Origin: Bacillota bacterium | GTDB lineage: Bacteria; Bacillota; DTU030; DUMP01 | Length of the DNA stretch: 64,000 bases | Assembly: GCA_030154105.1 (NCBI GenBank) | Contig: JASKKP010000001.1 | Coordinates: 81,967 to 145,966 of the forward strand | Reading direction: 5' to 3' | In this document: positions 1-64,000 of the stretch, one piece after another | How the letters are laid out: every line of letters starts with the position of its first letter | How positions within the stretch are numbered: position 1 is the stretch's first letter | Notes under the pieces: model-generated | The model's database searches: none | Seen by the model: only the letters and a program-made list of their open reading frames with translations | What the model was told of the DNA's origin: nothing | Made by a program: the position numbers and the translations under genes

Positions 1-4
1 CAGC

Positions 5-2446
5 GTGGTGGTGGCGCCTTCGCAGACCCTCACCAACCGGGAATACCAACTCCTGCGCACGGCCGCGCTGAAGATCATCCGCGCCTTGGGTATTGTCGGG
101 GGCTGCAACATTCAGTTTGCCCTAGACCCCGGGAGCGAGCGCTACTACGTGATTGAAGTCAACCCGCGGGTGAGCCGCTCCAGCGCCCTGGCCTCCAAAG
201 CCACCGGCTACCCCATTGCCAAGGTAACGGCGAAGGTGGCTCTGGGGTTGAGGCTCGACGAGATAAAGAACCCCGTGACCGAGGAAACCTGGGCGGCGTT
301 CGAGCCGGCGCTGGACTATGTGGTGGTTAAGGTGCCGCGTTGGCCCTTCGACAAATTTAAGCAAAGCGATCGCCGCCTGGGGACGCAGATGAAGGCCACC
401 GGCGAGGTGATGGCCCTCGACCGCACGCTGGAGGGGGCGCTCATCAAGGCCATCCGCTCGCTGGAGATAGGGCTGGCCCATCCCTGGGTCCCTTCTCTGG
501 AAAGCTTGACGCGGGAGGAAATCGCCGCCGCCCTTCAGGAGGTGCGGGACGACCGCCTGCTCCTTCTCTTCGCCGCCCTGCGCCACGGCTTCGGCATCAC
601 CGAGCTTCACGAAACTACCGGGATCGACCCCTTCTTTTTGGCCAAGCTGGAGAACATCGTGCGTATGGAGCGAGAGCTGGCGGACGGTCTTACGCCCGAA
701 CGGGTCGCCCGAGCAAAGAAGCTGGGCTTCAGCGACGCGGCCATCGCGCATTTCAGCGGCCGGACGGAGGGCGAGGTGCGCCGCCTGCGGGCCGAAAAGG
801 ATATCCTTCCGGGCTACAAGATGGTGGATACCTGCGCCGCCGAGTTTAGGGCGGTGACGCCTTACTACTACTCCACCTATGCCGGCGGTGACGAGGTGGA
901 GGTGGACACCCGGCCGAAGGTGGTGGTTTTAGGCTCCGGCCCCATTCGCATCGGCCAGGGGATTGAATTCGACTACTGCTCGGTACATGCCGTCTGGGCG
1001 GCGCGGGCGGCCGGGTATGAAACCGTTCTCATCAACAACAATCCGGAGACGGTGAGCACGGATTTTGATACTGCCGACCGGCTTTACTTTGAGCCGCTTC
1101 ACCCGGAAGACGTGCGGGCAGTGCTCAAAAAAGAACGGCCGGCGGGCGTCATTGCCCAGTTCGGCGGCCAGACGGCCCTCAACCTGGCGGTGGAGCTGGG
1201 AGAAGAATTTCCGCTTTTCGGCACTTCGGCCGAGGGGCTGGCCGCCGCCGAAGACCGGGAACTCTTCGACGCCCTTCTCGCCCGCCTGGGGCTGGCCCGC
1301 CCGCCGGGCGGCGCGGTAACCGACGCTGCCGCCGGGCTCGCTCTGGCCAAGAAGCTCGGCTTTCCCGTTCTGGTGCGCCCCTCCTTCGTCCTGGGTGGGC
1401 GGGGGATGGAGGTGGTCGCAGACGAGGCGGAACTTTGCCGCTACTTGGAAGAAGCTTTAACCGTTTCGCCCGGCCGGCCCATCCTCATCGATCGCTACCT
1501 TCCGGGCCGCGAGATCGAAGTGGACGCCCTGGCCGACGGGGAGGAGGTGGTCATCCCCGGGATTATGGAACACATCGAGCGGGCAGGAATTCACTCCGGC
1601 GACAGCATTGCCGTTTACCCGGCGGACCTCCCGCCGGAAGTCACCGAAGAGGTGGTAGCTGCAACTCGCGCTCTGGCCCGGGGGCTTAAAGCCAAAGGCC
1701 TCATCAACATCCAGTTCGTCTACCACCAGGGCCGCCTTTTGGTCATCGAGGCGAACCCGCGCGCCAGCCGCACGGTGCCTTTCCTGAGCAAGGTCACCGG
1801 CCTGCCCCTGGTCCCCTTGGCTACCCGCCTCAGCCTGGGGGCCCGCCTCGCCGAATTGGGCCTCGCCCCCGGGCTCGTCCCACCACGCCGCCTGGTGGCG
1901 GTTAAGGCGCCGGTTTTCTCCTTCGGCAAGCTCGCGCGGGTAGATCCGCGCCTGGGCCCGGAGATGAAGTCCACCGGCGAGGTGCTGGGGCTGGACCGCA
2001 CGCTCCCTGCCGCCCTGTACAAGGCGCTTCTTGCCGCCAGGCAGGCGCTACCGGCGGGAGGGACGATGCTCCTTTCGGTGGCCGACCGCGATAAGGAAGA
2101 AGTGCTTTCGGCGGCCGAAGAGCTTGTAGGGCTCGGCTGGCGGCTCAGCGCCACGCCGGGAACGGCCCGCTACCTGGCGCGGCGGGGGCTGCCGGTGGAG
2201 GAGGTCGAACCGGAGCGGGCCTTGGAGCGAGTACGGAGTGGGGGAGTGAGCGCGGCGGTTTCTACCCCCAACCACCGTCCCGGCACCCAGACCTTTGGCC
2301 TGGCCCTGCGGCGGCTGGCGGTAGAATATGGGCTTCCCCTCTACACCTGTCCGGACACGCTCAAAGCAGCCCTCCTTGCTGCCCGGGCCGTGCGCGAGGG
2401 CGAAACGGTAAACTGTGCCGACCTGAACTGGTACCTCAATTTTTAA
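5..2446 (+). CDS. carB: Carbamoyl-phosphate synthase large subunit (5' end lies before the window)
   Basis: IEVNPRVSRSSALASKATGYPIAK, LGSGPIRIGQGIEFDY, GPEMKSTGEV motifs and C-terminal MGS domain; frame is open at the window edge. Confidence 0.97.
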   Translation: MVVAPSQTLTNREYQLLRTAALKIIRALGIVGGCNIQFALDPGSERYYVIEVNPRVSRSSALASKATGYPIAKVTAKVALGLRLDEIKNPVTEETWAAFEPALDYVVVKVPRWPFDKFKQSDRRLGTQMKATGEVMALDRTLEGALIKAIRSLEIGLAHPWVPSLESLTREEIAAALQEVRDDRLLLLFAALRHGFGITELHETTGIDPFFLAKLENIVRMERELADGLTPERVARAKKLGFSDAAIAHFSGRTEGEVRRLRAEKDILPGYKMVDTCAAEFRAVTPYYYSTYAGGDEVEVDTRPKVVVLGSGPIRIGQGIEFDYCSVHAVWAARAAGYETVLINNNPETVSTDFDTADRLYFEPLHPEDVRAVLKKERPAGVIAQFGGQTALNLAVELGEEFPLFGTSAEGLAAAEDRELFDALLARLGLARPPGGAVTDAAAGLALAKKLGFPVLVRPSFVLGGRGMEVVADEAELCRYLEEALTVSPGRPILIDRYLPGREIEVDALADGEEVVIPGIMEHIERAGIHSGDSIAVYPADLPPEVTEEVVAATRALARGLKAKGLINIQFVYHQGRLLVIEANPRASRTVPFLSKVTGLPLVPLATRLSLGARLAELGLAPGLVPPRRLVAVKAPVFSFGKLARVDPRLGPEMKSTGEVLGLDRTLPAALYKALLAARQALPAGGTMLLSVADRDKEEVLSAAEELVGLGWRLSATPGTARYLARRGLPVEEVEPERALERVRSGGVSAAVSTPNHRPGTQTFGLALRRLAVEYGLPLYTCPDTLKAALLAARAVREGETVNCADLNWYLNF

Positions 2447-2449
2447 TTT

Positions 2450-2490
2450 GGTGCCCGGCACCTGGGAATATATGCCAGGTGCCGGGCACG
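2450..2490. repeat. REP-like palindrome doublet forming a perfect 15-bp stem between carB and argF
   Basis: GTGCCCGGCACCTGG (2451-2465) / CCAGGTGCCGGGCAC (2475-2489) with a 9-nt loop; each arm contains a GGTGCC-N-GGCAC palindrome. Confidence 0.75.
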
Positions 2491-2505
2491 GTAAGGAGGT
2501 AGACC

Positions 2506-3438
2506 ATGCACGACCTTAAAGGCCGCGACTTCATCAGCTTGGCCGACTTTAGCCCGGAAGAGATTCGCCAGCTTCTCGACGCGGCGCATGATCTTAAGCG
2601 GCAGCAGAAGCTGGGCCTCAGTTCACGGCCGCTTATGGGCCGTACCCTCGCCATGCTCTTTCACAAGCACTCCACGCGCACCCGCGTTTCCTTTGCCGTG
2701 GGTATGTATCAACTGGGCGGGCAGGCGCTGTACCTGGGGGCAGACGAGCTTCAGCTGGGCCGGGGAGAGACGGTGGCCGACACCGCCCGCGTCCTCTCCC
2801 GTTACGTGGATGCCATTCTCATCCGCACCTACGCGCACGAGCTCGTCTTGGAACTGGCCCAAGAGGCGAGCGTGCCGGTAATTAACGGCCTTACGGATTT
2901 GCTCCACCCCACCCAGGCGCTGGCCGACTTTTTCACCCTGGAAGAGAAAAAGGGCCGCCTGGCCGGCCTGAAGCTGGCTTACGTGGGCGACGGCAACAAC
3001 GTGGCCCACTCCCTCCTCATCGGCGCCGCCAAGCTGGGCGTGAATATCAGCCTGGCCTGCCCGCCCGGCTACGGGCCGAAGGAGGAGATTGTGGCCATCG
3101 CTCGAGAGGCTGCGGCCGGAAGCGGGGCCGCCATTTCCATCGGCACCGATCCGCAGGAGGCCGTAGCCGGCGCCGACGCGGTCTACACCGACGTCTGGAC
3201 CAGTATGGGCCAGGAGGCGGAAAGTGGTGCCCGGCGAACGGCCTTTGCCTCCTACCAGGTGAACGCGGCGCTTATGGCCCTGGCCAAGCCGGATGCTGTG
3301 TTCCTCCACTGCCTGCCCTGCCACCGGGGGGAGGAGGTGACGGCGGAAGTAGTAGACGGTCCCTGGTCCGTCGTGTTCGACGAGGCCGAGAACCGTCTGC
3401 ACGTACACAAAGCCATCCTGGCCGCGCTGGTACGCTGA
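2506..3438 (+). CDS. argF: Ornithine carbamoyltransferase
   Basis: STRTRVSF, HPTQALAD and FLHCLP motifs; AAGGAGG RBS; arg operon context. Confidence 0.97.
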   Translation: MHDLKGRDFISLADFSPEEIRQLLDAAHDLKRQQKLGLSSRPLMGRTLAMLFHKHSTRTRVSFAVGMYQLGGQALYLGADELQLGRGETVADTARVLSRYVDAILIRTYAHELVLELAQEASVPVINGLTDLLHPTQALADFFTLEEKKGRLAGLKLAYVGDGNNVAHSLLIGAAKLGVNISLACPPGYGPKEEIVAIAREAAAGSGAAISIGTDPQEAVAGADAVYTDVWTSMGQEAESGARRTAFASYQVNAALMALAKPDAVFLHCLPCHRGEEVTAEVVDGPWSVVFDEAENRLHVHKAILAALVR

Positions 3439-3495
3439 AGAAAAAGCGGCCCCTTGGAAGGCCCGAGTTTCTTTACCCCGGCGGTCGGCCGTGCC

Positions 3496-3828
3496 CTACT
3501 TTTTCTTGTCTTCGAGGGCGTATCCGTGCGGCGGCCTACCTGGTCCGCCCGGCGGCATGGGCGGCATCCCGGGCATCTGGCCCATCATTTCCATCATCCG
3601 CCGGTGCTGGACCGGATCGAGCATCATAATGGCGTGCATCAGCATGGCCACGTGCTCCTTCTCATCGTTCATGTTGTGGCAGAAGATTTCCGCGAGATGC
3701 CGGTCTCTCGTCTCCATGGCGTGGCGCTGGTACTGATTGATGGCGGCGAGCTCCCCAATAAGGTCTTCCCTAAGGGGAAGGAGCCGTTCATCTAGGGTGC
3801 ACATTTCGTCTACCTGGTGGGAAGCCAT
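3496..3828 (-). CDS. Small ferritin/rubrerythrin-like four-helix protein with Met/Pro/Gly-rich C-terminal tail
   Basis: ELAAINQY...NDEKEH...LDP di-iron-type motifs; GGAGG RBS at 3836-3840 supports ATG 3828 rather than the longer ORF start. Confidence 0.75.
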   Translation of the reverse strand: MASHQVDEMCTLDERLLPLREDLIGELAAINQYQRHAMETRDRHLAEIFCHNMNDEKEHVAMLMHAIMMLDPVQHRRMMEMMGQMPGMPPMPPGGPGRPPHGYALEDKKK

Positions 3829-3897
3829 AAGACGACCTCCTTTTAAGCAGCCTGTTTTTACTGCCAGCATATGTTTGCCGAGGGCGGGGCGTGCTGA

Positions 3898-3926
3898 TTG
3901 CATTTCTATGCTTGTAATCTTATAAT
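3898..3926 (+). promoter_or_regulatory. Sigma-A promoter of argGH overlapped by an ARG box (ArgR/AhrC operator)
   Basis: TTGCAT(3898)-17 nt-TATAAT(3921); TGCATTTCTATGCT at 3899-3912 fits the Firmicute TGMAT-N4-ATKCA consensus except the last base. Confidence 0.75.
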
Positions 3927-4008
3927 TATAGAAGCGAGGCTTGGCCTTAGAACCGGCCTCCCAGGGCTCGATTGTTCGGAGACCATATTGTGCAAGGGAG
4001 GAAATAAC

Positions 4009-5226
4009 ATGGGCGAGGTAAAGAAAGTCGTGCTGGCCTACTCGGGCGGTCTGGACACCTCGGTCATCATCCCCTGGCTTAAGGAAAACTACGGCTGCGA
4101 AGTTATCGCCATGGTGGCCGACGTGGGGCAGGGAGAGGAGCTGGCACCCCTTAAAGAAAAGGCCATCCTAAGCGGAGCGAGCAAGATCTATATCGAGGAC
4201 ATTAAAGAAGACTTGGTAAAGAATTACATTTTCCCTATGCTTAAAGCGGGCGCCGTGTACGAGGGCAAGTATCTTCTCGGCTCTTCCATCGCCCGCCCGG
4301 CCATTGCCAAGAAGCTGGTGGAAGTGGCCCTGGCGGAAGGGGCCGACGCCATCGCCCACGGCTGCACGGGCAAGGGGAACGACCAGGTGCGCTTTGAGCT
4401 TACGGCCAAGGCCCTGGCGCCCCACCTTAAGGTGATTGCTCCCTGGCGCGAGTGGTCGATCAAGTCCCGGGAAGAGGAGATCGACTACGCTCAGGCCCAC
4501 GGCATCCCGGTGCCGGTGACCAAAGAGAAGCCCTACAGCATGGACCGCAACCTCTGGCACATCAGCTATGAGGCCGGCGTGCTCGAGGACCCGAATTTCG
4601 AACCTCAGGAAGACATGTTCCTTCTCACCGTCTCCCCTGAAAAGGCGCCGGATACCCCCGAGTACGTGGAGATCGCCTTCCGGGCGGGCGAGCCGGTAGC
4701 CATCGACGGCGTAGAGTACGGCCCCGTGGAGCTCATCGAGAAACTGAATGCCTTAGGAGGCAAGCACGGCATCGGCCGCGTCGACCTGGTGGAGAACCGC
4801 CTGGTGGGTATGAAGTCCCGCGGCGTGTATGAAACCCCGGGCGGCACCATCCTCACCTTTGCCCACCGTGAGCTCGAGTATTTGACTTTGGACCGGGAGA
4901 CCATGCACTACAAAGAACTGGTCGCCGCCAAATATGCCGAACTCGTGTACTACGGTCTCTGGTTCACGCCGCTCCGCGAGGCGCTGGATGCCTTTGTGGC
5001 CGTGACGCAAAAGAACGTCACCGGCACGGTACGCCTCAAGCTCTATAAAGGGAACATCAGCGTTGCCGGGCGCACCTCGCCCTTTAGCCTCTACCGGGAA
5101 GACCTGGCCACTTTCGGTGCCGATGCCGTCTACAACCAGAAGGATGCCGAAGGCTTCATCAACCTCTTCGGCCTGCCGCTCAAGGTGCAGGGGCTGCTTA
5201 AGGCGGCAGGGGAGAAAAAGGCATGA
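4009..5226 (+). CDS. argG: Argininosuccinate synthase
   Basis: [36 protein letters not shown]; GGGAGG RBS before ATG 4009. Confidence 0.97.
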
Positions 5227-6608
5227 AGCTCTGGGGTGGCCGTTTTAGCAAGGAAACGGCGGCGGAGGTAGAAGAATTCACGGCCTCCATCGGCTTCGAC
5301 CGGCGCCTTTGGGAAGAGGACATCGCCGGAAGTCTGGCCCATGTAAAAATGCTGGCGGAGGTAGGGGTGCTCACGGCCGAGGAGGCCGCCACCATCTCCC
5401 GGGGCCTGGAAGAGATCCGGGAGGAGATAAAAAGCGGCGCTTTTGCCTATAGCGCCGAGTTGGAAGACATCCACATGCACATTGAGCGCCGCCTCATCGA
5501 AAAAGTGGGGCCGGTGGGAGGGAAAGTGCACACCGCCCGCAGCCGCAACGATCAGGTGGCCCTCGACACCCATCTTTGGGTGCTGCGCAAGGTCGACGAG
5601 GTGCTTAAACTCATAAGCGGCCTGCAGGCGGCCCTTGTAAGGAAGGCGCGCGCCCACCAGAACGCCATTCTCCCTGGCTATACTCACCTCCAGCATGCCC
5701 AGCCCATTCTCTTCGCCCACCACCTTCTTGCCTACTTTGAAATGCTGGAGCGAGACCGGGCGCGCTTTCTCGGCTGCCGTGAGCGCGCGGACCTCATGCC
5801 TTTGGGTGCGGGGGCGCTGGCCGGGACTACCTTTCCCATTGACCGGGAGCTTGTAGCCCGCGAGCTGGGCTTTAGTAAACTTTATGAAAACAGCCTGGAT
5901 GCCGTGAGCGACCGGGACTACATTTTGGAGTTTCTTTCTGCCTCGGCCATCCTCATGGTCCACCTCTCGCGCCTGGCCGAAGAGCTGATTCTCTGGTCGA
6001 GCCAGGAATTTGGTTTTGTGGAGCTAGACGATGCCTTTAGCACCGGCTCCAGCATCATGCCGCAGAAAAAGAACCCGGACGTGCCCGAGCTGGTGCGCGG
6101 CAAAACCGGCCGGGTGGTAGGGCACCTGACGGCGCTCCTCATGGTGCTGAAAGGCCTGCCCCTCGCCTACAACAAGGACCTGCAGGAGGACAAGGAGGCG
6201 CTTTTTGATACGGCGGACACCGTGTGCGCCTCGCTTAAGATCTTCACCGATCTAATTGCCACCCTTAAAGTCAACGAAGGGCGCATGCTGGCCGCCGCCC
6301 GAGGCGACTTTTCCACGGCCACCGACCTGGCCGACTACCTGGCCCGCCGGGGGCTGCCTTTCCGCGAGGCGCACGCCGTAGTAGGCCGGCTGGTGCAAAA
6401 GTGCCTGGCCGAAGGCAAGGCTCTGGAAGACCTTACGCTGGATGAGCTCCGGGCCGCTTCGCCCCTTTTTGGTTCCGACGCCCTGGCCGCCCTTCAGGTG
6501 GAGCAATCTGTAGAGCGGCGCACCTCGCGCGGCGGCACGGCGCCTGCCCGGGTGGAGGAGGCGCTAAAGCGGGCGGAGGCCGTCCTTTCCGGCCGCGGCG
6601 CTTTGTGA
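5223..6608 (+). CDS. argH: Argininosuccinate lyase
   Basis: [28 protein letters not shown]; 4-nt overlap with argG. Confidence 0.97.
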
Positions 6609-6761
6609 GAATGTCTTACCTGATAATCAGTAAGGGGTTGGGGACTCTTCTCCCAACCCCTCTTCTGTCACCAAACCTTTCTCCCGCCAATACAATGGTG
6701 GAGGAAGGGGGAGGGAAAGGCCGACCTCGCCCCTTACAAAACCGAGGGAGGGGAACGAAAG

Positions 6762-7856
6762 GTGAAAGGAAAGGTTTGGTTGGCAGCGGCCCTGGCCATC
6801 TTCTTGCTGGCTGCCGGGTGCAGCCCCGCCCGGCAGCCTAAGGCGGAAGCGCCGGCTTCTGCTCCTACTTCCGGCCCTGCCGCGGCGGCTCCGGAAGCCG
6901 GGCTAAAGCCGCTCTCGCCTGCAGTCACGGTGACCGTCGGCATGAAGCAGGTGGTTTCCGACGCCGGGGTCCTCATCGGCATGGCCAAGGGGTATTATGA
7001 GGAGCTGGGTATTAAGATAAAGCCGGTGCAGTTCAACACCGGCCAGGAGATGATCAACGCCCTGGCCGCCGGGCAGCTGGACGTGGGGGCCACCGTCACG
7101 GCCACGGGGCTCTTCAACGCCATGCTGCGCGGTATCCCCATTAAGATCGTCGCCGACAAAGGGGTGAACGTCCCCGGCCGGGGGTACTACCGCCTCTGCA
7201 TCCGCAAGGATCTAGCAGGTAAGATCAAGGATTATAAAGACTTGAAGGGGAGAAAGCTCGCCGTGGTGGCCACGGCTTCGCTGGACGAGATTGCCCTCGA
7301 CCGGTGCCTGAACGCCGGTGGGCTTTCCACTAAGGATGTGGACCTCCAGGTGATCCGGTCCTTCCCGGACATGGTGGCGGCCATGGGGAGCGGCAGCATC
7401 GACGGCGGCATGGTGATCGAGCCTTTCATAGCCCAGGGCATGGCTAAGGGCGTGCTGGATCCCTGGAAGGATCCGTCCGAGTACGATCCGGAGGCCCAGA
7501 CGGCCCTCCTCGTCTACGGCCCCAGCATGACCGGCCGGCCTGAAGTGGCGGACCGCTTCATGGTAGCCTACATCAAATCCCTCCGCGACTACAACGACGC
7601 CTTCTTTAAGGGCAAGAACAAGGACGAGATCATCTCTATCTTGGCCGAATGGTCGACGGTGAAAGATAAGGCTCTGTACGATAAGATGTTCCCGGTAGGC
7701 CTCAACCCGGACGGCTATGTCCGGGCCAAGGGTATTGAGCTCGACCTGGCCTGGTACAAGGCGCGCGGCCTGTTAAAGGGCGACCTTAAGCTCTCCGACG
7801 TACTGGATAACCAGTATGTGGACCGGGCTCTCAAGGTTCTCGGCAAGTACCAGTGA
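6762..7856 (+). CDS. NitT/TauT/SsuA-family ABC transporter substrate-binding lipoprotein
   Basis: Lipobox LLAAGC, Pro/Ala linker, NMT1/SsuA-like body (ALAAGQLDVG, GSIDGGMVIEPF); adjacent permease and ATPase. Confidence 0.85.
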   Translation: MKGKVWLAAALAIFLLAAGCSPARQPKAEAPASAPTSGPAAAAPEAGLKPLSPAVTVTVGMKQVVSDAGVLIGMAKGYYEELGIKIKPVQFNTGQEMINALAAGQLDVGATVTATGLFNAMLRGIPIKIVADKGVNVPGRGYYRLCIRKDLAGKIKDYKDLKGRKLAVVATASLDEIALDRCLNAGGLSTKDVDLQVIRSFPDMVAAMGSGSIDGGMVIEPFIAQGMAKGVLDPWKDPSEYDPEAQTALLVYGPSMTGRPEVADRFMVAYIKSLRDYNDAFFKGKNKDEIISILAEWSTVKDKALYDKMFPVGLNPDGYVRAKGIELDLAWYKARGLLKGDLKLSDVLDNQYVDRALKVLGKYQ

Positions 7857-7875
7857 CGCGCACCGTTCGTGCGGC

Positions 7876-7901
7876 GGGAGGGCCGGGGCTGCGGCCCTCC
7901 C
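7876..7901 (+). other. Intercistronic stem-loop after the binding-protein gene
   Basis: GGGAGGGCCG/CGGCCCTCCC 10-bp stem without U-tract, typical of mRNA-stabilising hairpins in ABC operons. Confidence 0.55.
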
Positions 7902-7943
7902 GGCCAGGTCCTCTCCCTCAAACCCTACGGAGGTGAAACGGCT

Positions 7944-8702
7944 GTGCGGGCAGAGGCCAGGATACTCTCCTTTTTTTCACCTGCGCTCCTTCTTGTCCTG
8001 TGGGAAGTGCTGGCCCGCGCCGGCCTTGTGGATATCCGGGTTTTTTCTTCTCCCAGCCGGATCCTCGAAACTTTTTTACCGGTGCTCTTTTCTGGCGAGC
8101 TCCTCTATCACACCTGGGTGAGTGTGCGCCGCATCATCCTCGGTTTTCTGGCCGGGGCCATACCCGGTGTGCTCCTTGGGCTTTCCATGGGCCTTTTCCC
8201 CCTGGTGCGGGCGGCTTTAGAGCCCATGGTAGCCATTACCTTTCCCATCCCCAAGCTGGCCGTGATGCCGATGATCATCCTTATCTTCGGGCTGGGCGAA
8301 GCTTCAAAGGTGTTTACGGTGGCCATCGGCGTTTTTTACCTGGTGCTCATCAACACCATGTCCGGTGTGCTCAACATCGATAAAATTTATCTGGATGTAG
8401 CCAAGAACTTCGGCGCGAGCCGCTGGAACTTTTACCGTACTGTAGCCCTGCCGGGGGCCCTGCCCATGATCTTCGCGGGGCTCAAGCTCGGCATGGGCAC
8501 GGCGCTCATCCTGATCGTCGCTGCCGAACTCACCGCCGCCCAGGCCGGACTGGGCGACTGGATCTGGCGCGCCTATGACATGTTCGATATTGAACGCATG
8601 TTTACATCCCTTATCATGCTGACCGTTCTCGGCTACCTGTTTGCCAATGCGCTGGACCTTTTGGAACGGTGGGTGATACCGTGGAAATCGCCGCACGCCT
8701 GA
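7944..8702 (+). CDS. NitT/TauT-family ABC transporter permease
   Basis: Multiple TM segments, EAA-like loop (DVAKNFGASRW...VALPGALPMIFAGLK); GGAGGTG RBS at 7929-7935. Confidence 0.88.
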   Translation: MRAEARILSFFSPALLLVLWEVLARAGLVDIRVFSSPSRILETFLPVLFSGELLYHTWVSVRRIILGFLAGAIPGVLLGLSMGLFPLVRAALEPMVAITFPIPKLAVMPMIILIFGLGEASKVFTVAIGVFYLVLINTMSGVLNIDKIYLDVAKNFGASRWNFYRTVALPGALPMIFAGLKLGMGTALILIVAAELTAAQAGLGDWIWRAYDMFDIERMFTSLIMLTVLGYLFANALDLLERWVIPWKSPHA

Positions 8703-9535
8703 TCGGTGCGCACGCACAAGCAAGGGGGAAGGCGAAGGTGCAGCCGAACGGAGAAGCTATCGTCCTCACCGGCATCAGCAAAACCTTCACCGGCCGCAGC
8801 GGCACGGTTGTAGCCCTCGAGGACATCAACCTTACCATCCAGGAGGGCGAGTTCCTCTGCATCGTCGGCCCGAGCGGCTGCGGCAAGACGACGCTCCTTA
8901 GGATCTTGGCCGGGCTGGAGAAGCCTACGAGCGGCCAGGTGGAGATAAGGGTGCGGGAACCAGGTAAACCGGTAAACTCCATGGTGTTTCAGGAGCAGTC
9001 CATTTTTCCCTGGTACACGGTCAAAGAGAACGTGGCCTACGGCCTCGCCATGCGCGGGGTGTCGCGGGCGCGCCGGGAGGAGATTGCCGAGCATTACCTT
9101 AAAATCACGGGGCTCAGCAAGTTCGCCAACGCCTACCCCCACCAGCTTTCAGGGGGTATGAAACAGCGGGTCAGCGTGGCTCGGGCCTTCGCCAACGATC
9201 CGTCCATCCTGCTCATGGATGAGCCTTTTGGCTCGCTGGACGAACAGACGCGAGTCATCTTGCAGCAAGAGCTCCTTAGAATTTGGGAGGGGACACGCAA
9301 GACGGCCGTCTTCATCACCCACAGCATCGACGAAGCCCTGGGCTTAGGAGACCGGGTTCTCGTAATGACGGCCCGGCCGGGGCGCGTAAAGGCCGTTTTG
9401 GAGGTGGATCTGCCGCGGCCGCGCGACCTCACCCTTATCCGTTCTCGCCCGCGTTTTCTTGAGCTTTTCGATACCATCTGGTTCTACCTGCGCGAGGAAG
9501 TGATGAAGGCCAAGGCCAGCGAACTTCAAGGCTAA
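8669..9535 (+). CDS. NitT/TauT-family ABC transporter ATPase (start uncertain)
   Basis: GPSGCGKT, LSGGMKQR, LLMDEPF. Confidence 0.92.
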   Translation: MGDTVEIAARLIGAHAQARGKAKVQPNGEAIVLTGISKTFTGRSGTVVALEDINLTIQEGEFLCIVGPSGCGKTTLLRILAGLEKPTSGQVEIRVREPGKPVNSMVFQEQSIFPWYTVKENVAYGLAMRGVSRARREEIAEHYLKITGLSKFANAYPHQLSGGMKQRVSVARAFANDPSILLMDEPFGSLDEQTRVILQQELLRIWEGTRKTAVFITHSIDEALGLGDRVLVMTARPGRVKAVLEVDLPRPRDLTLIRSRPRFLELFDTIWFYLREEVMKAKASELQG

Positions 9536-9661
9536 CGAGCCGGGGCCTGGCGCAAAAAATGTTACGCCGGGAAAAGGTTTTTCCGCTTTCCCCAGCGAAA
9601 GTATAAGAGGAAAGCGGATAAGATATAAGAGAAACAAGCAAAAATTGGCAAGGTGAGGCCC

Positions 9662-10468
9662 ATGCTGGAACAGCTTCGTCATATTTCCCCCCTAGACATT
9701 CTTGACATCCTCATCGTCGCCTTTGTCATTTATCGGGTAATCCTCTGGATCCGGGGCACGCGGGCCGTCCAGCTCTTAAAAGGCCTCGCCGTTCTTCTTT
9801 TGGCCTACTTCTTTAGCCGGCGCTTCGGCCTGGCGGCTACGAGTTGGCTCCTCGACAAGGTGATGACTATGGGCCTCATCGCCGTGCCTATCATTTTCCA
9901 GCCTGAACTAAGGCGAGGCCTGGAGCAACTGGGGCGCGGCCGCCTTTTTACGCCCGCCAGCCGACTCCTGGGTGAGGAGGACGTGTCGCGGGTCATCCGG
10001 GAGGTAGTGCGGGGCGTGCAGGTACTGGCCCGCAACAAGGTGGGAGCGCTGATCGTCCTCGAGCGCCAGACCGGGCTTAAGGAAGTAGAGGAGACGGGCA
10101 TTCCTCTGGACGCCCTGGTTTCGGCCGAACTTCTGGTAAACGTTTTTGTTCCCAACACGCCGCTGCATGATGGGGCTTTGATCATCCGCGGGGACCGGGC
10201 GGTGGCGGCCGGGTGTTTTCTGCCACTGACGGAGAACCCGGACCTCAGCAAAGACCTGGGAACACGGCACCGGGCTGCCCTCGGCATCAGCGAACAGTCC
10301 GACTGCGTGGCCATCGTGGTGTCGGAGGAAACGGGCATTATCTCCGTGGCTCAAGAAGGACGCCTGCGCCGGCACCTGGACGAGGACAGCCTAAGAGAGC
10401 TCCTCGGCGGAATCTTTAAGCAGGAGGCGATGCTGCCTTTCCTGCGTTGGGGGTCATCGCATGGATAA
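9662..10468 (+). CDS. cdaA: Diadenylate cyclase CdaA
   Basis: Three N-terminal TMs, DGA (LHDGA) and GTRHRAA motifs; cdaA-cdaR-glmM synteny. Confidence 0.95.
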   Translation: MLEQLRHISPLDILDILIVAFVIYRVILWIRGTRAVQLLKGLAVLLLAYFFSRRFGLAATSWLLDKVMTMGLIAVPIIFQPELRRGLEQLGRGRLFTPASRLLGEEDVSRVIREVVRGVQVLARNKVGALIVLERQTGLKEVEETGIPLDALVSAELLVNVFVPNTPLHDGALIIRGDRAVAAGCFLPLTENPDLSKDLGTRHRAALGISEQSDCVAIVVSEETGIISVAQEGRLRRHLDEDSLRELLGGIFKQEAMLPFLRWGSSHG

Positions 10469-11693
10469 CTGGTTACAGAAAGACGCTGTGGTCCGGGTAG
10501 TGGCGCTCCTCCTCGCTTTCCTCATGTGGCTCTTCGTAGTCAATGAGCAGAACCCCCAGGACACGCGCACCATCCTCGTGACCCCGGAGCTGCGCAATGT
10601 ACCGACGGGGCTAGTGCTTATGTCCGAGGTAAAGCCGGTAACGGTAAAGCTAAAGGGCCGGCGGAGCGAACTTTACGCCACCGGAGGGCCGGAACTGGGG
10701 GCTTACGTAGACCTCACGGCGGCCCAAGAAGGGGAAAAGCCTTATCCCGTGCGCTTAACCAGCGTGCCGCCGGAGGTAGAGCTCGTCCAGATTGTCCCGC
10801 CAGAGGTAACGGTCAGGCTCGAGAGCATAGTGCAGCGGCAGCTTCCTGTGGAACTCGTCCTTCGCGGCACTCCGGCACCCGGCTACGCAGCGGGGCCACC
10901 GGTTTTGAGCCCGGTGCAGGTGCTAATAGAAGGGCCCAGAAGCCGGGTGAAGATGGCCAGCCGGGCCGTCGTGCGCTTGGACACGGAAGGGGCGAAGGAC
11001 AACATCCGGGTGAGCGTGCCGGTACAGATCCTGGACAGTAAGGGGGCGCCGGTGCCGGAGGGCCTCCGGATTAAACCGGAAGTGGTGGATGTCTCCCTGC
11101 CTGTAGCCCGCCTGCCCGCGAAGCTGGTGCCGGTAAAACCCCAGATTATTGGCGAACCTGCCGAAGGATATAAGGTGAGCCAGGTATTGGTGGAGCCGGC
11201 TACCATCATCATCAGCGGTCCGGCGGCCATGCTGGCGGAAATAAACAGCGTTTCAACTATGCCGCTGGACGTCACCGGGGCAAGTACCAACCAGAGCGGT
11301 GACCTGCGCGTGGTACTTCCCCAGGATGTGCGGGCAGAAGTTGAGCGGGTGCGGGTTACAGCGGTGATCGAGCCGAAAACCGTTCAGCGCACGGTCGAAG
11401 GCGTGGAGGTTAAGGTGCACGACCTGGGAGACAAGCTGACGGCGGCGGTGCAGCCGAACACCGTGCGCGTCACCGTGGCCGGTTTGTACCAGAACGTAAA
11501 CTGGCTTACAGCGGGCGACCTTACCGCTTACGTAAGCGCCCGGGAGCTCACCAGCGGAGAACACGAACTGGAGGTAAAATTGGTGCTGCCCGAGGCGGTA
11601 AGAAGGGTAGCTGTGGAGCCGCCGAAGGTTAAGCTGATCGTGAAGCCGGCGGAAGCGTCGCCTGAGGAAAAGAAAACGGAGGGAAAAAGTTAA
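10461..11693 (+). CDS. cdaR: CdaR/YbbR regulator of diadenylate cyclase
   Basis: N-terminal TM followed by repeated YbbR-like beta domains; position between cdaA and glmM. Confidence 0.9.
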   Translation: MDNWLQKDAVVRVVALLLAFLMWLFVVNEQNPQDTRTILVTPELRNVPTGLVLMSEVKPVTVKLKGRRSELYATGGPELGAYVDLTAAQEGEKPYPVRLTSVPPEVELVQIVPPEVTVRLESIVQRQLPVELVLRGTPAPGYAAGPPVLSPVQVLIEGPRSRVKMASRAVVRLDTEGAKDNIRVSVPVQILDSKGAPVPEGLRIKPEVVDVSLPVARLPAKLVPVKPQIIGEPAEGYKVSQVLVEPATIIISGPAAMLAEINSVSTMPLDVTGASTNQSGDLRVVLPQDVRAEVERVRVTAVIEPKTVQRTVEGVEVKVHDLGDKLTAAVQPNTVRVTVAGLYQNVNWLTAGDLTAYVSARELTSGEHELEVKLVLPEAVRRVAVEPPKVKLIVKPAEASPEEKKTEGKS

Positions 11694-11767
11694 AGTTAAA
11701 GGACTGCAGGGAAAAGTGGACCTTAAAGAAAAGGCTGCTGAGCACACAAAGGGCTAGGAGGATTTTC

Positions 11768-13102
11768 GTGGGCAGGCTTTTTGGCACCGACGGTGTGCGC
11801 GGAGTGGCGAACGCCGACCTTACTCCGGAACTAGCCTTTGCCCTGGGCCGGGCAGGGGCTTATGTGCTGACGGACGGGCGTGAGCGGTCGCGCTTGGTGG
11901 TGGGCCGGGATACCCGCCGGTCCGGCGAGATGTTGGAGGCGGCGCTCACGGCCGGCATTCTCTCGGTGGGCGGCGAGGTTTTGAGCGTGGGCGTGCTACC
12001 TACGCCGGCCATCGCCTACCTCACGCGGGCGCTGGGAGCCGACGCGGGGGTAGTGATCTCTGCCTCGCACAACCCGGTGGAGGACAACGGGATCAAATTT
12101 TTCTCGGCAGAAGGCTATAAGCTTCCCGATGCCACCGAGGACCGGATTGAGGCCCTCCTGGGCGAAGCGAACCTTCCGCGGCCCACCGGCGCCGGGGTGG
12201 GGATAAGGCGGAGCGTGGCAGATGCGGGTGAAATGTATCTTAAACACCTGCGCGAGACACTCGGCGCGGATCTTTCCGGCCTCAAGATTGTAGTGGACGT
12301 GGCCCACGGCGCGGCGTACCAAGTGGCGCCCGAGCTGCTGCGTTGCCTCGGGGCAGAGCTTACCGTCTTGAACGACGCTCCTACGGGTGTTAATATTAAC
12401 GTAAATTGCGGCTCCACACACCCGGAAGGACTGCAAAAAGCGGTGCGGGAACTTAAGGCGGATGTGGGACTCGCCTTCGACGGCGATGCCGACCGCCTTA
12501 TCGCCGTGGACGAGCGAGGGGAAGTAGTGGACGGCGACCAGATCATGGCCGTCCTGGCGCTGGCGCAGAAGGAGAAGGGTCGGCTCAAGGGGGAGGGGCT
12601 GGTGGCCACCTCTATGAGCAACATGGGGCTGGAGCTGGTCCTTAAAAAACACGGCCTCCTTCTCGTGCGCACGCAGGTGGGCGACCGGTACGTGCTGGAA
12701 GAGCTCTTAAACCGCGGTTGGAACTTGGGCGGCGAGCAGTCCGGCCACATCATCAACCTGAACTACAACACCACGGGCGACGGCCTGAGCACGGCGCTCC
12801 AACTCCTCGCCGTGCTGGTAGAAAAGAAAGTGCCGCTTTCCGACCTGGCGGCGATCATGCCGCGCCTGCCGCAGCTCATGGTGAACGTTCCCGTGCGCCA
12901 GAAAGAAGGCTGGAAGGAGAATACGAAAATAGCGGCGGCCGTTGCCGGAGCGGAAAAGGCGCTAAAAGGACGCGGCCGCGTGGTGGTCCGGCCGTCGGGC
13001 ACGGAGCCCCTGATGCGCGTCATGGTCGAAGGGGAAGATGCGGGATTGCTGCGCCAGATCGCTGAGGAAATCGCGGCCGTAATCGCGGCCGAGCTGGGTT
13101 AA
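11768..13102 (+). CDS. glmM: Phosphoglucosamine mutase
   Basis: FGTDGVRG, ISASHNP, DGDADR, GGEQSGH, RPSGTEP. Confidence 0.97.
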   Translation: MGRLFGTDGVRGVANADLTPELAFALGRAGAYVLTDGRERSRLVVGRDTRRSGEMLEAALTAGILSVGGEVLSVGVLPTPAIAYLTRALGADAGVVISASHNPVEDNGIKFFSAEGYKLPDATEDRIEALLGEANLPRPTGAGVGIRRSVADAGEMYLKHLRETLGADLSGLKIVVDVAHGAAYQVAPELLRCLGAELTVLNDAPTGVNINVNCGSTHPEGLQKAVRELKADVGLAFDGDADRLIAVDERGEVVDGDQIMAVLALAQKEKGRLKGEGLVATSMSNMGLELVLKKHGLLLVRTQVGDRYVLEELLNRGWNLGGEQSGHIINLNYNTTGDGLSTALQLLAVLVEKKVPLSDLAAIMPRLPQLMVNVPVRQKEGWKENTKIAAAVAGAEKALKGRGRVVVRPSGTEPLMRVMVEGEDAGLLRQIAEEIAAVIAAELG

Positions 13103-13289
13103 GAGGTGCGCTTGTGCCCCCCGGTTAAGTTAAGCGGGAGCAAAAGGAGGCCCGAGCGCCCGCCCTGACGGCACTGCCGGTGATATGGATGCTCCACGTG
13201 AAGGAGGTGATGCTGCGCGGCGAAAAACGGGCATGAAAATGGAAAAGGAGGGGTGCGACAAGGACGAAAAACCTGTAGCGGAAAACAGT

Positions 13290-13457
13290 CAAAGCGCCAG
13301 GACTCCCCGGCGACGTTCGGCCGAAAGGAAATCGGCCCTCGGGGAGTTGACGAGGAAGGGGTTTATCGAAGTTTTCGGCGGATGCCCCTCGGGCCTTCAC
13401 CGCCCGTAAGGCTTTCCTAAAATCCCGGGAGCGATCCCGGGGACAAAGGGAAAGCCA
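13290..13457 (+). ncRNA. glmS ribozyme (GlcN6P-activated riboswitch)
   Basis: AGCGCCAGGACT...AGTTGACGAGGAAGGGGTTTATCGAAGTTTTCGGCGGATGCCCC matches the conserved core; lies upstream of glmS. Confidence 0.95.
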
Positions 13458-13568
13458 GGTGAAGAAGGGTATACTGTGCCCCACAGGGGGTATGTTTCTC
13501 ATCCTTCCGGTTTTGCGTCGGCCCGGAAGGCAAGGTTAAGTTTTGCCTTTAACAAGGAGGTTAACCCT

Positions 13569-15392
13569 ATGTGCGGCATCGTCGGCTATATCGGTTACCG
13601 TAAAGCCGTGCCCATATTGATTGAAGGCTTGAAGAAACTTGAGTACCGGGGGTATGATTCCGCCGGGGTAGCCGCCGTAGTAGACGGCGGGATCTGGCTG
13701 GAGAAAGCCGTGGGGCGCCTGAGCGTGGTGGCCGAGCGCGTGCGGGAAAAAGACCTTCCCGCCCGGGTGGGCATCGGGCACACCCGCTGGGCCACGCACG
13801 GACGCCCTTCCGACGTGAACGCCCATCCCCATACCGACTGCACCGGCCGCTTTGCCGTTGCCCATAACGGGATCATCGAAAACTACGCCGAACTCAAGGC
13901 CGAGCTGGAAGAGAAGGGGCACACCTTTAAATCCCAAACCGACACCGAGGTTTTGGCCCATCTTCTCGAGGAGCTGTATAGGGGCGACCTGGTGCAGGCG
14001 GTGCGGCAGATGGCAGCCCGCCTGGAGGGGTCTTACGCCCTGGCCATCCTTTCGGCCGACGAGCCGGATAAAGTGGTGGCCGTGCGCAAAGACAGCCCGC
14101 TCATTGTGGGCCTGGGCCGGGGCGAGAACTTCCTCGCGTCCGACATTCCGGCCATTCTCGAACACACCCGCGAGGTATACATCCTGCAAAACGGCGACAT
14201 GGCCGTTCTTACCGCCGAAGGCGTGGAGCTAACGGACACCAAGGGCCTTCCCGTTCAGCGGGAAATTTTCCACGTGAAATGGGACCCGGTCCAGGCGGAA
14301 AAAGGCGGCTACGACCACTTCATGCTTAAAGAAATCTTCGAGCAACCCCGGGCCCTGCGCGATACCATGGCCGGCCGGCTGAAGAACGGCCATGTAGAGC
14401 TCAGTGAGGTCAATATCGACGACGAGGCCATACGCGCCCTGCCTAAGATTTTCATTGTGGCCTGCGGCACCGCCTACCACGCCGGATTGGTGGGTAAGTA
14501 CGTCTTGGAGAAGCTGGCCCGCATCCCGGTGGAGGTGGACATCGCCTCCGAATTCCGCTACCGCGAACCGCTCCTTCGCCCCGAGGACTTGGTGATCATC
14601 ATCAGCCAGTCCGGCGAGACGGCCGATACCTTGGCCGCCCTGCGCGAGGCGAAGAAGGTAGGGAGCCGGATCCTGGCCATCACCAACGTGGTGGGAAGCT
14701 CGGTGGCCCGCGAGGCGGACGACGTCATCTACACTTGGGCCGGCCCCGAGATCGCCGTGGCTTCGACCAAGGCTTATACCACGCAGGTGCTCTCGCTCGT
14801 CATGCTGGCCGTGCGCTTCGGTTTGGCGCGCGGTACGCTCGGCGCGGAGGAAGCGGAAAGAATTACTGCGGCTCTCCGGCTCCTTCCAGACCAAGTCCAA
14901 AAGATCCTGGAGCAGGCGCCCACCGTTAAGGCGCTGGCCGAGAAAGTGGCGCGGAGCGAACACGCCTTCTTCATCGGCCGGAGCATCGATTACGGCGTGG
15001 CCATGGAAGGAGCGCTCAAGCTCAAGGAGATCTCCTATCTCCACGCCGAAGCCTACGCGGCCGGCGAGCTCAAACACGGCACGCTGGCCCTCATCACCCG
15101 GGGTGTGCCGGTGATCGCCTTAGCCACGCAGCCGGACATCTACGAAAAGATGCTGAGCAACATCCAGGAAGTCAAGGCGCGCGAAGGCCACGTCATCGCC
15201 GTCGCCCACGAGGGCGACCGCGGAATTGCCCGCCTGGCCGACGAGGTCTTTTACATCCCGCGCACGGTCAAGGCCGCTTCCGCCATTCTCACGGTCGTCC
15301 CGCTCCAACTCCTGGCCTACTATGCCGCCGTCGCCCGCGGCTGCGACGTCGACAAACCGAGAAACCTGGCCAAGAGCGTGACGGTGGAGTAG
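13569..15392 (+). CDS. glmS: Glutamine-fructose-6-phosphate aminotransferase
   Basis: MCGIVG start, HTRWATHG, SQSGETADT, C-terminal DKPRNLAKSVTVE; AAGGAGG RBS. Confidence 0.98.
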   Translation: MCGIVGYIGYRKAVPILIEGLKKLEYRGYDSAGVAAVVDGGIWLEKAVGRLSVVAERVREKDLPARVGIGHTRWATHGRPSDVNAHPHTDCTGRFAVAHNGIIENYAELKAELEEKGHTFKSQTDTEVLAHLLEELYRGDLVQAVRQMAARLEGSYALAILSADEPDKVVAVRKDSPLIVGLGRGENFLASDIPAILEHTREVYILQNGDMAVLTAEGVELTDTKGLPVQREIFHVKWDPVQAEKGGYDHFMLKEIFEQPRALRDTMAGRLKNGHVELSEVNIDDEAIRALPKIFIVACGTAYHAGLVGKYVLEKLARIPVEVDIASEFRYREPLLRPEDLVIIISQSGETADTLAALREAKKVGSRILAITNVVGSSVAREADDVIYTWAGPEIAVASTKAYTTQVLSLVMLAVRFGLARGTLGAEEAERITAALRLLPDQVQKILEQAPTVKALAEKVARSEHAFFIGRSIDYGVAMEGALKLKEISYLHAEAYAAGELKHGTLALITRGVPVIALATQPDIYEKMLSNIQEVKAREGHVIAVAHEGDRGIARLADEVFYIPRTVKAASAILTVVPLQLLAYYAAVARGCDVDKPRNLAKSVTVE

Positions 15393-15836
15393 AGGCACAT
15401 TACCTACCTACTGACTCGTGCTGGCCGCTACAACTGATACGTGGTAATCTGGGCGGAAACGGGACCAGCCGATTAGTGAGAAAGCCCCGGGGGACCGCTG
15501 CGAGAAGCAGTGCACCCCGGGGTACCTCTTTATTCCTGAATAATGGCCCAACCATTTATGTTCTCGAGCGAAGTACCAAGTCGTTTCTCCCTCCGGCAGG
15601 ATTTCTCTACCGGTCAGCGAAAGAATCGAGTGAATATGGTTCTCGAGAAAGCTTATACCTAACGGGAAGGGGTCTAACGTGGCTTCTCAACATCTTCGAC
15701 AATCGGATTAAGCTTTTCCATTTTCGGCACCAAGGTTTCTTAAGGGACCCTAGCTGGATGTGAGTAGTGGCCGGGAGGAAAGGTTTATCCGACTGTCAAG
15801 CTCGCTCTTACGGATCTGAAAAGGCTAGTTGAAGGA

Positions 15837-16874
15837 GTGAACGAAGTGGACAACGCTATGCCGGAAATAGAAGATTACAGGAGGCTTTATCAGGCGGCAG
15901 AAGACTTTAAGCAGCTTGCGTGCTGGCAGTGGATGAGCGATATCGATATTTTCGGGGTACAAGATCCGGTTAGTGGGGAAATCGGTTACTGCAGCGTACT
16001 GGGTGCGGATGGCAGGCTTTTCGGTCTGGCCGTGTACCCTGGTGATGAAGGGTTTGCCTCCCTGCAAAGCGTCCTGGAACAAGGAGAACCAGAACCAAAC
16101 GATCCAGATTTCGGGCTGACCCAAAGATCTCTGCTTGTTACTTTTGGGAACAGGGAGGAACTAACAAAAAGGGATCTTGACATAATTAAAATGCTAGGAC
16201 TAAAGTTTCGTGGTCGGAACCAATGGCCACTCTTTAGGAGTTTTCTACCCGGCTACCATCCCTGGTATCTCGATCAAGCTGAAGTACGGTTTCTTACTAT
16301 TTGCTTGCAACAGGCCCAGGAGGTAGCATTTGCCTGCCGAGAAAACCCAAATTATCTCCTGCTGAATGAATCTGAGTATCTAGTCCGGGTTCCAGAATCA
16401 CGAGAAGCCGGATTGAACTGGAGCAACAAGCATATTTGCCCGCGCCCAGCTCCGGTGGAAAAACCGCGGCTTGCAGTGGACCGAAAACTAGTGCAAGCCA
16501 TTAAGGCGTCTTGCAAAGCAAGTGACCAAGTCTGGGAAGTAGATGCCTCGTTTGCACCGGTCCCCATACAAGAGGACAGAAACTCACGACCCTACTATCC
16601 GCGGCTTTTTCTTTGCGGCGATACTAAGAACGGTCTTATTATAGGCTATGATATGTTTAAACCCCAAGACTTGCCGAGAGAAATCCAAGAAAGATTTCTC
16701 CAGGTTGTAGCAGAAACGAAGACAATTCCGCAGCTTATAGCAACCCAAAATGCTGTCACCAGGGCGGCTCTGAGGCCGTTGGCGCAGAAGTTAGGCTTCG
16801 CTTTGGCAAAGGTCCGCGGTTTAGCCATTATAGGCGCCATTCGTGAGGAGATGCTACGCCGTTTCGGCGTCTAG
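15837..16874 (+). CDS. Uncharacterised 345-aa protein (resembles DUF7309/DUF6930-type proteins from memory; unverified)
   Basis: Long ORF with GAAGGAG RBS; W-x-W...F-GVQDP-SGEIGYCSVLG...GLAVY-G motif; decayed paralog at 24.85-25.1 kb. Confidence 0.7.
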   Translation: MNEVDNAMPEIEDYRRLYQAAEDFKQLACWQWMSDIDIFGVQDPVSGEIGYCSVLGADGRLFGLAVYPGDEGFASLQSVLEQGEPEPNDPDFGLTQRSLLVTFGNREELTKRDLDIIKMLGLKFRGRNQWPLFRSFLPGYHPWYLDQAEVRFLTICLQQAQEVAFACRENPNYLLLNESEYLVRVPESREAGLNWSNKHICPRPAPVEKPRLAVDRKLVQAIKASCKASDQVWEVDASFAPVPIQEDRNSRPYYPRLFLCGDTKNGLIIGYDMFKPQDLPREIQERFLQVVAETKTIPQLIATQNAVTRAALRPLAQKLGFALAKVRGLAIIGAIREEMLRRFGV

Positions 16875-16889
16875 GGTGAACATCTGTTC

Positions 16890-17070
16890 ACCGCGCAGAA
16901 AGTCGGCCCGGCCGCCTTAGAGCAGGCGAAAACCTGAGCTGGCTCTTCGCGCGGCCGCCAGAGCCTCCTCGTACTCTTTTGGCGTTGTACGCCGCCCCGA
17001 TCTCAGCGTAGCGGTAGGCGAGGTCTGTCTTAATACGGGCATGGCCCACACAGGTCATTAGGACGAAGAG
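16890..17070 (-). pseudogene. Possible relic of the C-terminus of a PflX-like radical SAM gene
   Basis: Minus strand, across a frameshift, reads LFVLM...LAYRYAEIG / TPKEYEEALAAARRA, resembling the YPEI-R--T--EY-EA---AR C-terminal pattern. Confidence 0.35.
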
Positions 17071-17205
17071 CTATTTAAGTAAGGAAGGGATCTGGCGGTA
17101 TTTGACGAATATTCAAAAGGGAAATTTTCCTGAATACCGAATTGGTACGAAAGATGGTCTTTCCCCAAAGCCTAATACCATCAATAGAGGGAGGAATTAT
17201 ACCAC

Positions 17206-19095
17206 TTGGCACAATTGCTGCACTCTATATTCCCGATTATGAGAGCCATTAATGACCCGTCACTGGGAAACATTCTCCCCATTTTTTGGATTGCGGTTGC
17301 AGCTATAGGATCTAGTGCCATTCTAATGCTTTATCTTGTTGACATAAACAAATGTCTTACTACCTTGAACGCTGCGTACCAGGCGGTTAAAGAGTATGGA
17401 CAGGCAGGTAGTGCCGCTCAATATTCCACCCTTTTTCGCCGTCTTGAGCAAGTGTTGGGGCAGCCATGGTCTGAATTTCAAAGAAATCTAGTTCATTGGA
17501 AGACACCAGAGGGCGAAACGATTACGACGCCGCTAGATGTGTCCAATTTCCTGAATGAAGATACTCTTTTCAGTGCCCGGATGAACCGAGCCTTTTACGC
17601 GGCCGTACCAGGTTTGTTAACTGGGTGGGGAATACTCGGAACATTTGTTGGGCTTACTTTAGGCCTCCAAGGTCTCTCGCTTGAAGGGCACAATGTGGAA
17701 GCGCTCAGAGCAGGTGTTCAGGGGTTACTATCCGGAATGGATGTTGCTTTTACTAGTTCACTGTGGGGAATCTTGTTTTCCATAATTCTTTCCGTCATAG
17801 AGAAAGTGCAGGACCATAGAGTTCAGCGTATAATCAAAGAACTGCAAAAAGCTCTGGGCAATGTGGTGCCATATAGGTCGACGGAAACATGGTTGGCGGA
17901 TGTTCTATGGGAGGCCCAACAACAGACGACAGAGTTGAAGAATTTTAACGAGCAATTAGCGATAGACATTGCGGCCGCGTTAGAAGAAAGACTCGCTGAA
18001 CGGTTAACACCTGCGCTAGAAAAGCTGCTCGAGGCTATTGACGACTTGACTCAGACCGGTTCAGCTGAAGTTGGGAGAGCAATCAGCAACCAAGCAGGCG
18101 AGGCCTTAAGTGGATTGGCTAAAGTGATGGAGAAAGTTAGTGCGACAATGGCTGAGGTAACCGATAAATCAAAACTATCACAGGAAAGCCTCTATCAAGC
18201 AATGCAACAGAACATCGAGGACCTAAGAGACGGCGTGGGAGCTACGTTGGAGATGCTAAGGCGGCAGCAGGTATCTGTCGGTGATAAAGTTGAAGAGTTG
18301 CTAATCCGTATGGCTGCGCGTATAGAAGACAGTATGGATAAACATCAGACCCTGATTCAAAACATAACATCTGCTACGGGCGAAGAGTTGACGAACCAGA
18401 TTAAGAAAGTCACCGAAGAGGTTAATGATTTAGTGGGGATCCTAAGTGAGCGGTCAATTTCTGTTTCTCATGAAGTTGGAAAACAACTTACGACTGTCTC
18501 CAATATGGTCAAAGGTGTTGCAGTTGACATAACGAACCGGTACGAGGCGGAGCACCAACGTATCAGCGAGCTATTAGCAGGGTTGGAGTCTGCTAGCCAT
18601 CAGGTTAGTATAGTCATCGCTGGCGCAAAAGAGGCGGCTGCAGCATTTCAAGAGAGTGCCAATTCGGTGTTATCGGTCACTAACGAATTAAGACAAGCTT
18701 CCGCGGAGATATTTACTACCTATTCTGGCCACGCCAGCTTGGTGAACAGAGTCCAAGCGCAACTGGAAGAATACTGTAAAACAACGGAAAGCATTCTGAA
18801 CCAGATAACCGAAGCACTCGAAGTTACTCGTAGGTCTTGGGCAGCATACGAGAGTAGATTTGAAGGGCTCAGAAAAGATTTAGAAACCGTATTTGATGAG
18901 CTGGCCAAGGGCCTGCAAGAGTATAGTTCAAAGACGAACGAAGGAGTCGAGGAGTTTTTAAGAAGTTTGGACAAGTATATCTCTGAAATTGTGAACCTGC
19001 TCACTGGTGCAATAGAAGAACTAAAGGATGTGACGAGCGAGTTACCAGAGGCTGCTGAAGAGCTAAAGGCTGCGCTTATGTCGAGACCAGCTTGA
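17206..19095 (+). CDS. zorA: Zorya ZorA (MotA/ExbB-like membrane protein with long helical tail)
   Basis: PGLLTGWGILGTFVGL-GL and AFTSSLWGI TM motifs followed by ~420-aa coiled-coil tail; first gene of the operon. Confidence 0.9.
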   Translation: MAQLLHSIFPIMRAINDPSLGNILPIFWIAVAAIGSSAILMLYLVDINKCLTTLNAAYQAVKEYGQAGSAAQYSTLFRRLEQVLGQPWSEFQRNLVHWKTPEGETITTPLDVSNFLNEDTLFSARMNRAFYAAVPGLLTGWGILGTFVGLTLGLQGLSLEGHNVEALRAGVQGLLSGMDVAFTSSLWGILFSIILSVIEKVQDHRVQRIIKELQKALGNVVPYRSTETWLADVLWEAQQQTTELKNFNEQLAIDIAAALEERLAERLTPALEKLLEAIDDLTQTGSAEVGRAISNQAGEALSGLAKVMEKVSATMAEVTDKSKLSQESLYQAMQQNIEDLRDGVGATLEMLRRQQVSVGDKVEELLIRMAARIEDSMDKHQTLIQNITSATGEELTNQIKKVTEEVNDLVGILSERSISVSHEVGKQLTTVSNMVKGVAVDITNRYEAEHQRISELLAGLESASHQVSIVIAGAKEAAAAFQESANSVLSVTNELRQASAEIFTTYSGHASLVNRVQAQLEEYCKTTESILNQITEALEVTRRSWAAYESRFEGLRKDLETVFDELAKGLQEYSSKTNEGVEEFLRSLDKYISEIVNLLTGAIEELKDVTSELPEAAEELKAALMSRPA

Positions 19096-19096
19096 T

Positions 19097-19813
19097 GTGC
19101 TGGAGGTGTTAGAGGTGCGTTTAGGCCGGAAAAGATACATTGAGAATTCCTCTGGAGAAACAGATTACTCCTTATCAATTAGCGATTTGATGTCCGCCTT
19201 ACTGGCGATCTTTGTACTGGCATTAACATATTACATTTTGAGCTACAGCCAGGCCAGGGCCCAACTCGTCGAAAACCAAGATAAACGATCCGAGATATTA
19301 CAAATGTTGCAAGCTGAGCTTAAAGCCCAGGGCATTAACGTTGAAGTGGACTACAAACACGGCATATTGCGCTTGCCAGAGGGGATTTTGTTTGCAAAAG
19401 GTGACGCCGAACTCAATGAATCAGGAAAGCAGGTAATCGCAATTCTGGCGCCGGCATTGTTAAGAGTGCTAGAACAGCCTACGTATGCTACAAGCGTGGA
19501 AACTATTTTTATAGAAGGACACACTGACAGTGACCCTATTAGAGGAGGAAAGTATAAATCCAATTGGGAGCTGTCAACACAACGGGCAATCAATACCTGG
19601 CGCCAAATGAGAGAAACTGAACCTAAACTGGAAACTCTAGTAAACGCTTTAGACGAACCTGTGTTTTCGGTAAGCGGTTACGCCGATCGCCGACCAGTAG
19701 CGCTTGGCGACAGTGAAGAAGCTAAGGCGAAGAACCGGAGGATTGATTTAAGGTTTTCCATGACTCCTCCTCGCTCTGAAAACGGTCCTGAGCGTCAGGG
19801 AGGGGAACCATGA
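19097..19813 (+). CDS. zorB: Zorya ZorB (MotB/OmpA-like)
   Basis: SISDLMSALL TM with conserved Asp; OmpA-like IEGHTD, NWELSTQRA, NRRIDL. Confidence 0.92.
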   Translation: MLEVLEVRLGRKRYIENSSGETDYSLSISDLMSALLAIFVLALTYYILSYSQARAQLVENQDKRSEILQMLQAELKAQGINVEVDYKHGILRLPEGILFAKGDAELNESGKQVIAILAPALLRVLEQPTYATSVETIFIEGHTDSDPIRGGKYKSNWELSTQRAINTWRQMRETEPKLETLVNALDEPVFSVSGYADRRPVALGDSEEAKAKNRRIDLRFSMTPPRSENGPERQGGEP

Positions 19814-21216
19814 GGCATTCGTTCCTCGAAGCGTTTAAACGCCGCCTGACTGTTGCGTTGTCCCAACAACTTCATGTTTCGCAACCCATACACACACTGA
19901 AGGCCAAGGACATGGTGAGCAAAAAGTTCAATGCTGCGCCCAAAATGCCTAGTTCTTTGGACCTTGAACACCTTATGTTGAAGATTAAGAAGCTGTGGCG
20001 GGAATACGGGGAAGAGGGACTAAAGAAACTTACCTATGTAGAAATCGGCCGTCTGCCGTGGGTTTTGTTTTACGGTGAACCACCTAAGATAGCCGATGAC
20101 CCTGAACTTACGAGAGCCATACTGCGTTTGGCGAAAAAACGAGGAAGAAGAGACTTGGCCAACCTAATCCATGTCTATTTTCTTTTCTATGACCCTTTGG
20201 TTCCCGGAACTGAACTTCTCAGGGAGTACATAACCACGTCGCTGGCACAATACAACGGAAAAGCACCTCGGATAACCAGTTGGCAAAAAAGAGCTTTTCC
20301 ATTATTTACTTCAGACGGTCCGCTGAATACTGCTAAGTGGTTGATAACCCAGGAAAGTAGTCACGCTAGTCTTCTTTCCACGGAGTTAGGGTTGGACGGT
20401 GAGTTGGGTCATGGTTCTTTCGCCAAGCATCTAGTGCGCCACGTTATTGAACTGGCGGGAAGTTATTTTCCTGCCGGCTTAGATACCGCTATTGACTTAC
20501 TCCAAAATGGTCCTGCCTTCCAGGACTTGATACCATACGCGGCAAATAAATTCATTACTAAGGCTGGGCTAGAGTGTGTTGATAGTGTAAGAACTAAGCT
20601 GAAGACCTTCTTTCTTAAGACCCTTGGTGACCCCAGGGTAATTGGCAACAGGTATAGGTGGGGACCAGTCAGCCCAGAAGCGAAGCGAATCTTTACTCAG
20701 TGGATTTCCAAAGAGGACCTGGAATTTTTCTTTAATTTAGTAGACCGTTCTTCTGGCAACCGGAAATGGATTTACCGGCGGACTTTTTGGGAAACTTACT
20801 TACCCTATATGGAAAACACCTGGGTGGCGCTAGGACAGCGGGCGAGAGATTTAATAAACCAAGCAGAGATGAAAGAGCATCTAGAAAACCGCAAATTCGG
20901 CAGCTTGGAAGGAGCGGGGACTACTTCGCAAAGTGTTTTTTTCGTGCAAATGAGAGGGTACCTATTTGTGGAATGGAGTCATGATGGTGGCTGCCGGGTT
21001 TTCAAGCAAACCGACGGCAACGAACAAATTGTATTGGGGAAACAGACTTACCATGCTTCCCAGCTCCGAAGAAACGATTACGTTCTTTACGTCCGGCACA
21101 ATGCCAGCGAAAATTATTCATGGCAGAACAGGCTTGCCCAATGGATTATGCTCCACTTGGGCATTAAGCCGGTAAAATCATACCGAGTAGATGACCGAAA
21201 ACGTTACTTGGCTTGA
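19810..21216 (+). CDS. zorC: Zorya ZorC (EH-signature domain protein)
   Basis: F...R--FW--Y and VEWSHDGGCRVF EH-signature-like motifs; overlaps the zorB stop. Confidence 0.82.
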   Translation: MRHSFLEAFKRRLTVALSQQLHVSQPIHTLKAKDMVSKKFNAAPKMPSSLDLEHLMLKIKKLWREYGEEGLKKLTYVEIGRLPWVLFYGEPPKIADDPELTRAILRLAKKRGRRDLANLIHVYFLFYDPLVPGTELLREYITTSLAQYNGKAPRITSWQKRAFPLFTSDGPLNTAKWLITQESSHASLLSTELGLDGELGHGSFAKHLVRHVIELAGSYFPAGLDTAIDLLQNGPAFQDLIPYAANKFITKAGLECVDSVRTKLKTFFLKTLGDPRVIGNRYRWGPVSPEAKRIFTQWISKEDLEFFFNLVDRSSGNRKWIYRRTFWETYLPYMENTWVALGQRARDLINQAEMKEHLENRKFGSLEGAGTTSQSVFFVQMRGYLFVEWSHDGGCRVFKQTDGNEQIVLGKQTYHASQLRRNDYVLYVRHNASENYSWQNRLAQWIMLHLGIKPVKSYRVDDRKRYLA

Positions 21217-21287
21217 CAAAAAGATCATACACGCAGGCAGCTTTCTTATTGAGAAAGTCTCAGGGAGCCTTATTGAGGTGAATTGCT

Positions 21288-24200
21288 ATGGAACTTAGTA
21301 ATAGGGTGTGGCGAGTCAACGACGATGGTTTTGTTTGTCCGTTTGATGCTCAGAGTGCTCCTACTAATGTTCGGCAACAGATTCTTACCCAATTGTTAGA
21401 AGAAGAGCGGGCAGTTGCCGGCAACAGTGAGATACTGATCCCACATAAAGTAGTCGCGGAATTACCAGAGGAAGAACGTTCACTTCTAGAACTACCTGAT
21501 TCCTACCCCTTTACTGTTGAAATCAGGGCGTCCGGGAACCTGACTGCAAAAGACCTCAAATACGTTTATTATTTTCGTGACGGTTCCGGTCGGCCATTCT
21601 TCTTTGCCAAACGCATAGGATCGTGCTTAAGGATTGATGAGGAGCAAATTTACCTGTTAACAGGCCAGTTGTACTGGCTAATTGAAGCGATAGATTCTTT
21701 TAATGCCCGCAATCCTGAAGCATTAGGACGTTCGGAGGCAATTAAAGAAAATCTCTTGGAGTTTGCGAAAATTAAAGGTTTAGCAGAGGCCACTGGAGCC
21801 GTTCTCGATTTATTTTTGAATAAGGAACAGGTTTTGGTTCCGAGTGGGCTGACTGTGCGTCTGCATCGATGCGAAGATGGAGCCATAGAAATTGAGCCAG
21901 TTCTTACCCGTATAACCGAAGATGATGGAACGCGAGCTACTGAGCTTCTCAACGACGAGCAGCAGGCGGAATTTCTTAAAAGGTTCGATAAGTTTAATGT
22001 GGTTCGCGACCTGTATGATATTCCAAATGGGCCAAAGATTGTTCTCGACGATAAGATAAAAGAGGCTCTTAAGGAGTTCAAACGGTTCCGCCGGGTTTCT
22101 GGCCAGGCAAAAGAGGCTATACTTTATTCGCCTCAGATCGTGTTTGATCCTGAAACGGTAAACTTAGACGACTTCAGCGATAGGGTTATTGAAATAGGTG
22201 AACACCCGTGTCGAAGTTTCCCTTTCCCGCAGGCTTTGCGAGAAGCTTGGCTTCCGGCTGAAGAAGGAGAGGATGTGGAAAATCCTGAGCTATCTGGCAA
22301 GGATAGTGGGCCTGAACTTACGCAAGATGAAAGCACGCCTTATGCAGAAGGGGCAGGCAACATTATTTACGGTGAAGGGACAGAGGACAGGAGTGGTACG
22401 GAGCAAGTATGTGCTGAGACAAGGCCCCATTATGTTGCCGACAAATCTTGTGTAGCGGGACAATACAGTCTGGTAATTAAAGACAATTTTTATGATGTAG
22501 AGTTCGAGACTGCTCTAGAACAGCGCAGCAGTAAGATGAGACTTCCTCGAAGCCTAAGGCCGGAAGTTCAACTGCTGCCCCATCAGAAAGAGGGCCTCCA
22601 GTGGCTGCAACGCATGTACCTGGAAGGGCGAAGAGGGGCGCTGTTGGCGGACGACATGGGATTAGGGAAGACTCTTCAGGCCCTCGCGTTCCTGGCCTGG
22701 GTTCAAGAATGCAATGAAGCTGAAGGCAAACCGAATAAACCCATGCTTATTGTTGCCCCAGTTGCTTTATTGGAGAACTGGAAACGAGAATATGAGCGTT
22801 TTTTGGACCCCGTATTTGGGCCGCTTGTCGACTTATATGGTTCTGGATTAAACGGATTTAAGGCGACTCATATGCCAATCGTACCCGATGACGAATTGAG
22901 GGAAATCATTAAAGGCGCTGTTGAAAAAGGTAAATGGCTTGAAGCTAGCAAGTTACAAAGATGCGGAGCTGTGCTGACTACTTATGAAACACTACGGGAT
23001 TATCAGGTGGCACTAGGTAGGGTTAACTGGGCCGTTATGGTCCTTGACGAATGCCAAAAAATAAAGAATCCGACCGCACTTGTAACAGGAGCAGCTAAGG
23101 GCATGAAATATGACTTTGGGTTATGTCTAACTGGAACTCCCGTTGAGAACAGTCTGGTAGACCTTTGGAGCATTATGGATTTTGCTTGTCCGGGGCACTT
23201 GGGCTCCTTGAAGAATTTTGTTTCCAAATACCACACTCCTTTAGCCAAACCTGAGACTAACAGGGAAAAACTCGGTATGGAACTGCGACAGCATGTGGGT
23301 TCATTGATGCTGCGTCGCCTAAAAGACAACTACCTGCACGGATTACCCGAGAAACAGGTGCACCTTTGTCCTGCAGAAATGCCTCCGGAACAGCTTAATA
23401 GATATAAGGATATAATCAGAAGAGCACGACAGACCTTACCCGATCGTTACTATGGAAACCGGAAAGAACACATCTTTAAGATTATCCAAGAACTAAGGAA
23501 AGTGTCTTTGCATCCATACCTGGATTATGACGAAAGGGCGCTCGAACAAATACCTGATGAAGCTATCATTCGAGCTTCAGCGAGGCTGGCGAAGGCTGTA
23601 GAGATTCTAGATCAGGTTAGAGATAAGAAAGAAAAAGCCATAGTCTACCTAATTGACCGCAAGCTGCAGCGAGTCCTACAACGGTTGTTGTATAACAGAT
23701 ATGCTATACGAGCGGCGATAATCAACGGGACAGTATCAGCTTGCCGAAGACAATTTATGGTAGATGACTTTCAGAACAAGGAAGGTTTTAATGTAATTAT
23801 AATGTCTCCTGAGGCAGCAGGAGTCGGCCTCAACATCACAGCTGCCAATCATGTCATCCATTTAAGCAGGGAATGGAACCCTGCAAAAGAAGATCAAGCG
23901 ACCGATCGGGTGTACCGCATTGGACAAGAACGAACCGTTCACGTTTATATTCCTCTAGCAGTGCATGCTAGCTTTGGTACTGGAGCAGGAGAGGGTACAT
24001 TCGATCAAAAACTGCATAGGTTACTTGAATCCAAGAGGCAACTGAGTCGCGCAGTTCTCATGCCGGCATTTATAGAAGAAAGCGAGATGCAGCAGCTTGG
24101 AGAAGAGTTGTTAACCTTGGACCTGACAGAGGAAGAGACCGAAGCTAGCGTTCTGTCAATAGAGGACATCGACAGAATGCAACCCGAAGCTTTTGAAAAG

Positions 24201-24566
24201 GTTGTTGCCGCCCTGTACAGAAAAATGAGTTACGAGATTTTCCTTACTCCCTCGAGAGGAGACATGGGGGCCGATGTTATTGCGCTAAGCGAATCTAAAC
24301 CATCATGCCTGATTCAATGTAAACACCACCTTGACCCCTCCAAAGCTCAGGGCATGTCGGCTGTTCAAGAAGTCAGTTCAGCCGCTGGGATATACGAGCG
24401 GCAATATGACAAGCATTTTAAAACGGTGGTCATTACAAATGCAGTGCGTTTTACAGATTCGGCCGTGGAGTTGGCCAGGAGCAACGGGGTCGATTTGATT
24501 GCTAGAAAAGGACTAGCAAAGATGTTGGAGGAGACCCAAATCTCCTGGGCGGATCTCGAAATCTAG
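21288..24566 (+). CDS. zorD: Zorya ZorD (SNF2 helicase with C-terminal Mrr-like nuclease)
   Basis: LADDMGLGKT, LDECQKIKN, TGTPVEN, QATDRVYRIGQ; C-terminal FE--V--LY...GD-GAD...IQCK Mrr-type motif. Confidence 0.9.
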   Translation: MELSNRVWRVNDDGFVCPFDAQSAPTNVRQQILTQLLEEERAVAGNSEILIPHKVVAELPEEERSLLELPDSYPFTVEIRASGNLTAKDLKYVYYFRDGSGRPFFFAKRIGSCLRIDEEQIYLLTGQLYWLIEAIDSFNARNPEALGRSEAIKENLLEFAKIKGLAEATGAVLDLFLNKEQVLVPSGLTVRLHRCEDGAIEIEPVLTRITEDDGTRATELLNDEQQAEFLKRFDKFNVVRDLYDIPNGPKIVLDDKIKEALKEFKRFRRVSGQAKEAILYSPQIVFDPETVNLDDFSDRVIEIGEHPCRSFPFPQALREAWLPAEEGEDVENPELSGKDSGPELTQDESTPYAEGAGNIIYGEGTEDRSGTEQVCAETRPHYVADKSCVAGQYSLVIKDNFYDVEFETALEQRSSKMRLPRSLRPEVQLLPHQKEGLQWLQRMYLEGRRGALLADDMGLGKTLQALAFLAWVQECNEAEGKPNKPMLIVAPVALLENWKREYERFLDPVFGPLVDLYGSGLNGFKATHMPIVPDDELREIIKGAVEKGKWLEASKLQRCGAVLTTYETLRDYQVALGRVNWAVMVLDECQKIKNPTALVTGAAKGMKYDFGLCLTGTPVENSLVDLWSIMDFACPGHLGSLKNFVSKYHTPLAKPETNREKLGMELRQHVGSLMLRRLKDNYLHGLPEKQVHLCPAEMPPEQLNRYKDIIRRARQTLPDRYYGNRKEHIFKIIQELRKVSLHPYLDYDERALEQIPDEAIIRASARLAKAVEILDQVRDKKEKAIVYLIDRKLQRVLQRLLYNRYAIRAAIINGTVSACRRQFMVDDFQNKEGFNVIIMSPEAAGVGLNITAANHVIHLSREWNPAKEDQATDRVYRIGQERTVHVYIPLAVHASFGTGAGEGTFDQKLHRLLESKRQLSRAVLMPAFIEESEMQQLGEELLTLDLTEEETEASVLSIEDIDRMQPEAFEKVVAALYRKMSYEIFLTPSRGDMGADVIALSESKPSCLIQCKHHLDPSKAQGMSAVQEVSSAAGIYERQYDKHFKTVVITNAVRFTDSAVELARSNGVDLIARKGLAKMLEETQISWADLEI

Positions 24567-24574
24567 CAAAAGTT

Positions 24575-24825
24575 GGGAGTATCTAAGCCGGGTGGCAGCG
24601 TTTATGCGTTTTCCCAGTTTAAGGTTGCCAGACATCAGGACCGGCTATTTTGTCTCTATGAACCGCCTGTGGCCAGTCCATTAACCCGTGCCTTCTCCAC
24701 CTGCTTGAGCAGGGGGTCAAGGGTTTGATCTGAGGGAAGCGGGCAGCCTTGCCCCGGCGTTTGCGCTGGTTGTCCTGCCTCTACTTAAGCTCTCGCTGGA
24801 GCACAGCACGCGGAAACTCCTCACA
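24575..24825 (-). pseudogene. Decayed IS21-family istB (helper AAA+ ATPase) fragment
   Basis: Across stops and frameshifts reads EEFPRAVLQRELK*RQDNQRKRRGKAARFPQIKPL / KARVNGLATG / RFIETK*PVLMSGNLKLGK, matching the IstB N-terminus to a degenerate Walker A. Confidence 0.7.
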
Positions 24826-24846
24826 GCCCCAACGCTGCTGGGTGTG

Positions 24847-25108
24847 CGGAAATGGATGGACGATGTGGATATTTTTCGGAGTGCAAGATCTGGTTAGTGG
24901 AGAAATCGGCTATGGCAGCATAATGGGGGCTAGCGGCAACCTTTTTGGTCTGGCTGTGTACATCGGCGACGACAGAACCCAAAATGCTGCCACGCGCACG
25001 GCCCTACAACCGTTGACCCAAAAGTTGGGCGTTACTTTGCTAAAGGTCTGCGCTTTACCCATCATAGGTGCCCTGCGCGAGGAAATGCCACGCTGTTTCG
25101 GCGTTTGA
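24847..25108 (+). pseudogene. Truncated, internally deleted paralog of the 15837-16874 gene
   Basis: FGVQDLVSGEIGYGSIMGASGNLFGLAVY joined directly to TQNAATRTALQPLTQKLG...REEMPRCFGV; ~690 bp missing, +1 frameshift, 5' end replaced by istB relic. Confidence 0.85.
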
Positions 25109-25211
25109 ATTTAGATAAACTATCTATCCCCCATGCAGCCAGTCGGCCGAGCGACCTCAAAAGCGGGCAAGAACCAAAACTCCGGGCCTAATCAAAAAGG
25201 TTCCTTCTGCC

Positions 25212-25841
25212 TCAGTGGGGAGAATCGGTCAATTCAGTCACCTTAATTTTCTCAGGGATGCCAGCCGCTGCCTTTATGACTTCCATTTCTACGTTCCCGA
25301 TTCGGTATACGTTGCCGGAGTTTACCTTCTCGTCGGCTGCCAACTTAAGCACGAGATCTCCGAGTGTCGGGGCCATGTCTTCGGGGATGTGCAGCCCGGT
25401 AATCCTGTTGGCATCTTTAACGGGAGTCATCCCGCTCAGAACAACCCCTTCTACGTGGTCTATCTTAGTGACGTACAGAAACTTCCTGATCGCAAAAAGA
25501 CCGGCTAAAGCCACTACTCCGATGGCTATCTCATAAGTATTAGTGGTGTAGATTAGCATCTTTCTGGCTATCGCGTAGAGCATCACTTCGATGACCATGC
25601 CGGGTGTGTGCTTAATCAGCATCATGGCGAGCTCTAACCCGATGACCAAGAGAAGAACATGAGTTAAAAATCCTTGAAGTAACTCATAGGCTTGAGTCGG
25701 GTCAGTTACCAGCATTGAGTAAAGGCGTTGAACAAGGTTAAAACCACTAATAATCACCGTTAAGATGATGAATACGGCCAGAGCAGTCTCAACCCAGTAT
25801 ACGGTCTTTGCGATGTGGTTTACCGCTTTTCTCACTGTCAT
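25212..25841 (-). CDS. PsiE-like membrane protein with C-terminal transporter-associated (CorC/HlyC-like) domain
   Basis: Four TMs with LLLVIGLEL..ML and EVMLYAIARK; soluble C-terminal domain. Confidence 0.6.
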   Translation of the reverse strand: MTVRKAVNHIAKTVYWVETALAVFIILTVIISGFNLVQRLYSMLVTDPTQAYELLQGFLTHVLLLVIGLELAMMLIKHTPGMVIEVMLYAIARKMLIYTTNTYEIAIGVVALAGLFAIRKFLYVTKIDHVEGVVLSGMTPVKDANRITGLHIPEDMAPTLGDLVLKLAADEKVNSGNVYRIGNVEMEVIKAAAGIPEKIKVTELTDSPH

Positions 25842-25931
25842 CTCTCTCCTTTAATCCCAGAATCCCAGGTGCCGGGCTAGCAGGTTTTTCGAAAGATGTG
25901 GCGAAGTCTTTTAATAAAGGAGGTGGGGACG

Positions 25932-26354
25932 GTGGCCGAAATTGAAGTGGAAGTACAAGGGGTGGCGGTTGATCAGGGTGGCCATCACATGGTCATGCTG
26001 GGCGATAAGGAAAAAAAGAAGCTGCTGCCGATTGTGATTGGCCCAGTTGAAGCAAGGGCAATCTGGATGAACCTCCAGGGGATCACCGCTGAGCGCCCGC
26101 TTACCCACAACCTCCTCAAGAACCTCCTGGACCTCGTTGGCGCTAAAGTGCAAAAGGTCGTTATAACAGACATCAAAGAAGGTACGTTCTACGCTCTACT
26201 GTACCTGGAGCACGGCGGCGAGATTCATAAGGTAGATGCCCGCCCGAGCGATGCCATCGCGCTCGCCCTTGCTTTTAAGGCGCCTATCTACATCGACCTG
26301 CGGCTTATTGAATTTACCTTGGACCCGGCAGACCTAAACATCCAGCATAACTAA
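25932..26354 (+). CDS. Bifunctional nuclease family protein (DUF151)
   Basis: LPIVIG--EA, RPLTH-L, DARPSDAIALA; AAGGAGGTG RBS. Confidence 0.9.
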   Translation: MAEIEVEVQGVAVDQGGHHMVMLGDKEKKKLLPIVIGPVEARAIWMNLQGITAERPLTHNLLKNLLDLVGAKVQKVVITDIKEGTFYALLYLEHGGEIHKVDARPSDAIALALAFKAPIYIDLRLIEFTLDPADLNIQHN

Positions 26355-26378
26355 TGTGTGAACTCTACCAGCAAAGGG

Positions 26379-26411
26379 GCCCGGCACGCAGTGAAAAGCC
26401 GGGCGTTTTTT
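26379..26411 (+). terminator. Intrinsic terminator after DUF151 gene
   Basis: GCCCGGC/GCCGGGC stem followed by T-tract. Confidence 0.6.
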
Positions 26412-26421
26412 AGCCGAGAAG

Positions 26422-27342
26422 GTGGCACGGAAAGTGGCGGGTTGCGAAACGGGAACCGGAAGATTGCGCGAGACATTTTGTAAAAACGCCTTGGTGAAGA
26501 CGGGCATTCCCGGCTACGATTACTGCCTCAACCCTTACACCGGCTGTGCCCACGGCTGCCGCTACTGTTACGCAGAGACTATCTCGCGTTTCCGCTGCGA
26601 GGCAACCGGCTGGGGTGAATGGGTGGCGGCAAAGGTAAACTTTCCGGAGGTGCTCAGGCGGGAGCTTACGCGCCGGCGCCGCCCGCCGGGCCGGGTCCTC
26701 TTTGGTACCGTGACCGATGTGTACCAGCCGGCGGAAGTGAAGTATGGGTTGACGCGTGCTTGCCTACAAGCTTTGGCTGAGCTCCGACAGGAGGTTGAGG
26801 TCACCATCCTTACGAAGTCCGCCCTCGTGTGCCGGGACATGGATGTGCTTAAACGCCTAAGAAACCGCTCGGTAGGTTTTACCATTACGCTTCTGGACGA
26901 ACAGGCGGCGGCCGTATTTGAACCGGGGGCGCCACCGCCCGCGGCGCGCCTTCAGGCGGCGCGGAGCCTCATCGGCGAGGGCATCGCCGTTTGGGTTTTC
27001 ATCGCTCCCCTCCTTCCCGGCGTGGGCGATGCGCCATCGGCCCTGGAGGGCCTGCTTACCGCCATTAAGAAAGCCGGCGTGGAAGAAATACACATGGACC
27101 CCCTTAACCCCTACCCGTCGGCTGTGGAGCACCTTAGGGCCCTATACCGGGACTATTTTCCCCGGGCCGTGCAGCACCTGGAGGACTACCTGCATCACCG
27201 GCACGAGTATCTGAGCGAGCTGGGCAGGTGGTTGCAAGCCCTTGCGGACCAGTTTGACTACGACCTGCAGGCCTCTTGGAGTTTTATCCGTTATGCTCTG
27301 CGTAATTCGGTGGCTAAGAAAAGCCCCATTCTTGTGGGGTGA
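26422..27342 (+). CDS. Radical SAM protein, SplB/Rv2578c-like
   Basis: NPYTGCAHGCRYCYA (CxxxCxxC), TDVYQPAE, ILTKS. Confidence 0.85.
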   Translation: MARKVAGCETGTGRLRETFCKNALVKTGIPGYDYCLNPYTGCAHGCRYCYAETISRFRCEATGWGEWVAAKVNFPEVLRRELTRRRRPPGRVLFGTVTDVYQPAEVKYGLTRACLQALAELRQEVEVTILTKSALVCRDMDVLKRLRNRSVGFTITLLDEQAAAVFEPGAPPPAARLQAARSLIGEGIAVWVFIAPLLPGVGDAPSALEGLLTAIKKAGVEEIHMDPLNPYPSAVEHLRALYRDYFPRAVQHLEDYLHHRHEYLSELGRWLQALADQFDYDLQASWSFIRYALRNSVAKKSPILVG

Positions 27343-27411
27343 CGTAGGAACCATGGGCCGCGGCAACCGGAGCGTGAAGTAGAAGTAAAGGAAGTGGAGG
27401 AGGAAGGACGA

Positions 27412-28302
27412 GTGAGCGGGCGCGAGTTCTACATCGTGGATGTGTTTGCCGAGGAGAAGTACGCCGGTAATCAGCTCGCGGTTTTCACCCAGGGGCACCT
27501 CTATTCCGACGAGGAGATGCAAAAGCTGGCCAAAGAAATGAATTACTCCGAGACCACCTTTATCTTTCCGCAGGAGAGCAGAGGAAACACCTTTAAAGTA
27601 AGGATTTTTACCCCTGCCAGAGAGGTGCCTTTCGCCGGCCACCCGACGCTCGGTACGGCCTATGTAATCCTGAAGGAATTTATGCGTACGCCCGTGCCGG
27701 AAGTCATTCTGGACCTTAAGGTAGGCAAAATTCCGGTCGCCGCCAGCTACACGCCGGCCGGAGAGGTGGACACTCTCCTTATGAAGCAGGTGGAGCCTTC
27801 GTTTGGGGCTACGGTGGACGCGATGAGTGCCGCGGAAATTCTGTCGCTACCCCTAGAGGCGATCGATACGCGCCATCCCGTGCAAGAGGTTTCTACCGGA
27901 TTACCCTTTCTTATCGTTCCACTCAAGACATTAGAGCACGTGCGGGCGGCCAAGGTAGACATGGACTGCTTTGCTAGGCTATGGGATCGCCTTGAGGCGC
28001 GCGCCATCCTGGTATTCTCGCCGGAAACGTATAAGCCCGAAAGCCAGCTCAACGTCCGCGTTTTTGTCCATTACTACGGTATTCCCGAGGATCCGGCCAC
28101 CGGAAGCGGCAACGGCTGTCTCGCGGGGTACCTCTTAAAGCACAACTACTTTAGAGCCCCAAACATCGACCTTAAAGTGGAGCAGGGGTACGAGATAGGC
28201 CGCCCGTCCGCTTTGCGGCTAAAAGGGGACCTGGAAGGCGGCCGGATCAACGTCTACGTAGGCGGGCGGGTTATCCCCGTGGCCAAGGGCAATCTGCTTT
28301 AG
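27412..28302 (+). CDS. PhzF-family isomerase/epimerase
   Basis: DVF...GNQLAV, SETTF, EVPFAGHPTLG, EDPATGS. Confidence 0.9.
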   Translation: MSGREFYIVDVFAEEKYAGNQLAVFTQGHLYSDEEMQKLAKEMNYSETTFIFPQESRGNTFKVRIFTPAREVPFAGHPTLGTAYVILKEFMRTPVPEVILDLKVGKIPVAASYTPAGEVDTLLMKQVEPSFGATVDAMSAAEILSLPLEAIDTRHPVQEVSTGLPFLIVPLKTLEHVRAAKVDMDCFARLWDRLEARAILVFSPETYKPESQLNVRVFVHYYGIPEDPATGSGNGCLAGYLLKHNYFRAPNIDLKVEQGYEIGRPSALRLKGDLEGGRINVYVGGRVIPVAKGNLL

Positions 28303-28355
28303 CCGAGGTTCGATAAAAAACCCCCGGCCTTTTCCGGCCAGGGGCTAAGAGCAAG

Positions 28356-28934
28356 TTATAGATTGCCTTTCAGCCCAATCTCTGCGGCAACGGTCTGCAT
28401 GCCCTTGATGGTTTCTTCGATGATGTAGTCCAAATCCAGGCCGAGCATTTGTGCACCCTTTTCGATAACTTCGCGGTTTACTCCGGCCGCGAAGCTTTTT
28501 TGTTTCCACTTCTTCTTGACGGACTTGGTCTCCAGGTCCAAAATGCTCCGGCTCGGGCGCATAAGGGCGGTGGCCGTGATAAGGCCGGTCAGCTCATCGA
28601 CCGTGTAAAGAACTTTTTCCATACGCTCGGTTGGCTCTACGTCCACACATAAGCCCCAACCATGGCTCTGGACGGCATGTATATAGTCTTCCGGCCAGTC
28701 ATGCTGCCTGAGGATCTCCGCGACTTTTTTGCAGTGTTCGTCCGGGTACATTTCGTAGTCGAGGTCATGCACCAGCCCGACGATATCCCATTTTTCTTTA
28801 TCCGGTTCATTAAATACCTCGGCAAAATGGCGCATCACGGCCTCCACCGCCAGAGCATGCCGGATAAGGCTTTCGTTTTTGTTGTACTCGGTGAGCAATC
28901 TGTAGGCCTCTTCTCGCGTAGGAACATGAGCCAT
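28356..28934 (-). CDS. HD-domain (HDIG-type) hydrolase
   Basis: LIRHALAVE, GLVHDLDYE, VDELTG. Confidence 0.85.
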   Translation of the reverse strand: MAHVPTREEAYRLLTEYNKNESLIRHALAVEAVMRHFAEVFNEPDKEKWDIVGLVHDLDYEMYPDEHCKKVAEILRQHDWPEDYIHAVQSHGWGLCVDVEPTERMEKVLYTVDELTGLITATALMRPSRSILDLETKSVKKKWKQKSFAAGVNREVIEKGAQMLGLDLDYIIEETIKGMQTVAAEIGLKGNL

Positions 28935-29088
28935 ACCAAGACCTTCCTTCTCAGCAAAGTTTGGCTTGTCTTAAATACTAGCCTTTCTAGGGTGGGCTGT
29001 CAAGCTCGGTGGCGCAGGACGATACCTGGGGCTTAGGGCATGATGCCTATCAACATATGATCATTTATAGGTCAATTTTACCAAAAAT

Positions 29089-29117
29089 GGAGGAATTTAT
29101 GCTTAGGTGCAGAATAG
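29089..29117 (+). promoter_or_regulatory. Sigma-H-type promoter
   Basis: AGGA(29091)-17 nt-GAAT(29112), GGAGGAATTT...GCAGAATA. Confidence 0.6.
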
Positions 29118-29287
29118 CTTTTTAGTATAGTGCAGGCCGGGGTCTGTACGGCAAAAAAATTTTAGCCGTTCGCCTTACCCCGACCGTAAATGACGGGGTA
29201 GGCGTATTACAATAAAAGGCAACAGGCAGTTTCTAACGCACTTTCTCCAGAACTGCCGTACTACGGCCGAGATGGGGGACCGTCGCA

Positions 29288-30112
29288 GTGGTAGATCAGG
29301 GAAGGAAGTCTACTCTTTTGCCGCTTACGCTGACCATCTGGTGCCTTAACGGTTTTCGAGTACAGCGCGGACCGGAGTTCATTCTCCCTGAGAGCTGGAA
29401 CCGAAAGAAAACTGCTCTCCTTTTCAAGTTTCTCTTGGTTCACCGCCAACCGGTGCCGGTCCATGTACTCCTCAATGAGTTTTGGTCGCACCTTCCCGAA
29501 AAGTCGGCCCGGCACAACCTGGCCGTTACCGTTTATAACCTGCGCCGGGTGCTGGAACCGGAGCTGGAGCGCGGGCAAAGGTCCAACTACATACTGGGTG
29601 GAAGCGACTACCTTTACCTCAATTGGGATCTGGTGGCCTTTTACGATGTCGATGAGTTCCTAAAGCGCTACAACCAAGGCATGGACCTGCTCGCCCAGGG
29701 TTTATTGCGCCCGGCTGCCCGTGCTCTTACCGATGCACTCGAGTTCTACAAGACCGACTTTTTGCTGGACGCTGCTTCCGAGCCGTGGATCATTGCCGAG
29801 CGGGAGCGCCTGCAGGTGGCGCGCCTGGATCTCTTAGAGCACCTGAGCGAGATTCTGATCAAGCTCGGCCAGTACAAAAAGGCCTTTGAGCATGCCAGAC
29901 ACTTGGTTCAACTGGACCCTTGTAACGAGGAGGGACACAGGATGGTCATAGAGGCCCTGGCGAGACTGGGCCACCGGTCTCAGGCTATAGCTCAGTACCA
30001 GCGCTGCCGGGAAGTGTTGAAGCGCGAGCGGGGCATAGAACCAGGACCGCTAACTGAAGAATTGTATCGCCGCATCGCCAGCGGGGAGAGCTGCCAAGGC
30101 TCTCCCCGCTGA
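29288..30112 (+). CDS. Stand-alone SARP-type regulator (wHTH + BTAD domain)
   Basis: L-F-LLVH...NL-V-VYNLRRVLEP wHTH, then DVDEF...W---ERERL...LDPCNEE TPR-like BTAD. Confidence 0.85.
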   Translation: MVDQGRKSTLLPLTLTIWCLNGFRVQRGPEFILPESWNRKKTALLFKFLLVHRQPVPVHVLLNEFWSHLPEKSARHNLAVTVYNLRRVLEPELERGQRSNYILGGSDYLYLNWDLVAFYDVDEFLKRYNQGMDLLAQGLLRPAARALTDALEFYKTDFLLDAASEPWIIAERERLQVARLDLLEHLSEILIKLGQYKKAFEHARHLVQLDPCNEEGHRMVIEALARLGHRSQAIAQYQRCREVLKRERGIEPGPLTEELYRRIASGESCQGSPR

Positions 30113-30301
30113 CTGCTTAGTGACCACTTGTTGATCAGGAGGTGATCGGAAGGAGCGAAGGTTCGAGCGCGTTAGTAGGGGCTGAAAAGCTGCTTGTTCT
30201 AATCTTGGGGAAAGAGCGGTGAGCGTAGAGTTGTCCGTAGGACGTCAACCTGGCGAGTTTCAACCGTTTGCTCTTGATCTCAAAGCGAAGACGAACAAAC
30301 C

Positions 30302-30547
30302 CTATCTAATCTCGCACAGAAGTTCGTCGTTCTCTTTATCGTCCTGGCCCTGCTTCTTCCGGCTTTTCCGGGGCAGGTCAGCCCGCAGGTCCCGGACATC
30401 GTCCGGTACTGGGCATGGCAGGCCGTCAGGCAGCTTGTGAGAGGTTAATTCGATGTTTTCTTTCAGCCAGGGAGCAAAGTCCCTGGCTTCATCATTCCAA
30501 ACCTGACGCAGGTCCACATCGGAGATGGTACCGAGTTCTATCGCCAT
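30302..30547 (-). pseudogene. Fragment resembling the N-terminus of DUF4268-type proteins
   Basis: LG----VDLRQVW-DEARDF-PWLKENI then unrelated sequence after about 39 aa. Confidence 0.45.
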
Positions 30548-30853
30548 ATAGATTTCTTCCAGCGTTCAAGATTCTTGAGCTGGGTGGCGACCGGGCCCGA
30601 TCCAGTTGGCTGCGGTGGCAAAACGCGCCTGAAAAACTTACGTGTCCAAATTCTCTACTCGAAAAGGCGTCCTTAAGAAACATCGTCCTCGCTCTGCAGG
30701 TGACGAGATAGTTGCGTTAAATAAATATCTAGAGAACCGCCGAAGGTACTAGCGGGCAAAAGACTAAACATCGCTACTCGCGAAGACGAAGCGAAGATGG
30801 GCAACCTGCCCAAAAACTTCTTGCCGAGCGAAGCTAGGGGAGGAAAAGGTTGG

Positions 30854-31849
30854 ATGATCAAAGACATGAGTCCAGTTGAGAGCATACGTGGTGGTATTTA
30901 CGGCCTTGCCGTTGGGGACGCGTTGGGCGCAGCGGTGGAATTCATGACGAAAGAAGAAATTCAAGCCCGTTATGGGGTGCTGCAAGACATTGTTGGCGGC
31001 GGATGGCTAAACCTCCGGGCAGGGGACTGGACAGACGACACGGAGATGGCGCTCGCCGTGGCCGAGGGGGTGGCTAAAGACCCGGAGAATCCGGTGCCGT
31101 ACATTGGTGAAGCTTTCCTGCGCTGGCGGGCCACGAATCCGCCGGATATCGGCGGCACAGTTCGGGCGGTATTTCATGCCTACGACCTTGTGAAGGACTG
31201 GCACCGGGCGGCGAAACAAATACACGCTCGCACGGGCAAGACCGCTGGAAACGGAGCGCTGATGCGCACTTTACCTCTGGCTTTTGTCTACCAAGATGTT
31301 CTCGTTCTCTTTACGCACTCTATGGAAGTTGCGCGCATGACCCACTGGGACCCGGAAGCAGGGCTGACCTGCTACCTGTACTGCCTTGTGGCCCAGGGGT
31401 TCTTGAGAGGCCGGGAATTCGGCGAGAGTTACAATAACGCTCTAGATATCCTGCGAAAAGTGATTCCTTGCGCTGAAGTCGGCGAAGTAGCTGCGGGGCT
31501 TATCGACAAGCTTGCGCAAGTGGCGTCCTGGCCGGCCGAGGCCCTGAAGCCGACCGGCTATACCGTGGACACCCTGGCTTGTGCTCTGTGGTGCGTGGCG
31601 AACTCAAAAAGCTTTGAGGAAGCGGTGGTGAAGGCGGTCAACTTGGGCGGGGACGCGGACACCGTGGGGGCGGTCACCGGGGGCTTAGCAGGGGTCATGT
31701 ACGGGTACGAGGCGATTCCGGATAGGTGGGTGGCCCAATTTACCTCGGCCCAACGGGAGAGGCTTGAGGGGGCAGTGGCGGGTTTGATTCGGCTCGCGCC
31801 GGAAAACGCAGGGGCAGAGGGGATTGCGGAACTCAGGGTTGAGGACTGA
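30854..31849 (+). CDS. ADP-ribosylglycohydrolase (DraG/ARH family)
   Basis: GLAVGDALG, WTDDTEMA, GNGALMR, GGDADT. Confidence 0.93.
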   Translation: MIKDMSPVESIRGGIYGLAVGDALGAAVEFMTKEEIQARYGVLQDIVGGGWLNLRAGDWTDDTEMALAVAEGVAKDPENPVPYIGEAFLRWRATNPPDIGGTVRAVFHAYDLVKDWHRAAKQIHARTGKTAGNGALMRTLPLAFVYQDVLVLFTHSMEVARMTHWDPEAGLTCYLYCLVAQGFLRGREFGESYNNALDILRKVIPCAEVGEVAAGLIDKLAQVASWPAEALKPTGYTVDTLACALWCVANSKSFEEAVVKAVNLGGDADTVGAVTGGLAGVMYGYEAIPDRWVAQFTSAQRERLEGAVAGLIRLAPENAGAEGIAELRVED

Positions 31850-31926
31850 ATTCCTTGCTCCTAGGACCGATGTGATGTATCCTGAAAAATAGAATGTTGC
31901 CGGAGTATAACCCGGGGGTGACGGAA

Positions 31927-32322
31927 ATGAGCTTTGACGAAAGGGTCGGCAACTGGCTTGAAGAAGCTGAGGCCGACCTCGAGACAGCTGAAATCTTGCT
32001 AGACGCCAGACGCTTTAATGCTTGCGCTTTTCATGCGCAACAGGCTGCCGAAAAAGCCGTTAAGGCGTTGCTTCTGAAGCTACACCTTGCTCCATGGGGG
32101 CACTCAGTGTGGAACCTTTATCTGAACGCAGTCGAAAAACTGGGGTCCGGTGATCCGGCAACTGAGGAGGCTGCCAAAGGGCTTGATTGGCATTATATCC
32201 CCTCTCGTTATCCTGATGCCCTGCCTGCGGGAACGCCTTCCAGATTCTATGACCGGAGCAAAGCAGAGGAGGCTTTGGAATGGGCACGGAGGGTAATGGC
32301 TTTTGTAAAGAAACACCTCTAA
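31927..32322 (+). CDS. HEPN domain protein
   Basis: W---AE-DL, AFHAQQAAEKA-KA, GHS, Y-PSRYPD. Confidence 0.88.
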   Translation: MSFDERVGNWLEEAEADLETAEILLDARRFNACAFHAQQAAEKAVKALLLKLHLAPWGHSVWNLYLNAVEKLGSGDPATEEAAKGLDWHYIPSRYPDALPAGTPSRFYDRSKAEEALEWARRVMAFVKKHL

Positions 32323-32729
32323 GCGATTTGCCGCCAAAATGGCGAGACGGAGTGGAGCGGTTTGTCTCGCAGGTAAGAGAGCAGTTTTCTCCTTGTTGTA
32401 TTATTCTCTACGGCTCGGTGGCGAAAGGAACCTATACGGTAGAGAGTGACATCGATGTAATCGTGATAGCCGAGGGCCTGGCAGCCGATTTTTGGGAAAG
32501 GCTACGCACTTTAAATGATTTGCGACCGCGCGGTGTCCCCCTAGAGGTATTAGCTTACACGCCGGCAGAATTTACCAAGATGCTGGAGGATTACAGCATT
32601 ACTGCCCTGGATGCAGTTGCGGATGGTTACCCGCTCTATGGTGAATCGTATTTTGCGGGCTTGGAGCGGAAAGTAGAGGAGCTTAAGGCACTGGGCCTTC
32701 GGCGTACGGCTGGGGCGTGGCGGTGGTAA
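32280..32729 (+). CDS. Minimal nucleotidyltransferase (MNT), partner of HEPN (start uncertain)
   Basis: LYGSVAKG...SDIDVIVI; overlaps the HEPN gene. Confidence 0.88.
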   Translation: MGTEGNGFCKETPLSDLPPKWRDGVERFVSQVREQFSPCCIILYGSVAKGTYTVESDIDVIVIAEGLAADFWERLRTLNDLRPRGVPLEVLAYTPAEFTKMLEDYSITALDAVADGYPLYGESYFAGLERKVEELKALGLRRTAGAWRW

Positions 32730-32734
32730 TGCTC

Positions 32735-33094
32735 CTAGTTATGTGGGGGGTCGAGTTCGCGCTGGATTTGGCGCCAGTGGTAGAGGTAGAGGGGGAGAGC
32801 TACGGCAAGGAGGGAAACGGCCGAGGCCAGACGGCGGGCCTGATCGTAGCGCTGCCGCTGGCGCTCGCGCGCTTCCTCAAGGCGGGCCTGTTCCGCCGCT
32901 ATCTCTGGAGTAATAGAGGGATCATTATTAGCCCGGTATTTAATATCCAGCGGCCCGGGTGTGTAGATGGGCGGCGGGTAGGCGATGGTTACAACCGAAC
33001 GTATGAGATCCACAGTACCGAAGATGATCATCATCAAGGTAACGAAACTTACCAGGTACAAGTAGACGGTGCGAATATTCCACTCGCGCTTCAC
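32735..33094 (-). CDS. Small two-TM membrane protein of unknown function
   Basis: IRTVYLYLVSFVTLMM and LPLYLYHW segments; AAGGAGGTG RBS before GTG 33094. Confidence 0.7.
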   Translation of the reverse strand: MKREWNIRTVYLYLVSFVTLMMIIFGTVDLIRSVVTIAYPPPIYTPGPLDIKYRANNDPSITPEIAAEQARLEEARERQRQRYDQARRLASAVSLLAVALPLYLYHWRQIQRELDPPHN

Positions 33095-33442
33095 TACAAA
33101 ACACCTCCTTGAAGGGATGAGGATGACCCGCGGCGATTTCGCAGGAAGGGCGGAAGCACGGCCTTTAATACATAGACGCGTCTGCGGCGTTTTAGTTCCC
33201 CGGCCGTGGATACGATAAGTGGAAAACCGTGCTCCTTTGGCTGCCGGTGGAAAAAAACCCGGCACCGGAGGGCGGCCGGGAGGACTTGGGGGAACTAAAC
33301 CGACGGCGGGCTACTCGGGGGAAGTGCCGGCTGCCCCGCGGCCGCGCGAGACCGCTTCGGTCTTGCGGCGGCCTTTTGTTTGTGCTATATTATTCGAAGT
33401 CGAAAATTCGTGTACGAACCATCGCAGGAGGTAAACGGACAG

Positions 33443-33916
33443 ATGGGCAATCTATCGGATGAACAGGTTCAAGCGATAGGGTATCATCTGCGCGAGATAA
33501 CCCATATGCTGAAACGCCACCTGGCGGTGCTTCTGGCGTCGGAGGGGCTTACCTTACCTCAAATGCTTGTCCTGCGCAGGATTAGGGAGAAGGCAGAGGT
33601 TACGCTGGGAGAGATTGCCGTTGACCTTCGCCTGGCCCCGAGCACGCTTTCGGACATTATCAAGCGTCTTGAGCGCGATGGGCTTGTAGAGAAAATTTCG
33701 GACCCGCGGGATATGAGGGTTATGCGCCTTCGAGTGTTGACGAAAGGGGAAGAGCTCTTGGCCAGGACCTGCTCGATTTACAACCGGCACTTGAGAAACA
33801 TTCTTGCCCACTTCAATGAGTCAGAAGTTGAGGCTTTAAGTCGAAGCCTGGCGCGCCTTAAGGAGTACGTAGACGCGGAAGATCCAAATAAGCTAGTGGG
33901 GAGAGACCGCCCGTGA
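33443..33916 (+). CDS. MarR-family regulator
   Basis: LT-PQ--VL, STLS-IIKRLE-DGLV, D-RDMR wHTH; coupled to MATE gene. Confidence 0.9.
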   Translation: MGNLSDEQVQAIGYHLREITHMLKRHLAVLLASEGLTLPQMLVLRRIREKAEVTLGEIAVDLRLAPSTLSDIIKRLERDGLVEKISDPRDMRVMRLRVLTKGEELLARTCSIYNRHLRNILAHFNESEVEALSRSLARLKEYVDAEDPNKLVGRDRP

Positions 33917-35331
33917 CTGCACGAAAGATGACCGACTTTACGCAGGGGAGCATTCCGCGCCACCTCATTTTGTTTGCCCTGCCGATGTTCTTGGGGAATC
34001 TTCTCCAAGCCCTTTACAACACCGTAGACAGCTTCTGGGTGGGGCAGTTTTTAGGGGCAAGGGCCCTGGCGGCTGTCTCCGTGGGCTTTCCGCTGATCTT
34101 TGCCCTGGTGGCCTTAGTTATGGGGATAACCATGGCCACCACGACGTTGGTTGCTCAATACTTTGGAGCGAAGCAGTTTGATCGGGTTCGGCGCACCATT
34201 TCTAACTCGTTGATCCTCCTCGTGCTCATGGGAGCTGTCTTGACAGCGATAAGCATCCCGGCGCGAGAAAGGTTCCTTAGGCTAATCAACGCGCCGGCGG
34301 ATATATTGCCCCTGGCCAGCCTGTATCTCGGCATTTTCCTTAGCGGCCTCATCCCTACCTTCCTTTATAACGCGGCAGGTGCGATCCTGCGCGGGCTCGG
34401 CGATTCAAAAACGCCGCTTAGATTTCTGGCTTATGCCACGGTCCTAAACATAATTCTGGACCCTATCCTGATCTTTGGAATGGGTCCCATTCCGCCTCTC
34501 AGGGTAGCCGGAGTGGCCCTGGCCACGGTCATTGCTCAAACGCTGTCGGCAATTTTTTCGATGGTCTACCTTATCCGGCACTCTGGGCTTATGCGCCTGG
34601 AACCCGGATGGTGGCGGCCGGATTGGGGAATCCTCGGCTTAACGTTTAAGATCGGCATCCCAGCAGGCATTCAGCAGGTGCTGGTTTCGCTGAGCCACGT
34701 TTTCATTGCGTCCTTGGTGAACCGCTTCGGCAGCATTGTGGTGGCCGGATTCGCGGTGGGCTCGCGGCTCGACCAGTTTGCCATCATGCCGGCCATGAGC
34801 GTGGGGCTCGCAGTATCGGCGCTGGTGGGGCAGAATTTGGGCGCCGGGAAAGACGAGCGAGTCCGGGAAACAGTAAAATGGAGCAGCTTCCTGGGCGGTG
34901 GCATTACTCTCTTTGTTGCGGTCGTTGTGCTGGCTATTCCCGGCCTTCTGGTGAGGCTTTTCAATACCGATCCAGGGGTGATCGCGGCGGGCGTGCAATA
35001 TCTCCGGCGTAACGCCTTCGGTTATGTTCCCTTCGGCCTCATGTTCGTCTTCGGCGGTGTGCTCCGGGGAGCGGGCGACACGCTGCCTACAATGCTGATC
35101 ACGCTCTTCGGCCTCTGGGGCGTGCGGGTTCCTCTGGCTACCTTCCTTTCGCACCACCCGGCCTTCGGGGTGAACGGGATCTGGGTCGCCATGGCCTTAA
35201 GCCCCATGGTCAGCCTGCTTCTGCAGCTGGTCTATTATCGTAGCGGCCTGTGGAAAAAACGGGCCATAGTGAGGCGCAACCTCAAAGGGACGCATCCCGA
35301 GGACGAATTGCTCTTGGATTCCGGCAACTGA
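33913..35331 (+). CDS. MATE-family efflux transporter
   Basis: 12-TM pattern, NLLQALYNTVDS, RGLGDSKTPL, NIILDPILI, GQNLGAG. Confidence 0.93.
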   Translation: MTARKMTDFTQGSIPRHLILFALPMFLGNLLQALYNTVDSFWVGQFLGARALAAVSVGFPLIFALVALVMGITMATTTLVAQYFGAKQFDRVRRTISNSLILLVLMGAVLTAISIPARERFLRLINAPADILPLASLYLGIFLSGLIPTFLYNAAGAILRGLGDSKTPLRFLAYATVLNIILDPILIFGMGPIPPLRVAGVALATVIAQTLSAIFSMVYLIRHSGLMRLEPGWWRPDWGILGLTFKIGIPAGIQQVLVSLSHVFIASLVNRFGSIVVAGFAVGSRLDQFAIMPAMSVGLAVSALVGQNLGAGKDERVRETVKWSSFLGGGITLFVAVVVLAIPGLLVRLFNTDPGVIAAGVQYLRRNAFGYVPFGLMFVFGGVLRGAGDTLPTMLITLFGLWGVRVPLATFLSHHPAFGVNGIWVAMALSPMVSLLLQLVYYRSGLWKKRAIVRRNLKGTHPEDELLLDSGN

Positions 35332-35473
35332 GAAGCTAGATGCGCAGTTGGGTTTAGGTCGGGCTGAGGCCGTGCCAAATTTGGCGCCAATAATAGTAGG
35401 AGGCAGGGGGACATAAAAAGAGGGAAGCGAGGCGGGCGAGGCAGCGGTTATGGTGGGCAAGTTAGGAAATAGT

Positions 35474-35512
35474 AAGAGGGCGCCGGAAGAATGGGCACCC
35501 TCTTGTTGTTTT
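35474..35512 (+). terminator. Intrinsic terminator between convergent MATE and NlpC/P60 genes
   Basis: AAGAGGGCGCC/GGCACCCTCTT stem followed by GTTGTTTT. Confidence 0.55.
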
Positions 35513-35535
35513 GCAGCTAAAGTATACAACGTCAG

Positions 35536-36279
35536 CTACAGCAGCCGCCGGGCACCTTTGTAGTTGCCGGCGTAGTAAGGTTCGGCCAAAGACGAGTACT
35601 TGACTCCGCCGCTGGTTGAGGCGTGGATGAAGCTGTTCCCGCCAACGTAAATGCCGACGTGGCGAATATCGCTGCTGCCGTAGTAGCCGAAGAAAACCAG
35701 GTCACCGGGCGCGAGGTCGGCGCGCTCAACAGGTCTCCCGAGCTTTGCCTGTTCGGCGGAGTTATGGGGTAGTTCGTACCCGAATTGGGCGAACACGTAA
35801 GCGGTGAAGCCGGAGCAGTCGAAGGCGTTGGGCCCGGACCCTCCGTACCTGTACGGACGACCGAGGAAGGACTTGGCCACCGTAAGGAGGGACTTTGAAC
35901 GTTCATACCGCTCATTGCCGCCGCGGGAAGAGAGTTCGGGAGCCGGCCGCGGGGAGGGTTCGGACTTTTGAGCTTCGCCCGCTGAGGCGGCGGGCACTTT
36001 CTTTTCCGGTACGATGAGCTTTTGCCCGGGGAAGATCAGATCGCCGTTTAGGCCGTTCATCCGCTGGATCTCTTCCACGGTGGTACCGTAAAGTTTGCTG
36101 ATGCGCCAGAGGGTTTCGCCAGGAACTACAGTGTGTACGGCCGCTAAGGCCGGGGTACTACTCACTAACACGGCTGCCGCAGCTGCAGCGAAAGCGAGGC
36201 GAAGGTGACCCAACATTCCTTTTGCTTTAGATGAATTACAGGGCGTGTTTGCCTTCTGCGAAAATTGTTTGCTAGGCAT
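35536..36279 (-). CDS. Secreted LysM + NlpC/P60 peptidoglycan endopeptidase
   Basis: Signal peptide, LysM (HTVVPGETLWRIS), FDCSGF and HVGIY...FIHAS; GGAGGG RBS. Confidence 0.92.
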   Translation of the reverse strand: MPSKQFSQKANTPCNSSKAKGMLGHLRLAFAAAAAAVLVSSTPALAAVHTVVPGETLWRISKLYGTTVEEIQRMNGLNGDLIFPGQKLIVPEKKVPAASAGEAQKSEPSPRPAPELSSRGGNERYERSKSLLTVAKSFLGRPYRYGGSGPNAFDCSGFTAYVFAQFGYELPHNSAEQAKLGRPVERADLAPGDLVFFGYYGSSDIRHVGIYVGGNSFIHASTSGGVKYSSLAEPYYAGNYKGARRLL

Positions 36280-36316
36280 GGTAAAACAACCCTCCGCCAA
36301 CTTTTCCTTCACCATA

Positions 36317-36345
36317 GTATTCGATAAGGGGAAGAAGTTTCCTGC
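36317..36345 (-). promoter_or_regulatory. Sigma-H-type promoter of the LysM-NlpC/P60 gene
   Basis: Minus strand CAGGAAAC...ATCGAATAC: AGGA-17 nt-GAAT. Confidence 0.6.
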
Positions 36346-36482
36346 CGCCAGGGAAAAATAATTGGGCCCGCCGCCACAAGACGGCAGCGAACCCAGGGCA
36401 GCCCATATTTGGGTGCGGCAAGAGGGCGGTATTTACCCGTCGACCGCGAGCGATGGGGAAGAAAGCGCCGAACGGGGGAACG

Positions 36483-37319
36483 TCAGAAAGTAATGCTCTT
36501 GAAGCGCCGGGCCTGTTCGGTGATGGCGCGCTCGGTGGCCAGGCGTTCAATGGAGGAGGCGCCGAAGAACCCGGCCACGCCCTTGGTGTGTTGCAGGATG
36601 TACTGGGCGTCTTCCGGCTCGGCAATTGGCCCACCGTGGCAGAGGACGATGATGTCCGGGTTTACTTCCTTGGCGGCGTCATGCATGGCCTGGACGCGCT
36701 TGGCAGCTTCTTCCAAGGTAATGGCCGTCTGGGCGCCGATGGAACCTTTGGTGGTGAGGCCCATGTGGGGCACCAGCACGTCCGCGCCGGCTTCGGCCAT
36801 GGCGCGGGCATCCTCCGGGGTGAAGACGTACGGGCAGGTGAGGAGATCGAGCTCGTGGGCTATGCGGATCATCTCCACTTCCAACCCGTAGCCCATCCCG
36901 GTTTCCTCCAAATTCTGGCGGAAGACGCCGTCGAAGAGGCCCACGGTGGGGAAGTTTTGTACGCCGGTGAACCCGGCGGCTTTCACTTCTTCCAGAAAGA
37001 CGTCCATGAGCCGGAAGGGATCGGTGCCGCAGACGCCGGCGAGAACGGGAGTGTGTTCTACCACCGGCAGAACCTCACGGGCCATTTCCATGACGATGGC
37101 GTTGGCATCGCCGTAGGGAAGAAGACCGGCCAAGGAGCCGCGGCCGGCCATACGGTAGCGGCCGGAGTTGTAGATAATGATGATGTCCACGCCGCCTTTT
37201 TCGGCAAACTTAGCCGAGATCCCCGTTCCCGCGCCGGCGCCGATAATCGGCCGTCCGGCCGCAATCTCGGCGCGCAGTTTGGCCAGGGCCTCGCTCCGGG
37301 TGATGCGTTTTCTCTTCAT
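36483..37319 (-). CDS. PEP-hydrolase-like TIM-barrel protein (TIM-barrel signal transduction family)
   Basis: [52 protein letters not shown]. Confidence 0.88.
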
Positions 37320-37385
37320 TGTCTTCTTACCTCCTCAAGGTAATAGGCTGGCTGGTTGCTGCCTTGCGCTTGGCAGCGAAATCCC

Positions 37386-38600
37386 TTAACTCCCCTTAGC
37401 CATAAGTTCCTCGAGAATCTTGGCCATGGTCAGGGCGAATTCCGGGTCGTTAATGTGGTTGTCCAGTTCCACCAGGCGGATTTCGGGACGCAGGTGCTCG
37501 CGCAGCGCATCGAAGAGCGCCGCATCGGCCTCCGGATCGTAGAAGGGTTTGCCTTCGGCATCGATCATGGACACGCCTTTAAGGGGCAGCACTACCACCG
37601 TAGGGCCGGTGGCGGCGTTGAGTTTTTCGGCGATGATCCGCCCAAGCTCGGCGCATTCTTCGGGGGTTGTGCGCATCAGGGTAACTGTGGGGTTGTGCTG
37701 GTAGAACCGGCGGCCCTTGAATTTTTCCGGGACGGTCTCCGGCGGGCCGAAATTGACCATATCCAGAGCGCCGACCGAAACCACCTGGGGAATCCCACGC
37801 TTGCCGGCAGCCTCCAGGCGGTGCGGGCCGGCCGAGAGCACACCGCCCACCAGCTCGTCACACCACTCGGTGGTGGTGATGTCCAACACGCCGCTGACAA
37901 ATCCGTCCTCGATAAGGCCCTCCATGGCCCGGCCGCCAGACCCTGTGGCGTGGAAGACCAGCACCTCGTAACCCCGGCTTTCTAGGTATTCGCGGGCGAA
38001 AGTAACGCAGGGCGTGGTGACGCCGAACATGGTGGCGGTGATGATGGGCTTGTCGTCTGCCGCTTCGTCTTTTTCGGCTTTAACCATCCCAGCTATGGCG
38101 CGGGCGGCGTTCCCCAAAATACGGCGCGAAAGCCGGTTAAGCCCGGCAATGTCTACCACCGAGTACATCATGGTGATGTCTTTCGTACCTACGTAAGGCC
38201 GGGTATCGCCCGAGGCCAGGGTAGAGACCATCACCTTAGGCACGCCGACGGGCAGCGCCTGCATGGCGGACGTCCCGATGGTCGTGCCGGCCGAGCCGCC
38301 CAGGCTGATGATGCCGTCCAGACGGCCCTCTTCGTAAAGCTTGCGGGCGATAACGGCGGCGGCCCGGGTCATGGCCGCTACAGCTTCACCCCGGTCGCGT
38401 TTGGCGGCCAGGGCCTCCAGGTCGATCCCTGCTGCTTCCGCTACTTCTTCCCGCGTAATGTCCGGTGTAACCGCCGGAGGCTCCAGCACCCCCATATCCA
38501 CCAGCAGCGCGTCCACACCTTGGGCGCGGATGACGTCGCGGACGTAACCAAGCTCTCTTCCCTTCGTATCCATGGTTCCGAGGACGACTACAGTGGGCAT
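37386..38600 (-). CDS. Tm-1-like ATP-binding protein (UPF0261)
   Basis: GTMDTKG, GGSAGT, DI-GLNR, TMFGVTTPCV, FHATG-GG, HNPTVTLMRT. Confidence 0.9.
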   Translation of the reverse strand: MPTVVVLGTMDTKGRELGYVRDVIRAQGVDALLVDMGVLEPPAVTPDITREEVAEAAGIDLEALAAKRDRGEAVAAMTRAAAVIARKLYEEGRLDGIISLGGSAGTTIGTSAMQALPVGVPKVMVSTLASGDTRPYVGTKDITMMYSVVDIAGLNRLSRRILGNAARAIAGMVKAEKDEAADDKPIITATMFGVTTPCVTFAREYLESRGYEVLVFHATGSGGRAMEGLIEDGFVSGVLDITTTEWCDELVGGVLSAGPHRLEAAGKRGIPQVVSVGALDMVNFGPPETVPEKFKGRRFYQHNPTVTLMRTTPEECAELGRIIAEKLNAATGPTVVVLPLKGVSMIDAEGKPFYDPEADAALFDALREHLRPEIRLVELDNHINDPEFALTMAKILEELMAKGS

Positions 38601-38821
38601 CCTTTCCCCTCCCTTCTCGTTCCCTTCCCGTTGCCGGAGTATTTCTGAAGCAGTCCCCCCTTCCTTGTTGCCCAAGCAATAAACGAATTACTAGCTAGTA
38701 TATTCTAGAAACAACATCATTATCCTCCTTCGCGGCGGGAATGATGAAGCGTCCTAGTAAGAACGAGGGCGGTTTGGTATAATGGGCTTAAAGACTAACA
38801 GTTCTCTAGGCCGTCGAAGAG

Positions 38822-39253
38822 GTGGGAGCAGCCGTGGAGGCAGCAGTCGTCGGGTGCGGGGTGGACCTGGTAGAGGTGGAGCGCATTCGCCGCGCGCGGG
38901 AGCGCTGGGGGGAGCGTTTTCTCGCCCGGCTCTTCACCGCGGGCGAACGCGCTTATTGCACCGGCAAAAAGGAGGCCGACGCCTCGCTGGCGGCGCGCTT
39001 TGCGGCCAAGGAGGCCGTAGCCAAGGCCCTGGGGCTGGGGCTTGGCCGCTTCCTCTGGCAGGAAATCGAAGTTGTGCGGGCGGAGGCCGGTCGGCCCGAG
39101 GTGCGCCTGGCGGGAGCGACCTTAAGTCGGGCGCGGGCCTTGGGGGTGGGGCGAATACTCCTTTCCCTCTCCCACACGCGGGAACACGCCTTGGCCCAAG
39201 CCATCGCCTTGGCGGCGCCGGGAAGGGCCGGCAAAGAAGAGAAAAGGGGATGA
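38822..39253 (+). CDS. acpS: Holo-ACP synthase
   Basis: GVDLVE, AARFAAKEA, SLSH. Confidence 0.93.
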   Translation: MGAAVEAAVVGCGVDLVEVERIRRARERWGERFLARLFTAGERAYCTGKKEADASLAARFAAKEAVAKALGLGLGRFLWQEIEVVRAEAGRPEVRLAGATLSRARALGVGRILLSLSHTREHALAQAIALAAPGRAGKEEKRG

Positions 39254-39257
39254 GGAT

Positions 39258-40850
39258 ATGCGCTTGGTGACGGCGGCAGAAATGCGCGCTGCAGACGAAT
39301 ATACCGTTCGAGAAATCGGCCTCCCGGAGGCGGTGCTCATGGAGGAGGCCGGCCGGCAGGTGGCGGAGCTGTGCCTTAAGCTTCTTAAGGAAAGACCGGG
39401 ACGGGGCCGCGTTTTTATCTGGGCCGGGAAGGGAAATAACGGTGGCGACGGCCTGGTGGCGGCGCGCCGCCTGGGCCTCGCCGGCTACCACGTGGAAGTG
39501 TTCCTGGTGGCCGAGCATCCCGATGCGCTGCGCGGCGAGGCCCGGCGGAACCTGGAGGTACTGCGAAGGCTGGCCATCCCGGTGAACCAAGCCTGGTCCC
39601 AAGAAGAGATAGCGGCGGCCGAAGTAGTGGGTGCTTCGGGCGACCTGCAGGTGGATGCGCTCCTCGGTACCGGCGCGCGCGGGGCCGTAGGCGGCCCATT
39701 AGCGGCGGCGATTGCCGCCATCAACCGGGGAGGAGTGCCGGTGGTGGCCGTGGACCTTCCTTCCGGCCTGGACGCGGATACGGGGGAGGTTCTTGGCCCG
39801 GCCGTACGGGCGAGCTACACGGTGACGCTGGGGCGGCCCAAAGTTGGCCTTCTTACTTACCCGGGAGCAGAACTGGTGGGCAAGCTGTATGTGGCGGATA
39901 TCGGCATTCCTGCTCTGGCGTATCCGGAGGAAGCGCCGGCCGTTTTGCTCCTGGAGGCGGACACGGTGGCCGCCTGGCTGCCTGCCTGGACCCCGACCAC
40001 GCACAAGGGAGAGCGGGGGAGGGTTTTTGTGGTGGGCGGGTCGCCCGGCCTTACCGGAGCTGCCTGCCTGGCCGGGGAAGCGGCGCTGCGCGCCGGGGCG
40101 GGCCTGGTAACCGTAGGCGTGCCCGAAGGAGTACACGACATCTTCGAAGTAAAGCTTACCGAGGTCATGACCACCCCACTGCCGGAGGCGGAAGACGGTA
40201 CTTTAGCTGCCTCCGCTGCCGCTACCATCCTGGAGCGGGCGGCGCAGGCGGATGCTCTGGCCGTGGGCCCAGGGCTCGGGCGCGGAGAGGAGCTCCCATC
40301 CCTTTTGGCCGAGCTGGTGCGGGAAAGCCAGGTGCCGCTGGTTATAGATGCAGACGGGCTGAACGCTCTCGCCGGGCAACTGGGGGTACTCGGTGAAGCG
40401 GCGGCACCGCTAATCCTCACGCCGCACCCTGGGGAACTGGCGCGGCTTACGCGCAGCACTCCGGCCGAGGCGCAGGCGCACCGGCTGCCGCTGGCCAGGG
40501 ATCTGGCGCGCGAGTGGAAGGCGGTGGTAGTTCTCAAGGGGGCGCGCACCGTCATCGCCGCGCCCGATGGGACGTGCTACATCAACCCAACCGGGAATCC
40601 CGGTCTCGCTACGGGAGGAACCGGGGACGTTCTTACCGGGGTCATCGCCGCCCTCCTGGCGCAGGGGCTCGAACCCGTCCAAGCTGCTGCAGCCGGGGTG
40701 TTCCTGCACGGCCTGGCCGGCGACCTGGCGGCGGAAAGGGTCGGCGGGGAACGGGGCTTGGTGGCCGGGGACGTACTAAGCGCCCTGCCTTCTGCCCTGG
40801 CCGCTGTGCTCCGGGGCGAGGCGTGTGGGCGGGTCGTACACGCGCTTTAG
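39258..40850 (+). CDS. nnr: Bifunctional NAD(P)H-hydrate epimerase/dehydratase
   Basis: GKGNNGGDG, DALLGTG, HKG-RG, DADGLN, TPHPGE, TGGTGDVL. Confidence 0.95.
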   Translation: MRLVTAAEMRAADEYTVREIGLPEAVLMEEAGRQVAELCLKLLKERPGRGRVFIWAGKGNNGGDGLVAARRLGLAGYHVEVFLVAEHPDALRGEARRNLEVLRRLAIPVNQAWSQEEIAAAEVVGASGDLQVDALLGTGARGAVGGPLAAAIAAINRGGVPVVAVDLPSGLDADTGEVLGPAVRASYTVTLGRPKVGLLTYPGAELVGKLYVADIGIPALAYPEEAPAVLLLEADTVAAWLPAWTPTTHKGERGRVFVVGGSPGLTGAACLAGEAALRAGAGLVTVGVPEGVHDIFEVKLTEVMTTPLPEAEDGTLAASAAATILERAAQADALAVGPGLGRGEELPSLLAELVRESQVPLVIDADGLNALAGQLGVLGEAAAPLILTPHPGELARLTRSTPAEAQAHRLPLARDLAREWKAVVVLKGARTVIAAPDGTCYINPTGNPGLATGGTGDVLTGVIAALLAQGLEPVQAAAAGVFLHGLAGDLAAERVGGERGLVAGDVLSALPSALAAVLRGEACGRVVHAL

Positions 40851-40900
40851 GCGGAGTCCTCGGTGGCACTTATTCCCAGCTGCCCGCGGGGGTATGCGCG

Positions 40901-40939
40901 TTGACAGAACCTGCCAGCCAATATATAATTAATCTGTCA
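40901..40939 (+). promoter_or_regulatory. Consensus sigma-A promoter with overlapping inverted repeat (probable antitoxin operator)
   Basis: TTGACA(40901)-17 nt-TATAAT(40924); TGACAGA(40902)/TCTGTCA(40933) inverted repeat. Confidence 0.75.
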
Positions 40940-40976
40940 CCGCGTATATACCGCTTGCTATACGGAGGTGCCTTCG

Positions 40977-41258
40977 GTGGCCGAGCTCAAACGCATTATG
41001 ATCACGGTACCGACCAGCTTGCTCCGGGAAGTGGACGGGGTGGTAGCGGTAGAAAAAGGGAGCCGGAGCGAGTTTATCCGCGAGGCACTAAACCGTTTCC
41101 TAGAAGAGCGTAAGCGGCGGGAGCTCCGCGATCGGATGAAAAATGGATACCTGGAGATGGCTAAAATAAATCTTGAGCTGGCCGAGGAAGGGCTGCCGAG
41201 CGAGGATGATGCCGACGAGGTATGGCAGTCCTTCCTGGACGAAGTGGAGAGTGAGTAA
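40977..41258 (+). CDS. ndoAI: Ribbon-helix-helix antitoxin (NdoAI/MazE-type)
   Basis: RIMITVP--LL-EVD...SRSEFIREA; MK-GYLEMAKINL-LA; GGAGGTG RBS. Confidence 0.88.
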   Translation: MAELKRIMITVPTSLLREVDGVVAVEKGSRSEFIREALNRFLEERKRRELRDRMKNGYLEMAKINLELAEEGLPSEDDADEVWQSFLDEVESE

Positions 41259-41261
41259 AAC

Positions 41262-41612
41262 GTGATTGTGCAGCGCGGGGACATTTTTTATGCAGATCTG
41301 CGCCCGGTGGTAGGTTCGGAGCAGGGGGGAATCCGGCCGGTATTGATCTTGCAGAACGATATCGGTAATCGCTACAGCCCTACCACCATCGTGGCGGCCA
41401 TAACCTCCCAAATCAACAAGGCGCGGCTACCGACGCACGTAGAACTTAAGGCCGAGGAGTTCAACTTAGAACGCGACTCGGTCATTTTACTGGAACAGAT
41501 CCGCACGATCGACAAGAGGCGCCTCAAGAGCCGCATCGGTCACTTGGAGGGCGAGATAATGGACAAGGTCAACCACGGGCTGATGATCAGCCTGGGTTTA
41601 ATCGAAATTTAG
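41262..41612 (+). CDS. ndoA: MazF/PemK-family mRNA interferase EndoA
   Basis: [31 protein letters not shown]. Confidence 0.95.
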
Positions 41613-41665
41613 TACATACTTCGGTTAGTACATATTTGTCATAGGATTTCGAGAGGAAGAAATCC

Positions 41666-42523
41666 ATGGAGGTTTATGCGCTCATAGGGCCGAGCGGTAC
41701 GGGAAAAAGCCATCGGGCGCAGGCCGTCGCCTACGCCCATGACATCGATACCATCTTGGACGACGGGCTTCTTATTCACGGCAGCCGCATCGTAGCCGGT
41801 TTTTCCGCCAAACGCGAGCCGACCAAACTGCAGGCGATACGGCGGGCTATCTTTACGGACCCGGAACATGCCGCCAGCGTACGCGCCAAGCTGGCCGAGC
41901 TCAACCCGGCACGGCTGCTGGTGATTACCACCTCCGACCGGATGTTGGAGCGGGTGAGTGAGCGGCTGGGCCTGCCGCCGCCGACCCGCGTCATCCGTAT
42001 TGAAGAGGTGGCCACGCCACGCCAAATTGCCCGCGCGCTCGAGGCTCGGGCCAGAGAAGGAAAGCACGTCATCCCGGTACCGACCATTGAAGTAAAAAAG
42101 AACCTGCCGGGCATTCTCGTCGACCCGCTGCACTATTTCTTCCCCCGCACCGGGCGGGGGCAACCGCTCAAGCGGGGGGAGAAGAGCATTGTCCGGCCCA
42201 CCTTCAGCTACATCGGGCGGCTTTCCATTGCCGAAAGCGCCATTTGCGCCTTGGCCCGGGAGCTTGCCCGGGGAACGCCGGGTCTGGCCCGCGTGCTCAA
42301 AACCAGCGTCGTCGAAGAGAAGCATGAAATCTGGGTGGGGGTCGAGGTGGCGGTGGCGGGTTATATGGAGATCCCGCCCCTCCTTTACGACATTCAGCGC
42401 CGCCTGAAAGAAGGCTTGGAAGAGCTGACGGGCCTCGTGGTGCGGCAGGTGGATGTGACGGCCCGGGCGATAGTGCTGCCAGCGGCTCAGGGAAGCGGGG
42501 AAGCGGGCCGGGTGAGAATCTGA
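41666..42523 (+). CDS. Conserved hypothetical P-loop protein with C-terminal Asp23/Gls24-like domain
   Basis: GPSGTGKS at N-terminus; IQ-RLKEGLEELTGL-V--VDV C-terminal pattern. Confidence 0.65.
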   Translation: MEVYALIGPSGTGKSHRAQAVAYAHDIDTILDDGLLIHGSRIVAGFSAKREPTKLQAIRRAIFTDPEHAASVRAKLAELNPARLLVITTSDRMLERVSERLGLPPPTRVIRIEEVATPRQIARALEARAREGKHVIPVPTIEVKKNLPGILVDPLHYFFPRTGRGQPLKRGEKSIVRPTFSYIGRLSIAESAICALARELARGTPGLARVLKTSVVEEKHEIWVGVEVAVAGYMEIPPLLYDIQRRLKEGLEELTGLVVRQVDVTARAIVLPAAQGSGEAGRVRI

Positions 42524-42637
42524 ATTTTCGTGATATGCCTCGTTCCATGGGGCGGGCAAGAAATTGCCTCCCGCGAATGAGGTGTATTATAATGAAAAAA
42601 GGAACCTTAAAGCAATTGCGAAAGGGAGGCTCTGCTG

Positions 42638-43741
42638 GTGGGCGAGAGGGAGAAACTGTTCCGTAGAGGGATCGCGGAGATCAAGCCGTACGTGCCGGGC
42701 AAACCCATCGAGGACGTGCAGCGGGAATTGGGTCTTACGGAAGTGATCAAGCTCGCGTCCAACGAAAACCCGCTCGGGCCGTCACCCAAAGCCCTTGCGG
42801 CCATGCACGCGGCTTTGGAGTCGGCGAACATATACCCGGACGGGGCCTGCACGGAACTGGCCAAGAAGCTGGGGGCCAAGTTGGGCGTGGACCCGGATTG
42901 GCTCATCTTTGCCAACGGCGAAGACAACATCATCACCCTCATTTCCAAGACCTTCCTCAATGAGGGTGAGGAGATGATCATGGCCGATCCCAGTTTCTCC
43001 AGCTTTGAAATCAGCGCCCGCGCCATGGGAGCGAAGGTTATCATGGTACCGGTGCGGCCCGATTTCACGACGGACCTTACGGCTATGGCGTCGGCCATCA
43101 CGGAAAGGACCAAACTTATCTTCCTCTGTAACCCCAATAACCCTACTGGGACCATCAACACCCGCAAAGAGGTGGAAGAGTTCCTGAAGAAGGTTCCGGA
43201 GCACGTGATCGTGGTGCTGGACGAGGCTTACAAGGAATTCGTGGACGACCCGGAGTACCCGGATGGTCTGGACTACGTACGGGCCGGGCGCAACGTGATC
43301 GTCAGCCGGACCTTCTCTAAGATTTACGGCCTGGCCGGTCTGCGCATTGGTTACGCCGTCGGCCATCCGGACTTTATCGGCGGCATGAAGCGCATTCGCG
43401 AGGCCTTTGCCGCCAACCGCGTTGCCCAGGCCGGCGCGCTGGCCGCCCTGGACGACGACGAGTTTGTAAAGAAGGTCCACGACCTAATCAGCGCCGGGCG
43501 CGAGTACCTGTACAAAGAGTTCGAGCGCCTCGGGCTCCCGTACGTTAAGAGCCAAACCAATTTCATCCTGGTGGACACAAAAGAGGATATCAGGCGCGTC
43601 TTCCAAGATCTCCAGCGCGAGGGCGTCATCATTCGCCCAGGCCACATCTGGAACTTGCCCACTCACGCCCGGGTTACCGTAGGCACTCCGGAACAGAACG
43701 AAAAATTCATCCGCGCCCTGGAAAAAGTTTTGGCCTTGTGA
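42638..43741 (+). CDS. hisC: Histidinol-phosphate aminotransferase
   Basis: KLASNENP, CNPNNPTG, VLDEAY, RTFSKIYGLAGLRIGY. Confidence 0.9.
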   Translation: MGEREKLFRRGIAEIKPYVPGKPIEDVQRELGLTEVIKLASNENPLGPSPKALAAMHAALESANIYPDGACTELAKKLGAKLGVDPDWLIFANGEDNIITLISKTFLNEGEEMIMADPSFSSFEISARAMGAKVIMVPVRPDFTTDLTAMASAITERTKLIFLCNPNNPTGTINTRKEVEEFLKKVPEHVIVVLDEAYKEFVDDPEYPDGLDYVRAGRNVIVSRTFSKIYGLAGLRIGYAVGHPDFIGGMKRIREAFAANRVAQAGALAALDDDEFVKKVHDLISAGREYLYKEFERLGLPYVKSQTNFILVDTKEDIRRVFQDLQREGVIIRPGHIWNLPTHARVTVGTPEQNEKFIRALEKVLAL

Positions 43742-43760
43742 TATAATCGCCTCAAGGTTT

Positions 43761-43855
43761 GGCAGAGTAGGCGCCATGCGTGAAGTGCCAAAGGATGGAA
43801 CGTTGCCTTTGGACGAAGGGCCTCAGCCCGCGATATGGTGCCGCGTTCGCTGCCA
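43761..43855 (+). ncRNA. THF (tetrahydrofolate) riboswitch
   Basis: GCAGAGTAGG...GCGTGAAGTG...GATGGAACGTTGCC...ACGAAG...GCG...GCGTTCGCTGC fits the THF-I aptamer; extended -10 TGaTATAAT just upstream; hairpin at 43868-43907 occludes the folT RBS. Confidence 0.9.
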
Positions 43856-43919
43856 CATCAGAGGGGCCCTTCCCTTTGGTGTGGCCCTGCCACAACCAAA
43901 GGGAAGGGAGGTGAAGGCT

Positions 43920-44459
43920 GTGAACAAAACGACCCAACGGCTGGCCTATCTGGCCGTGCTGGTCGCCCTGAACGTGGTGCTTACCCGGGTGGCCAGCCTG
44001 CGGGTGGCCATCGGCGGGGTGGAAGGGATCCGCATCGGGTTTGGCGGCCTGCCGGTCATCCTGGCGGGCGTGCTCTGGGGGCCCGGTGCAGGGGCACTGG
44101 TAGGTGGCGTAGGGGATGTCGTGGGCTACTTCATCAACCCTATGGGTGCTTACATGCCCCACTTTACTCTGACGGCTGCCCTTACCGGAGCCATTCCGGC
44201 CCTCGTTTTAAAGTTGATCCACCAGGAGCACTACCCCAGCCTGGGGGCACTCCTTCTGGCCATTCTGGTCGGGCAAACCGTCACGTCGCTCATCTTGGTA
44301 CCGTATTTCCTGGAGAGCTTGTTTGGTATTCCCTGGCGGCCTCTCCTTGTGCCGCGCATCATTGGGCAGGCCGTGCACATTCCCGCTTACGCCTTCTTCA
44401 TCTACGCCCTGGTCCGCCGCGCCGGTTTGGCCACGAGACTGGGCTTAAACCACGAATAA
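43920..44459 (+). CDS. folT: Folate ECF transporter S component
   Basis: LA-L-AL-VVL-R, RIGFGGLP, GPG-G--VG--GDVVG, PHFTLTA; THF riboswitch upstream. Confidence 0.9.
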   Translation: MNKTTQRLAYLAVLVALNVVLTRVASLRVAIGGVEGIRIGFGGLPVILAGVLWGPGAGALVGGVGDVVGYFINPMGAYMPHFTLTAALTGAIPALVLKLIHQEHYPSLGALLLAILVGQTVTSLILVPYFLESLFGIPWRPLLVPRIIGQAVHIPAYAFFIYALVRRAGLATRLGLNHE

Positions 44460-44464
44460 GCAAC

Positions 44465-44491
44465 AAAAGAGCGGCTCAAGCCGCTCTTTTT
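44465..44491. terminator. Bidirectional intrinsic terminator between folT and luxS
   Basis: AAAAGAGCGGC-TCAA-GCCGCTCTTTTT. Confidence 0.85.
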
Positions 44492-44499
44492 AAGTTTAA

Positions 44500-44517
44500 G
44501 TGCGCCCGGCATGGGTG
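44500..44517 (+). mobile_element. 5'-terminal remnant of a group IIC intron
   Basis: GTGCGCCCGGCATGGGTG, the characteristic IIC 5' end, 9 nt after a terminator stem; no further intron sequence. Confidence 0.6.
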
Positions 44518-44534
44518 AAATGGCCGTCCCAATA

Positions 44535-45020
44535 TCAATGCTTCTCGACGGCTGTGCCGCTCCCGTAGGGATCGGTGAGAAAACGGGCCTCGTGGGCCAA
44601 GAAATCCCGGATGGCTTTTTTAGCGCCCTGCAGGTCATGGCAGCGAAAGTTGCCGCACTGCGTTTCATTCTGGGCCGGAACGTGCTCATACCGAAGGGCC
44701 TCTTCCATGGCGGCCCTTAGGACCCGCTCGGCCCAAACTTCGTCATAGTCGCCGAAGACGGTAAGGTAAAACCCTGTGCCGCAGCCCATGGGGGAAAAGT
44801 CGATGATGTTGTCGGCCTGCCAGCGGAGCCTTTCGGCCAAGAGGTGTTCAATAGTATGGAGCACGGGAGGCGGAAGAAACTTCTGATTCGGCTGGGTGAA
44901 ACGGACGTCAAACTTGCTCACCACGACGCCGGCGTGGGCTTTACGGGCGGCCAGGCGGATATAGGGGGCGACGACCTTCGTGTGATCGAGGCTGAAGGAC
45001 TCTACCTTGTAGTTTTCCAC
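44535..45020 (-). CDS. luxS: S-ribosylhomocysteine lyase
   Basis: VESF-LDH, HTIEH, SPMGC-TGFY, CGN; AAGGAGGTG RBS before GTG 45020. Confidence 0.95.
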   Translation of the reverse strand: MENYKVESFSLDHTKVVAPYIRLAARKAHAGVVVSKFDVRFTQPNQKFLPPPVLHTIEHLLAERLRWQADNIIDFSPMGCGTGFYLTVFGDYDEVWAERVLRAAMEEALRYEHVPAQNETQCGNFRCHDLQGAKKAIRDFLAHEARFLTDPYGSGTAVEKH

Positions 45021-45140
45021 GGCAACACACCTCCTTTTACGCCGCGCAACATGAGGACGGTAGTGTAGGCTTGGCATCCAGCAGTGGGTCGTAAAAAACT
45101 TCAACGCTCCTCGTAGAAATTCCTACCTTGAAAATACTGA

Positions 45141-45321
45141 GGCCGAAGGGCATCTCCCGCAGGGCGCGTTACGTACCGTCATTAGAAGAACGCAGGCGAG
45201 CGAGGGAAAGCGCGGGCGGTGTTTGAGGCCCGCAGGGCCGAGTTCTGCCCGCGCCCCGAGCGAGCCGAGTTCGTTCGTCCTCAGGTCGTTCGCGCCGCCG
45301 GGGGATGCCCGAGGGCCGAAG
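45141..45321. repeat. Nested-palindrome intergenic element (MITE/REP-like or structured RNA)
   Basis: Imperfect terminal IR GGCATCTCCC..GGCGCG / CGCGCC..GGGGGATGCC, inner GCGCGGGCGG/CTGCCCGCGC stem and GGCCC-GCA-GGGCC hairpin, flanked by GGCCGAAG direct repeats. Confidence 0.55.
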
Positions 45322-45430
45322 TTTTCATCCTCAGGTAGTGCCGCTAGCGGCATGGATGTCTACCTTTAAGGGCCCGGCGGCGAAACAGTACCCTGAGGGG
45401 GGGTAAGGTAGCACCTACCGTTGCCCGATC

Positions 45431-46219
45431 TTACTTTGCCGCGCTGGTGGACAGGGCGCGGTAGACGACCTCGGAAATCCGGGCGATGGCCTCGACGCCG
45501 GCGGAATTGGCGGCGAGGTCGGCGGTGAGGACGACGAGGATGTAGGGACGGCCGGGCAGGAAGATGATACCGGCATCGTGTTCGAGGCCGTCAAGGTCGC
45601 CGGTCTTATGGGCAACCACCACGTCCTTAGGAAGGTAGGCCGGTAACTTGTTCCTTAGCTGCTGGCGCTTCATGATATCGATAATAGTGGCCGAGGCAGC
45701 AGGGCCGACCACTTTTCCTTCGTAGAGAAGTTTAAGGAGGAGGCCCAGATCTCCGGCGGAGGTAAAGTTGTTGCGGCCGGCGCGGGCAGCTTCAAAGTCC
45801 ATCATTTTGCGCTGCAGTACCGTATGCTTAAGCCCCAGCTCCCGGCACAGAGCGTTAACGGCTTCCGTACCTACGAGGTCGATGAGCTGGTTGGTGGCGG
45901 TATTGTCGCTCTGGATGATCATAAGGGTGGCCAAGTCGCGGACGGTGGGCCTGAGATTCGGGTTTAGCTCGCCGAGCACGCCGGCGCCACCGACCCGGTT
46001 GGATGAGGCAATGGCCACCTGGTCGTTCAGGCTAAATTTCCCGGCTTCTGCGGCTTTGAGCACCGCCGCTAGGAGCGGGATCTTGATGGTACTGGCAGAG
46101 GGAAAGACCCTTTCCGGATTTACCGTGAAGGTCTCCCCACCGGTTAGGTCCTCCAGGTACATGGCAACCTTCCCTTCCAAGCTCCCCAGCACCGAAAAGA
46201 CTTCTCTTTCCGGAAACAT
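45431..46219 (-). CDS. Class A beta-lactamase-like serine hydrolase, no signal peptide
   Basis: SASTIK (SxxK), SDN, HKTG. Confidence 0.88.
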   Translation of the reverse strand: MFPEREVFSVLGSLEGKVAMYLEDLTGGETFTVNPERVFPSASTIKIPLLAAVLKAAEAGKFSLNDQVAIASSNRVGGAGVLGELNPNLRPTVRDLATLMIIQSDNTATNQLIDLVGTEAVNALCRELGLKHTVLQRKMMDFEAARAGRNNFTSAGDLGLLLKLLYEGKVVGPAASATIIDIMKRQQLRNKLPAYLPKDVVVAHKTGDLDGLEHDAGIIFLPGRPYILVVLTADLAANSAGVEAIARISEVVYRALSTSAAK

Positions 46220-46398
46220 GGCAACACCCCGCAGTCCAAAAAGCATATTCTCCGTCGGTTTAAACTATGATGCAGATAGCCTTGATAGTCTAAGACGTCG
46301 GCGGGAAAGGCGGGCGCGCGGAGAATCCGTCGAAACAAGGCAGGAGGAACTTACTTCCAAAATGTGGAAGTTAAGCTGGAGAACTTATCGGGTAAGGG

Positions 46399-47433
46399 GT
46401 GTTGCGCGTGTTTGGCGGACGGCGAAGCGAGCGGCTAAGCGCTCTGGTGATGGTTTTGCTGCTAGCGACGGGGCAGCTGAGCTGGGCGGCGAGAGCTGCG
46501 GGTGGTACCGGGGGAAATAAGGATACTCATAGAGAGGATGCGGTGGCGGTCGGAGGGGAAAGCACCTTCGTTGCTACTGCCGCCGTAGGCGTGGCGTTGG
46601 CGCCGGTAGGAGAGGCGGCGGGGCTTTGTCCGGTGGCGGCCTTCGTTCGCGCGCTGGGCGGCCGCATTAAGGAGGGCGCGGAAGGACGGCTGGTTGCGGG
46701 CTTACCGGTGGGAGAGCTTACACTTATCCGCGGTGGGCGGCGCGCGGTGTACGGGGGCGAAGAGCGCGTTTTGGCCTCGGCGCCGGTGCAGGGCGTGGAC
46801 GGCTTGTATTTGGCGCCGCAGGAGCTGGCCAAGCTCCTAAGCCTGAAAGTCGAGCTTCACGGCGAAGAAGCGCTTTTTCTTATGCCCTCCGCCGGGGAGG
46901 AGCTACGGCTCGTCGAGGCCCGTACTTATGCCGATGGACCGGCTTGGTACCTGGTAGGGCGCGTACGCAATCAAGGGAGGCTGGCCCGGGAGCTCGTGCG
47001 GATCTCTTGGGAGGTGGGCAACGGCGCCGGGGAGGTGATTGCCGCGGCGGCCGGGTACATCAACTTCCTCAATCCAGGCGAGGCCAAAGCGTTCAAACTC
47101 GTGCTGCCGCTCCGCCCAGATGCGGCCTGGTTCCGCATCGCCACGGCGGCCGGCTTTCCGGGGAGGCCGCGCCGGTTAGCGCTTACGGCTACCGCCGACC
47201 GCTACAACGACCGGCCGGCCGCCTATCTGAGCCTCCTGGGACGGGTACATAACGAAGGGAAGGCGGGGTACGATTTCTTGAAGGTGGTAGTGGAATTTTA
47301 CAACCACGCCGGCCGGTTGGTGGATGTAGACAGCGTTTTTTTGAGTTACCTGGACCCCGGGAGCAGCCAGGCCTTTACCGTGTACACGCCGAGGGTAGAA
47401 GAGGCGGTAAGCTGGCAAATCAAGTTCGACTGA
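46399..47433 (+). CDS. Exported protein with copper-amine-oxidase-N-like region and two FxLYD-like domains
   Basis: Signal-peptide-like N-terminus; two G-V-N-G...V--FY---G repeats. Confidence 0.55.
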   Translation: MLRVFGGRRSERLSALVMVLLLATGQLSWAARAAGGTGGNKDTHREDAVAVGGESTFVATAAVGVALAPVGEAAGLCPVAAFVRALGGRIKEGAEGRLVAGLPVGELTLIRGGRRAVYGGEERVLASAPVQGVDGLYLAPQELAKLLSLKVELHGEEALFLMPSAGEELRLVEARTYADGPAWYLVGRVRNQGRLARELVRISWEVGNGAGEVIAAAAGYINFLNPGEAKAFKLVLPLRPDAAWFRIATAAGFPGRPRRLALTATADRYNDRPAAYLSLLGRVHNEGKAGYDFLKVVVEFYNHAGRLVDVDSVFLSYLDPGSSQAFTVYTPRVEEAVSWQIKFD

Positions 47434-47443
47434 GGATATTTTC

Positions 47444-47472
47444 TTGACCAGACCCAGGGCCCGGCCTATAAT
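47444..47472 (+). promoter_or_regulatory. Sigma-A promoter of tsaE-tsaB-rimI
   Basis: TTGACC-17 nt-TATAAT. Confidence 0.75.
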
Positions 47473-47519
47473 TGAGGCGAGAATGGGTCAAAAGAAAGCA
47501 CGTTTAGGAAGGGTGCAGG

Positions 47520-47987
47520 GTGCAGGTAACCACCAAGAGTGCTGCAGAAACAGAAAGGATCGGCGCCCTCCTGGGTCAAAAGCTCGAACGGGGCATGGTG
47601 GTGGTTCTGACCGGCGAATTGGGGGCCGGCAAGACGGCCTTTGCCCGCGGTGTGGCGCGCGGGCTGGGAGTGCGCGAGCCGGTAACCAGCCCTACCTTTA
47701 CCCTCATTCAAGAGTATACCGGGCGCCTGCCGCTTTATCATTTCGACGTCTACCGCCTGCAGGACCCGGGGGAACTGGAGGCTCTCGGCTACGATGAATA
47801 CATAGAAGGTGATGGCGTATCCATTATTGAGTGGGGCGACCTGGTAGGGGAGTTTTTGCCCCCAACTTATTTGGAAGTGCACCTCAGCGGGCAGGATGCA
47901 ACCAGAATTCTTACCTTTACCCCCCGCGGCAGCCGGTACGAAAAGCTTGTTGAGGAGCTGAAGGCCAGTGTGGATCCTGGCTCTTGA
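47520..47987 (+). CDS. tsaE: t6A biosynthesis ATPase TsaE
   Basis: GELGAGKT, VTSPTFTL, YHFDVYRL, IEWG. Confidence 0.95.
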   Translation: MQVTTKSAAETERIGALLGQKLERGMVVVLTGELGAGKTAFARGVARGLGVREPVTSPTFTLIQEYTGRLPLYHFDVYRLQDPGELEALGYDEYIEGDGVSIIEWGDLVGEFLPPTYLEVHLSGQDATRILTFTPRGSRYEKLVEELKASVDPGS

Positions 47988-48681
47988 GACGGCCACTCCT
48001 ACGGCTAGCGTGGCCCTCGTTAACGACGGCCAAGTTGTAGTCGAACACAACGAATGTTCGCGGCGGCGCCATGCCGAGAGCCTTGTCCCTACCATTGAAA
48101 GCCTGCTTAAAGAGCAGGGCCTGACCCCGCAAGATCTGGGGGCGGTGGCCTGCGGCAGAGGCCCCGGCTCCTTTACCGGCCTCAGAATTGGTCTCAGCAC
48201 GGCCAAAGGCCTGGCCCAGGCCTTGGGGCTGCCTCTCATCACCGTGAGCACCCTGGATATCCTGGCTGCGGCCGCGTTTTTCCCGGGCGGTTTGGTGGCG
48301 CCGCTAATGGATGCCAAGCAGGGGCATATCTACGTGGCTTTTTACGAGAAAACGTGGCCTTCCCCACATCCTCTAACCGGTTATTTGGCCCTTCGCCCGC
48401 CGGAGCTCGCCTCGGAAGCGTTGCGGCTGGCCGCAGGGCGGGAAGTGGCCGTGTGCGGCGACGGTGTTGCCCTAGCGCAGGAGGCGCTCAGGAAGGCGGA
48501 GGTTAAGGTGTGTGAGCTGCCGCCGGCCTTTAGCTACCCTCGTGCGGGGGTGCTGGGGGTGCTGGCCTTTGCTGAACTGGCAAGAGGCGTGGGCGGGGAT
48601 GCGGCGGCGGCCGAGCCGCTTTATGTGCGGCGGGCTGCGGCCGAGCTGGCCCGGGAGGCTAAACATGGAACTCGTTCCTGA
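47968..48681 (+). CDS. tsaB: t6A biosynthesis protein TsaB
   Basis: LALETAT, HAESL, GPGSFTGLRIG, PLYVR. Confidence 0.95.
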   Translation: MWILALETATPTASVALVNDGQVVVEHNECSRRRHAESLVPTIESLLKEQGLTPQDLGAVACGRGPGSFTGLRIGLSTAKGLAQALGLPLITVSTLDILAAAAFFPGGLVAPLMDAKQGHIYVAFYEKTWPSPHPLTGYLALRPPELASEALRLAAGREVAVCGDGVALAQEALRKAEVKVCELPPAFSYPRAGVLGVLAFAELARGVGGDAAAAEPLYVRRAAAELAREAKHGTRS

Positions 48682-49123
48682 AGTGCGTATAGAACCCATG
48701 ACGGTGGACGATATCCCGGGCGTGCTGGAGGTGGAGGAAAAGTCCTTTCCCACGCCGTGGAAGCGCGACGCGTTTTTATTTGAACTTCTACACAACAAGG
48801 TGGCCCATTACCTGGTGGCCAAGGCCGGCAATCGAGTGGTGGGCTACGGCGGAATGTGGATCCTCGTGGACGAGGCCCATGTGACGAACATTGCTGTGCA
48901 CCCTGATTGGCGCCGGCGCGGTATCGGCGAAGCCCTCCTCCGGCGGCTTATGGCTGAGGCAAAAGAGCGCGGCGCCGACCGCATGACCCTTGAGGTTCGG
49001 AAATCCAATTGGCAGGCTCGCCGCCTTTATGAGAAGCTTGGCTTCCTTACCCTCGGCTGCCGCCGCAACTACTACACCGAGACCCGCGAAGACGCGCTCA
49101 TCATGTGGAAGTACGACTTATAG
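48665..49123 (+). CDS. rimI: Ribosomal-protein alanine N-acetyltransferase
   Basis: HVTNIAV-P--RRRGIG, LEVR-SN--A--LY, R-NYY...EDAL-M. Confidence 0.92.
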   Translation: MELVPEVRIEPMTVDDIPGVLEVEEKSFPTPWKRDAFLFELLHNKVAHYLVAKAGNRVVGYGGMWILVDEAHVTNIAVHPDWRRRGIGEALLRRLMAEAKERGADRMTLEVRKSNWQARRLYEKLGFLTLGCRRNYYTETREDALIMWKYDL

Positions 49124-49284
49124 CGCGTAGAATTTCAGCCCGTCCGTAGATGTCGGACAGGGAAGGAAGCGTGTACAGTCTTGCCCGGGGGGCTCTTAGA
49201 ACACTAAGCGCTATTTCCCAAGCCCCCGAATAGAAAGGGATCCCTGGAGAAGTGGGATCCCTTAATTTTTGTGCTGACTGTGCA

Positions 49285-49300
49285 ATAACCAACAGGTTAT
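49285..49300. promoter_or_regulatory. Palindromic operator upstream of the ferredoxin-flavoprotein cassette (LysR-type candidate)
   Basis: ATAACC-AACA-GGTTAT, about 55-65 nt upstream of TATAAT at 49351, which lacks a good -35. Confidence 0.5.
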
Positions 49301-49469
49301 CAGTGAGATGAAACTTAGATATTTCAGCCTCTTTGCAAACAAAGCTAAAATATAATTGAAAAATAATCAGGAGGCGGAGGCAAAATTCTCTGCGGGCCAA
49401 TTTTCTTTATATTATGCAGATTGACTCGGTCGGCTTGCGCAAGAGAGCTATAGGGAGGAGGTATAGGCA

Positions 49470-49703
49470 TTGAACACCATTGTTGTTGACAGAGAGAAAT
49501 GTGTAGGTTGTAAGCTATGTTATCGGGCCTGCTGGCGAGATGTGATCCGGTGGGACGAAAAGGAAAACGTACCCAGGGGTGTCTACATGGAAGACTGTGC
49601 CGAGTGTAATTGGTGCGAAATAATTTGTCCCCACGAGGCCATAACGGTGAAAATTGACTACTCGCGACCGTTTCCCTCGCCGTATATACCGGGGAAAAAC
49701 TAG
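49470..49703 (+). CDS. 2x[4Fe-4S] ferredoxin, AprB-like
   Basis: CVGCKLCYRAC and CAECNWCEIICP. Confidence 0.9.
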   Translation: MNTIVVDREKCVGCKLCYRACWRDVIRWDEKENVPRGVYMEDCAECNWCEIICPHEAITVKIDYSRPFPSPYIPGKN

Positions 49704-49735
49704 AAAATGCGTGATTCAAGGAGGGAGTGGGGGTT

Positions 49736-51469
49736 ATGCCGCAAGGACTCGATACGCAGGTGTACGAAACGGATATCCTGGTGGTTGGGCACGGTATTGC
49801 TGGCCTGGCTGCTGCTATAAGCGCAAAAGAAAATCAGCCCAGCTTAAGGGTAACGACTGTGGACAAAGGGTGCGTTGGCTACGCGGGGAAGGCAAACAAG
49901 GGAGGCGGACACGTCGCGTTTATACCAGAAGGTGGCGAAGAACAGTATGTAGAGTACCACACGCGTAATCTGGGTGATTATCTTAATGATCAGGACATGC
50001 TGCGGATCTACGCCAATTCAACCCTCAAGACATTAGGTCGCTGGGAATCGTGGGGCGTAAAGTTCATAATCCCACGTGAAAGGGCATTAAATGCCCATCC
50101 GATTATTCCCTGGAAAATCACTTTGGTCGATCTGGACGTGATGGTCCAGATGGGCCGCTATGCTCGGGAGCTAGGCATTAAGAGCGTGGAAAAAACTACT
50201 ATCATTGATCTCTTAAGGAAAGGCGACCGCGTTGTAGGAGCTATCGGTTTTGACCTGATTACGGGTAACACGATAATTTTCAAAGCGAAAGCGGTCATTA
50301 TGGCCAACGGCAACCAAAACTGGGGTATTGTTCCGATGTGGTCCAGCGGACGCGGCGATGGCATAGCTGCGGCCTATCGGGCCGGGGCGAAGATGCGCAA
50401 TGCCGAATTTGGTAGCTTCATTCAAATCGTGCATAAGGACAGCAAAACTGTTTCCTACGGAGCGGAGGATTGCCTTTACAACGCCCAGGGAGAAAATGTA
50501 AGCACCCGCGCCAACCTGGAAGAAAACCTGCGAACGGTTGTGGGCGGAGTCGACTTGGGTGGTAGTCAGTCTGTTCTTATGTACCTTGAAGTTAGAGACG
50601 GTAAAGGCCCTATCTACGAAAAGGTGGAAGAAAATAAACTCCCCGGCTCGTTTATAGGCAGAAATTTATGCTGTCAAGGTACTGCTGACCCGCCGTTTTA
50701 TCGCCCGTGGGCGCAAAAGTTTTGGGATCGCCTCAATGCGAAGAATCGCGCTCAGTGTCCAGGTTTTGACGTTCCGTTACGTGAGTCGGTTCCTGCTGTA
50801 GTGGGCGAGATGAGCCCTTTATACGTTGACCACAACATGTATACGGGCGTGCCGGGGCTATATGCGGCGGGAGACATCTGCGCCAACGGCAGTGCGTGGT
50901 CGGGTGCCGTTCCCACACCACCGGGCAGAAACCGCGGTTCCGGTTTGATGCATGCCGTACTTACGGCGATAATCGCTGCTAAGTCGGCCTGTGAGTATGC
51001 CGCCGCTGTTTCTTGGGAGGATCCTGAGCCTGATCAAATCGACGCCCTGAGGCAAAGAATGTACGCCAATTTAAACAATCGCGGGGCCATTAGGCCTACG
51101 GATATGAAATGGCAGATTCAAAACATTATGCAGCCGGTAGCTTACACCGGCTACAAAAGGGAAGATAGGTTACAGGAAGCCTTGGGAAAAGTCCTTGAGC
51201 TAAAAGGCATGCTACCTGACTTGGTTGCTCGGGATCCTCACGAACTGGCCTCTGTGCATGAGTGTATTAACACCGTCTTATGCGCCGAAATGTTCTTCCG
51301 GGCATCGCTCGCGCGGAAAGAAAGCAGAGGTTGGCACTTGAGAGAAGACTACCCGCACCGGGATGACAAAAACTTTCTAAAGTGGATTGTGATCAAGGAT
51401 AATAACGGCGAAATGGAGCTTAGCTTGGAAGACGTTCCCATTGAGAGATACAAGTACAAACCGGAATGA
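49736..51469 (+). CDS. FAD-dependent oxidoreductase, SdhA/FrdA/AprA superfamily
   Basis: DILVVGHGIAGL-AA, GDGIAAAYRAGA, GLYAAGD, ESRGWH-REDYP; GGAGGGAG RBS. Confidence 0.85.
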   Translation: MPQGLDTQVYETDILVVGHGIAGLAAAISAKENQPSLRVTTVDKGCVGYAGKANKGGGHVAFIPEGGEEQYVEYHTRNLGDYLNDQDMLRIYANSTLKTLGRWESWGVKFIIPRERALNAHPIIPWKITLVDLDVMVQMGRYARELGIKSVEKTTIIDLLRKGDRVVGAIGFDLITGNTIIFKAKAVIMANGNQNWGIVPMWSSGRGDGIAAAYRAGAKMRNAEFGSFIQIVHKDSKTVSYGAEDCLYNAQGENVSTRANLEENLRTVVGGVDLGGSQSVLMYLEVRDGKGPIYEKVEENKLPGSFIGRNLCCQGTADPPFYRPWAQKFWDRLNAKNRAQCPGFDVPLRESVPAVVGEMSPLYVDHNMYTGVPGLYAAGDICANGSAWSGAVPTPPGRNRGSGLMHAVLTAIIAAKSACEYAAAVSWEDPEPDQIDALRQRMYANLNNRGAIRPTDMKWQIQNIMQPVAYTGYKREDRLQEALGKVLELKGMLPDLVARDPHELASVHECINTVLCAEMFFRASLARKESRGWHLREDYPHRDDKNFLKWIVIKDNNGEMELSLEDVPIERYKYKPE

Positions 51470-51518
51470 GTCTATCCATGCAATTAGCCGGCTAGTAGCG
51501 GACAGGGAGGACTAAAGA

Positions 51519-52139
51519 GTGGGAGTTAGACAGGACGATCGCAAATGGACCCACATTGATTGGGAGTTGGAAAACGTAACCGCGAAAATGATCAGCTGGT
51601 TTTGGTGCAATATGGAAAAGGGTTTTGCGCTGTGGCATCCTAACGAACACATGGATTTCTATTGGGCGATCAAACCTAAAAACAACAATCCGATAGGTTC
51701 AATTCACGTAGCGCCGCAGCGCTGGTCCGATGGCACTTTGACGAAGCCCCACATACGTATGGAAGATGTAGCTACGCTCCCTGAGGATATCGCCGATATC
51801 ATCATTTATGATCATGCCGTAGTGGTAGCAGGGATCAGCCTGACGGAAGAAGACTACAAACCCGACAACCCGCCCCTTGCGTACCGTATTCACCAGTGGG
51901 AGAAGACGGATTTCGGGGTCAAGGGTATGTCTTCGGCCATTCCGTTGGCCCCAGAACCCTTGGAAGTAGAGAGGGGGCTCGTTTGGGCCAAGCATGCCGC
52001 AGAAGAGGTACGATACTGGCAAGATTTTCTCCCCGAGCTCTACAAGTTGTGGAGTGTGGTGAAAAACCCGGAACTAAATCCTTATTTCTCGTTCAAGATA
52101 AAACGAGAGGGTAAAACCTTGAGGTATGCAACAGATTAG
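51519..52139 (+). CDS. PhlG/phloretin-hydrolase-like (DAPG hydrolase family) protein
   Basis: M-SWFW...LWHPNEH and KHAAEE---WQDFLPELY recall the His/Glu metal-ligand motifs of PhlG. Confidence 0.6.
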   Translation: MGVRQDDRKWTHIDWELENVTAKMISWFWCNMEKGFALWHPNEHMDFYWAIKPKNNNPIGSIHVAPQRWSDGTLTKPHIRMEDVATLPEDIADIIIYDHAVVVAGISLTEEDYKPDNPPLAYRIHQWEKTDFGVKGMSSAIPLAPEPLEVERGLVWAKHAAEEVRYWQDFLPELYKLWSVVKNPELNPYFSFKIKREGKTLRYATD

Positions 52140-52248
52140 AATTATCTCGTTTTATGGCTGAGGTCTCGTGCCCGTCCTCTCGGGCTACACACCAACGTGG
52201 CGGGGAAGAGGAGCACGAGATCTTTTTTTCTTTTCGGGCCGAGGTGGA

Positions 52249-53133
52249 CTAAACAGACTTTTTTTGAGCTAGCAGGTGGTGAATAAACAGGGGTAACGAA
52301 GGATTGCAATTGTTTTTTTCCCAGGCGGCTGATACTACGTGTTTCTCTTCTAGTGCTAGGAACCTGTACATTGTACGCGGGTAAATCCTGACCAGTTTGT
52401 CCACAATGGCAACGCCCAGCCCAGTCTCAACAGATAAGAGCATCGAGCCAATATTTGGTGCTATGACAATTTCTTTCGGGGCAAAGCCGTACCTTGCGCA
52501 AACCTGAGCAACAAAGTCCTTGGCTACAGGGGATTCGTCGGGCGCGATGACAAAAAACCGCTCATTTCGCAAATCTGAAGGTCGCAGATCTTTTTTGCCG
52601 CAAAGGGGATGGTGCCGGGAAATGATTATAGCACAAGGAGCTTCACAGATCGTGAGGCGCTCGAGGTCTGGTCTATCTTTTACCTCTACGTCAAGGGTAA
52701 TAATGAGGTCTAATGCCCCCACGTTGAGCAGACGGAGCAATGCTGAAAAACCATAGCGCTCTATTTTTAAATGAACGCCAGGATGTTCGTTCTGAAAAGC
52801 TTTAAGAGCTTTGGGCAAGAAGCGAAGATCCAACTCTTCAAGGCAACCTATGTTTAACACCCCACGGGGTTCTTTGCAAATCCTTCTAGCTTTACTTAAA
52901 GACTGCTCGTATTCCTCGGCGATGCGCTGGAACGCCGCCAGCATAACCTCTCCTGCCGGTGTTAGCCTAACAGAGCGGTAGTTTCGCTCGAAAAGCTTGA
53001 CCCCCATTTCCCTTTCCATGGCCGCGATTTGCTTGCTTATGGCCGGTTGGGAGACAAAGAGATGCTTGGCCGTTTTAGTGAAATTTAGGTACTTGGCTAG
53101 GGCCAGAAAATACTTTATCTGCAAGCTGTTCAT
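52249..53133 (-). CDS. LysR-family regulator
   Basis: NFTKTAKHLFVSQPAISKQI--ME-EMGVKLFER. Confidence 0.95.
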   Translation of the reverse strand: MNSLQIKYFLALAKYLNFTKTAKHLFVSQPAISKQIAAMEREMGVKLFERNYRSVRLTPAGEVMLAAFQRIAEEYEQSLSKARRICKEPRGVLNIGCLEELDLRFLPKALKAFQNEHPGVHLKIERYGFSALLRLLNVGALDLIITLDVEVKDRPDLERLTICEAPCAIIISRHHPLCGKKDLRPSDLRNERFFVIAPDESPVAKDFVAQVCARYGFAPKEIVIAPNIGSMLLSVETGLGVAIVDKLVRIYPRTMYRFLALEEKHVVSAAWEKNNCNPSLPLFIHHLLAQKKSV

Positions 53134-53425
53134 ATCATCACCCTGCCCGGGGGCGTATAATCGTTAAGCCGTAGAACATAGGTTGCATATTCGCCGGGTT
53201 CGGTTACTAAATTCGATAAAGGCTAGACGGTTCCTGCTGAACATAGGCAATAGTACGCTTTGTAACACAACATTATTGATGGTACGAATTATCCCACCAA
53301 AGACGACGGTGTGTTGGTCGGGCAGTGGGGCAACCTAGCCGTGCGGCAGAGCTTCGAGGCCCTGATGCACCTTCTTGCCGACGAAAACTGGTGCGTTTAA
53401 TGATATAATGTCCTTAGGTGATAGC

Positions 53426-55021
53426 ATGTGGGGGAGAACCTTAAGCCTAAGGGCGCTGATCGTTATTCTGGTCACTGCGGTGGTGGTTTCGTCGCTGGGG
53501 CTGGTGGCTTTCCTCACCACGCAGGTGATGGAACGCAACATGAAGGACCAGATCGGCCAAAACGCCCTGAGCATTGCTCGGTTGGTGGCTTCCCTTCCGG
53601 AAATCAGTGCCGCCTGCCAGGCACCGGACCCGGCCGTCGCCTTAAGACCGTTGGTGGAGAAGATTCAGGAACGCACCGGGGTCAATTTTGTGGTGGTAAT
53701 GGATATGAATGGAATTCGCTACACTCATCCCAACCGGAGTCTAATCGGCCTGCGCTTTACCGGCGGCGATGAGGGACCGGCGCTTAGGGGGGCAGAGTAT
53801 TATTCGGCGGCGGTGGGCATATCGGGCCCGTCCATCCGCGGTTTCGCGCCGGTGTACGATGCCCAGGGGCGACAGATTGCGGCCGTGGCGGTGGGAATTT
53901 TCCAGAGCGGGATATACCGGGCCCTGCACGAGCTAAGGTGGGCCATCCTCAGCACGGCGGTGTGGGGCCTCTTGGTAGGGTTCTTTGGAGCGGTGCTTTT
54001 GGCTGCCCGCATAAAACGGGCCATCTTTAACCTGGAGCCCATCGAAATTGCTACTTTGCAGCAGGAGCAGCAGGCCATGCTCTACTCGCTCCGCGAGGGT
54101 ATCATCGCCATAAACAGCGAAGGCCGCATATCTCTTATCAATGAAGAAGCGCGGCGGATTATGGGCCTGGGGCCGGAGTGCGTAGGCCGGCCGATTGAAG
54201 AGCTCATCCCTTCTACGCGGCTCCCCCAGGTGATGGCCACCGGCCGGCCTGAGTACGACCAGGAACAATTCATCAACGGTCGGGTCATCCTCACCAACAG
54301 GGTGCCGGTGGTGGTAAACGGCCGTGTTGTCGGAGCCTTGGCCACTTTCCGCGACCGCACGGAAATCCAGAGCCTCATGGAGGAACTTACGGGGGTTAAG
54401 CAGCTGGTAACGGCACTGAGGGCGCAGTCGCACGAATTCTTGAACAAGCTCCATACCATTCTTGGACTGATCCAACTCGGCGAGTACGAGGAGGCGGTGC
54501 GCTTTATCAGCCAGACCAGCAGCCAACAGCAGCAGCTGGTTAGCCTAGTCGTGCGCCGGCTCAAGAACCCCGCTGTAGCCGGCCTCCTCTTGGGTAAGAT
54601 TGCCGAGGCGCGCGAACGCCAGGTGCGGCTCATCATCCGCCCCGGTAGCCATCTCGAGGATTTGCCGCCCCTCTTTGATACCTACCAAATGGTGGCCGTC
54701 TTGGGCAATTTGGTGCAAAACGCCATCGAGGCGGTGGAAAAGCAGCCTCCTGAGCGGAGAGAAGTGGCCGTTTCTATTTACAGCCGCGCCGACCGCCTGG
54801 AATTTTTTGTCCACGACCGCGGGACCGGGATACCTCCGGATATCCGGAGCCGTATCTTTGAACCTGCCTTTTCGACGAAAGAGGAGGGCCGCGGCTTGGG
54901 GTTGCACCTGGTGGAAGAGCACGTGCAGGCGGCGGGCGGACGGATCGGGCTACGCAGTTCGGCCAGGGGGACGACCTTCCGCATTGTTATTCCCCGCCTG
55001 GGGGGAGGGCAGGCGGCATGA
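53426..55021 (+). CDS. CitA/DcuS/MalK-type sensor histidine kinase
   Basis: TM-sCache-TM-PAS, LRAQSHEF-NKLH, LGNLVQNA, STK..GRGLGL. Confidence 0.92.
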   Translation: MWGRTLSLRALIVILVTAVVVSSLGLVAFLTTQVMERNMKDQIGQNALSIARLVASLPEISAACQAPDPAVALRPLVEKIQERTGVNFVVVMDMNGIRYTHPNRSLIGLRFTGGDEGPALRGAEYYSAAVGISGPSIRGFAPVYDAQGRQIAAVAVGIFQSGIYRALHELRWAILSTAVWGLLVGFFGAVLLAARIKRAIFNLEPIEIATLQQEQQAMLYSLREGIIAINSEGRISLINEEARRIMGLGPECVGRPIEELIPSTRLPQVMATGRPEYDQEQFINGRVILTNRVPVVVNGRVVGALATFRDRTEIQSLMEELTGVKQLVTALRAQSHEFLNKLHTILGLIQLGEYEEAVRFISQTSSQQQQLVSLVVRRLKNPAVAGLLLGKIAEARERQVRLIIRPGSHLEDLPPLFDTYQMVAVLGNLVQNAIEAVEKQPPERREVAVSIYSRADRLEFFVHDRGTGIPPDIRSRIFEPAFSTKEEGRGLGLHLVEEHVQAAGGRIGLRSSARGTTFRIVIPRLGGGQAA

Positions 55022-55698
55022 GCGAGGTTATAAGGGTGCTCATTGTGGAAGACGACTCCATGGTGGCGGAGATCAACAAAAGGTATACGGAGAAGACCGG
55101 TGGATTCTGGGTGGTCGGTGTGGCCACGACCGGCGAGGAGGCGGTGGAGGCCGTCCGCTCGCTCAACCCGGACCTGGTTCTGCTGGATGTGTATCTGCCG
55201 CGGGGGAACGGCCTGGAGGTGCTTCGGTCCATCCGGGCGGCCGACATTGCCGCCGATGTCATCCTGATTACGGCAGCACAGGATGCAGTTTCGGTGGAGC
55301 AGGCCCTGCGCTATGGAGCCGTGGACTACATTATCAAACCTTTCGATTTCCACCGCCTGGCCGGTACCCTGAACGCCTACCGCGAGCGGCGCCGCCGCCT
55401 GGCCGAACGTGAGCGCCTGGGGCAGGCGGAAATCGACCGGTTGGTAAAGGGCGTGCCTGCAGGTGTGGCCGATCCCGTTCTGCCCAAAGGGCTGGACCGA
55501 TATACCCTAGATCAGGTCCAAAATTACCTCTGCACCAGAGGCGGAGCGCTTTCGGCTCAGGAGGTCGCGGCTGCGCTCGGACTTTCCCGCGTTACGGTGC
55601 GCCGCTACTTGGAGTACCTGGTGGAGGCGGGGGAGGCGACGGCAGAACTGGAGTACGTACCGGTAGGCCGGCCGGTGAAACGCTATCGCAGCACGTAG
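55018..55698 (+). CDS. CitB/DcuR-type response regulator
   Basis: VEDD, LLDVYLP, DYIIKPF, SRVTVRRYLEYL. Confidence 0.92.
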   Translation: MSEVIRVLIVEDDSMVAEINKRYTEKTGGFWVVGVATTGEEAVEAVRSLNPDLVLLDVYLPRGNGLEVLRSIRAADIAADVILITAAQDAVSVEQALRYGAVDYIIKPFDFHRLAGTLNAYRERRRRLAERERLGQAEIDRLVKGVPAGVADPVLPKGLDRYTLDQVQNYLCTRGGALSAQEVAAALGLSRVTVRRYLEYLVEAGEATAELEYVPVGRPVKRYRST

Positions 55699-55728
55699 TT
55701 AAGAGGTACCGAGCATAATAGGCGTGAG

Positions 55729-56808
55729 GTGAAAGAATTGGACGGCGAAGAGATTATTCTAGGCATCGAAACATCGTGCGACGAAACCTCGGCAGCGCTG
55801 GTTCAGGGCGGGCGTCGCATCCTGGCCAACGTCATTTCTTCGCAGGTGGACCTGCATGCCGTCTACGGCGGCGTGGTACCGGAGTTGGCTTCCCGGCGGC
55901 ATGTGGAGCTGATCGTTCCCGTAGTAGAGCGGGCGTTCCAGGACGCCGGCCTCACCTTTGCCGATGTGGACGCGGTGGCCGTAACCTGCGGCCCGGGGCT
56001 GGTAGGGGCGCTTCTGGTAGGTTTATCCTACGCCAAGGCGGTGGCCCTGGCGCGCGGCGTTCCCTTGGTGGGGGTACACCACACGGCCGCGCATATTTAC
56101 GCTAATCTCCTGGCCTACCCGGAGCTGGAACCGCCTTTTCTGAGCCTGGTGGTTTCGGGCGGCCACACTTCGCTCATCTACGTGCGCGCCCACGGGGCCT
56201 ACGACCTTCTAGGGCAAACGGTGGACGATGCCGCCGGCGAAGCCCTGGATAAAATTGCCCGGGCCTTGGGCCTGGGGTACCCCGGCGGGCCGGCTATAGA
56301 AAAGCTCGCCCGCGAAGGCAACCCGGAAGCACTTCCCCTGCCGCGGGCCGTGGTTCGCGACCATCCCCTGGATTTCAGCTTTAGCGGCCTTAAAACGGCC
56401 GTTCTCAACTACCTGAACCAACTCGCCCAACGCGGGGAGGAACCGAACCGGGCCGACATTGCCGCCAGCCTGCAGGCGGCCGTGGTGGACGCCCTGGTGG
56501 AACGCACCTTGGCCGCGGCCGAGCTTACGGGGGCCCGCCGCATTGCTTTGGCCGGCGGGGTTGCTGCTAACGGGAGGCTGAGGGAAGTTCTCACCGGGCG
56601 GGCGGCGGAGCAGGGCGTGCGGGTTTTTCTACCGCCGCCGGTCCTCTGCACTGATAACGCGGCCATGGTGGCCTGCGCCGGTTACTGGTACTTAAGGCAC
56701 GGCCTCATGGCGCCTCTTTCCCTGAACGCTTTTGCCAATTTGCCCCTGGGGGCAGAGCGCGGCTGGGGAAAAGCTGGGGAAAAGAAAACGGCCCGGGCCG
56801 GAAAATAA
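55729..56808 (+). CDS. tsaD: t6A threonylcarbamoyltransferase TsaD
   Basis: GIETSCDET, PELASRRH, VSGGHT, DDAAGEA-DK, FSFSGLKT, TDNAAM. Confidence 0.97.
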   Translation: MKELDGEEIILGIETSCDETSAALVQGGRRILANVISSQVDLHAVYGGVVPELASRRHVELIVPVVERAFQDAGLTFADVDAVAVTCGPGLVGALLVGLSYAKAVALARGVPLVGVHHTAAHIYANLLAYPELEPPFLSLVVSGGHTSLIYVRAHGAYDLLGQTVDDAAGEALDKIARALGLGYPGGPAIEKLAREGNPEALPLPRAVVRDHPLDFSFSGLKTAVLNYLNQLAQRGEEPNRADIAASLQAAVVDALVERTLAAAELTGARRIALAGGVAANGRLREVLTGRAAEQGVRVFLPPPVLCTDNAAMVACAGYWYLRHGLMAPLSLNAFANLPLGAERGWGKAGEKKTARAGK

Positions 56809-56826
56809 GCCGGCGCCGGCCTCGTT

Positions 56827-56943
56827 TTATCCACGGAGGAGCGGCGGCCCCTCACTGTGGATTCTGGGGAAAAGGGGCAAGAATCCACCCCGCCCCAGGG
56901 TTTTTCTGTGGATAACCCTGTGGAATCTGTGGATTGTGGGAAA
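56827..56943. promoter_or_regulatory. DnaA-box cluster
   Basis: TTATCCACG (56827), perfect TGTGGATAA (56907), and near-matches TGTGGATTC (56856), TGTGGAATC (56919), TGTGGATTG (56928), TGTGGGAAA (56935). Confidence 0.7.
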
Positions 56944-57032
56944 GATTGTTCGCCGGGCACCTCTTTTTATAGGTATATGTGGGACGAACGGACCATAGAA
57001 CCCCTAAGGGACGAGATTGGGAGGTGGAAGGT

Positions 57033-57806
57033 ATGCGGCCCGTTCTTTTTTCCGTCGGCCCGCTAACCATTTACAGTTGGGGTTTCACGCTGGCGTTGGC
57101 CACGCTGGGGGGCATACTGGGAGCCGTTTACCTGGCGCGGCGTTCGGGGTGGGAGCGGCCGGAGGAAATTATCGATGTGGCGGTGGGGGCGGTGCTAGCC
57201 GGCGTGGCCGGGAGCCGGCTCAACTATCTTCTCCTTTACAAACCGGCCGAGTTCCTGAGACGGCCGTGGATTTTCTTCCAGTTTTCTGCCGGCGGGCTGG
57301 TGTTTTACGGTGGGCTGGTCTTGGGGGTGGCCGTAGGCGGCTACCTGGCTTGGCGCCGGCGCCTCGGGTTTTGGGTTACGGGCGACCTGCTGGCTCCCTT
57401 CCTCGCGGTCGGGTACGGAATCGTGCGCGTGGGCTGTTTTCTCAACGGCTGCTGCTACGGGCGCGTAAGCCACGTCCCCTGGGCCGTAGTCGTCCCCGCC
57501 CTGGCCGACGGCCTCCCGCGCCATCCCTCGCAGCTTTACGCTTCGGCCATGGGGCTCTTCTTAGGGCTGCTACTTCTCCTTTTCTACCGGCGGCGGCCGT
57601 TTGACGGGGCGGTTTTTCTGGCCTATATCGGAGGGAGCGCGCTGGAGCGGATCATCGAAGACTTCTTCCGGGATACCCTCATGTACTCCGCCACCTTCAC
57701 TTTGGCGCAGGTGGTGAGCGCCGGTATTTTCGCCCTGGCCGTGTTAATCTACATCTGGCGCGGGCGCAGGGCGGCACGCGAAAAGAGCCTGGGGGTGGCC
57801 GAGTGA
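57033..57806 (+). CDS. lgt: Prolipoprotein diacylglyceryl transferase
   Basis: GL-FYGG, R-GCFLNGCCYG, HPSQLY, E-F-R. Confidence 0.92.
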   Translation: MRPVLFSVGPLTIYSWGFTLALATLGGILGAVYLARRSGWERPEEIIDVAVGAVLAGVAGSRLNYLLLYKPAEFLRRPWIFFQFSAGGLVFYGGLVLGVAVGGYLAWRRRLGFWVTGDLLAPFLAVGYGIVRVGCFLNGCCYGRVSHVPWAVVVPALADGLPRHPSQLYASAMGLFLGLLLLLFYRRRPFDGAVFLAYIGGSALERIIEDFFRDTLMYSATFTLAQVVSAGIFALAVLIYIWRGRRAAREKSLGVAE

Positions 57807-59134
57807 TGGCTTGCCGCCCGGCGCCGGAATGGGAGCTTGCGGCCGCCGCGGCCAAAAACATCCTTCCCCTCACCTCGGCCTGCAACGTGCGCTGCGTTTT
57901 TTGCAGCCACCGCCAAAATCCCCCGGGCCTGGAGGTTTTCTTCCTCCCCCACCAGTCGCTTGTGGCCATCCGGGAGCGGGCGGCCTTTCTCGACCGGGGG
58001 AAAAAGATAGTTATCGGTGAATCGGTAACCCGCATCCTGGAAGGCGAGCCTCTTCTTAACCCCGAACTTCTCCCCATCCTGGCTTGGCTCAGGCGGCGCT
58101 TTCGCCAGACGCCTATCGCTCTCACCACGAACGGCACGCTCCTTACTCCAGAGGTGGTGGCCGAGCTGGCGAAGGTAAAACCCTTGGAGGTTACTTTGTC
58201 CCTAAACAGCGCAAGCGCGGAAGGCCGGCGCCTGCTCATGGGCGACCGGCGCCCGGAGATCGCTTTGGCCGCCCCGCGCCTTTTAGCCCGGGCCGGGATA
58301 CCGTTTTCGGGGAGCATAGTGGCGTTGCCCCAGCTTGTCGGCTGGGAGGACGTGGAGCGGACGGTGCGTTTTCTCGCCAAAGCAGGGGCCGAGACGGTAC
58401 GCATCTTTCTTCCCGGTTACACCCATCTGGCACCGCCGGAGCTGAAATTCCCGGACGATCTGTGGGACGAACTCAGGCGGCGGGTGGCTTCTTGGCAGAA
58501 AGAGGTCTCTACTCCCCTTCTCGTCGAGCCGCCAGGTTTGACGGACCTTAAGGCTGAAATCCGTGGCGTGCTGCCCGGTACGCCGGCGGCCGCCGCCGGG
58601 CTGAGAGCAGGGGAGACCATCGTGCGCATTGCTGGCAAAGCGGTATTTTCCCGCGTTGACGCCTTTTGGCGCCTCCAGGCGGCCGGTACGGTGACGGTGG
58701 AAACGGAAGCCGAGGGAAAGGCCCGCGCCGTGCAGGTGACAAAAATGCCCGGAGCGCGCTCCGGGCTCGTCTTTGATTACGATCTGTCTCCTACGGCTTG
58801 GGAGGAATTCCTCCGCCTCCTCAGCCGCGAGCGACCTAAACAGGTGGTGGTGGCAACTTCTGAGCTGGCGGCGCCCCTTGTAAGGGCGGCAGCTTTCCGG
58901 GAGGACCTGCCATGCTCGCTTACGGTGCTGCCCGTACCCAGCCGCTTTTTCGGCGGCAATATTTGCTGCGCCGGGCTCCTTACCGTGGCCGACTTCCAGG
59001 CAGCCATCGGCGCTACCAAGGCAGACCTTTTTGTGCTGCCGGGTATCGCCTTTGATGCGCAAGGCCGCGACCTGGTCGGCCGGCCTTATGCCGAGGCGGC
59101 TCCGGGGAGAAAGGTAGTGCTGCTGGACGCGTAG
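57803..59134 (+). CDS. Radical SAM / PDZ / DUF512-like Fe-S protein
   Basis: CNVRCVFC, GEP, TNG; PDZ-like GTPAAAAGLRAGE-I; C-terminal FFGGNI--AGLLT--D. Confidence 0.75.
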   Translation: MMACRPAPEWELAAAAAKNILPLTSACNVRCVFCSHRQNPPGLEVFFLPHQSLVAIRERAAFLDRGKKIVIGESVTRILEGEPLLNPELLPILAWLRRRFRQTPIALTTNGTLLTPEVVAELAKVKPLEVTLSLNSASAEGRRLLMGDRRPEIALAAPRLLARAGIPFSGSIVALPQLVGWEDVERTVRFLAKAGAETVRIFLPGYTHLAPPELKFPDDLWDELRRRVASWQKEVSTPLLVEPPGLTDLKAEIRGVLPGTPAAAAGLRAGETIVRIAGKAVFSRVDAFWRLQAAGTVTVETEAEGKARAVQVTKMPGARSGLVFDYDLSPTAWEEFLRLLSRERPKQVVVATSELAAPLVRAAAFREDLPCSLTVLPVPSRFFGGNICCAGLLTVADFQAAIGATKADLFVLPGIAFDAQGRDLVGRPYAEAAPGRKVVLLDA

Positions 59135-59176
59135 GGCGTGCGCCTGATCGGCCTTCGCAGGGGGCTCTTGCCGGGC

Positions 59177-59770
59177 CTAATCGCCGCCGGCAATTTCCGC
59201 GTAGTCATTCACCTCGGCTTTAAATGCTTCAACCTGCGAACGGGGCAGGGCTAAGACGAGATGGGCCGCTTCGGAGTACGACGAGGCGATGACCGTGCCG
59301 CCGAGCCGGTTCAACCAGTACAAGCAGCGGTCCAAGTGCGGGTAGGCAACGGTTACGGTAAGCTGCCGGGTGATTACCTTCTCCACCTGGCCGGCGGCGT
59401 CGAGGGCCGCCCCGGCCGTACCTCCGTAAGCGTCGATGAGCCCGCGCACGCCCAGCTTTTTGCCGCCGAAGTAACGAGTCACCACCACGGCCGTTTGGGT
59501 TAACCCCCGGCTCAAAATGGCGCGCAGGATGGGCTCGCCGGCGGTGCCGCTCGGTTCCCCGGCGTCGCTGGCGAAGCGGATGTCGCGTTCCGGGTCTACG
59601 CGGTAGGCCCAGGCGTTGTGCGTGGCCTGGCGGTGTTTTTGGCTGACCTCAGCAATGAACACTTTGGCCTGTTCTTCACTTTCTACCGGGCGCACCCGGT
59701 CGATAAAGAGGGAGCGCTCTATTTTTATTTCCACTTCGGCCTCGCGGCCTACGGTGCGGTAAGTGTCCAT
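59177..59770 (-). CDS. yigZ: YigZ/IMPACT-family protein
   Basis: ATHNAWAY, DAGEPSGTAG, VVTRYFGG-KLG-RGL--AY; GGAGG RBS. Confidence 0.9.
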   Translation of the reverse strand: MDTYRTVGREAEVEIKIERSLFIDRVRPVESEEQAKVFIAEVSQKHRQATHNAWAYRVDPERDIRFASDAGEPSGTAGEPILRAILSRGLTQTAVVVTRYFGGKKLGVRGLIDAYGGTAGAALDAAGQVEKVITRQLTVTVAYPHLDRCLYWLNRLGGTVIASSYSEAAHLVLALPRSQVEAFKAEVNDYAEIAGGD

Positions 59771-59861
59771 GCTCTGACCTCCGGCTCGAGGGAAATTCGT
59801 TTCTGTTTTCATTTTACAGCCGGAAGCGATCGCACAAAAGCTCTCCTGGACAAGTTTCCTA

Positions 59862-59891
59862 TTGACTTCCAGTAAACTTACGTAGTACAAT
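59862..59891 (+). promoter_or_regulatory. Sigma-A promoter of the opuC-like operon
   Basis: TTGACT-18 nt-TACAAT. Confidence 0.55.
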
Positions 59892-60005
59892 AAAGTTGTC
59901 GGCAACCGCGGGTGAACTGACAAGTTAGAGCAGACCAAAACCCGATTGTTTCTCAGCCCTTCATGGCCGTGCGCAGGCTGAGATAACGGGTGAGGGGGGA
60001 AGCTA

Positions 60006-61169
60006 GTGGTTACCTTTGAACATGTGACAAAGAAGTATAAAGGCGGCACCGAAGCGGTGCGCGATCTAAATCTAACCATTGAAAAAGGTCAGTTTGTCGT
60101 CCTGATTGGCCCCAGCGGGTGCGGCAAAACCACCACCCTGAAGATGGTGAACCGGCTTATCGAACCCACGTCGGGAGAAATTTACTTTCAAGGACAGAAG
60201 ACCAGTGCGCTCAACTTGGTTGAGATGCGGCGTAACATCGGGTATGTTATCCAGAATATCGGCCTTCTGCCGCACCTGACGGTGGCTGCCAATATTGCCC
60301 TGGTGCCGGAACTTAAGGGCTGGCCGCGTAAGAAGCGCGAAGAACGGGTGGATGAACTCCTTTCTATGGTCGGCATGGAGCCGTCTATTTACCGCAACCG
60401 TTATCCGGCCCAGCTATCCGGCGGGCAACAGCAGCGTATCGGGGTGCTCCGGGCGCTCGCGGCCGACCCGGAGCTTATTCTTATGGACGAACCCTTCGGC
60501 GCCCTGGACCCCTTGACGCGCGAGCAATTGCAGCTCGAGTTTAAGCGCCTCAAGGAGAGGCTGAAAAAAACCATCATCTTTGTTACGCACGACATGAATG
60601 AGGCGCTGCTCTTGGGGGATCGCATCATTGTTATGAAAGACGGCGTAGTTGTGCAAGACGATACCCCTGAGGGAATCCTACGCCATCCGGCCAATGAGTT
60701 TGTGGCCAGTTTCGTCGGGCGGGCGGCAAAGCCGCAGGCAGCTTCGGACCTTCTGGTGCGCGACGTCATGAACCCGGCCCCCATAACCATCGAGGCCAAG
60801 CGCGGGCTTGGTGAAGCTCTAAAACGGATGCAAAAGTATAAGGTAGACAGCCTTCTGGTGGTGAGCGACGGGGTACTGCGTGGGCTTGTACAGGCCCGTG
60901 ACCTCTACCCGCACCTTATCCGCGACGAACGGCTGCCGGTGGAAGAGGTGGCCACCCCGCCGCCAGTCACCGTAACGGCGGACATGCCTTTAAGCCAAGC
61001 GGCAGTTCACCTTACGGCGCACGGGCACAACCTGGTGGCGGTAGTAAGTCCGGAGGGACGCCTGGAGGGAGTTGTCACCAGAGCCAGCCTGGTAGGTGTC
61101 CTTGTTGATTCCTTGAACACAAGTGGCGATGGTGGTGCCCAATTGAGTGCGGGAGGTGGTGGGCAATGA
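60006..61169 (+). CDS. opuCA: Osmoprotectant ABC transporter ATPase with CBS pair
   Basis: GPSGCGKTT-LKMVNRLIEP, LSGGQQQR, MDEPFGALDP, C-terminal CBS domains. Confidence 0.88.
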   Translation: MVTFEHVTKKYKGGTEAVRDLNLTIEKGQFVVLIGPSGCGKTTTLKMVNRLIEPTSGEIYFQGQKTSALNLVEMRRNIGYVIQNIGLLPHLTVAANIALVPELKGWPRKKREERVDELLSMVGMEPSIYRNRYPAQLSGGQQQRIGVLRALAADPELILMDEPFGALDPLTREQLQLEFKRLKERLKKTIIFVTHDMNEALLLGDRIIVMKDGVVVQDDTPEGILRHPANEFVASFVGRAAKPQAASDLLVRDVMNPAPITIEAKRGLGEALKRMQKYKVDSLLVVSDGVLRGLVQARDLYPHLIRDERLPVEEVATPPPVTVTADMPLSQAAVHLTAHGHNLVAVVSPEGRLEGVVTRASLVGVLVDSLNTSGDGGAQLSAGGGGQ

Positions 61170-61846
61170 CGGTGTTTGCAACGTGGTTGAAGATGTGGTC
61201 GTACCTTACGACCAACCTCCCGGAGGTAGTGAGGGCGCTGGAGGAACACGTTCTCTTGCTGGTGGTATTTCCGGTGGCCATGGCAGTAGTCGTGGCCGTA
61301 CCCTTGGGTATTGCCGCCACACGCTGGTCTTGGCTCGAAAAGCCGATTATGGCCGTGATCAATATCATCCAGACCATTCCCAGCCTGGCTTTGATGGCTC
61401 TCTTTATCCCGCTCGGGCTGGGTATTGGCAATAAGCCGGCGATTGTGGCCCTCTTCCTGTACTCGCTCCTTCCCATCTTACGAAACACTTACACGGGCAT
61501 CAAAGGGGTAGATGCGGACCTTAAAGAAGCGGCTACCGGCATGGGGATGACGGAGTTTGAGCGGCTCCTCCGGGTTGAGCTGCCGTTGGCGGTACCGGTC
61601 ATCATGGCCGGGGTACGCACGGCCACGGTAATTGCCATCGGTACGGCAACGCTGGCGGCGATGGTCGGGGGAGGTGGATTGGGGCGCTATATCTACCGAG
61701 GACTGCAACTCATGCGCGATTACCTAATCCTAGTAGGGGCGGTACCGGCGGCCGCGCTGGCACTGGTAGCCGACTTTGTGCTCGGCCACGTGGAATATTG
61801 GGTAACGCCGGAGGGCTTGCGCCTCAGCCGAGAAAAGTCCGAGTAG
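61166..61846 (+). CDS. opuCB: Osmoprotectant ABC transporter permease
   Basis: QTIPSLAL, ILRNTYTGI, GGGLG, GAVPAA-LAL. Confidence 0.88.
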   Translation: MTVFATWLKMWSYLTTNLPEVVRALEEHVLLLVVFPVAMAVVVAVPLGIAATRWSWLEKPIMAVINIIQTIPSLALMALFIPLGLGIGNKPAIVALFLYSLLPILRNTYTGIKGVDADLKEAATGMGMTEFERLLRVELPLAVPVIMAGVRTATVIAIGTATLAAMVGGGGLGRYIYRGLQLMRDYLILVGAVPAAALALVADFVLGHVEYWVTPEGLRLSREKSE

Positions 61847-61883
61847 ACGGCCAAATAATAAATTAAGTTAGGGAGGGGATCTC

Positions 61884-62837
61884 TTGAAAAAAAGATTCTT
61901 GGTAGTGCTGGCGTTTATTACCGCCCTCGCTCTGGTGGTAACCGGTTGCACATCCGGCGGGCAGGGGCCGAAAGAGGGGCCCGGCGAACAGGCAGCGGAA
62001 AAACCGGGCGACGGCTCGACGCTGCGCATTGGCTCGCAGGGATACGCCGAAGTGGAAATCCAGGGAGAGATTGCTAAGGCCCTTATCGAGGCCAAAACCA
62101 ACCATAAGGTGGAACACGTCAGAAACCTTGGAAGCGCCATGGCCATCCATGAGGCTTTGGTGAGCGGCGACTTGGACATGGGCATTTCCTTTACCGGTAC
62201 TCTCTTCTTGGGCCTTCTGGAGCAAAAGCTTACACCGGAGTGGCGGGATCCCGAGAAAGTATGGCAGTACGTACACGATGAAATGCTGAAGAGGTATAAC
62301 ATTTATACCTTCCCGGCGTACGGCTATAACAACGTCTACGCAATTGCTGTACCCAGGGCAACGGCCGAGAAGTTGAACCTGAAGAAGGTGAGCGACCTTA
62401 AGCCCTACGCTAAGGACATGGTGCTGGCGACCGACACCACCTGGCAGGACTACCCCGGACAGGGCTACAAAGAATTTCAGCAGGTGTATGGTTTTAAGTT
62501 TAAAAAGGCCATCCCCATGGACTTCGGCTTAATGTACCGGGCGATCAAGAGCGGAGAGGTGGATGTCATTTGCACCTATTCCACCGACGGGCGGAACATC
62601 TCGCATGACCTGGTCATCCTGGAGGACGACAAGGGGTTCAACCCGCCGTACTATGGCATACTTGTGGCGCGGAACGACATGTTGGAGAAATACCCGGAGG
62701 TGAAAGAGGCGCTTAAGCCGCTCGGCGGGTTAATGGATACCGAGACGATGACCAAGCTCAACGCGAGGGTAGATGTGGACGAAGAAGAGCCGGCCAAGGT
62801 CGCACGCGACTTCCTGAAGGAGAAAGGGTTACTCTGA
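61884..62837 (+). CDS. opuCC: Osmoprotectant (betaine/choline/carnitine) binding lipoprotein
   Basis: Lipobox VVTGC; YGYNN-YA, Y-AI--GEVD, YSTDG, LEDDK-F-PPY. Confidence 0.85.
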   Translation: MKKRFLVVLAFITALALVVTGCTSGGQGPKEGPGEQAAEKPGDGSTLRIGSQGYAEVEIQGEIAKALIEAKTNHKVEHVRNLGSAMAIHEALVSGDLDMGISFTGTLFLGLLEQKLTPEWRDPEKVWQYVHDEMLKRYNIYTFPAYGYNNVYAIAVPRATAEKLNLKKVSDLKPYAKDMVLATDTTWQDYPGQGYKEFQQVYGFKFKKAIPMDFGLMYRAIKSGEVDVICTYSTDGRNISHDLVILEDDKGFNPPYYGILVARNDMLEKYPEVKEALKPLGGLMDTETMTKLNARVDVDEEEPAKVARDFLKEKGLL

Positions 62838-62867
62838 CCGAGATAGAGGGCGGAGAGCGGTTACGGG

Positions 62868-62899
62868 GGACCGGTGCGCGGGCACCGGTCCTTGCTTCT
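62868..62899 (+). terminator. Terminator-like hairpin after the opuC operon
   Basis: GGACCGGTGC/GCACCGGTCC 10-bp stem followed by TTGCTTCT. Confidence 0.55.
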
Positions 62900-62982
62900 C
62901 TCCGGAAGGTCGAAGCCTACTCATTGACGCCACCGGGACAATGTGTTAGCATGAGGGCAGGTAGAGAGAGGAGAAGGCTCTA

Positions 62983-64000
62983 GTGTACCGTAGGAAAGTA
63001 GAGCTTAGAGGACACATTCTCGATTCCCATATCCTGCCGCGGGTGCTCGACGCCGTCATCGAACAGGGCGGCGACTTCGCTATTGAGGAAATTTCCATCG
63101 GCAAGACCAACGAAGATCCGAGCTATGCGCGCCTTATGATCACGGCCCCGAGCGAGGAAGTTCTCGAAAAGGTGTGGGAGGCGATCCAGCCGCTGGGAGC
63201 GGTGCTGGTCACCGAGCAGGAAGCCGCCCTCAGGCCGGCTCCTCAGGACGGCGTCTTTCCGGAGGATTTCTACGTTACTACCAATCTCGAGACGCGCGTA
63301 AGGCTGCCCGGCGGATGGGTTCAAGTTGAAGGAATAGAGATGGACTGCGGCATCCGCGTCGACCCGGTGGCCCGGCGCGCGGTGTGTGTACCCATTCACC
63401 GCGTGAAGCGAGGAGACCTTATCGTTGTGGGGACCCAGGGGGTGCAGGTGACGCCTCTCGAGCGTCCCCGTGAGCGGGAGGTCTTTAGCTTTATGGGAAG
63501 CGCCGTGTCCAGCGAACGGCCCAAGGGGCTGGTTATCAAGGGTATTGCCCGGGAAATGCGGGCCGTGCGCCGGCGGGGCGGAAAGATTCTCGTGGTGCTG
63601 GGGCCGGCCGTAATTCACACGGGTGCCGGCAAATACTTAGAGCGGCTCATCCGCGCCGGATACGTCCAGACGCTGTTCGCTGGAAACGCGGTGGCCACCC
63701 ACGACATCGAAAACGCCCTGTTTGGGACTTCGCTGGGAGTTTCGCTCGCGAGCGGGGAGCAGGTGCCGGAAGGTCACTCCCATCACCTTAGGGCCATCAA
63801 CGCGGTCCGGGCAGCGGGGGGCATTCGCCAGGCGGTGGAAAAAGGCCTAATTACCAAGGGCGTGATGTATACCGCCGTGCAGGCAGGAGTAGATTATGTG
63901 CTGGCGGGCTCGATTCGCGACGACGGGCCGCTTCCGGACGTGATTACCGATACGATTGCCGCCCAAGAGGCCATGCGCGCTTTGCTGCCGGGCACGGAAC
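62983..64000 (+). CDS. TIGR00300-family (LOR/SDH, ornithine-cyclodeaminase-like) protein, 3' end beyond window
   Basis: GTG 62983 reads VEL-GHILDS-IL--VLD...DGVFPEDFY-TTN...EMDC...FSFMGS-VSSE-PK...GPAVIHTG...GNAVATHDIE..LAGSIRDDGPLPDV; TTGACG-17-TAGCAT promoter upstream; absent from the ORF track because there is no stop in the window. Confidence 0.88.
   Translation, partial: MYRRKVELRGHILDSHILPRVLDAVIEQGGDFAIEEISIGKTNEDPSYARLMITAPSEEVLEKVWEAIQPLGAVLVTEQEAALRPAPQDGVFPEDFYVTTNLETRVRLPGGWVQVEGIEMDCGIRVDPVARRAVCVPIHRVKRGDLIVVGTQGVQVTPLERPREREVFSFMGSAVSSERPKGLVIKGIAREMRAVRRRGGKILVVLGPAVIHTGAGKYLERLIRAGYVQTLFAGNAVATHDIENALFGTSLGVSLASGEQVPEGHSHHLRAINAVRAAGGIRQAVEKGLITKGVMYTAVQAGVDYVLAGSIRDDGPLPDVITDTIAAQEAMRALLPGTE

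Follow-up and report, generated by a model that had tools for sequence, protein, structure and literature searches.

Predicted intact type I Zorya operon on a horizontally acquired chromosomal island of a Gelria-like, single-membrane Firmicute

The window, a 64,000-nt stretch of a MAG of the phylum Bacillota, carries with a probability of roughly 0.85 an intact zorABCD operon within a 10.5 kb block that was gained by horizontal transfer and sits at a glmS/BFN-nuclease site in the chromosome of a single-membrane, spore-lineage, Gelria-like Firmicute. Judged from profile, domain and structure-based matches, the four genes constitute a genuine and intact type I Zorya anti-phage system, i.e. a member of a known system.

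The genes zorA (17206..19095), zorB (19097..19813), zorC (19810..21216) and zorD (21288..24566) were contiguous in the canonical order on the plus strand, at exactly the coordinates given in the first-pass annotation. The zorA gene ended at 19095, next to the zorB start at 19097, zorB and zorC overlapped by 4 nt, and the largest gap in the operon, 71 nt, separated zorC from zorD; gene order and spacing fit an operon. All four ORFs (7.4 kb) were open, and every catalytic or motor residue that was checked was intact. Best PADLOC matches were ZorA1 (5.9e-54), ZorB1 (4.5e-73), ZorC1 (3.2e-69) and ZorD1 (E = 0, 1085.6 bits), and the respective type I sub-models PDLC00601, PDLC00608, PDLC00622 and PDLC00631 were matched over near full length by all four proteins, with no architectural difference. 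The ZorA2/ZorA3 and ZorB2/ZorB3 models scored much lower than the type I models, and the top PADLOC matches, being all of type I, gave no indication of type II or III Zorya (ZorE HNH, or ZorF/ZorG replacing ZorC/ZorD). Pfam domains identified in the four ORFs were MotA_ExbB (above cut-off), OmpA (2.4e-10), EH_Signature (8.4e-48), and SNF2-rel_dom together with Helicase_C and Mrr_cat (9.4e-18). Among solved structures, ZorA and ZorB matched Shewanella 8VVN (2.4e-25 and 2.2e-33), and additional matches were obtained to E. coli 8QYD (ZorA), 8R68 (ZorC) and 8QY7 (ZorD, 4.2e-106). The PADLOC, Pfam and PDB matches bear out the initial description of four linked genes with ZorA, ZorB, EH-signature and SNF2+Mrr motifs, and its designation of the locus as a complete type I Zorya system. 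With NCBIfam, ZorA matched antiphage_ZorA_2 at 147 bits against a cut-off of 100, and ZorB (51 bits), ZorC (45 bits) and ZorD fell far under the cut-offs of the E. coli-centred equivalog models. In public records, the Zorya label is already attached to ZorA genes from Bacillota MAGs.

The predicted ZorA (629 aa, TTG start) was covered by the PADLOC ZorA1 model over residues 21–620 and by the PDB chains 8VVN_C and 8QYD_A. It contains three transmembrane segments (residues 19–49, 132–155 and 177–200) followed by a proline-poor helical tail of 404 aa, and its T146 and S185 correspond in the PDB alignment to the E. coli ion-filter residues T147 and S184. ZorB (238 aa; 8VVN_B) combines a single transmembrane segment carrying Asp30 (SISDLM) with an OmpA-like peptidoglycan-binding domain, in which the motifs GHTD (141–144), SNWELSTQRA (155–164) and NRRID (213–217) and the peptidoglycan-binding pattern N156/L159/R163 were recognised. 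In the EH-signature protein ZorC (468 aa), E388 aligned to E. coli E400 of 8R68, and H430 probably corresponds to E. coli H443, judged by spacing rather than by alignment (42 residues past the Glu versus 43). In ZorD (1092 aa), PADLOC, Pfam and 8QY7 identify an N-terminal domain of the ZorD type and, in addition, an SNF2 ATPase with Walker A (GLGKT, 458–462), DExQ box (DECQ, 587–590) and motif VI (QATDRVYRIGQ, 870–880); the 8QY7 alignment includes the N-terminal stretch 31–282 and ends at residue 924. Beyond it lies an Mrr_cat (PD-(D/E)xK) domain at residues 961–1080 (24168..24527, plus strand; PF04471, 64.9 bits), in which the motifs GADVIA (994–999) and IQCKH (1009–1013) retain the Mrr D...QxK signature. 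A PDB search with this piece returned only chance matches to AcrIIC4, and the Mrr assignment rests on Pfam. The ZorD1 profile was matched over positions 3–1070 of 1071, and the Mrr-bearing form of ZorD is thus already modelled in PADLOC.

The type I Zorya of E. coli shares with the window the zorABCD order, the three-segment ZorA with ion-filter Thr/Ser and long helical tail, the ZorB transmembrane Asp and OmpA-like domain with its N..L...R peptidoglycan-binding pattern, the EH Glu/His pair of ZorC, and the N-terminal domain and Walker A/B-containing SNF2 ATPase of ZorD. Besides sharing little sequence identity, the two systems differ in that the window has Arg93 in place of E89 in ZorA, a ZorA tail about 100 residues shorter (629 versus 729 aa in total), a ZorB without cysteines and with Ser for E. 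coli Y151, and a ZorD with the additional C-terminal Mrr_cat nuclease domain that E. coli ZorD lacks; moreover, it is hosted by an anaerobic Firmicute of the monoderm type and not by a diderm enterobacterium. The best solved-structure match, ZorAB of Shewanella sp. ANA-3 (8VVN; PMC11890865), extended over ZorA 81–433 and ZorB 20–229, i.e. the transmembrane core and the peptidoglycan-binding domain, but the Shewanella proteins keep both acids (WMEFDETL), include a ZorB of 282 instead of 238 aa, and come from a diderm host. The closest system was found in Bacillota MAG AS04akNAM_41 (locus L012, DUMF01000007.1), with identities of 37% (ZorA), 67% (ZorB), 42% (ZorC) and 49% (ZorD). Like the window, it has the zorABCD order, an Arg at the E. 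coli E89 position, an Omp85-negative genome, and a ZorB whose extracytoplasmic part is free of cysteine (a single Cys is present in the N-terminal 60 residues), whereas its ZorD (969 aa) is devoid of Mrr, the first ZorA acid is lost as well (WRSFER), and the genomic context is another one.

The host had been taken for a Firmicute, and this is borne out by a cdaA-cdaR-glmM-glmS operon that carries a glmS ribozyme, by a THF riboswitch and a Spo0A_C domain, and by a GlmS sharing 90% identity with its Gelria sp. Kuro-4 counterpart. On these sequence grounds the host belongs to the Bacillota and to the same genus as Gelria sp. Kuro-4. No Omp85 was found in the genome of the window, in the complete genome of the same genus, or in any sampled member of the family or class. 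With Spo0A present and Omp85 absent, the host is monoderm, having a single membrane.

A low-GC block (15392..25878; about 47% GC versus about 62% in the host) encloses the operon and very probably represents a horizontally acquired chromosomal island. The left core flank is glmS at 13566..15392 (plus strand; Pfam GATase and two SIS domains), for which the conserved MCGIVGY start at 13566 was preferred over the listed GTG at 13476; its Gram-positive-type leader, a glmS ribozyme, lies at 13282..13466 (plus strand; RF00234, 124.7 bits, E 6.8e-29). The right core flank is a BFN (bifunctional nuclease) domain gene at 25896..26354 (plus strand; Pfam 3.9e-36). Nucleotide identity to complete Gelria sp. 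Kuro-4 was 86% in glmS, where homology stopped at 15391, and resumed at 25879 with 81% in BFN and 77% in phzF; in that genome the block is absent and about 354 nt separate the two flanking genes. The first gene of the block (15837..16874, plus strand) encodes a 345-aa DUF7309 + DUF6930 protein (Pfam 9.8e-62 and 9.4e-26) with no match in PADLOC or NCBIfam; a role as Zorya accessory was considered and rejected, as the gene was absent beside Zorya in all other loci examined. Downstream of zorD, a decayed and internally deleted copy of the same gene was recognised by BLASTP in two pieces (24749..25108, plus strand; 70–76% identity to residues 39–71 and 303–345 of the intact copy), and a direct repeat of 129 nt with 77% identity is shared by the two copies. 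The last gene (25212..25841, minus strand) encodes a small membrane protein with a PsiE-like N-terminus and a CorC_HlyC C-terminus in Pfam and without a PADLOC match. A search of the glmS-proximal junction for integrase, tRNA and Tn7-like genes and for att-like direct repeats was negative, promoter and terminator scans gave scores at or under shuffle level, and PADLOC recognised no other defence gene in the ten neighbouring genes scanned.

That the block is foreign to the Firmicute chromosome and was joined to it by an assembly or binning error is very improbable. The genome is indeed a MAG of 48 contigs (92.75% complete), and the GC content of the block is very different; however, both junctions lie within one 229 kb contig, the flanks are syntenic with Gelria sp. 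Kuro-4 at the identities given above, and the Zorya proteins have their own nearest relatives in Bacillota. For each of the four proteins, the closest relatives came from Bacillota MAGs and not from Proteobacteria, the nearest ZorA proteins being labelled at NCBI as Bacillota, Clostridia and Ca. Fermentithermobacillaceae, and a clade of the window, L012 and P0006 received 99% SH-aLRT support. The ZorD search of genome contigs yielded only 4 loci. Word-indexed searches for homologues, with ZorA itself, 50 aligned ZorA sequences or the ZorA core region as query, yielded only 6–8 proteins each, and hardly any organism names were attached to the clusters of 20 additional representatives.

The ZorA of E. 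coli binds Ca2+ through E86 and E89, and the E86A/E89A exchange abolishes defence (PMC11946911). By alignment, the equivalent of this site is WSEFQRNL at residues 88–95 (17467..17490, plus strand), which is paired with E. coli WNEFEESL so that E86 corresponds to E90 and E89 to R93; the window ZorA thus does not possess the E. coli-type two-Glu site. Among the 153 nearest representatives of the family, clustered at 50% identity, K or R occupied the E89 column in 56, of which 37 retained an acid in the E86 column, and an E/E pair was present in only 61, indicating that the two-Glu Ca2+ site does not define the family. Both acids were retained in 17/21 ZorA proteins of the Pseudomonadota sample, one proteobacterial ZorA having K, and the E89 position was basic in some diderm hosts too, namely Elusimicrobiales and Omp85-positive Firmicutes. 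The first-pass annotation had noticed a single acid at this site and proposed that activation may differ and that a Firmicute version would have to sense phage across another kind of envelope; the loss of the second Glu stands, but it is not special to this locus. Because K/R is common in the family and occurs in diderm hosts, the basic residue appears to be a lineage polymorphism and not evidence for an envelope-specific mode of activation. ZorB differs as well. Two disulfides are essential in E. coli ZorB, and their loss abolishes defence (PMC11946911), whereas the window ZorB has zero cysteines in 238 aa and consequently no disulfide-stabilised peptidoglycan-binding domain. The cysteine pair was present in 17/19 sampled Pseudomonadota versus 0/6 systems in the phylum of the window.

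By analogy with E. coli and Shewanella, ZorA and ZorB would assemble at a 5:2 ratio into a proton-driven motor of the cytoplasmic membrane, with ZorB Asp30 as the putative proton carrier. Perturbation of the envelope upon phage entry would lead the OmpA-like domain of ZorB to anchor the stator on peptidoglycan, after which ZorA with its helical tail of about 400 residues would rotate and recruit or activate ZorC and ZorD. Incoming phage DNA would then be degraded near the membrane by ZorC, a predicted EH-signature DNA binder, and ZorD, a predicted SNF2 ATPase-nuclease, here with the added Mrr-type domain. We infer that R93 and the cysteine-free, compact ZorB are lineage traits of a Firmicute-rich branch of Zorya, where the bridging Ca2+ is probably replaced by a built-in basic side chain. 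More tentatively, this small branch might operate in single-membrane cells without the two features essential in E. coli: R93, paired with E90 on a shared helix face, might stand in for the Ca2+ ion that ties neighbouring ZorA subunits to the tail, and the compact, disulfide-free ZorB might be an anchor suited to an anaerobic monoderm wall; we regard this extension as possible but doubtful.

Alternatively, the operon could be a recently acquired passenger, intact in sequence yet providing no defence in its monoderm host and heading for decay, either for want of a trigger through the thick wall or for want of the Ca2+ site and the ZorB disulfides. The marked GC contrast points to recent arrival, a pseudogene remnant lies directly downstream of the operon, and both features whose loss abolishes defence in E. 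coli are missing. Zorya has been described as under-represented, though not absent, in monoderms, where it perhaps cannot be triggered (PMC11946911), and in our phylum sample of 401 genomes, with Omp85 as marker of the outer membrane and ZorC as marker of Zorya, ZorC was detected in 4/98 Omp85-positive versus 1/302 other Omp85-negative genomes (Fisher p = 0.014); type I Zorya is thus rare in the monoderm hosts of the phylum. In the lone other Omp85-negative case (G396), ZorA is truncated and ZorD broken into fragments, which indicates that Zorya is not always maintained in monoderms. Against a non-functional passenger, the four ORFs and their checked residues are undamaged in the window, the related Bacillota MAG L012, likewise Omp85-negative, carries a zorABCD that is intact too, and K/R at the Ca2+ position and a cysteine-free ZorB recur in many intact homologues, i.e. 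they are tolerated states and not lesions. We consider such a passenger unlikely.

A further possibility, which we judge improbable, is that R93 and the short, cysteine-free ZorB are adaptations specific to the single-membrane envelope, with an activation unlike that of diderm Zorya. The three Omp85-negative systems (window, L012 and G396) do have in common an R/K at the E89 position and a ZorB that lacks a cysteine pair and shows the shortest spacing from Asp to GHTD (111 residues), and most sampled Pseudomonadota keep the two acids and have the cysteine pair, in the proportions given above. However, these three systems form one clade and represent one evolutionary event, an anaerobic host would account for the lack of disulfides just as well as the type of envelope would, and the Omp85-positive Firmicutes G306 (G/K), G043 (N/F) and G198 (Q/D) are likewise without the two-acid and cysteine pairs. 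A basic residue was also found in one proteobacterial ZorA (K) and in Elusimicrobiales L015 (K in the MAFFT alignment only; unaligned under the hmmalign profile). Monoderm adaptation as a reading of the Ca2+-site and cysteine data was dropped once the Omp85 search had placed 4/6 Firmicute systems in diderm Firmicutes.

An intact type I Zorya operon on an acquired island of a Gelria-like Firmicute, the preferred reading, bears on how Zorya is triggered. In structural work, ZorB was proposed to sense how phages alter the spacing of membrane and peptidoglycan (PMC11946911). The zorABCD operon described here, intact and hosted by a clearly monoderm genus in which a cultured relative has the empty site, provides a concrete test system for how Zorya is triggered in cells with neither an outer membrane nor a thin periplasmic wall. 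The split between Glu and Lys/Arg across the family suggests that Zorya does not universally require the Ca2+ site reported as essential in E. coli, and the lack of ZorB disulfides beyond the Pseudomonadota of the sample suggests the same for these bonds. If the basic-residue reading is true, the ZorA family would consist of metal-bridged and salt-bridged classes.

The zor locus (17206-24566, plus strand) consists of four ORFs of 629, 238, 468 and 1092 aa (zorA, 17206-19095; zorB, 19097-19813; zorC, 19810-21216; zorD, 21288-24566), all in one direction and abutting or overlapping, with an intergenic maximum of 71 nt. PADLOC profiles matched ZorA (ZorA1, 5.9e-54), ZorB (ZorB1, 4.5e-73), ZorC (ZorC1, 3.2e-69) and, over almost the entire 1071-position profile, ZorD (ZorD1, E = 0, 1085.6 bits). 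The Pfam domains identified were MotA_ExbB in ZorA, OmpA in ZorB, EH_Signature in ZorC (8.4e-48), and SNF2-rel_dom, Helicase_C and Mrr_cat in ZorD. Among PDB structures, ZorA and ZorB matched the Shewanella type I complex 8VVN (2.4e-25 and 2.2e-33), and further matches from E. coli were 8QYD for ZorA, 8R68 for ZorC and 8QY7 for ZorD (4.2e-106), the last taking in the ZorD N-terminal domain. All three sources agree with the type I Zorya that the first-pass annotation had assigned to the four linked genes, and the locus is a genuine one. With NCBIfam, ZorA alone was above the cut-off (antiphage_ZorA_2, 147 bits; cut-off 100); ZorB, ZorC and ZorD scored well under the equivalog cut-offs of these E. 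coli-centred models, which gauges the divergence of the system.

Judged from its residues, the system is apparently functional. ZorA has three transmembrane segments (residues 19-49, 132-155 and 177-200) and a tail of 404 residues with 0.7% proline, and its T146 and S185 align to the ion-filter residues T147 and S184 of E. coli. ZorB retains the transmembrane Asp (D30) and the OmpA-type motifs GHTD, N156..L159...R163 and NRR, in which the peptidoglycan-binding N152, L155 and R159 of E. coli correspond to N156, L159 and R163, whereas E. coli Y151 is replaced by Ser. In ZorC, E388 aligns to E. coli E400, and H430 lies where spacing predicts the equivalent of H443. ZorD carries the motifs GLGKT, DECQ and QATDRVYRIGQ, and its C-terminal Mrr_cat domain has D...QxK; this domain is missing from E. 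coli ZorD, as the E. coli alignment stops at residue 924. An Mrr-like domain in ZorD has already been described in the literature.

The operon is preceded by cdaA-cdaR-glmM, a glmS ribozyme (13282-13466) and glmS. Both this ribozyme and a THF riboswitch (43761-43854), upstream of an ORF at ~43835, were over the Rfam gathering score. The longest glmS ORF has a GTG start at 13476, 90 nt inside or abutting the ribozyme, with the conserved start, MCGIVGY, at 13566. The genome of the window (2.1 Mb in 48 contigs, completeness 92.75%) encodes Spo0A, and at GlmS it shares 90% identity with the complete same-genus genome of Gelria sp. Kuro-4 (Bacillota; Clostridia; Thermoanaerobacterales). The outer-membrane marker Omp85 was found neither in these two genomes nor in any sampled member of the family and class. 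Together, these observations identify the host as a monoderm Firmicute, and the Firmicute assignment made at first pass is borne out.

In a sample of 401 genomes spread evenly over the phylum of the window, with an EH_Signature protein as the carrier marker, there were six carriers, compared with 37 of 401 in a comparable sample from the phylum of a Rhodospirillales carrier. Four of the six (G043, G198, G306 and G314) have Omp85 and are thus diderm Firmicutes; rows resembling ZorA-ZorB-ZorC-ZorD were seen in the first three, and G314, with a contig too short for neighbouring genes, was counted on EH_Signature alone. Besides the window, the only Omp85-negative carrier in the sample was G396, in which the Zorya locus (L008 on G396:C28, ~9406-15600 of the locus) is decaying: ZorB and ZorC are intact, ZorA ends at 446 aa with ~220 tail residues missing, and ZorD is in three fragments in differing frames. 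Omp85-positive genomes made up 98 of the 401, and carriers were 4/98 of these versus 1/302 of the Omp85-negative ones when the genome of the window is left out (Fisher p = 0.014), consistent with the reported under-representation of Zorya in single-membrane bacteria (PMC11946911). One further locus, L013 (CAVKDU010000014.1), is titled Wujia chipingensis, a Lachnospiraceae name; with three matches to Omp85 in its genome and a signal peptide of lipoprotein type (…AAASC) in the locus, it is not countable as a monoderm example, and mislabelling or contamination of the bin is probable.

In E. coli ZorA, Ca2+ is bound by E86 and E89 of one subunit and by main-chain carbonyls at D217 and Y220 in the neighbouring subunit, and E86A/E89A abolishes defence (PMC11946911). 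The first-pass annotation had named this Glu pair correctly, and the alignment confirms the single acid that it saw in WSEFQRNL: E86 corresponds to E90, E89 to R93, and the carbonyl donors to G218 and V221. The altered site is nothing out of the ordinary: Lys or Arg occupies the E89 column in 56 of the 153 nearest 50%-identity representatives ungapped there (E 67, K 38, R 18, D 5). Glu stands at both columns in 61/153, and an acid at the E86 column is retained in 37 of the 56 with Lys or Arg. Both acids are kept in 17/21 ZorA of the Pseudomonadota sample versus 0/6 in the phylum of the window, where the residues at E86/E89 read E/R, S/R and E/K if the host is Omp85-negative and G/K, N/F and Q/D if it is Omp85-positive. 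One Elusimicrobiales ZorA has Lys at the E89 column in the MAFFT alignment only. The state of this column tracks lineage rather than envelope type. Its basic side chain, placed a single turn of the helix away from the kept Glu, may give the positive charge supplied by Ca2+ in E. coli. Strong covariation links Glu versus Lys or Arg at this column to the column of T108, which has Asn alongside the acid class and Ser, Ala or Thr alongside the basic class. Several positions near TM3 and the tail start co-vary with it as well, and the pattern may be no more than a sign of two deep subfamilies.

Each E. coli ZorB monomer contains two disulfides whose mutation abolishes defence, whereas ZorB of the window has no cysteines. 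Cysteine pairs were present in 17/19 Pseudomonadota sampled versus 0/6 in the phylum of the window. In the monoderm clade 111 residues separate the transmembrane Asp from GHTD, versus 119-181 in Pseudomonadota. Since the pairs are missing from diderm Firmicutes too, anaerobic life explains their loss as well as envelope type does.

Homology to the Gelria sp. Kuro-4 locus extends as far as position 15391, where glmS stops, and restarts at 25879, just 5′ of a BFN-domain gene, two points only ~354 nt apart in Kuro-4, and GC falls from ~62% to ~47% across ~15.6-26.4 kb. The inserted 10.5 kb block between these homology limits contains, in order, an intact DUF7309+DUF6930 gene (15837-16874), zorABCD, a decayed, internally deleted copy of that gene (24749-25108) and, on the opposite strand to zorABCD, a small PsiE/CorC-like membrane protein. 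The two copies share 70-76% aa identity in two pieces and a 129-nt repeat at 77%. Searches for an integrase, tRNA or att repeat at the block were negative, PADLOC gave no match to the neighbouring genes, and the DUF7309+DUF6930 family was not beside Zorya in the other loci examined. GC is also lowered (~51-58% vs 62%) at 28000-36000, which opens with an HD-domain gene and a BTAD/TPR regulator, and at 50000-54000. Eight proteins within 26.4-35.3 kb returned no convincing PADLOC match, the sole one being a weak CARF_TM (33380-33916, 7.4e-06).

The closest ZorA relative among 5.8 billion proteins was 41% identical, and by this measure the lineage is thinly represented in public databases. The closest full system, L012, is from an Omp85-negative Bacillota MAG of an anaerobic digester (ZorA 37%, ZorB 67%, ZorC 42%, ZorD 49% identity), and its ZorD lacks the Mrr domain present in the window. 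The nearest named ZorA proteins trace to MAGs of Bacillota, Clostridia and Ca. Fermentithermobacillaceae; several already bear the label 'anti-phage ZorAB system ZorA' in public records. In the ZorA-core tree, the window, L012 and P0006 formed a clade (SH-aLRT 99%), with deeper branches lacking resolution. These relatives and this grouping suggest that the donor of the operon was most likely another Firmicute rather than a proteobacterium. One ZorA representative, P0046 (MHA1465734.1), has 726 aa and retains the two acids; its label gives a Candidatus Heimdallarchaeaceae archaeon MAG as the source, so that either an Asgard archaeon carries Zorya or the sequence contaminates the bin.

The locus is thus a known system in which two features essential in E. 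coli are replaced by states common elsewhere in the family, and a rare intact example of Zorya in a single-membrane host.

Follow-up and report, generated by a model that had tools for sequence, protein, structure and literature searches.

A low-GC island of about 4.3 kb (positions 49118-53398 of the window, by which we mean the whole 64,000-nucleotide stretch that was analysed) is best read as a self-contained, LysR-controlled and acquired two-enzyme module of anaerobic flavonoid catabolism, a reading to which we assign a probability of roughly 0.6. The island contains a ferredoxin gene (fdx), a flavoprotein gene (FLAVO), a gene for a short relative of PhlG and phloretin hydrolase (HYD), a convergent LysR gene and a palindrome, all of which the first-pass annotation had correctly picked out. 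These four genes form the core of a larger cluster that recurs elsewhere, the rest of which (bacterial chalcone isomerase CHI, IorAB, Ptb/Buk) is missing from this genome.

The composition of the island sets it apart from its surroundings, with a GC content of ~0.49 against ~0.61; GC stays at 0.45-0.55 over 49000-53500 and at 0.59-0.67 in the flanks on either side, in line with the AT-richer cassette described earlier. When the window was compared by blastn with a complete congeneric genome, the match stopped at 49117 and restarted at 53399, the same site in the congener (G021, locus L091) being occupied by an M20-peptidase and AbgT-transporter segment with a GC content of 0.61-0.69. Orthologues of HYD and FLAVO occur in one of the 16 genomes of the class. 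Judged by alignment, composition and this distribution, the island is a horizontally acquired replacement of the M20/AbgT segment.

HYD (51519-52139, plus strand) encodes a protein of 206 aa with a Bet v1-like fold, presumed from Pfam, a fold search and hhalign to be a metal-dependent C-C hydrolase. It scores 19.6 bits against Pfam DAPG_hydrolase (PF18089), under the cut-off of 22.7, which some members of its family exceed. The best PDB folds for its AF2 model (pLDDT 90.7) are the M. abscessus phloretin hydrolase (5xey/5xe5) and PhlG (3hwp), at 17-22% identity, and the profile of the HYD family aligns with canonical DAPG_hydrolase proteins at an hhalign probability of 97.3% (E 2e-11). These profile and model comparisons show HYD to be a remote homologue, lacking the N-terminal domain, of PhlG and phloretin hydrolase (Phy), both Zn-dependent hydrolases of C-C bonds; this bears out the family proposed for it at first sight, albeit below the Pfam threshold. 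With Phy (Eubacterium ramulus; 5XE5/5XEY) and PhlG (3HWP) it shares the catalytic fold and the W-x-P-x-x-H and H-x-x-x-E...FLPxxY blocks, represented in HYD by LWHPNEH (38-44), HAAEE (159-163) and FLPELY (170-175), which line up with 5xe5. It differs from them in that the alignment begins only at Phy residue 81, some 75 N-terminal residues being absent from HYD. Of the four presumed metal ligands, HYD retains three: H44, H159 and E163 match the invariant H113, H255 and E259 of canonical Phy, whereas an invariant Q67 takes the place of the invariant E146, the presumed fourth ligand. With this Gln for Glu, HYD could bind metal differently, and its very activity as a hydrolase could be different too.

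The other enzyme of the module is FLAVO (49727-51469, plus strand; Pfam FAD_binding_2 and Succ_DH_flav_C), a soluble, FAD-binding protein with the SdhA/FrdA/AprA fold, with translation probably starting not at 49727 but at an alternative ATG at 49736, 8 nt 3' of a GGAGGGAG ribosome-binding site. Its presumed electron-input subunit is fdx (49470-49703, plus strand; Pfam Fer4, Fer4_21 and Fer4_7), a 2x[4Fe-4S] ferredoxin of 77 aa with two CxxCxxCxxxC motifs. Wherever the two were detected fdx lies directly 5' of FLAVO, and the genes are shown to form a fixed pair of AprBA-like order and fold. The closest solved structures are those of AprAB (A. fulgidus 1JNR; M. thermolithotrophicus PAPS reductase 8A8O), with TM 0.72-0.79 and 22-24% identity: 8a8o (PAPS reductase alpha), 1jnr (AprA) and FrdA head the fold matches of the AF2 model (pLDDT 85.5), and the first two also lead the PDB sequence matches. 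The pair further resembles AprAB in the logic of a soluble heterodimer whose small, two-cluster ferredoxin is encoded directly 5', and in non-covalent FAD, FLAVO having Gly at the FrdA His44 position and no covalent-FAD His.

In other respects the pair departs from AprAB. FLAVO falls under all NCBIfam cut-offs (the top model, PRK08275, gives 183 bits vs 587; TIGR02061 gives 69 against 641.75), and on these scores it is an uncharacterised subfamily of the fold. Across the family the FrdA R287 position is occupied by Ala, Pro, Thr or Ser and the FrdA H355 position by Val or Ile (positions that we take to be AprA R265 and H398), so that the active-site comparison leaves FLAVO without the catalytic residues of either fumarate reductase or AprA. 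R401, set in a GAVPxPPGRxRG motif and invariant in FLAVO, corresponds to R390 of FrdA, which binds carboxylate, and hence a carboxylate substrate would fit too; the remaining three dicarboxylate-binding FrdA residues are missing. The ferredoxin has no AprB tail, reaches 26 bits in the aprB model (cut-off 135.65) and finds its best PDB matches in generic polyferredoxin and PsaC modules. Of the earlier label of an AprB/AprA-like pair, gene order and fold therefore stand, while 'AprB-like' is supported for fdx by gene order alone. FLAVO does not nest within AprA, bona fide aprA is absent from this genome and from the 16 genomes of the class, and the pair has no sulfur-metabolism context; the cassette contains no anchor, sat or qmo, as had been noted, and likewise no FrdB-type gene.

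Our survey found HYD relatives in 459 species genomes, and 80 loci were examined. There, the HYD and FLAVO families are embedded with the characterised flavone reductase FLR, CHI, IorAB, Ptb/Buk and the phloroglucinol pathway, a company of flavonoid and phloroglucinol genes that HYD has in common with Phy and PhlG. FLR occurs in 26 of the 80 loci (a representative matches PDB 7D38, the published flavone reductase (PMC7862272), at 1e-134), CHI in ~24 (match to 3zph at 9e-53), IorA in 17, Ptb/Buk in ~12-13 and the SDR/cyclase/3HCDH/BKACE genes of the phloroglucinol pathway in ~15. In the nearest relative of HYD (78% identity), two CHI genes come next. Canonical Phy (245 bits) adjoins HYD in three loci (L004, L005 and L014); unlike Phy, HYD goes with CHI and IorAB and not with Fcr, there being no recurrent OYE/Fcr-type gene near HYD in these loci.

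In 16 of the 80 loci the fdx-FLAVO pair is no more than 7 kb from HYD, and the trio, for which the first-pass annotation had suggested a search in other genomes, recurs in six phyla, among Bacillota, Acidobacteriota, Actinomycetota, Desulfobacterota, Vibrio and Bathyarchaeia. The order fdx-FLAVO-HYD is found in Wukongibacter and Proteocatella, and is followed by a convergent LysR gene in Vibrio sp. HA2012; in Holophaga foetida there is an fdx-FLAVO pair with no HYD in its vicinity. FLR is missing from the clusters of Vibrio and Wukongibacter, which include CHI, IorAB, Ptb, Buk and c19. Among bacterial loci, 13 have FLAVO alone, 23 FLR alone and none both (Fisher p = 0.0055, which overstates the exclusion because the loci are phylogenetically non-independent). 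This exclusion is not genome-wide, since 6 of 14 other FLAVO genomes have full-length or nearly full-length FLR-like genes elsewhere, and CHI is rarer in FLAVO loci (~3/13) than in FLR loci (15/23). FLAVO and the FLR of Flavonifractor plautii (7D38-7D3B; Yang et al. 2021, PMC7862272) would share a cluster slot, CHI-HYD-IorAB-Ptb-Buk being joined by one or the other, and, as we propose, a reaction, the reduction of the flavone/flavonol C2=C3 bond. The two are not homologous: FLR, with a mass of 36 kDa, is flavodoxin-like, contains FMN and works with NADH, whereas FLAVO is a 64-kDa FAD enzyme with its own ferredoxin.

The convergent LysR-type regulator (52249-53133, minus strand; Pfam HTH_1 and LysR_substrate) has homologues at 31-40% identity in related loci bearing the same palindrome. 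The perfect palindrome ATAACCAACAGGTTAT (ATAACC-N4-GGTTAT, 49285-49300) stands ~170 bp 5' of fdx. A lone palindrome of this 6-N4-6 form could arise by chance in a single intergenic region, but its 12 specified bases are found six further times in related loci, where 200 shuffles give an expectation of 0.065 (maximum in any, 1). These perfect copies (two each in L042 and L056, one each in L050 and L073) adjoin LysR genes or stand 5' of fdx, HYD or FLR, and copies with one mismatch occur in L054, L079, L058 and L065. Recurrence beside LysR genes in five other genera argues for a real operator, and the palindrome is a conserved site that probably serves as the LysR operator. Downstream, a long GC-rich hairpin and the run of 7 U after it (52160-52229, plus strand) probably terminate the fdx-FLAVO-HYD operon; 52140-52240 folds at -38.9 kcal/mol (z = -2.9).

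By analogy with neighbour genes in other genomes, low-potential electrons would pass from fdx to the FAD of FLAVO, which would reduce the C-ring C2=C3 of a flavonol or flavone, the step for which FLR uses NADH in other clusters. The product would be ring-opened or contracted to an auronol/1,2-diketone form of the alphitonin type, which HYD would hydrolyse to phloroglucinol and an arylpyruvate. In other genomes, IorAB, joined by either Ptb/Buk or an ADP-forming acyl-CoA synthetase, could then convert arylpyruvate to an arylacetate such as 3,4-dihydroxyphenylacetate with a gain of ATP, reduced ferredoxin going back to the first step. The island would cover only the steps up to hydrolysis, with phloroglucinol excreted. 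In this genome (92.75% complete) we found no homologue of CHI, EthD-like, FLR, cyclase, BKACE or 3HCDH genes, which leaves ring contraction and the fate of phloroglucinol uncovered, and a generic IorAB lies outside the island.

Other readings share much of this evidence. One that we consider unlikely is a flavanone/chalcone route, with fdx-FLAVO as a ferredoxin-driven stand-in for OYE-type Fcr/EnoR and HYD as a short phloretin hydrolase isoenzyme, yielding a dihydrochalcone and then phloroglucinol plus arylpropionate or aryllactate. Enzymes of the fumarate reductase fold typically reduce alpha,beta-unsaturated carbonyls, of which chalcone is one, and HYD is homologous to Phy; the minimal cassettes (window, Proteocatella L068, and L032) have no CHI, which suits direct hydrolysis of the reductase product, and the lack of an Fcr-type gene near HYD leaves that function vacant. 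However, the presence of Phy beside HYD argues for differing substrates, the recurrent IorAB with Ptb/Buk or acyl-CoA synthetase implies a 2-oxo-acid product, impossible from dihydrochalcone, and in full clusters FLAVO replaces FLR and is not an additional enzyme.

It is rather improbable that the substrates are non-flavonoid acylphloroglucinols or aromatic ketones (DAPG/MAPG-type antibiotics or plant acylphloroglucinols) and that the island serves as a detoxification or electron sink, not a carbon pathway: PhlG is among the nearest characterised enzymes, this genome is without CHI and the downstream phloroglucinol pathway, and recent acquisition is expected of an accessory trait, but the neighbours in other genomes are flavonoid-specific (FLR, CHI) and phl-type genes were seen in no HYD locus. 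Very improbable, too, is action of FLAVO after the hydrolase on the side chain, for example as a ferredoxin-coupled aryllactate/arylpyruvate or hydroxycinnamate oxidoreductase; the invariant R401 and frequent adjacency to IorAB would suit it, yet clusters of the FLR type, equipped with an identical CHI-HYD-IorAB-Ptb-Buk set, do without such an enzyme, and the other dicarboxylate-binding residues are gone. As for a true APS/PAPS reductase or fumarate reductase/succinate dehydrogenase that adjoins a hydrolase by coincidence, top structural matches and aprBA-like gene order are outweighed by the family scores, the replaced Arg/His pair, the missing partner genes and a linkage to HYD and flavonoid genes kept across six phyla. 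The first-pass annotation had called SDH or a true APS reductase unlikely, and we regard this reading as extremely improbable.

The flavonoid module remains our preferred reading, and none of the outcomes named beforehand as speaking against a polyphenol-catabolism cassette (no PhlG-family match, AprA nesting, no recurrence) was found. Of the phloretin- or DAPG-like chemistry first suggested, the homology to PhlG and Phy holds, but the context points to flavonols and auronols and not to phloretin or DAPG themselves. The overall logic is that of the gut FLR-CHI-Fcr-Phy pathway and the Clostridium scatologenes phloroglucinol pathway (PMC10470551), in which reduction and C-ring opening precede the hydrolytic release of phloroglucinol, which is then degraded, and the same genes neighbour HYD in other genomes. 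In contrast to them, the window has a reductase and a hydrolase only, both of uncharacterised subfamilies, and no Fcr, and the HYD-linked IorAB/Ptb/Buk implies a 2-oxo-acid (arylacetate) branch that those pathways leave unexplained. For the cleavage of alphitonin to 3,4-dihydroxyphenylacetate and phloroglucinol, the enzyme has been called unknown (PMC12203004), and it is not named in PMC11170127 or PMC13515148. By its genomic company, HYD is probably this alphitonin-cleaving enzyme and, if so, would fill the long-missing alphitonin-splitting step of quercetin breakdown.

The low-GC segment at 49118-53398 carries four intact genes. On the forward strand lie a gene for a 77-aa two-cluster ferredoxin (fdx, 49470-49703), one for a 580-aa soluble flavoprotein (FLAVO, 49727-51469, its start being more likely the ATG at 49736, preceded by a GGAGGGAG site) and a 206-aa ORF for a short protein resembling PhlG and phloretin hydrolase (HYD, 51519-52139); a LysR gene (52249-53133) converges with them on the reverse strand. 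GC content is 0.45-0.55 in this segment versus 0.59-0.67 in the flanks on both sides. Nucleotide homology to the complete genome of a congener ends at 49117, where rimI ends, and restarts at 53399, where a gene for a DcuS-type kinase starts; in the congener this site is occupied by genes of native GC for an M20 peptidase and an AbgT transporter. Given this break and the congener's alternative content, the cassette is, judged by sequence comparison, a 4.28-kb acquired replacement island within the tsaE-tsaB-rimI ... tsaD neighbourhood. The edges of the island show no direct repeats, integrase or tRNA; its limits are therefore taken from the congener comparison. Among the 16 species genomes compared within the class, HYD and a FLAVO orthologue were each confined to one, the window's own (2.10 Mb, 92.75% complete).

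The probable terminator of the operon, a long hairpin that is rich in GC and ends in a run of U, lies 3' of HYD (-38.9 kcal/mol, z = -2.9, folded separately). A consensus promoter and terminator scan of the intergenic regions returned nothing useful, the loop of this hairpin being too long for that scan, and an Rfam search of 48900-53500 matched no family, so that a riboswitch there is unsupported. The DcuS/DcuR-type two-component system at 53375-55698 was considered as the regulator of the cassette and rejected, since it belongs to the native gene order, being syntenic in the congener, where the cassette is missing. There (G021:C1:1229000-1237500) it adjoins the M20 peptidase and the AbgT-family transporter; because the island replaced that segment, the sensor pair may have lost its target operon here. 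On the other side, an ORF of 271 aa (45431-46246, reverse strand) has STIK, SDN and KTG motifs, which are typical of class A beta-lactamase or penicillin-binding-type serine hydrolases.

The first-pass annotation had judged FLAVO unlikely to be SDH or a true APS reductase, and both model scores and catalytic residues bear this out. FLAVO, which has the Pfam domains FAD_binding_2 and Succ_DH_flav_C, was set apart from AprA and SdhA by HMM cut-offs and active-site columns, in a class without bona fide AprA. It falls far under every curated NCBIfam cut-off (top PRK08275, 183 versus 587 bits), with the aprA models TIGR02061 and NF005331 giving 69 bits against 641.75 and 132 against 557, and the aprB model TIGR02060 gives fdx 26 bits against a cut-off of 135.65. 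A search of the window's genome with aprA reached 38 bits, no aprA above cut-off occurs among the 16 class genomes, and the island contains no sat, qmo or dsr. By sequence and fold, the structures closest to FLAVO are a PAPS reductase alpha subunit (8a8o; 22% identity, TM 0.76-0.79) and AprA (1jnr), followed by FrdA/SdhA. When 26 members of the FLAVO family are aligned with FrdA of E. coli, all 26 have Gly in place of the covalent-FAD residue H44, the R287 column holds Ala, Pro, Thr or Ser, the H355 column holds Val or Ile, and H232 is unalignable. We take the equivalents of R287 and H355 to be the catalytic R265 and H398 of A. fulgidus AprA, near the flavin. Of the dicarboxylate-binding residues of FrdA only R390 is kept, as R401 of FLAVO within an invariant GAVPxPPGRxRG motif, and in the HMMER alignment FLAVO lacks both Arg of the FEMRFIALRVKD stretch of 8a8o. 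Because these active-site residues are replaced, FLAVO can, by alignment, be counted neither among the fumarate reductases nor among the APS/PAPS reductases.

The partner of FLAVO also differs from that of SDH and fumarate reductase: whereas these combine a three-cluster FrdB/SdhB with a membrane anchor, FLAVO goes with a small two-cluster ferredoxin and no anchor gene. By profile and PDB matches fdx is a generic two-cluster module, and in every case where both genes were detected it stands directly 5' of FLAVO; the two therefore form a unit. All FLAVO homologues found are unnamed or generically named. In Holophaga foetida (KI912268.1, 2943616-2963355), fdx-FLAVO is accompanied by an AraC regulator, an MFS transporter, a LVIVD-repeat protein and a glyoxalase-family protein, with no HYD nearby, and the reductase would therefore serve other contexts too.

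For HYD, the first-pass annotation had proposed a place in the PhlG family, and this stands by fold and profile-profile comparison, not by Pfam score: the DAPG_hydrolase model PF18089 gives 19.6 bits, below its gathering threshold of 22.7. Some members of the HYD family carry a precomputed PF18089 match; an NCBIfam search of HYD gave none. Because single-sequence and profile HMM searches of PDB sequences reached phloretin hydrolase at an E-value of only ~0.4, homology was established through a fold search and hhalign. With the AF2 model of HYD (pLDDT 90.7), the best Foldseek matches in the PDB were M. abscessus phloretin hydrolase (5xey, 5xe5) and PhlG (3hwp), at E ~1e-6 and TM 0.55-0.57, followed by generic Bet v1/START proteins. 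The model thus indicates that HYD has the Bet v1-like catalytic fold of PhlG and phloretin hydrolase. Aligned by hhalign with canonical DAPG_hydrolase proteins from related loci (97.3% probability, E 2e-11), residues 15-176 of HYD fall on residues 81-272 of a 279-aa canonical protein, so that HYD would correspond to the catalytic domain alone, lacking the N-terminal domain (about 75-90 residues) that PhlG and phloretin hydrolase (Phy) have. In this alignment three residues that are invariant in the canonical proteins, H113, H255 and E259, are matched in HYD by H44, H159 and E163, with a spacing that presumably corresponds to that of the Zn ligands of PhlG (H129, E160, H270 and E274, as we take them to be). 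The canonical invariant E146 aligns with a Gln (Q67) that is itself invariant in 26/26 HYD sequences, three of the four presumed ligand positions thus being kept. The family is compact (201-217 aa) and well conserved, with 156 clusters at 90% identity, all unnamed; a search of 1.84 billion representatives gave 142 clusters at 50% identity (E <= 1e-10). We regard it as an uncharacterised subfamily and, from its sequence, as a candidate hydrolytic C-C cleaver of the acylphloroglucinol type. In the representative library, HYD-like domains also occur at the C-terminal end of larger proteins (P0277, of 749 aa, P0311, P0324, P0361 and P0364).

The genes that accompany HYD in other genomes give a more specific indication of its role. 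A scan of one genome per species yielded 459 HYD loci, of which 80 were fetched and their neighbours clustered and named. A flavodoxin-like FMN protein lies near HYD in 26 of these 80, its representative matching the published flavone reductase FLR (PDB 7D38) at 1e-134; bacterial chalcone isomerase (CHI; match to 3zph at 9e-53) is found in about 24. IorA occurs in 17 and IorB in 15, Ptb and Buk in about 12-13, and SDR, cyclase, 3-hydroxyacyl dehydrogenase and BKACE genes, the set known from the phloroglucinol pathway of C. scatologenes, in about 15. Two CHI genes come after the closest relative of HYD (78% identity), and in three loci HYD adjoins a canonical phloretin hydrolase (245 bits; L004:6093-6932, L005:11783-12694, L014:7765-8310). 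Among 50 long ORFs neighbouring HYD, no reductase of the OYE/Fcr type, which cleaves flavanones and flavanonols, was recurrent. Because of these neighbours and the lack of a recurrent Fcr, gene context places HYD in flavonoid catabolism, on the CHI rather than the Fcr branch, and in a role not redundant with Phy.

Several variations on this theme were seen. In Thermoleophilia an ADP-forming acyl-CoA synthetase (ATP-grasp_5 + Succ_CoA_lig) substitutes for Ptb/Buk and adjoins IorAB (L048:2267-4459, L034, L041, L057), consistent with an arylacetyl-CoA intermediate. EthD-domain proteins of 229-286 aa occupy the place of CHI in Acidobacteriota and Thermoleophilia (L005, L007, L022, L034, L041, L048, L063) and may be analogous isomerases. 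In flavonoid clusters of larger size, IorAB, Ptb and Buk are accompanied by c19, a conserved protein of ~213 aa without a Pfam match (L069:12799-13440, L083:8039-8689; also L009, L050, L054, L056, L079), which is absent from the window's genome. In Bathyarchaeia MAGs (L011-L014, L016), fdx-FLAVO is divergent from HYD and stands with a second FAD_binding_2 protein, an FMN_red protein and an MFS transporter, L014 additionally having a canonical Phy; these loci suggest flavonoid cleavage in Bathyarchaeia.

The gene trio itself recurs. In 16 of the 80 loci, from Bacillota, Acidobacteriota, Actinomycetota, Desulfobacterota and Bathyarchaeia, fdx-FLAVO lies <=7 kb from HYD, and in Vibrio sp. HA2012 the order CHI-MFS-channel-IorA-IorB-Ptb-Buk-c19-fdx-FLAVO-HYD-<LysR joins all four genes of the window to the remaining pathway genes; Wukongibacter has the same gene set. 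FLAVO and FLR never occur together in the bacterial loci (FLAVO only in 13, FLR only in 23; Fisher p = 0.0055), an exclusivity that is only partial genome-wide, with FLR-like genes elsewhere in 6 of 14 other FLAVO genomes. The simplest reading of this pattern is a non-orthologous displacement, in which the ferredoxin-dependent reductase FLAVO took over from NADH-dependent FLR. FLR is flavodoxin-like and FLAVO is of a different fold, so that the analogy we propose would be one of function only. Loci with FLAVO have CHI less often, although EthD-domain proteins fill its place in several of them. Alternatively, FLAVO may act in the way of Fcr.

The LysR protein has an N-terminal HTH_1 domain (79 bits) and a LysR_substrate domain (107 bits), and a perfect palindrome, ATAACCAACAGGTTAT (ATAACC-N4-GGTTAT), lies at 49285-49300, about 170 bp 5' of fdx. 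In the fetched loci its 12 specified bases were found at six further places, where 0.065 would be expected (at most 1 in 200 shuffles); each of these lies in a promoter region, next to a LysR gene or ahead of fdx, HYD or FLR. Tissierella has one copy upstream of HYD and one upstream of fdx, Wukongibacter one beside LysR and one 176 bp ahead of fdx, matching the arrangement in the window, and further perfect copies occur in Acidaminobacter and Alkalibaculum; one-mismatch copies adjoin LysR genes in L054, L079, L058 and L065. The LysR homologues at palindrome-bearing loci are 31-40% identical to that of the window, and the palindrome is a conserved predicted operator of a LysR subgroup.

Flavonols such as quercetin rank among the major polyphenols of diet and soil. 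Both the exposure of humans to bioactive metabolites and the turnover of carbon in peat are shaped by the way in which these compounds are converted, without oxygen, to phenylacetic acids and phloroglucinol. To our knowledge, no enzyme has been assigned to the steps past chalcone isomerase. The CHI branch has been described as leading from flavonol through flavanonol and auronol (alphitonin) to 3,4-dihydroxyphenylacetate and phloroglucinol, with the last enzyme stated to be unknown (PMC12203004, 2025). The full-text literature searched, with subscription journals largely outside it, gave no function for the HYD or FLAVO family and named no alphitonin-cleaving enzyme. We propose, with a probability of roughly one in three, that HYD is this cleaver, that IorAB and Ptb/Buk act downstream of it and that fdx-FLAVO is a new ferredoxin-dependent flavonol reductase. 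Acting in the manner of Phy, HYD would hydrolyse the ring-opened 1,2-diketone form of alphitonin to phloroglucinol and 3,4-dihydroxyphenylpyruvate, which IorAB and Ptb/Buk would turn into 3,4-dihydroxyphenylacetate with a gain of ATP. An arylpyruvate product would explain why IorAB and Ptb/Buk accompany HYD and why the known arylacetate product has lost one carbon. With its AprAB architecture, fdx-FLAVO would reduce the flavonol with reduced ferredoxin from IorAB, closing the redox loop; it may even open the C-ring itself, in which case CHI would not be needed. The substrates assigned to HYD and FLAVO are throughout ones that we infer.

In the window's genome such a pathway would be abridged. 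Since a tblastn search of the assembly found no homologue of CHI, EthD-like proteins, FLR, cyclase, BKACE or 3-hydroxyacyl dehydrogenase, the island encodes only reduction and cleavage. Stand-alone IorAB (C2:203-2534) and Buk are present elsewhere in the genome, and inspection of the surroundings of this IorAB revealed no flavonoid-related neighbours. Isomerisation might here be spontaneous, be carried out by HYD or FLAVO, or be unneeded for the true substrate, and phloroglucinol would be released to partner organisms.

The polyphenol-catabolism cassette proposed by the first-pass annotation is thus supported, and sharpened by its FLR, CHI, IorAB and Ptb/Buk context in other genomes: HYD and FLAVO each represent an uncharacterised subfamily within a known superfamily, and their combination is undescribed. 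The island and its relatives supply clonable candidates, namely a compact hydrolase family in at least 459 species genomes, an iron-sulfur flavoprotein reductase and a predicted LysR operator. The proposed roles of HYD and FLAVO would give a reason for the association of these genes with a 2-oxo-acid oxidoreductase and a phosphotransacylase/kinase pair. Overall, the question of alphitonin cleavage becomes directly testable, and polyphenol metabolism could be better annotated in genomes from gut, rumen and sediment and in those of archaea (Bathyarchaeia).
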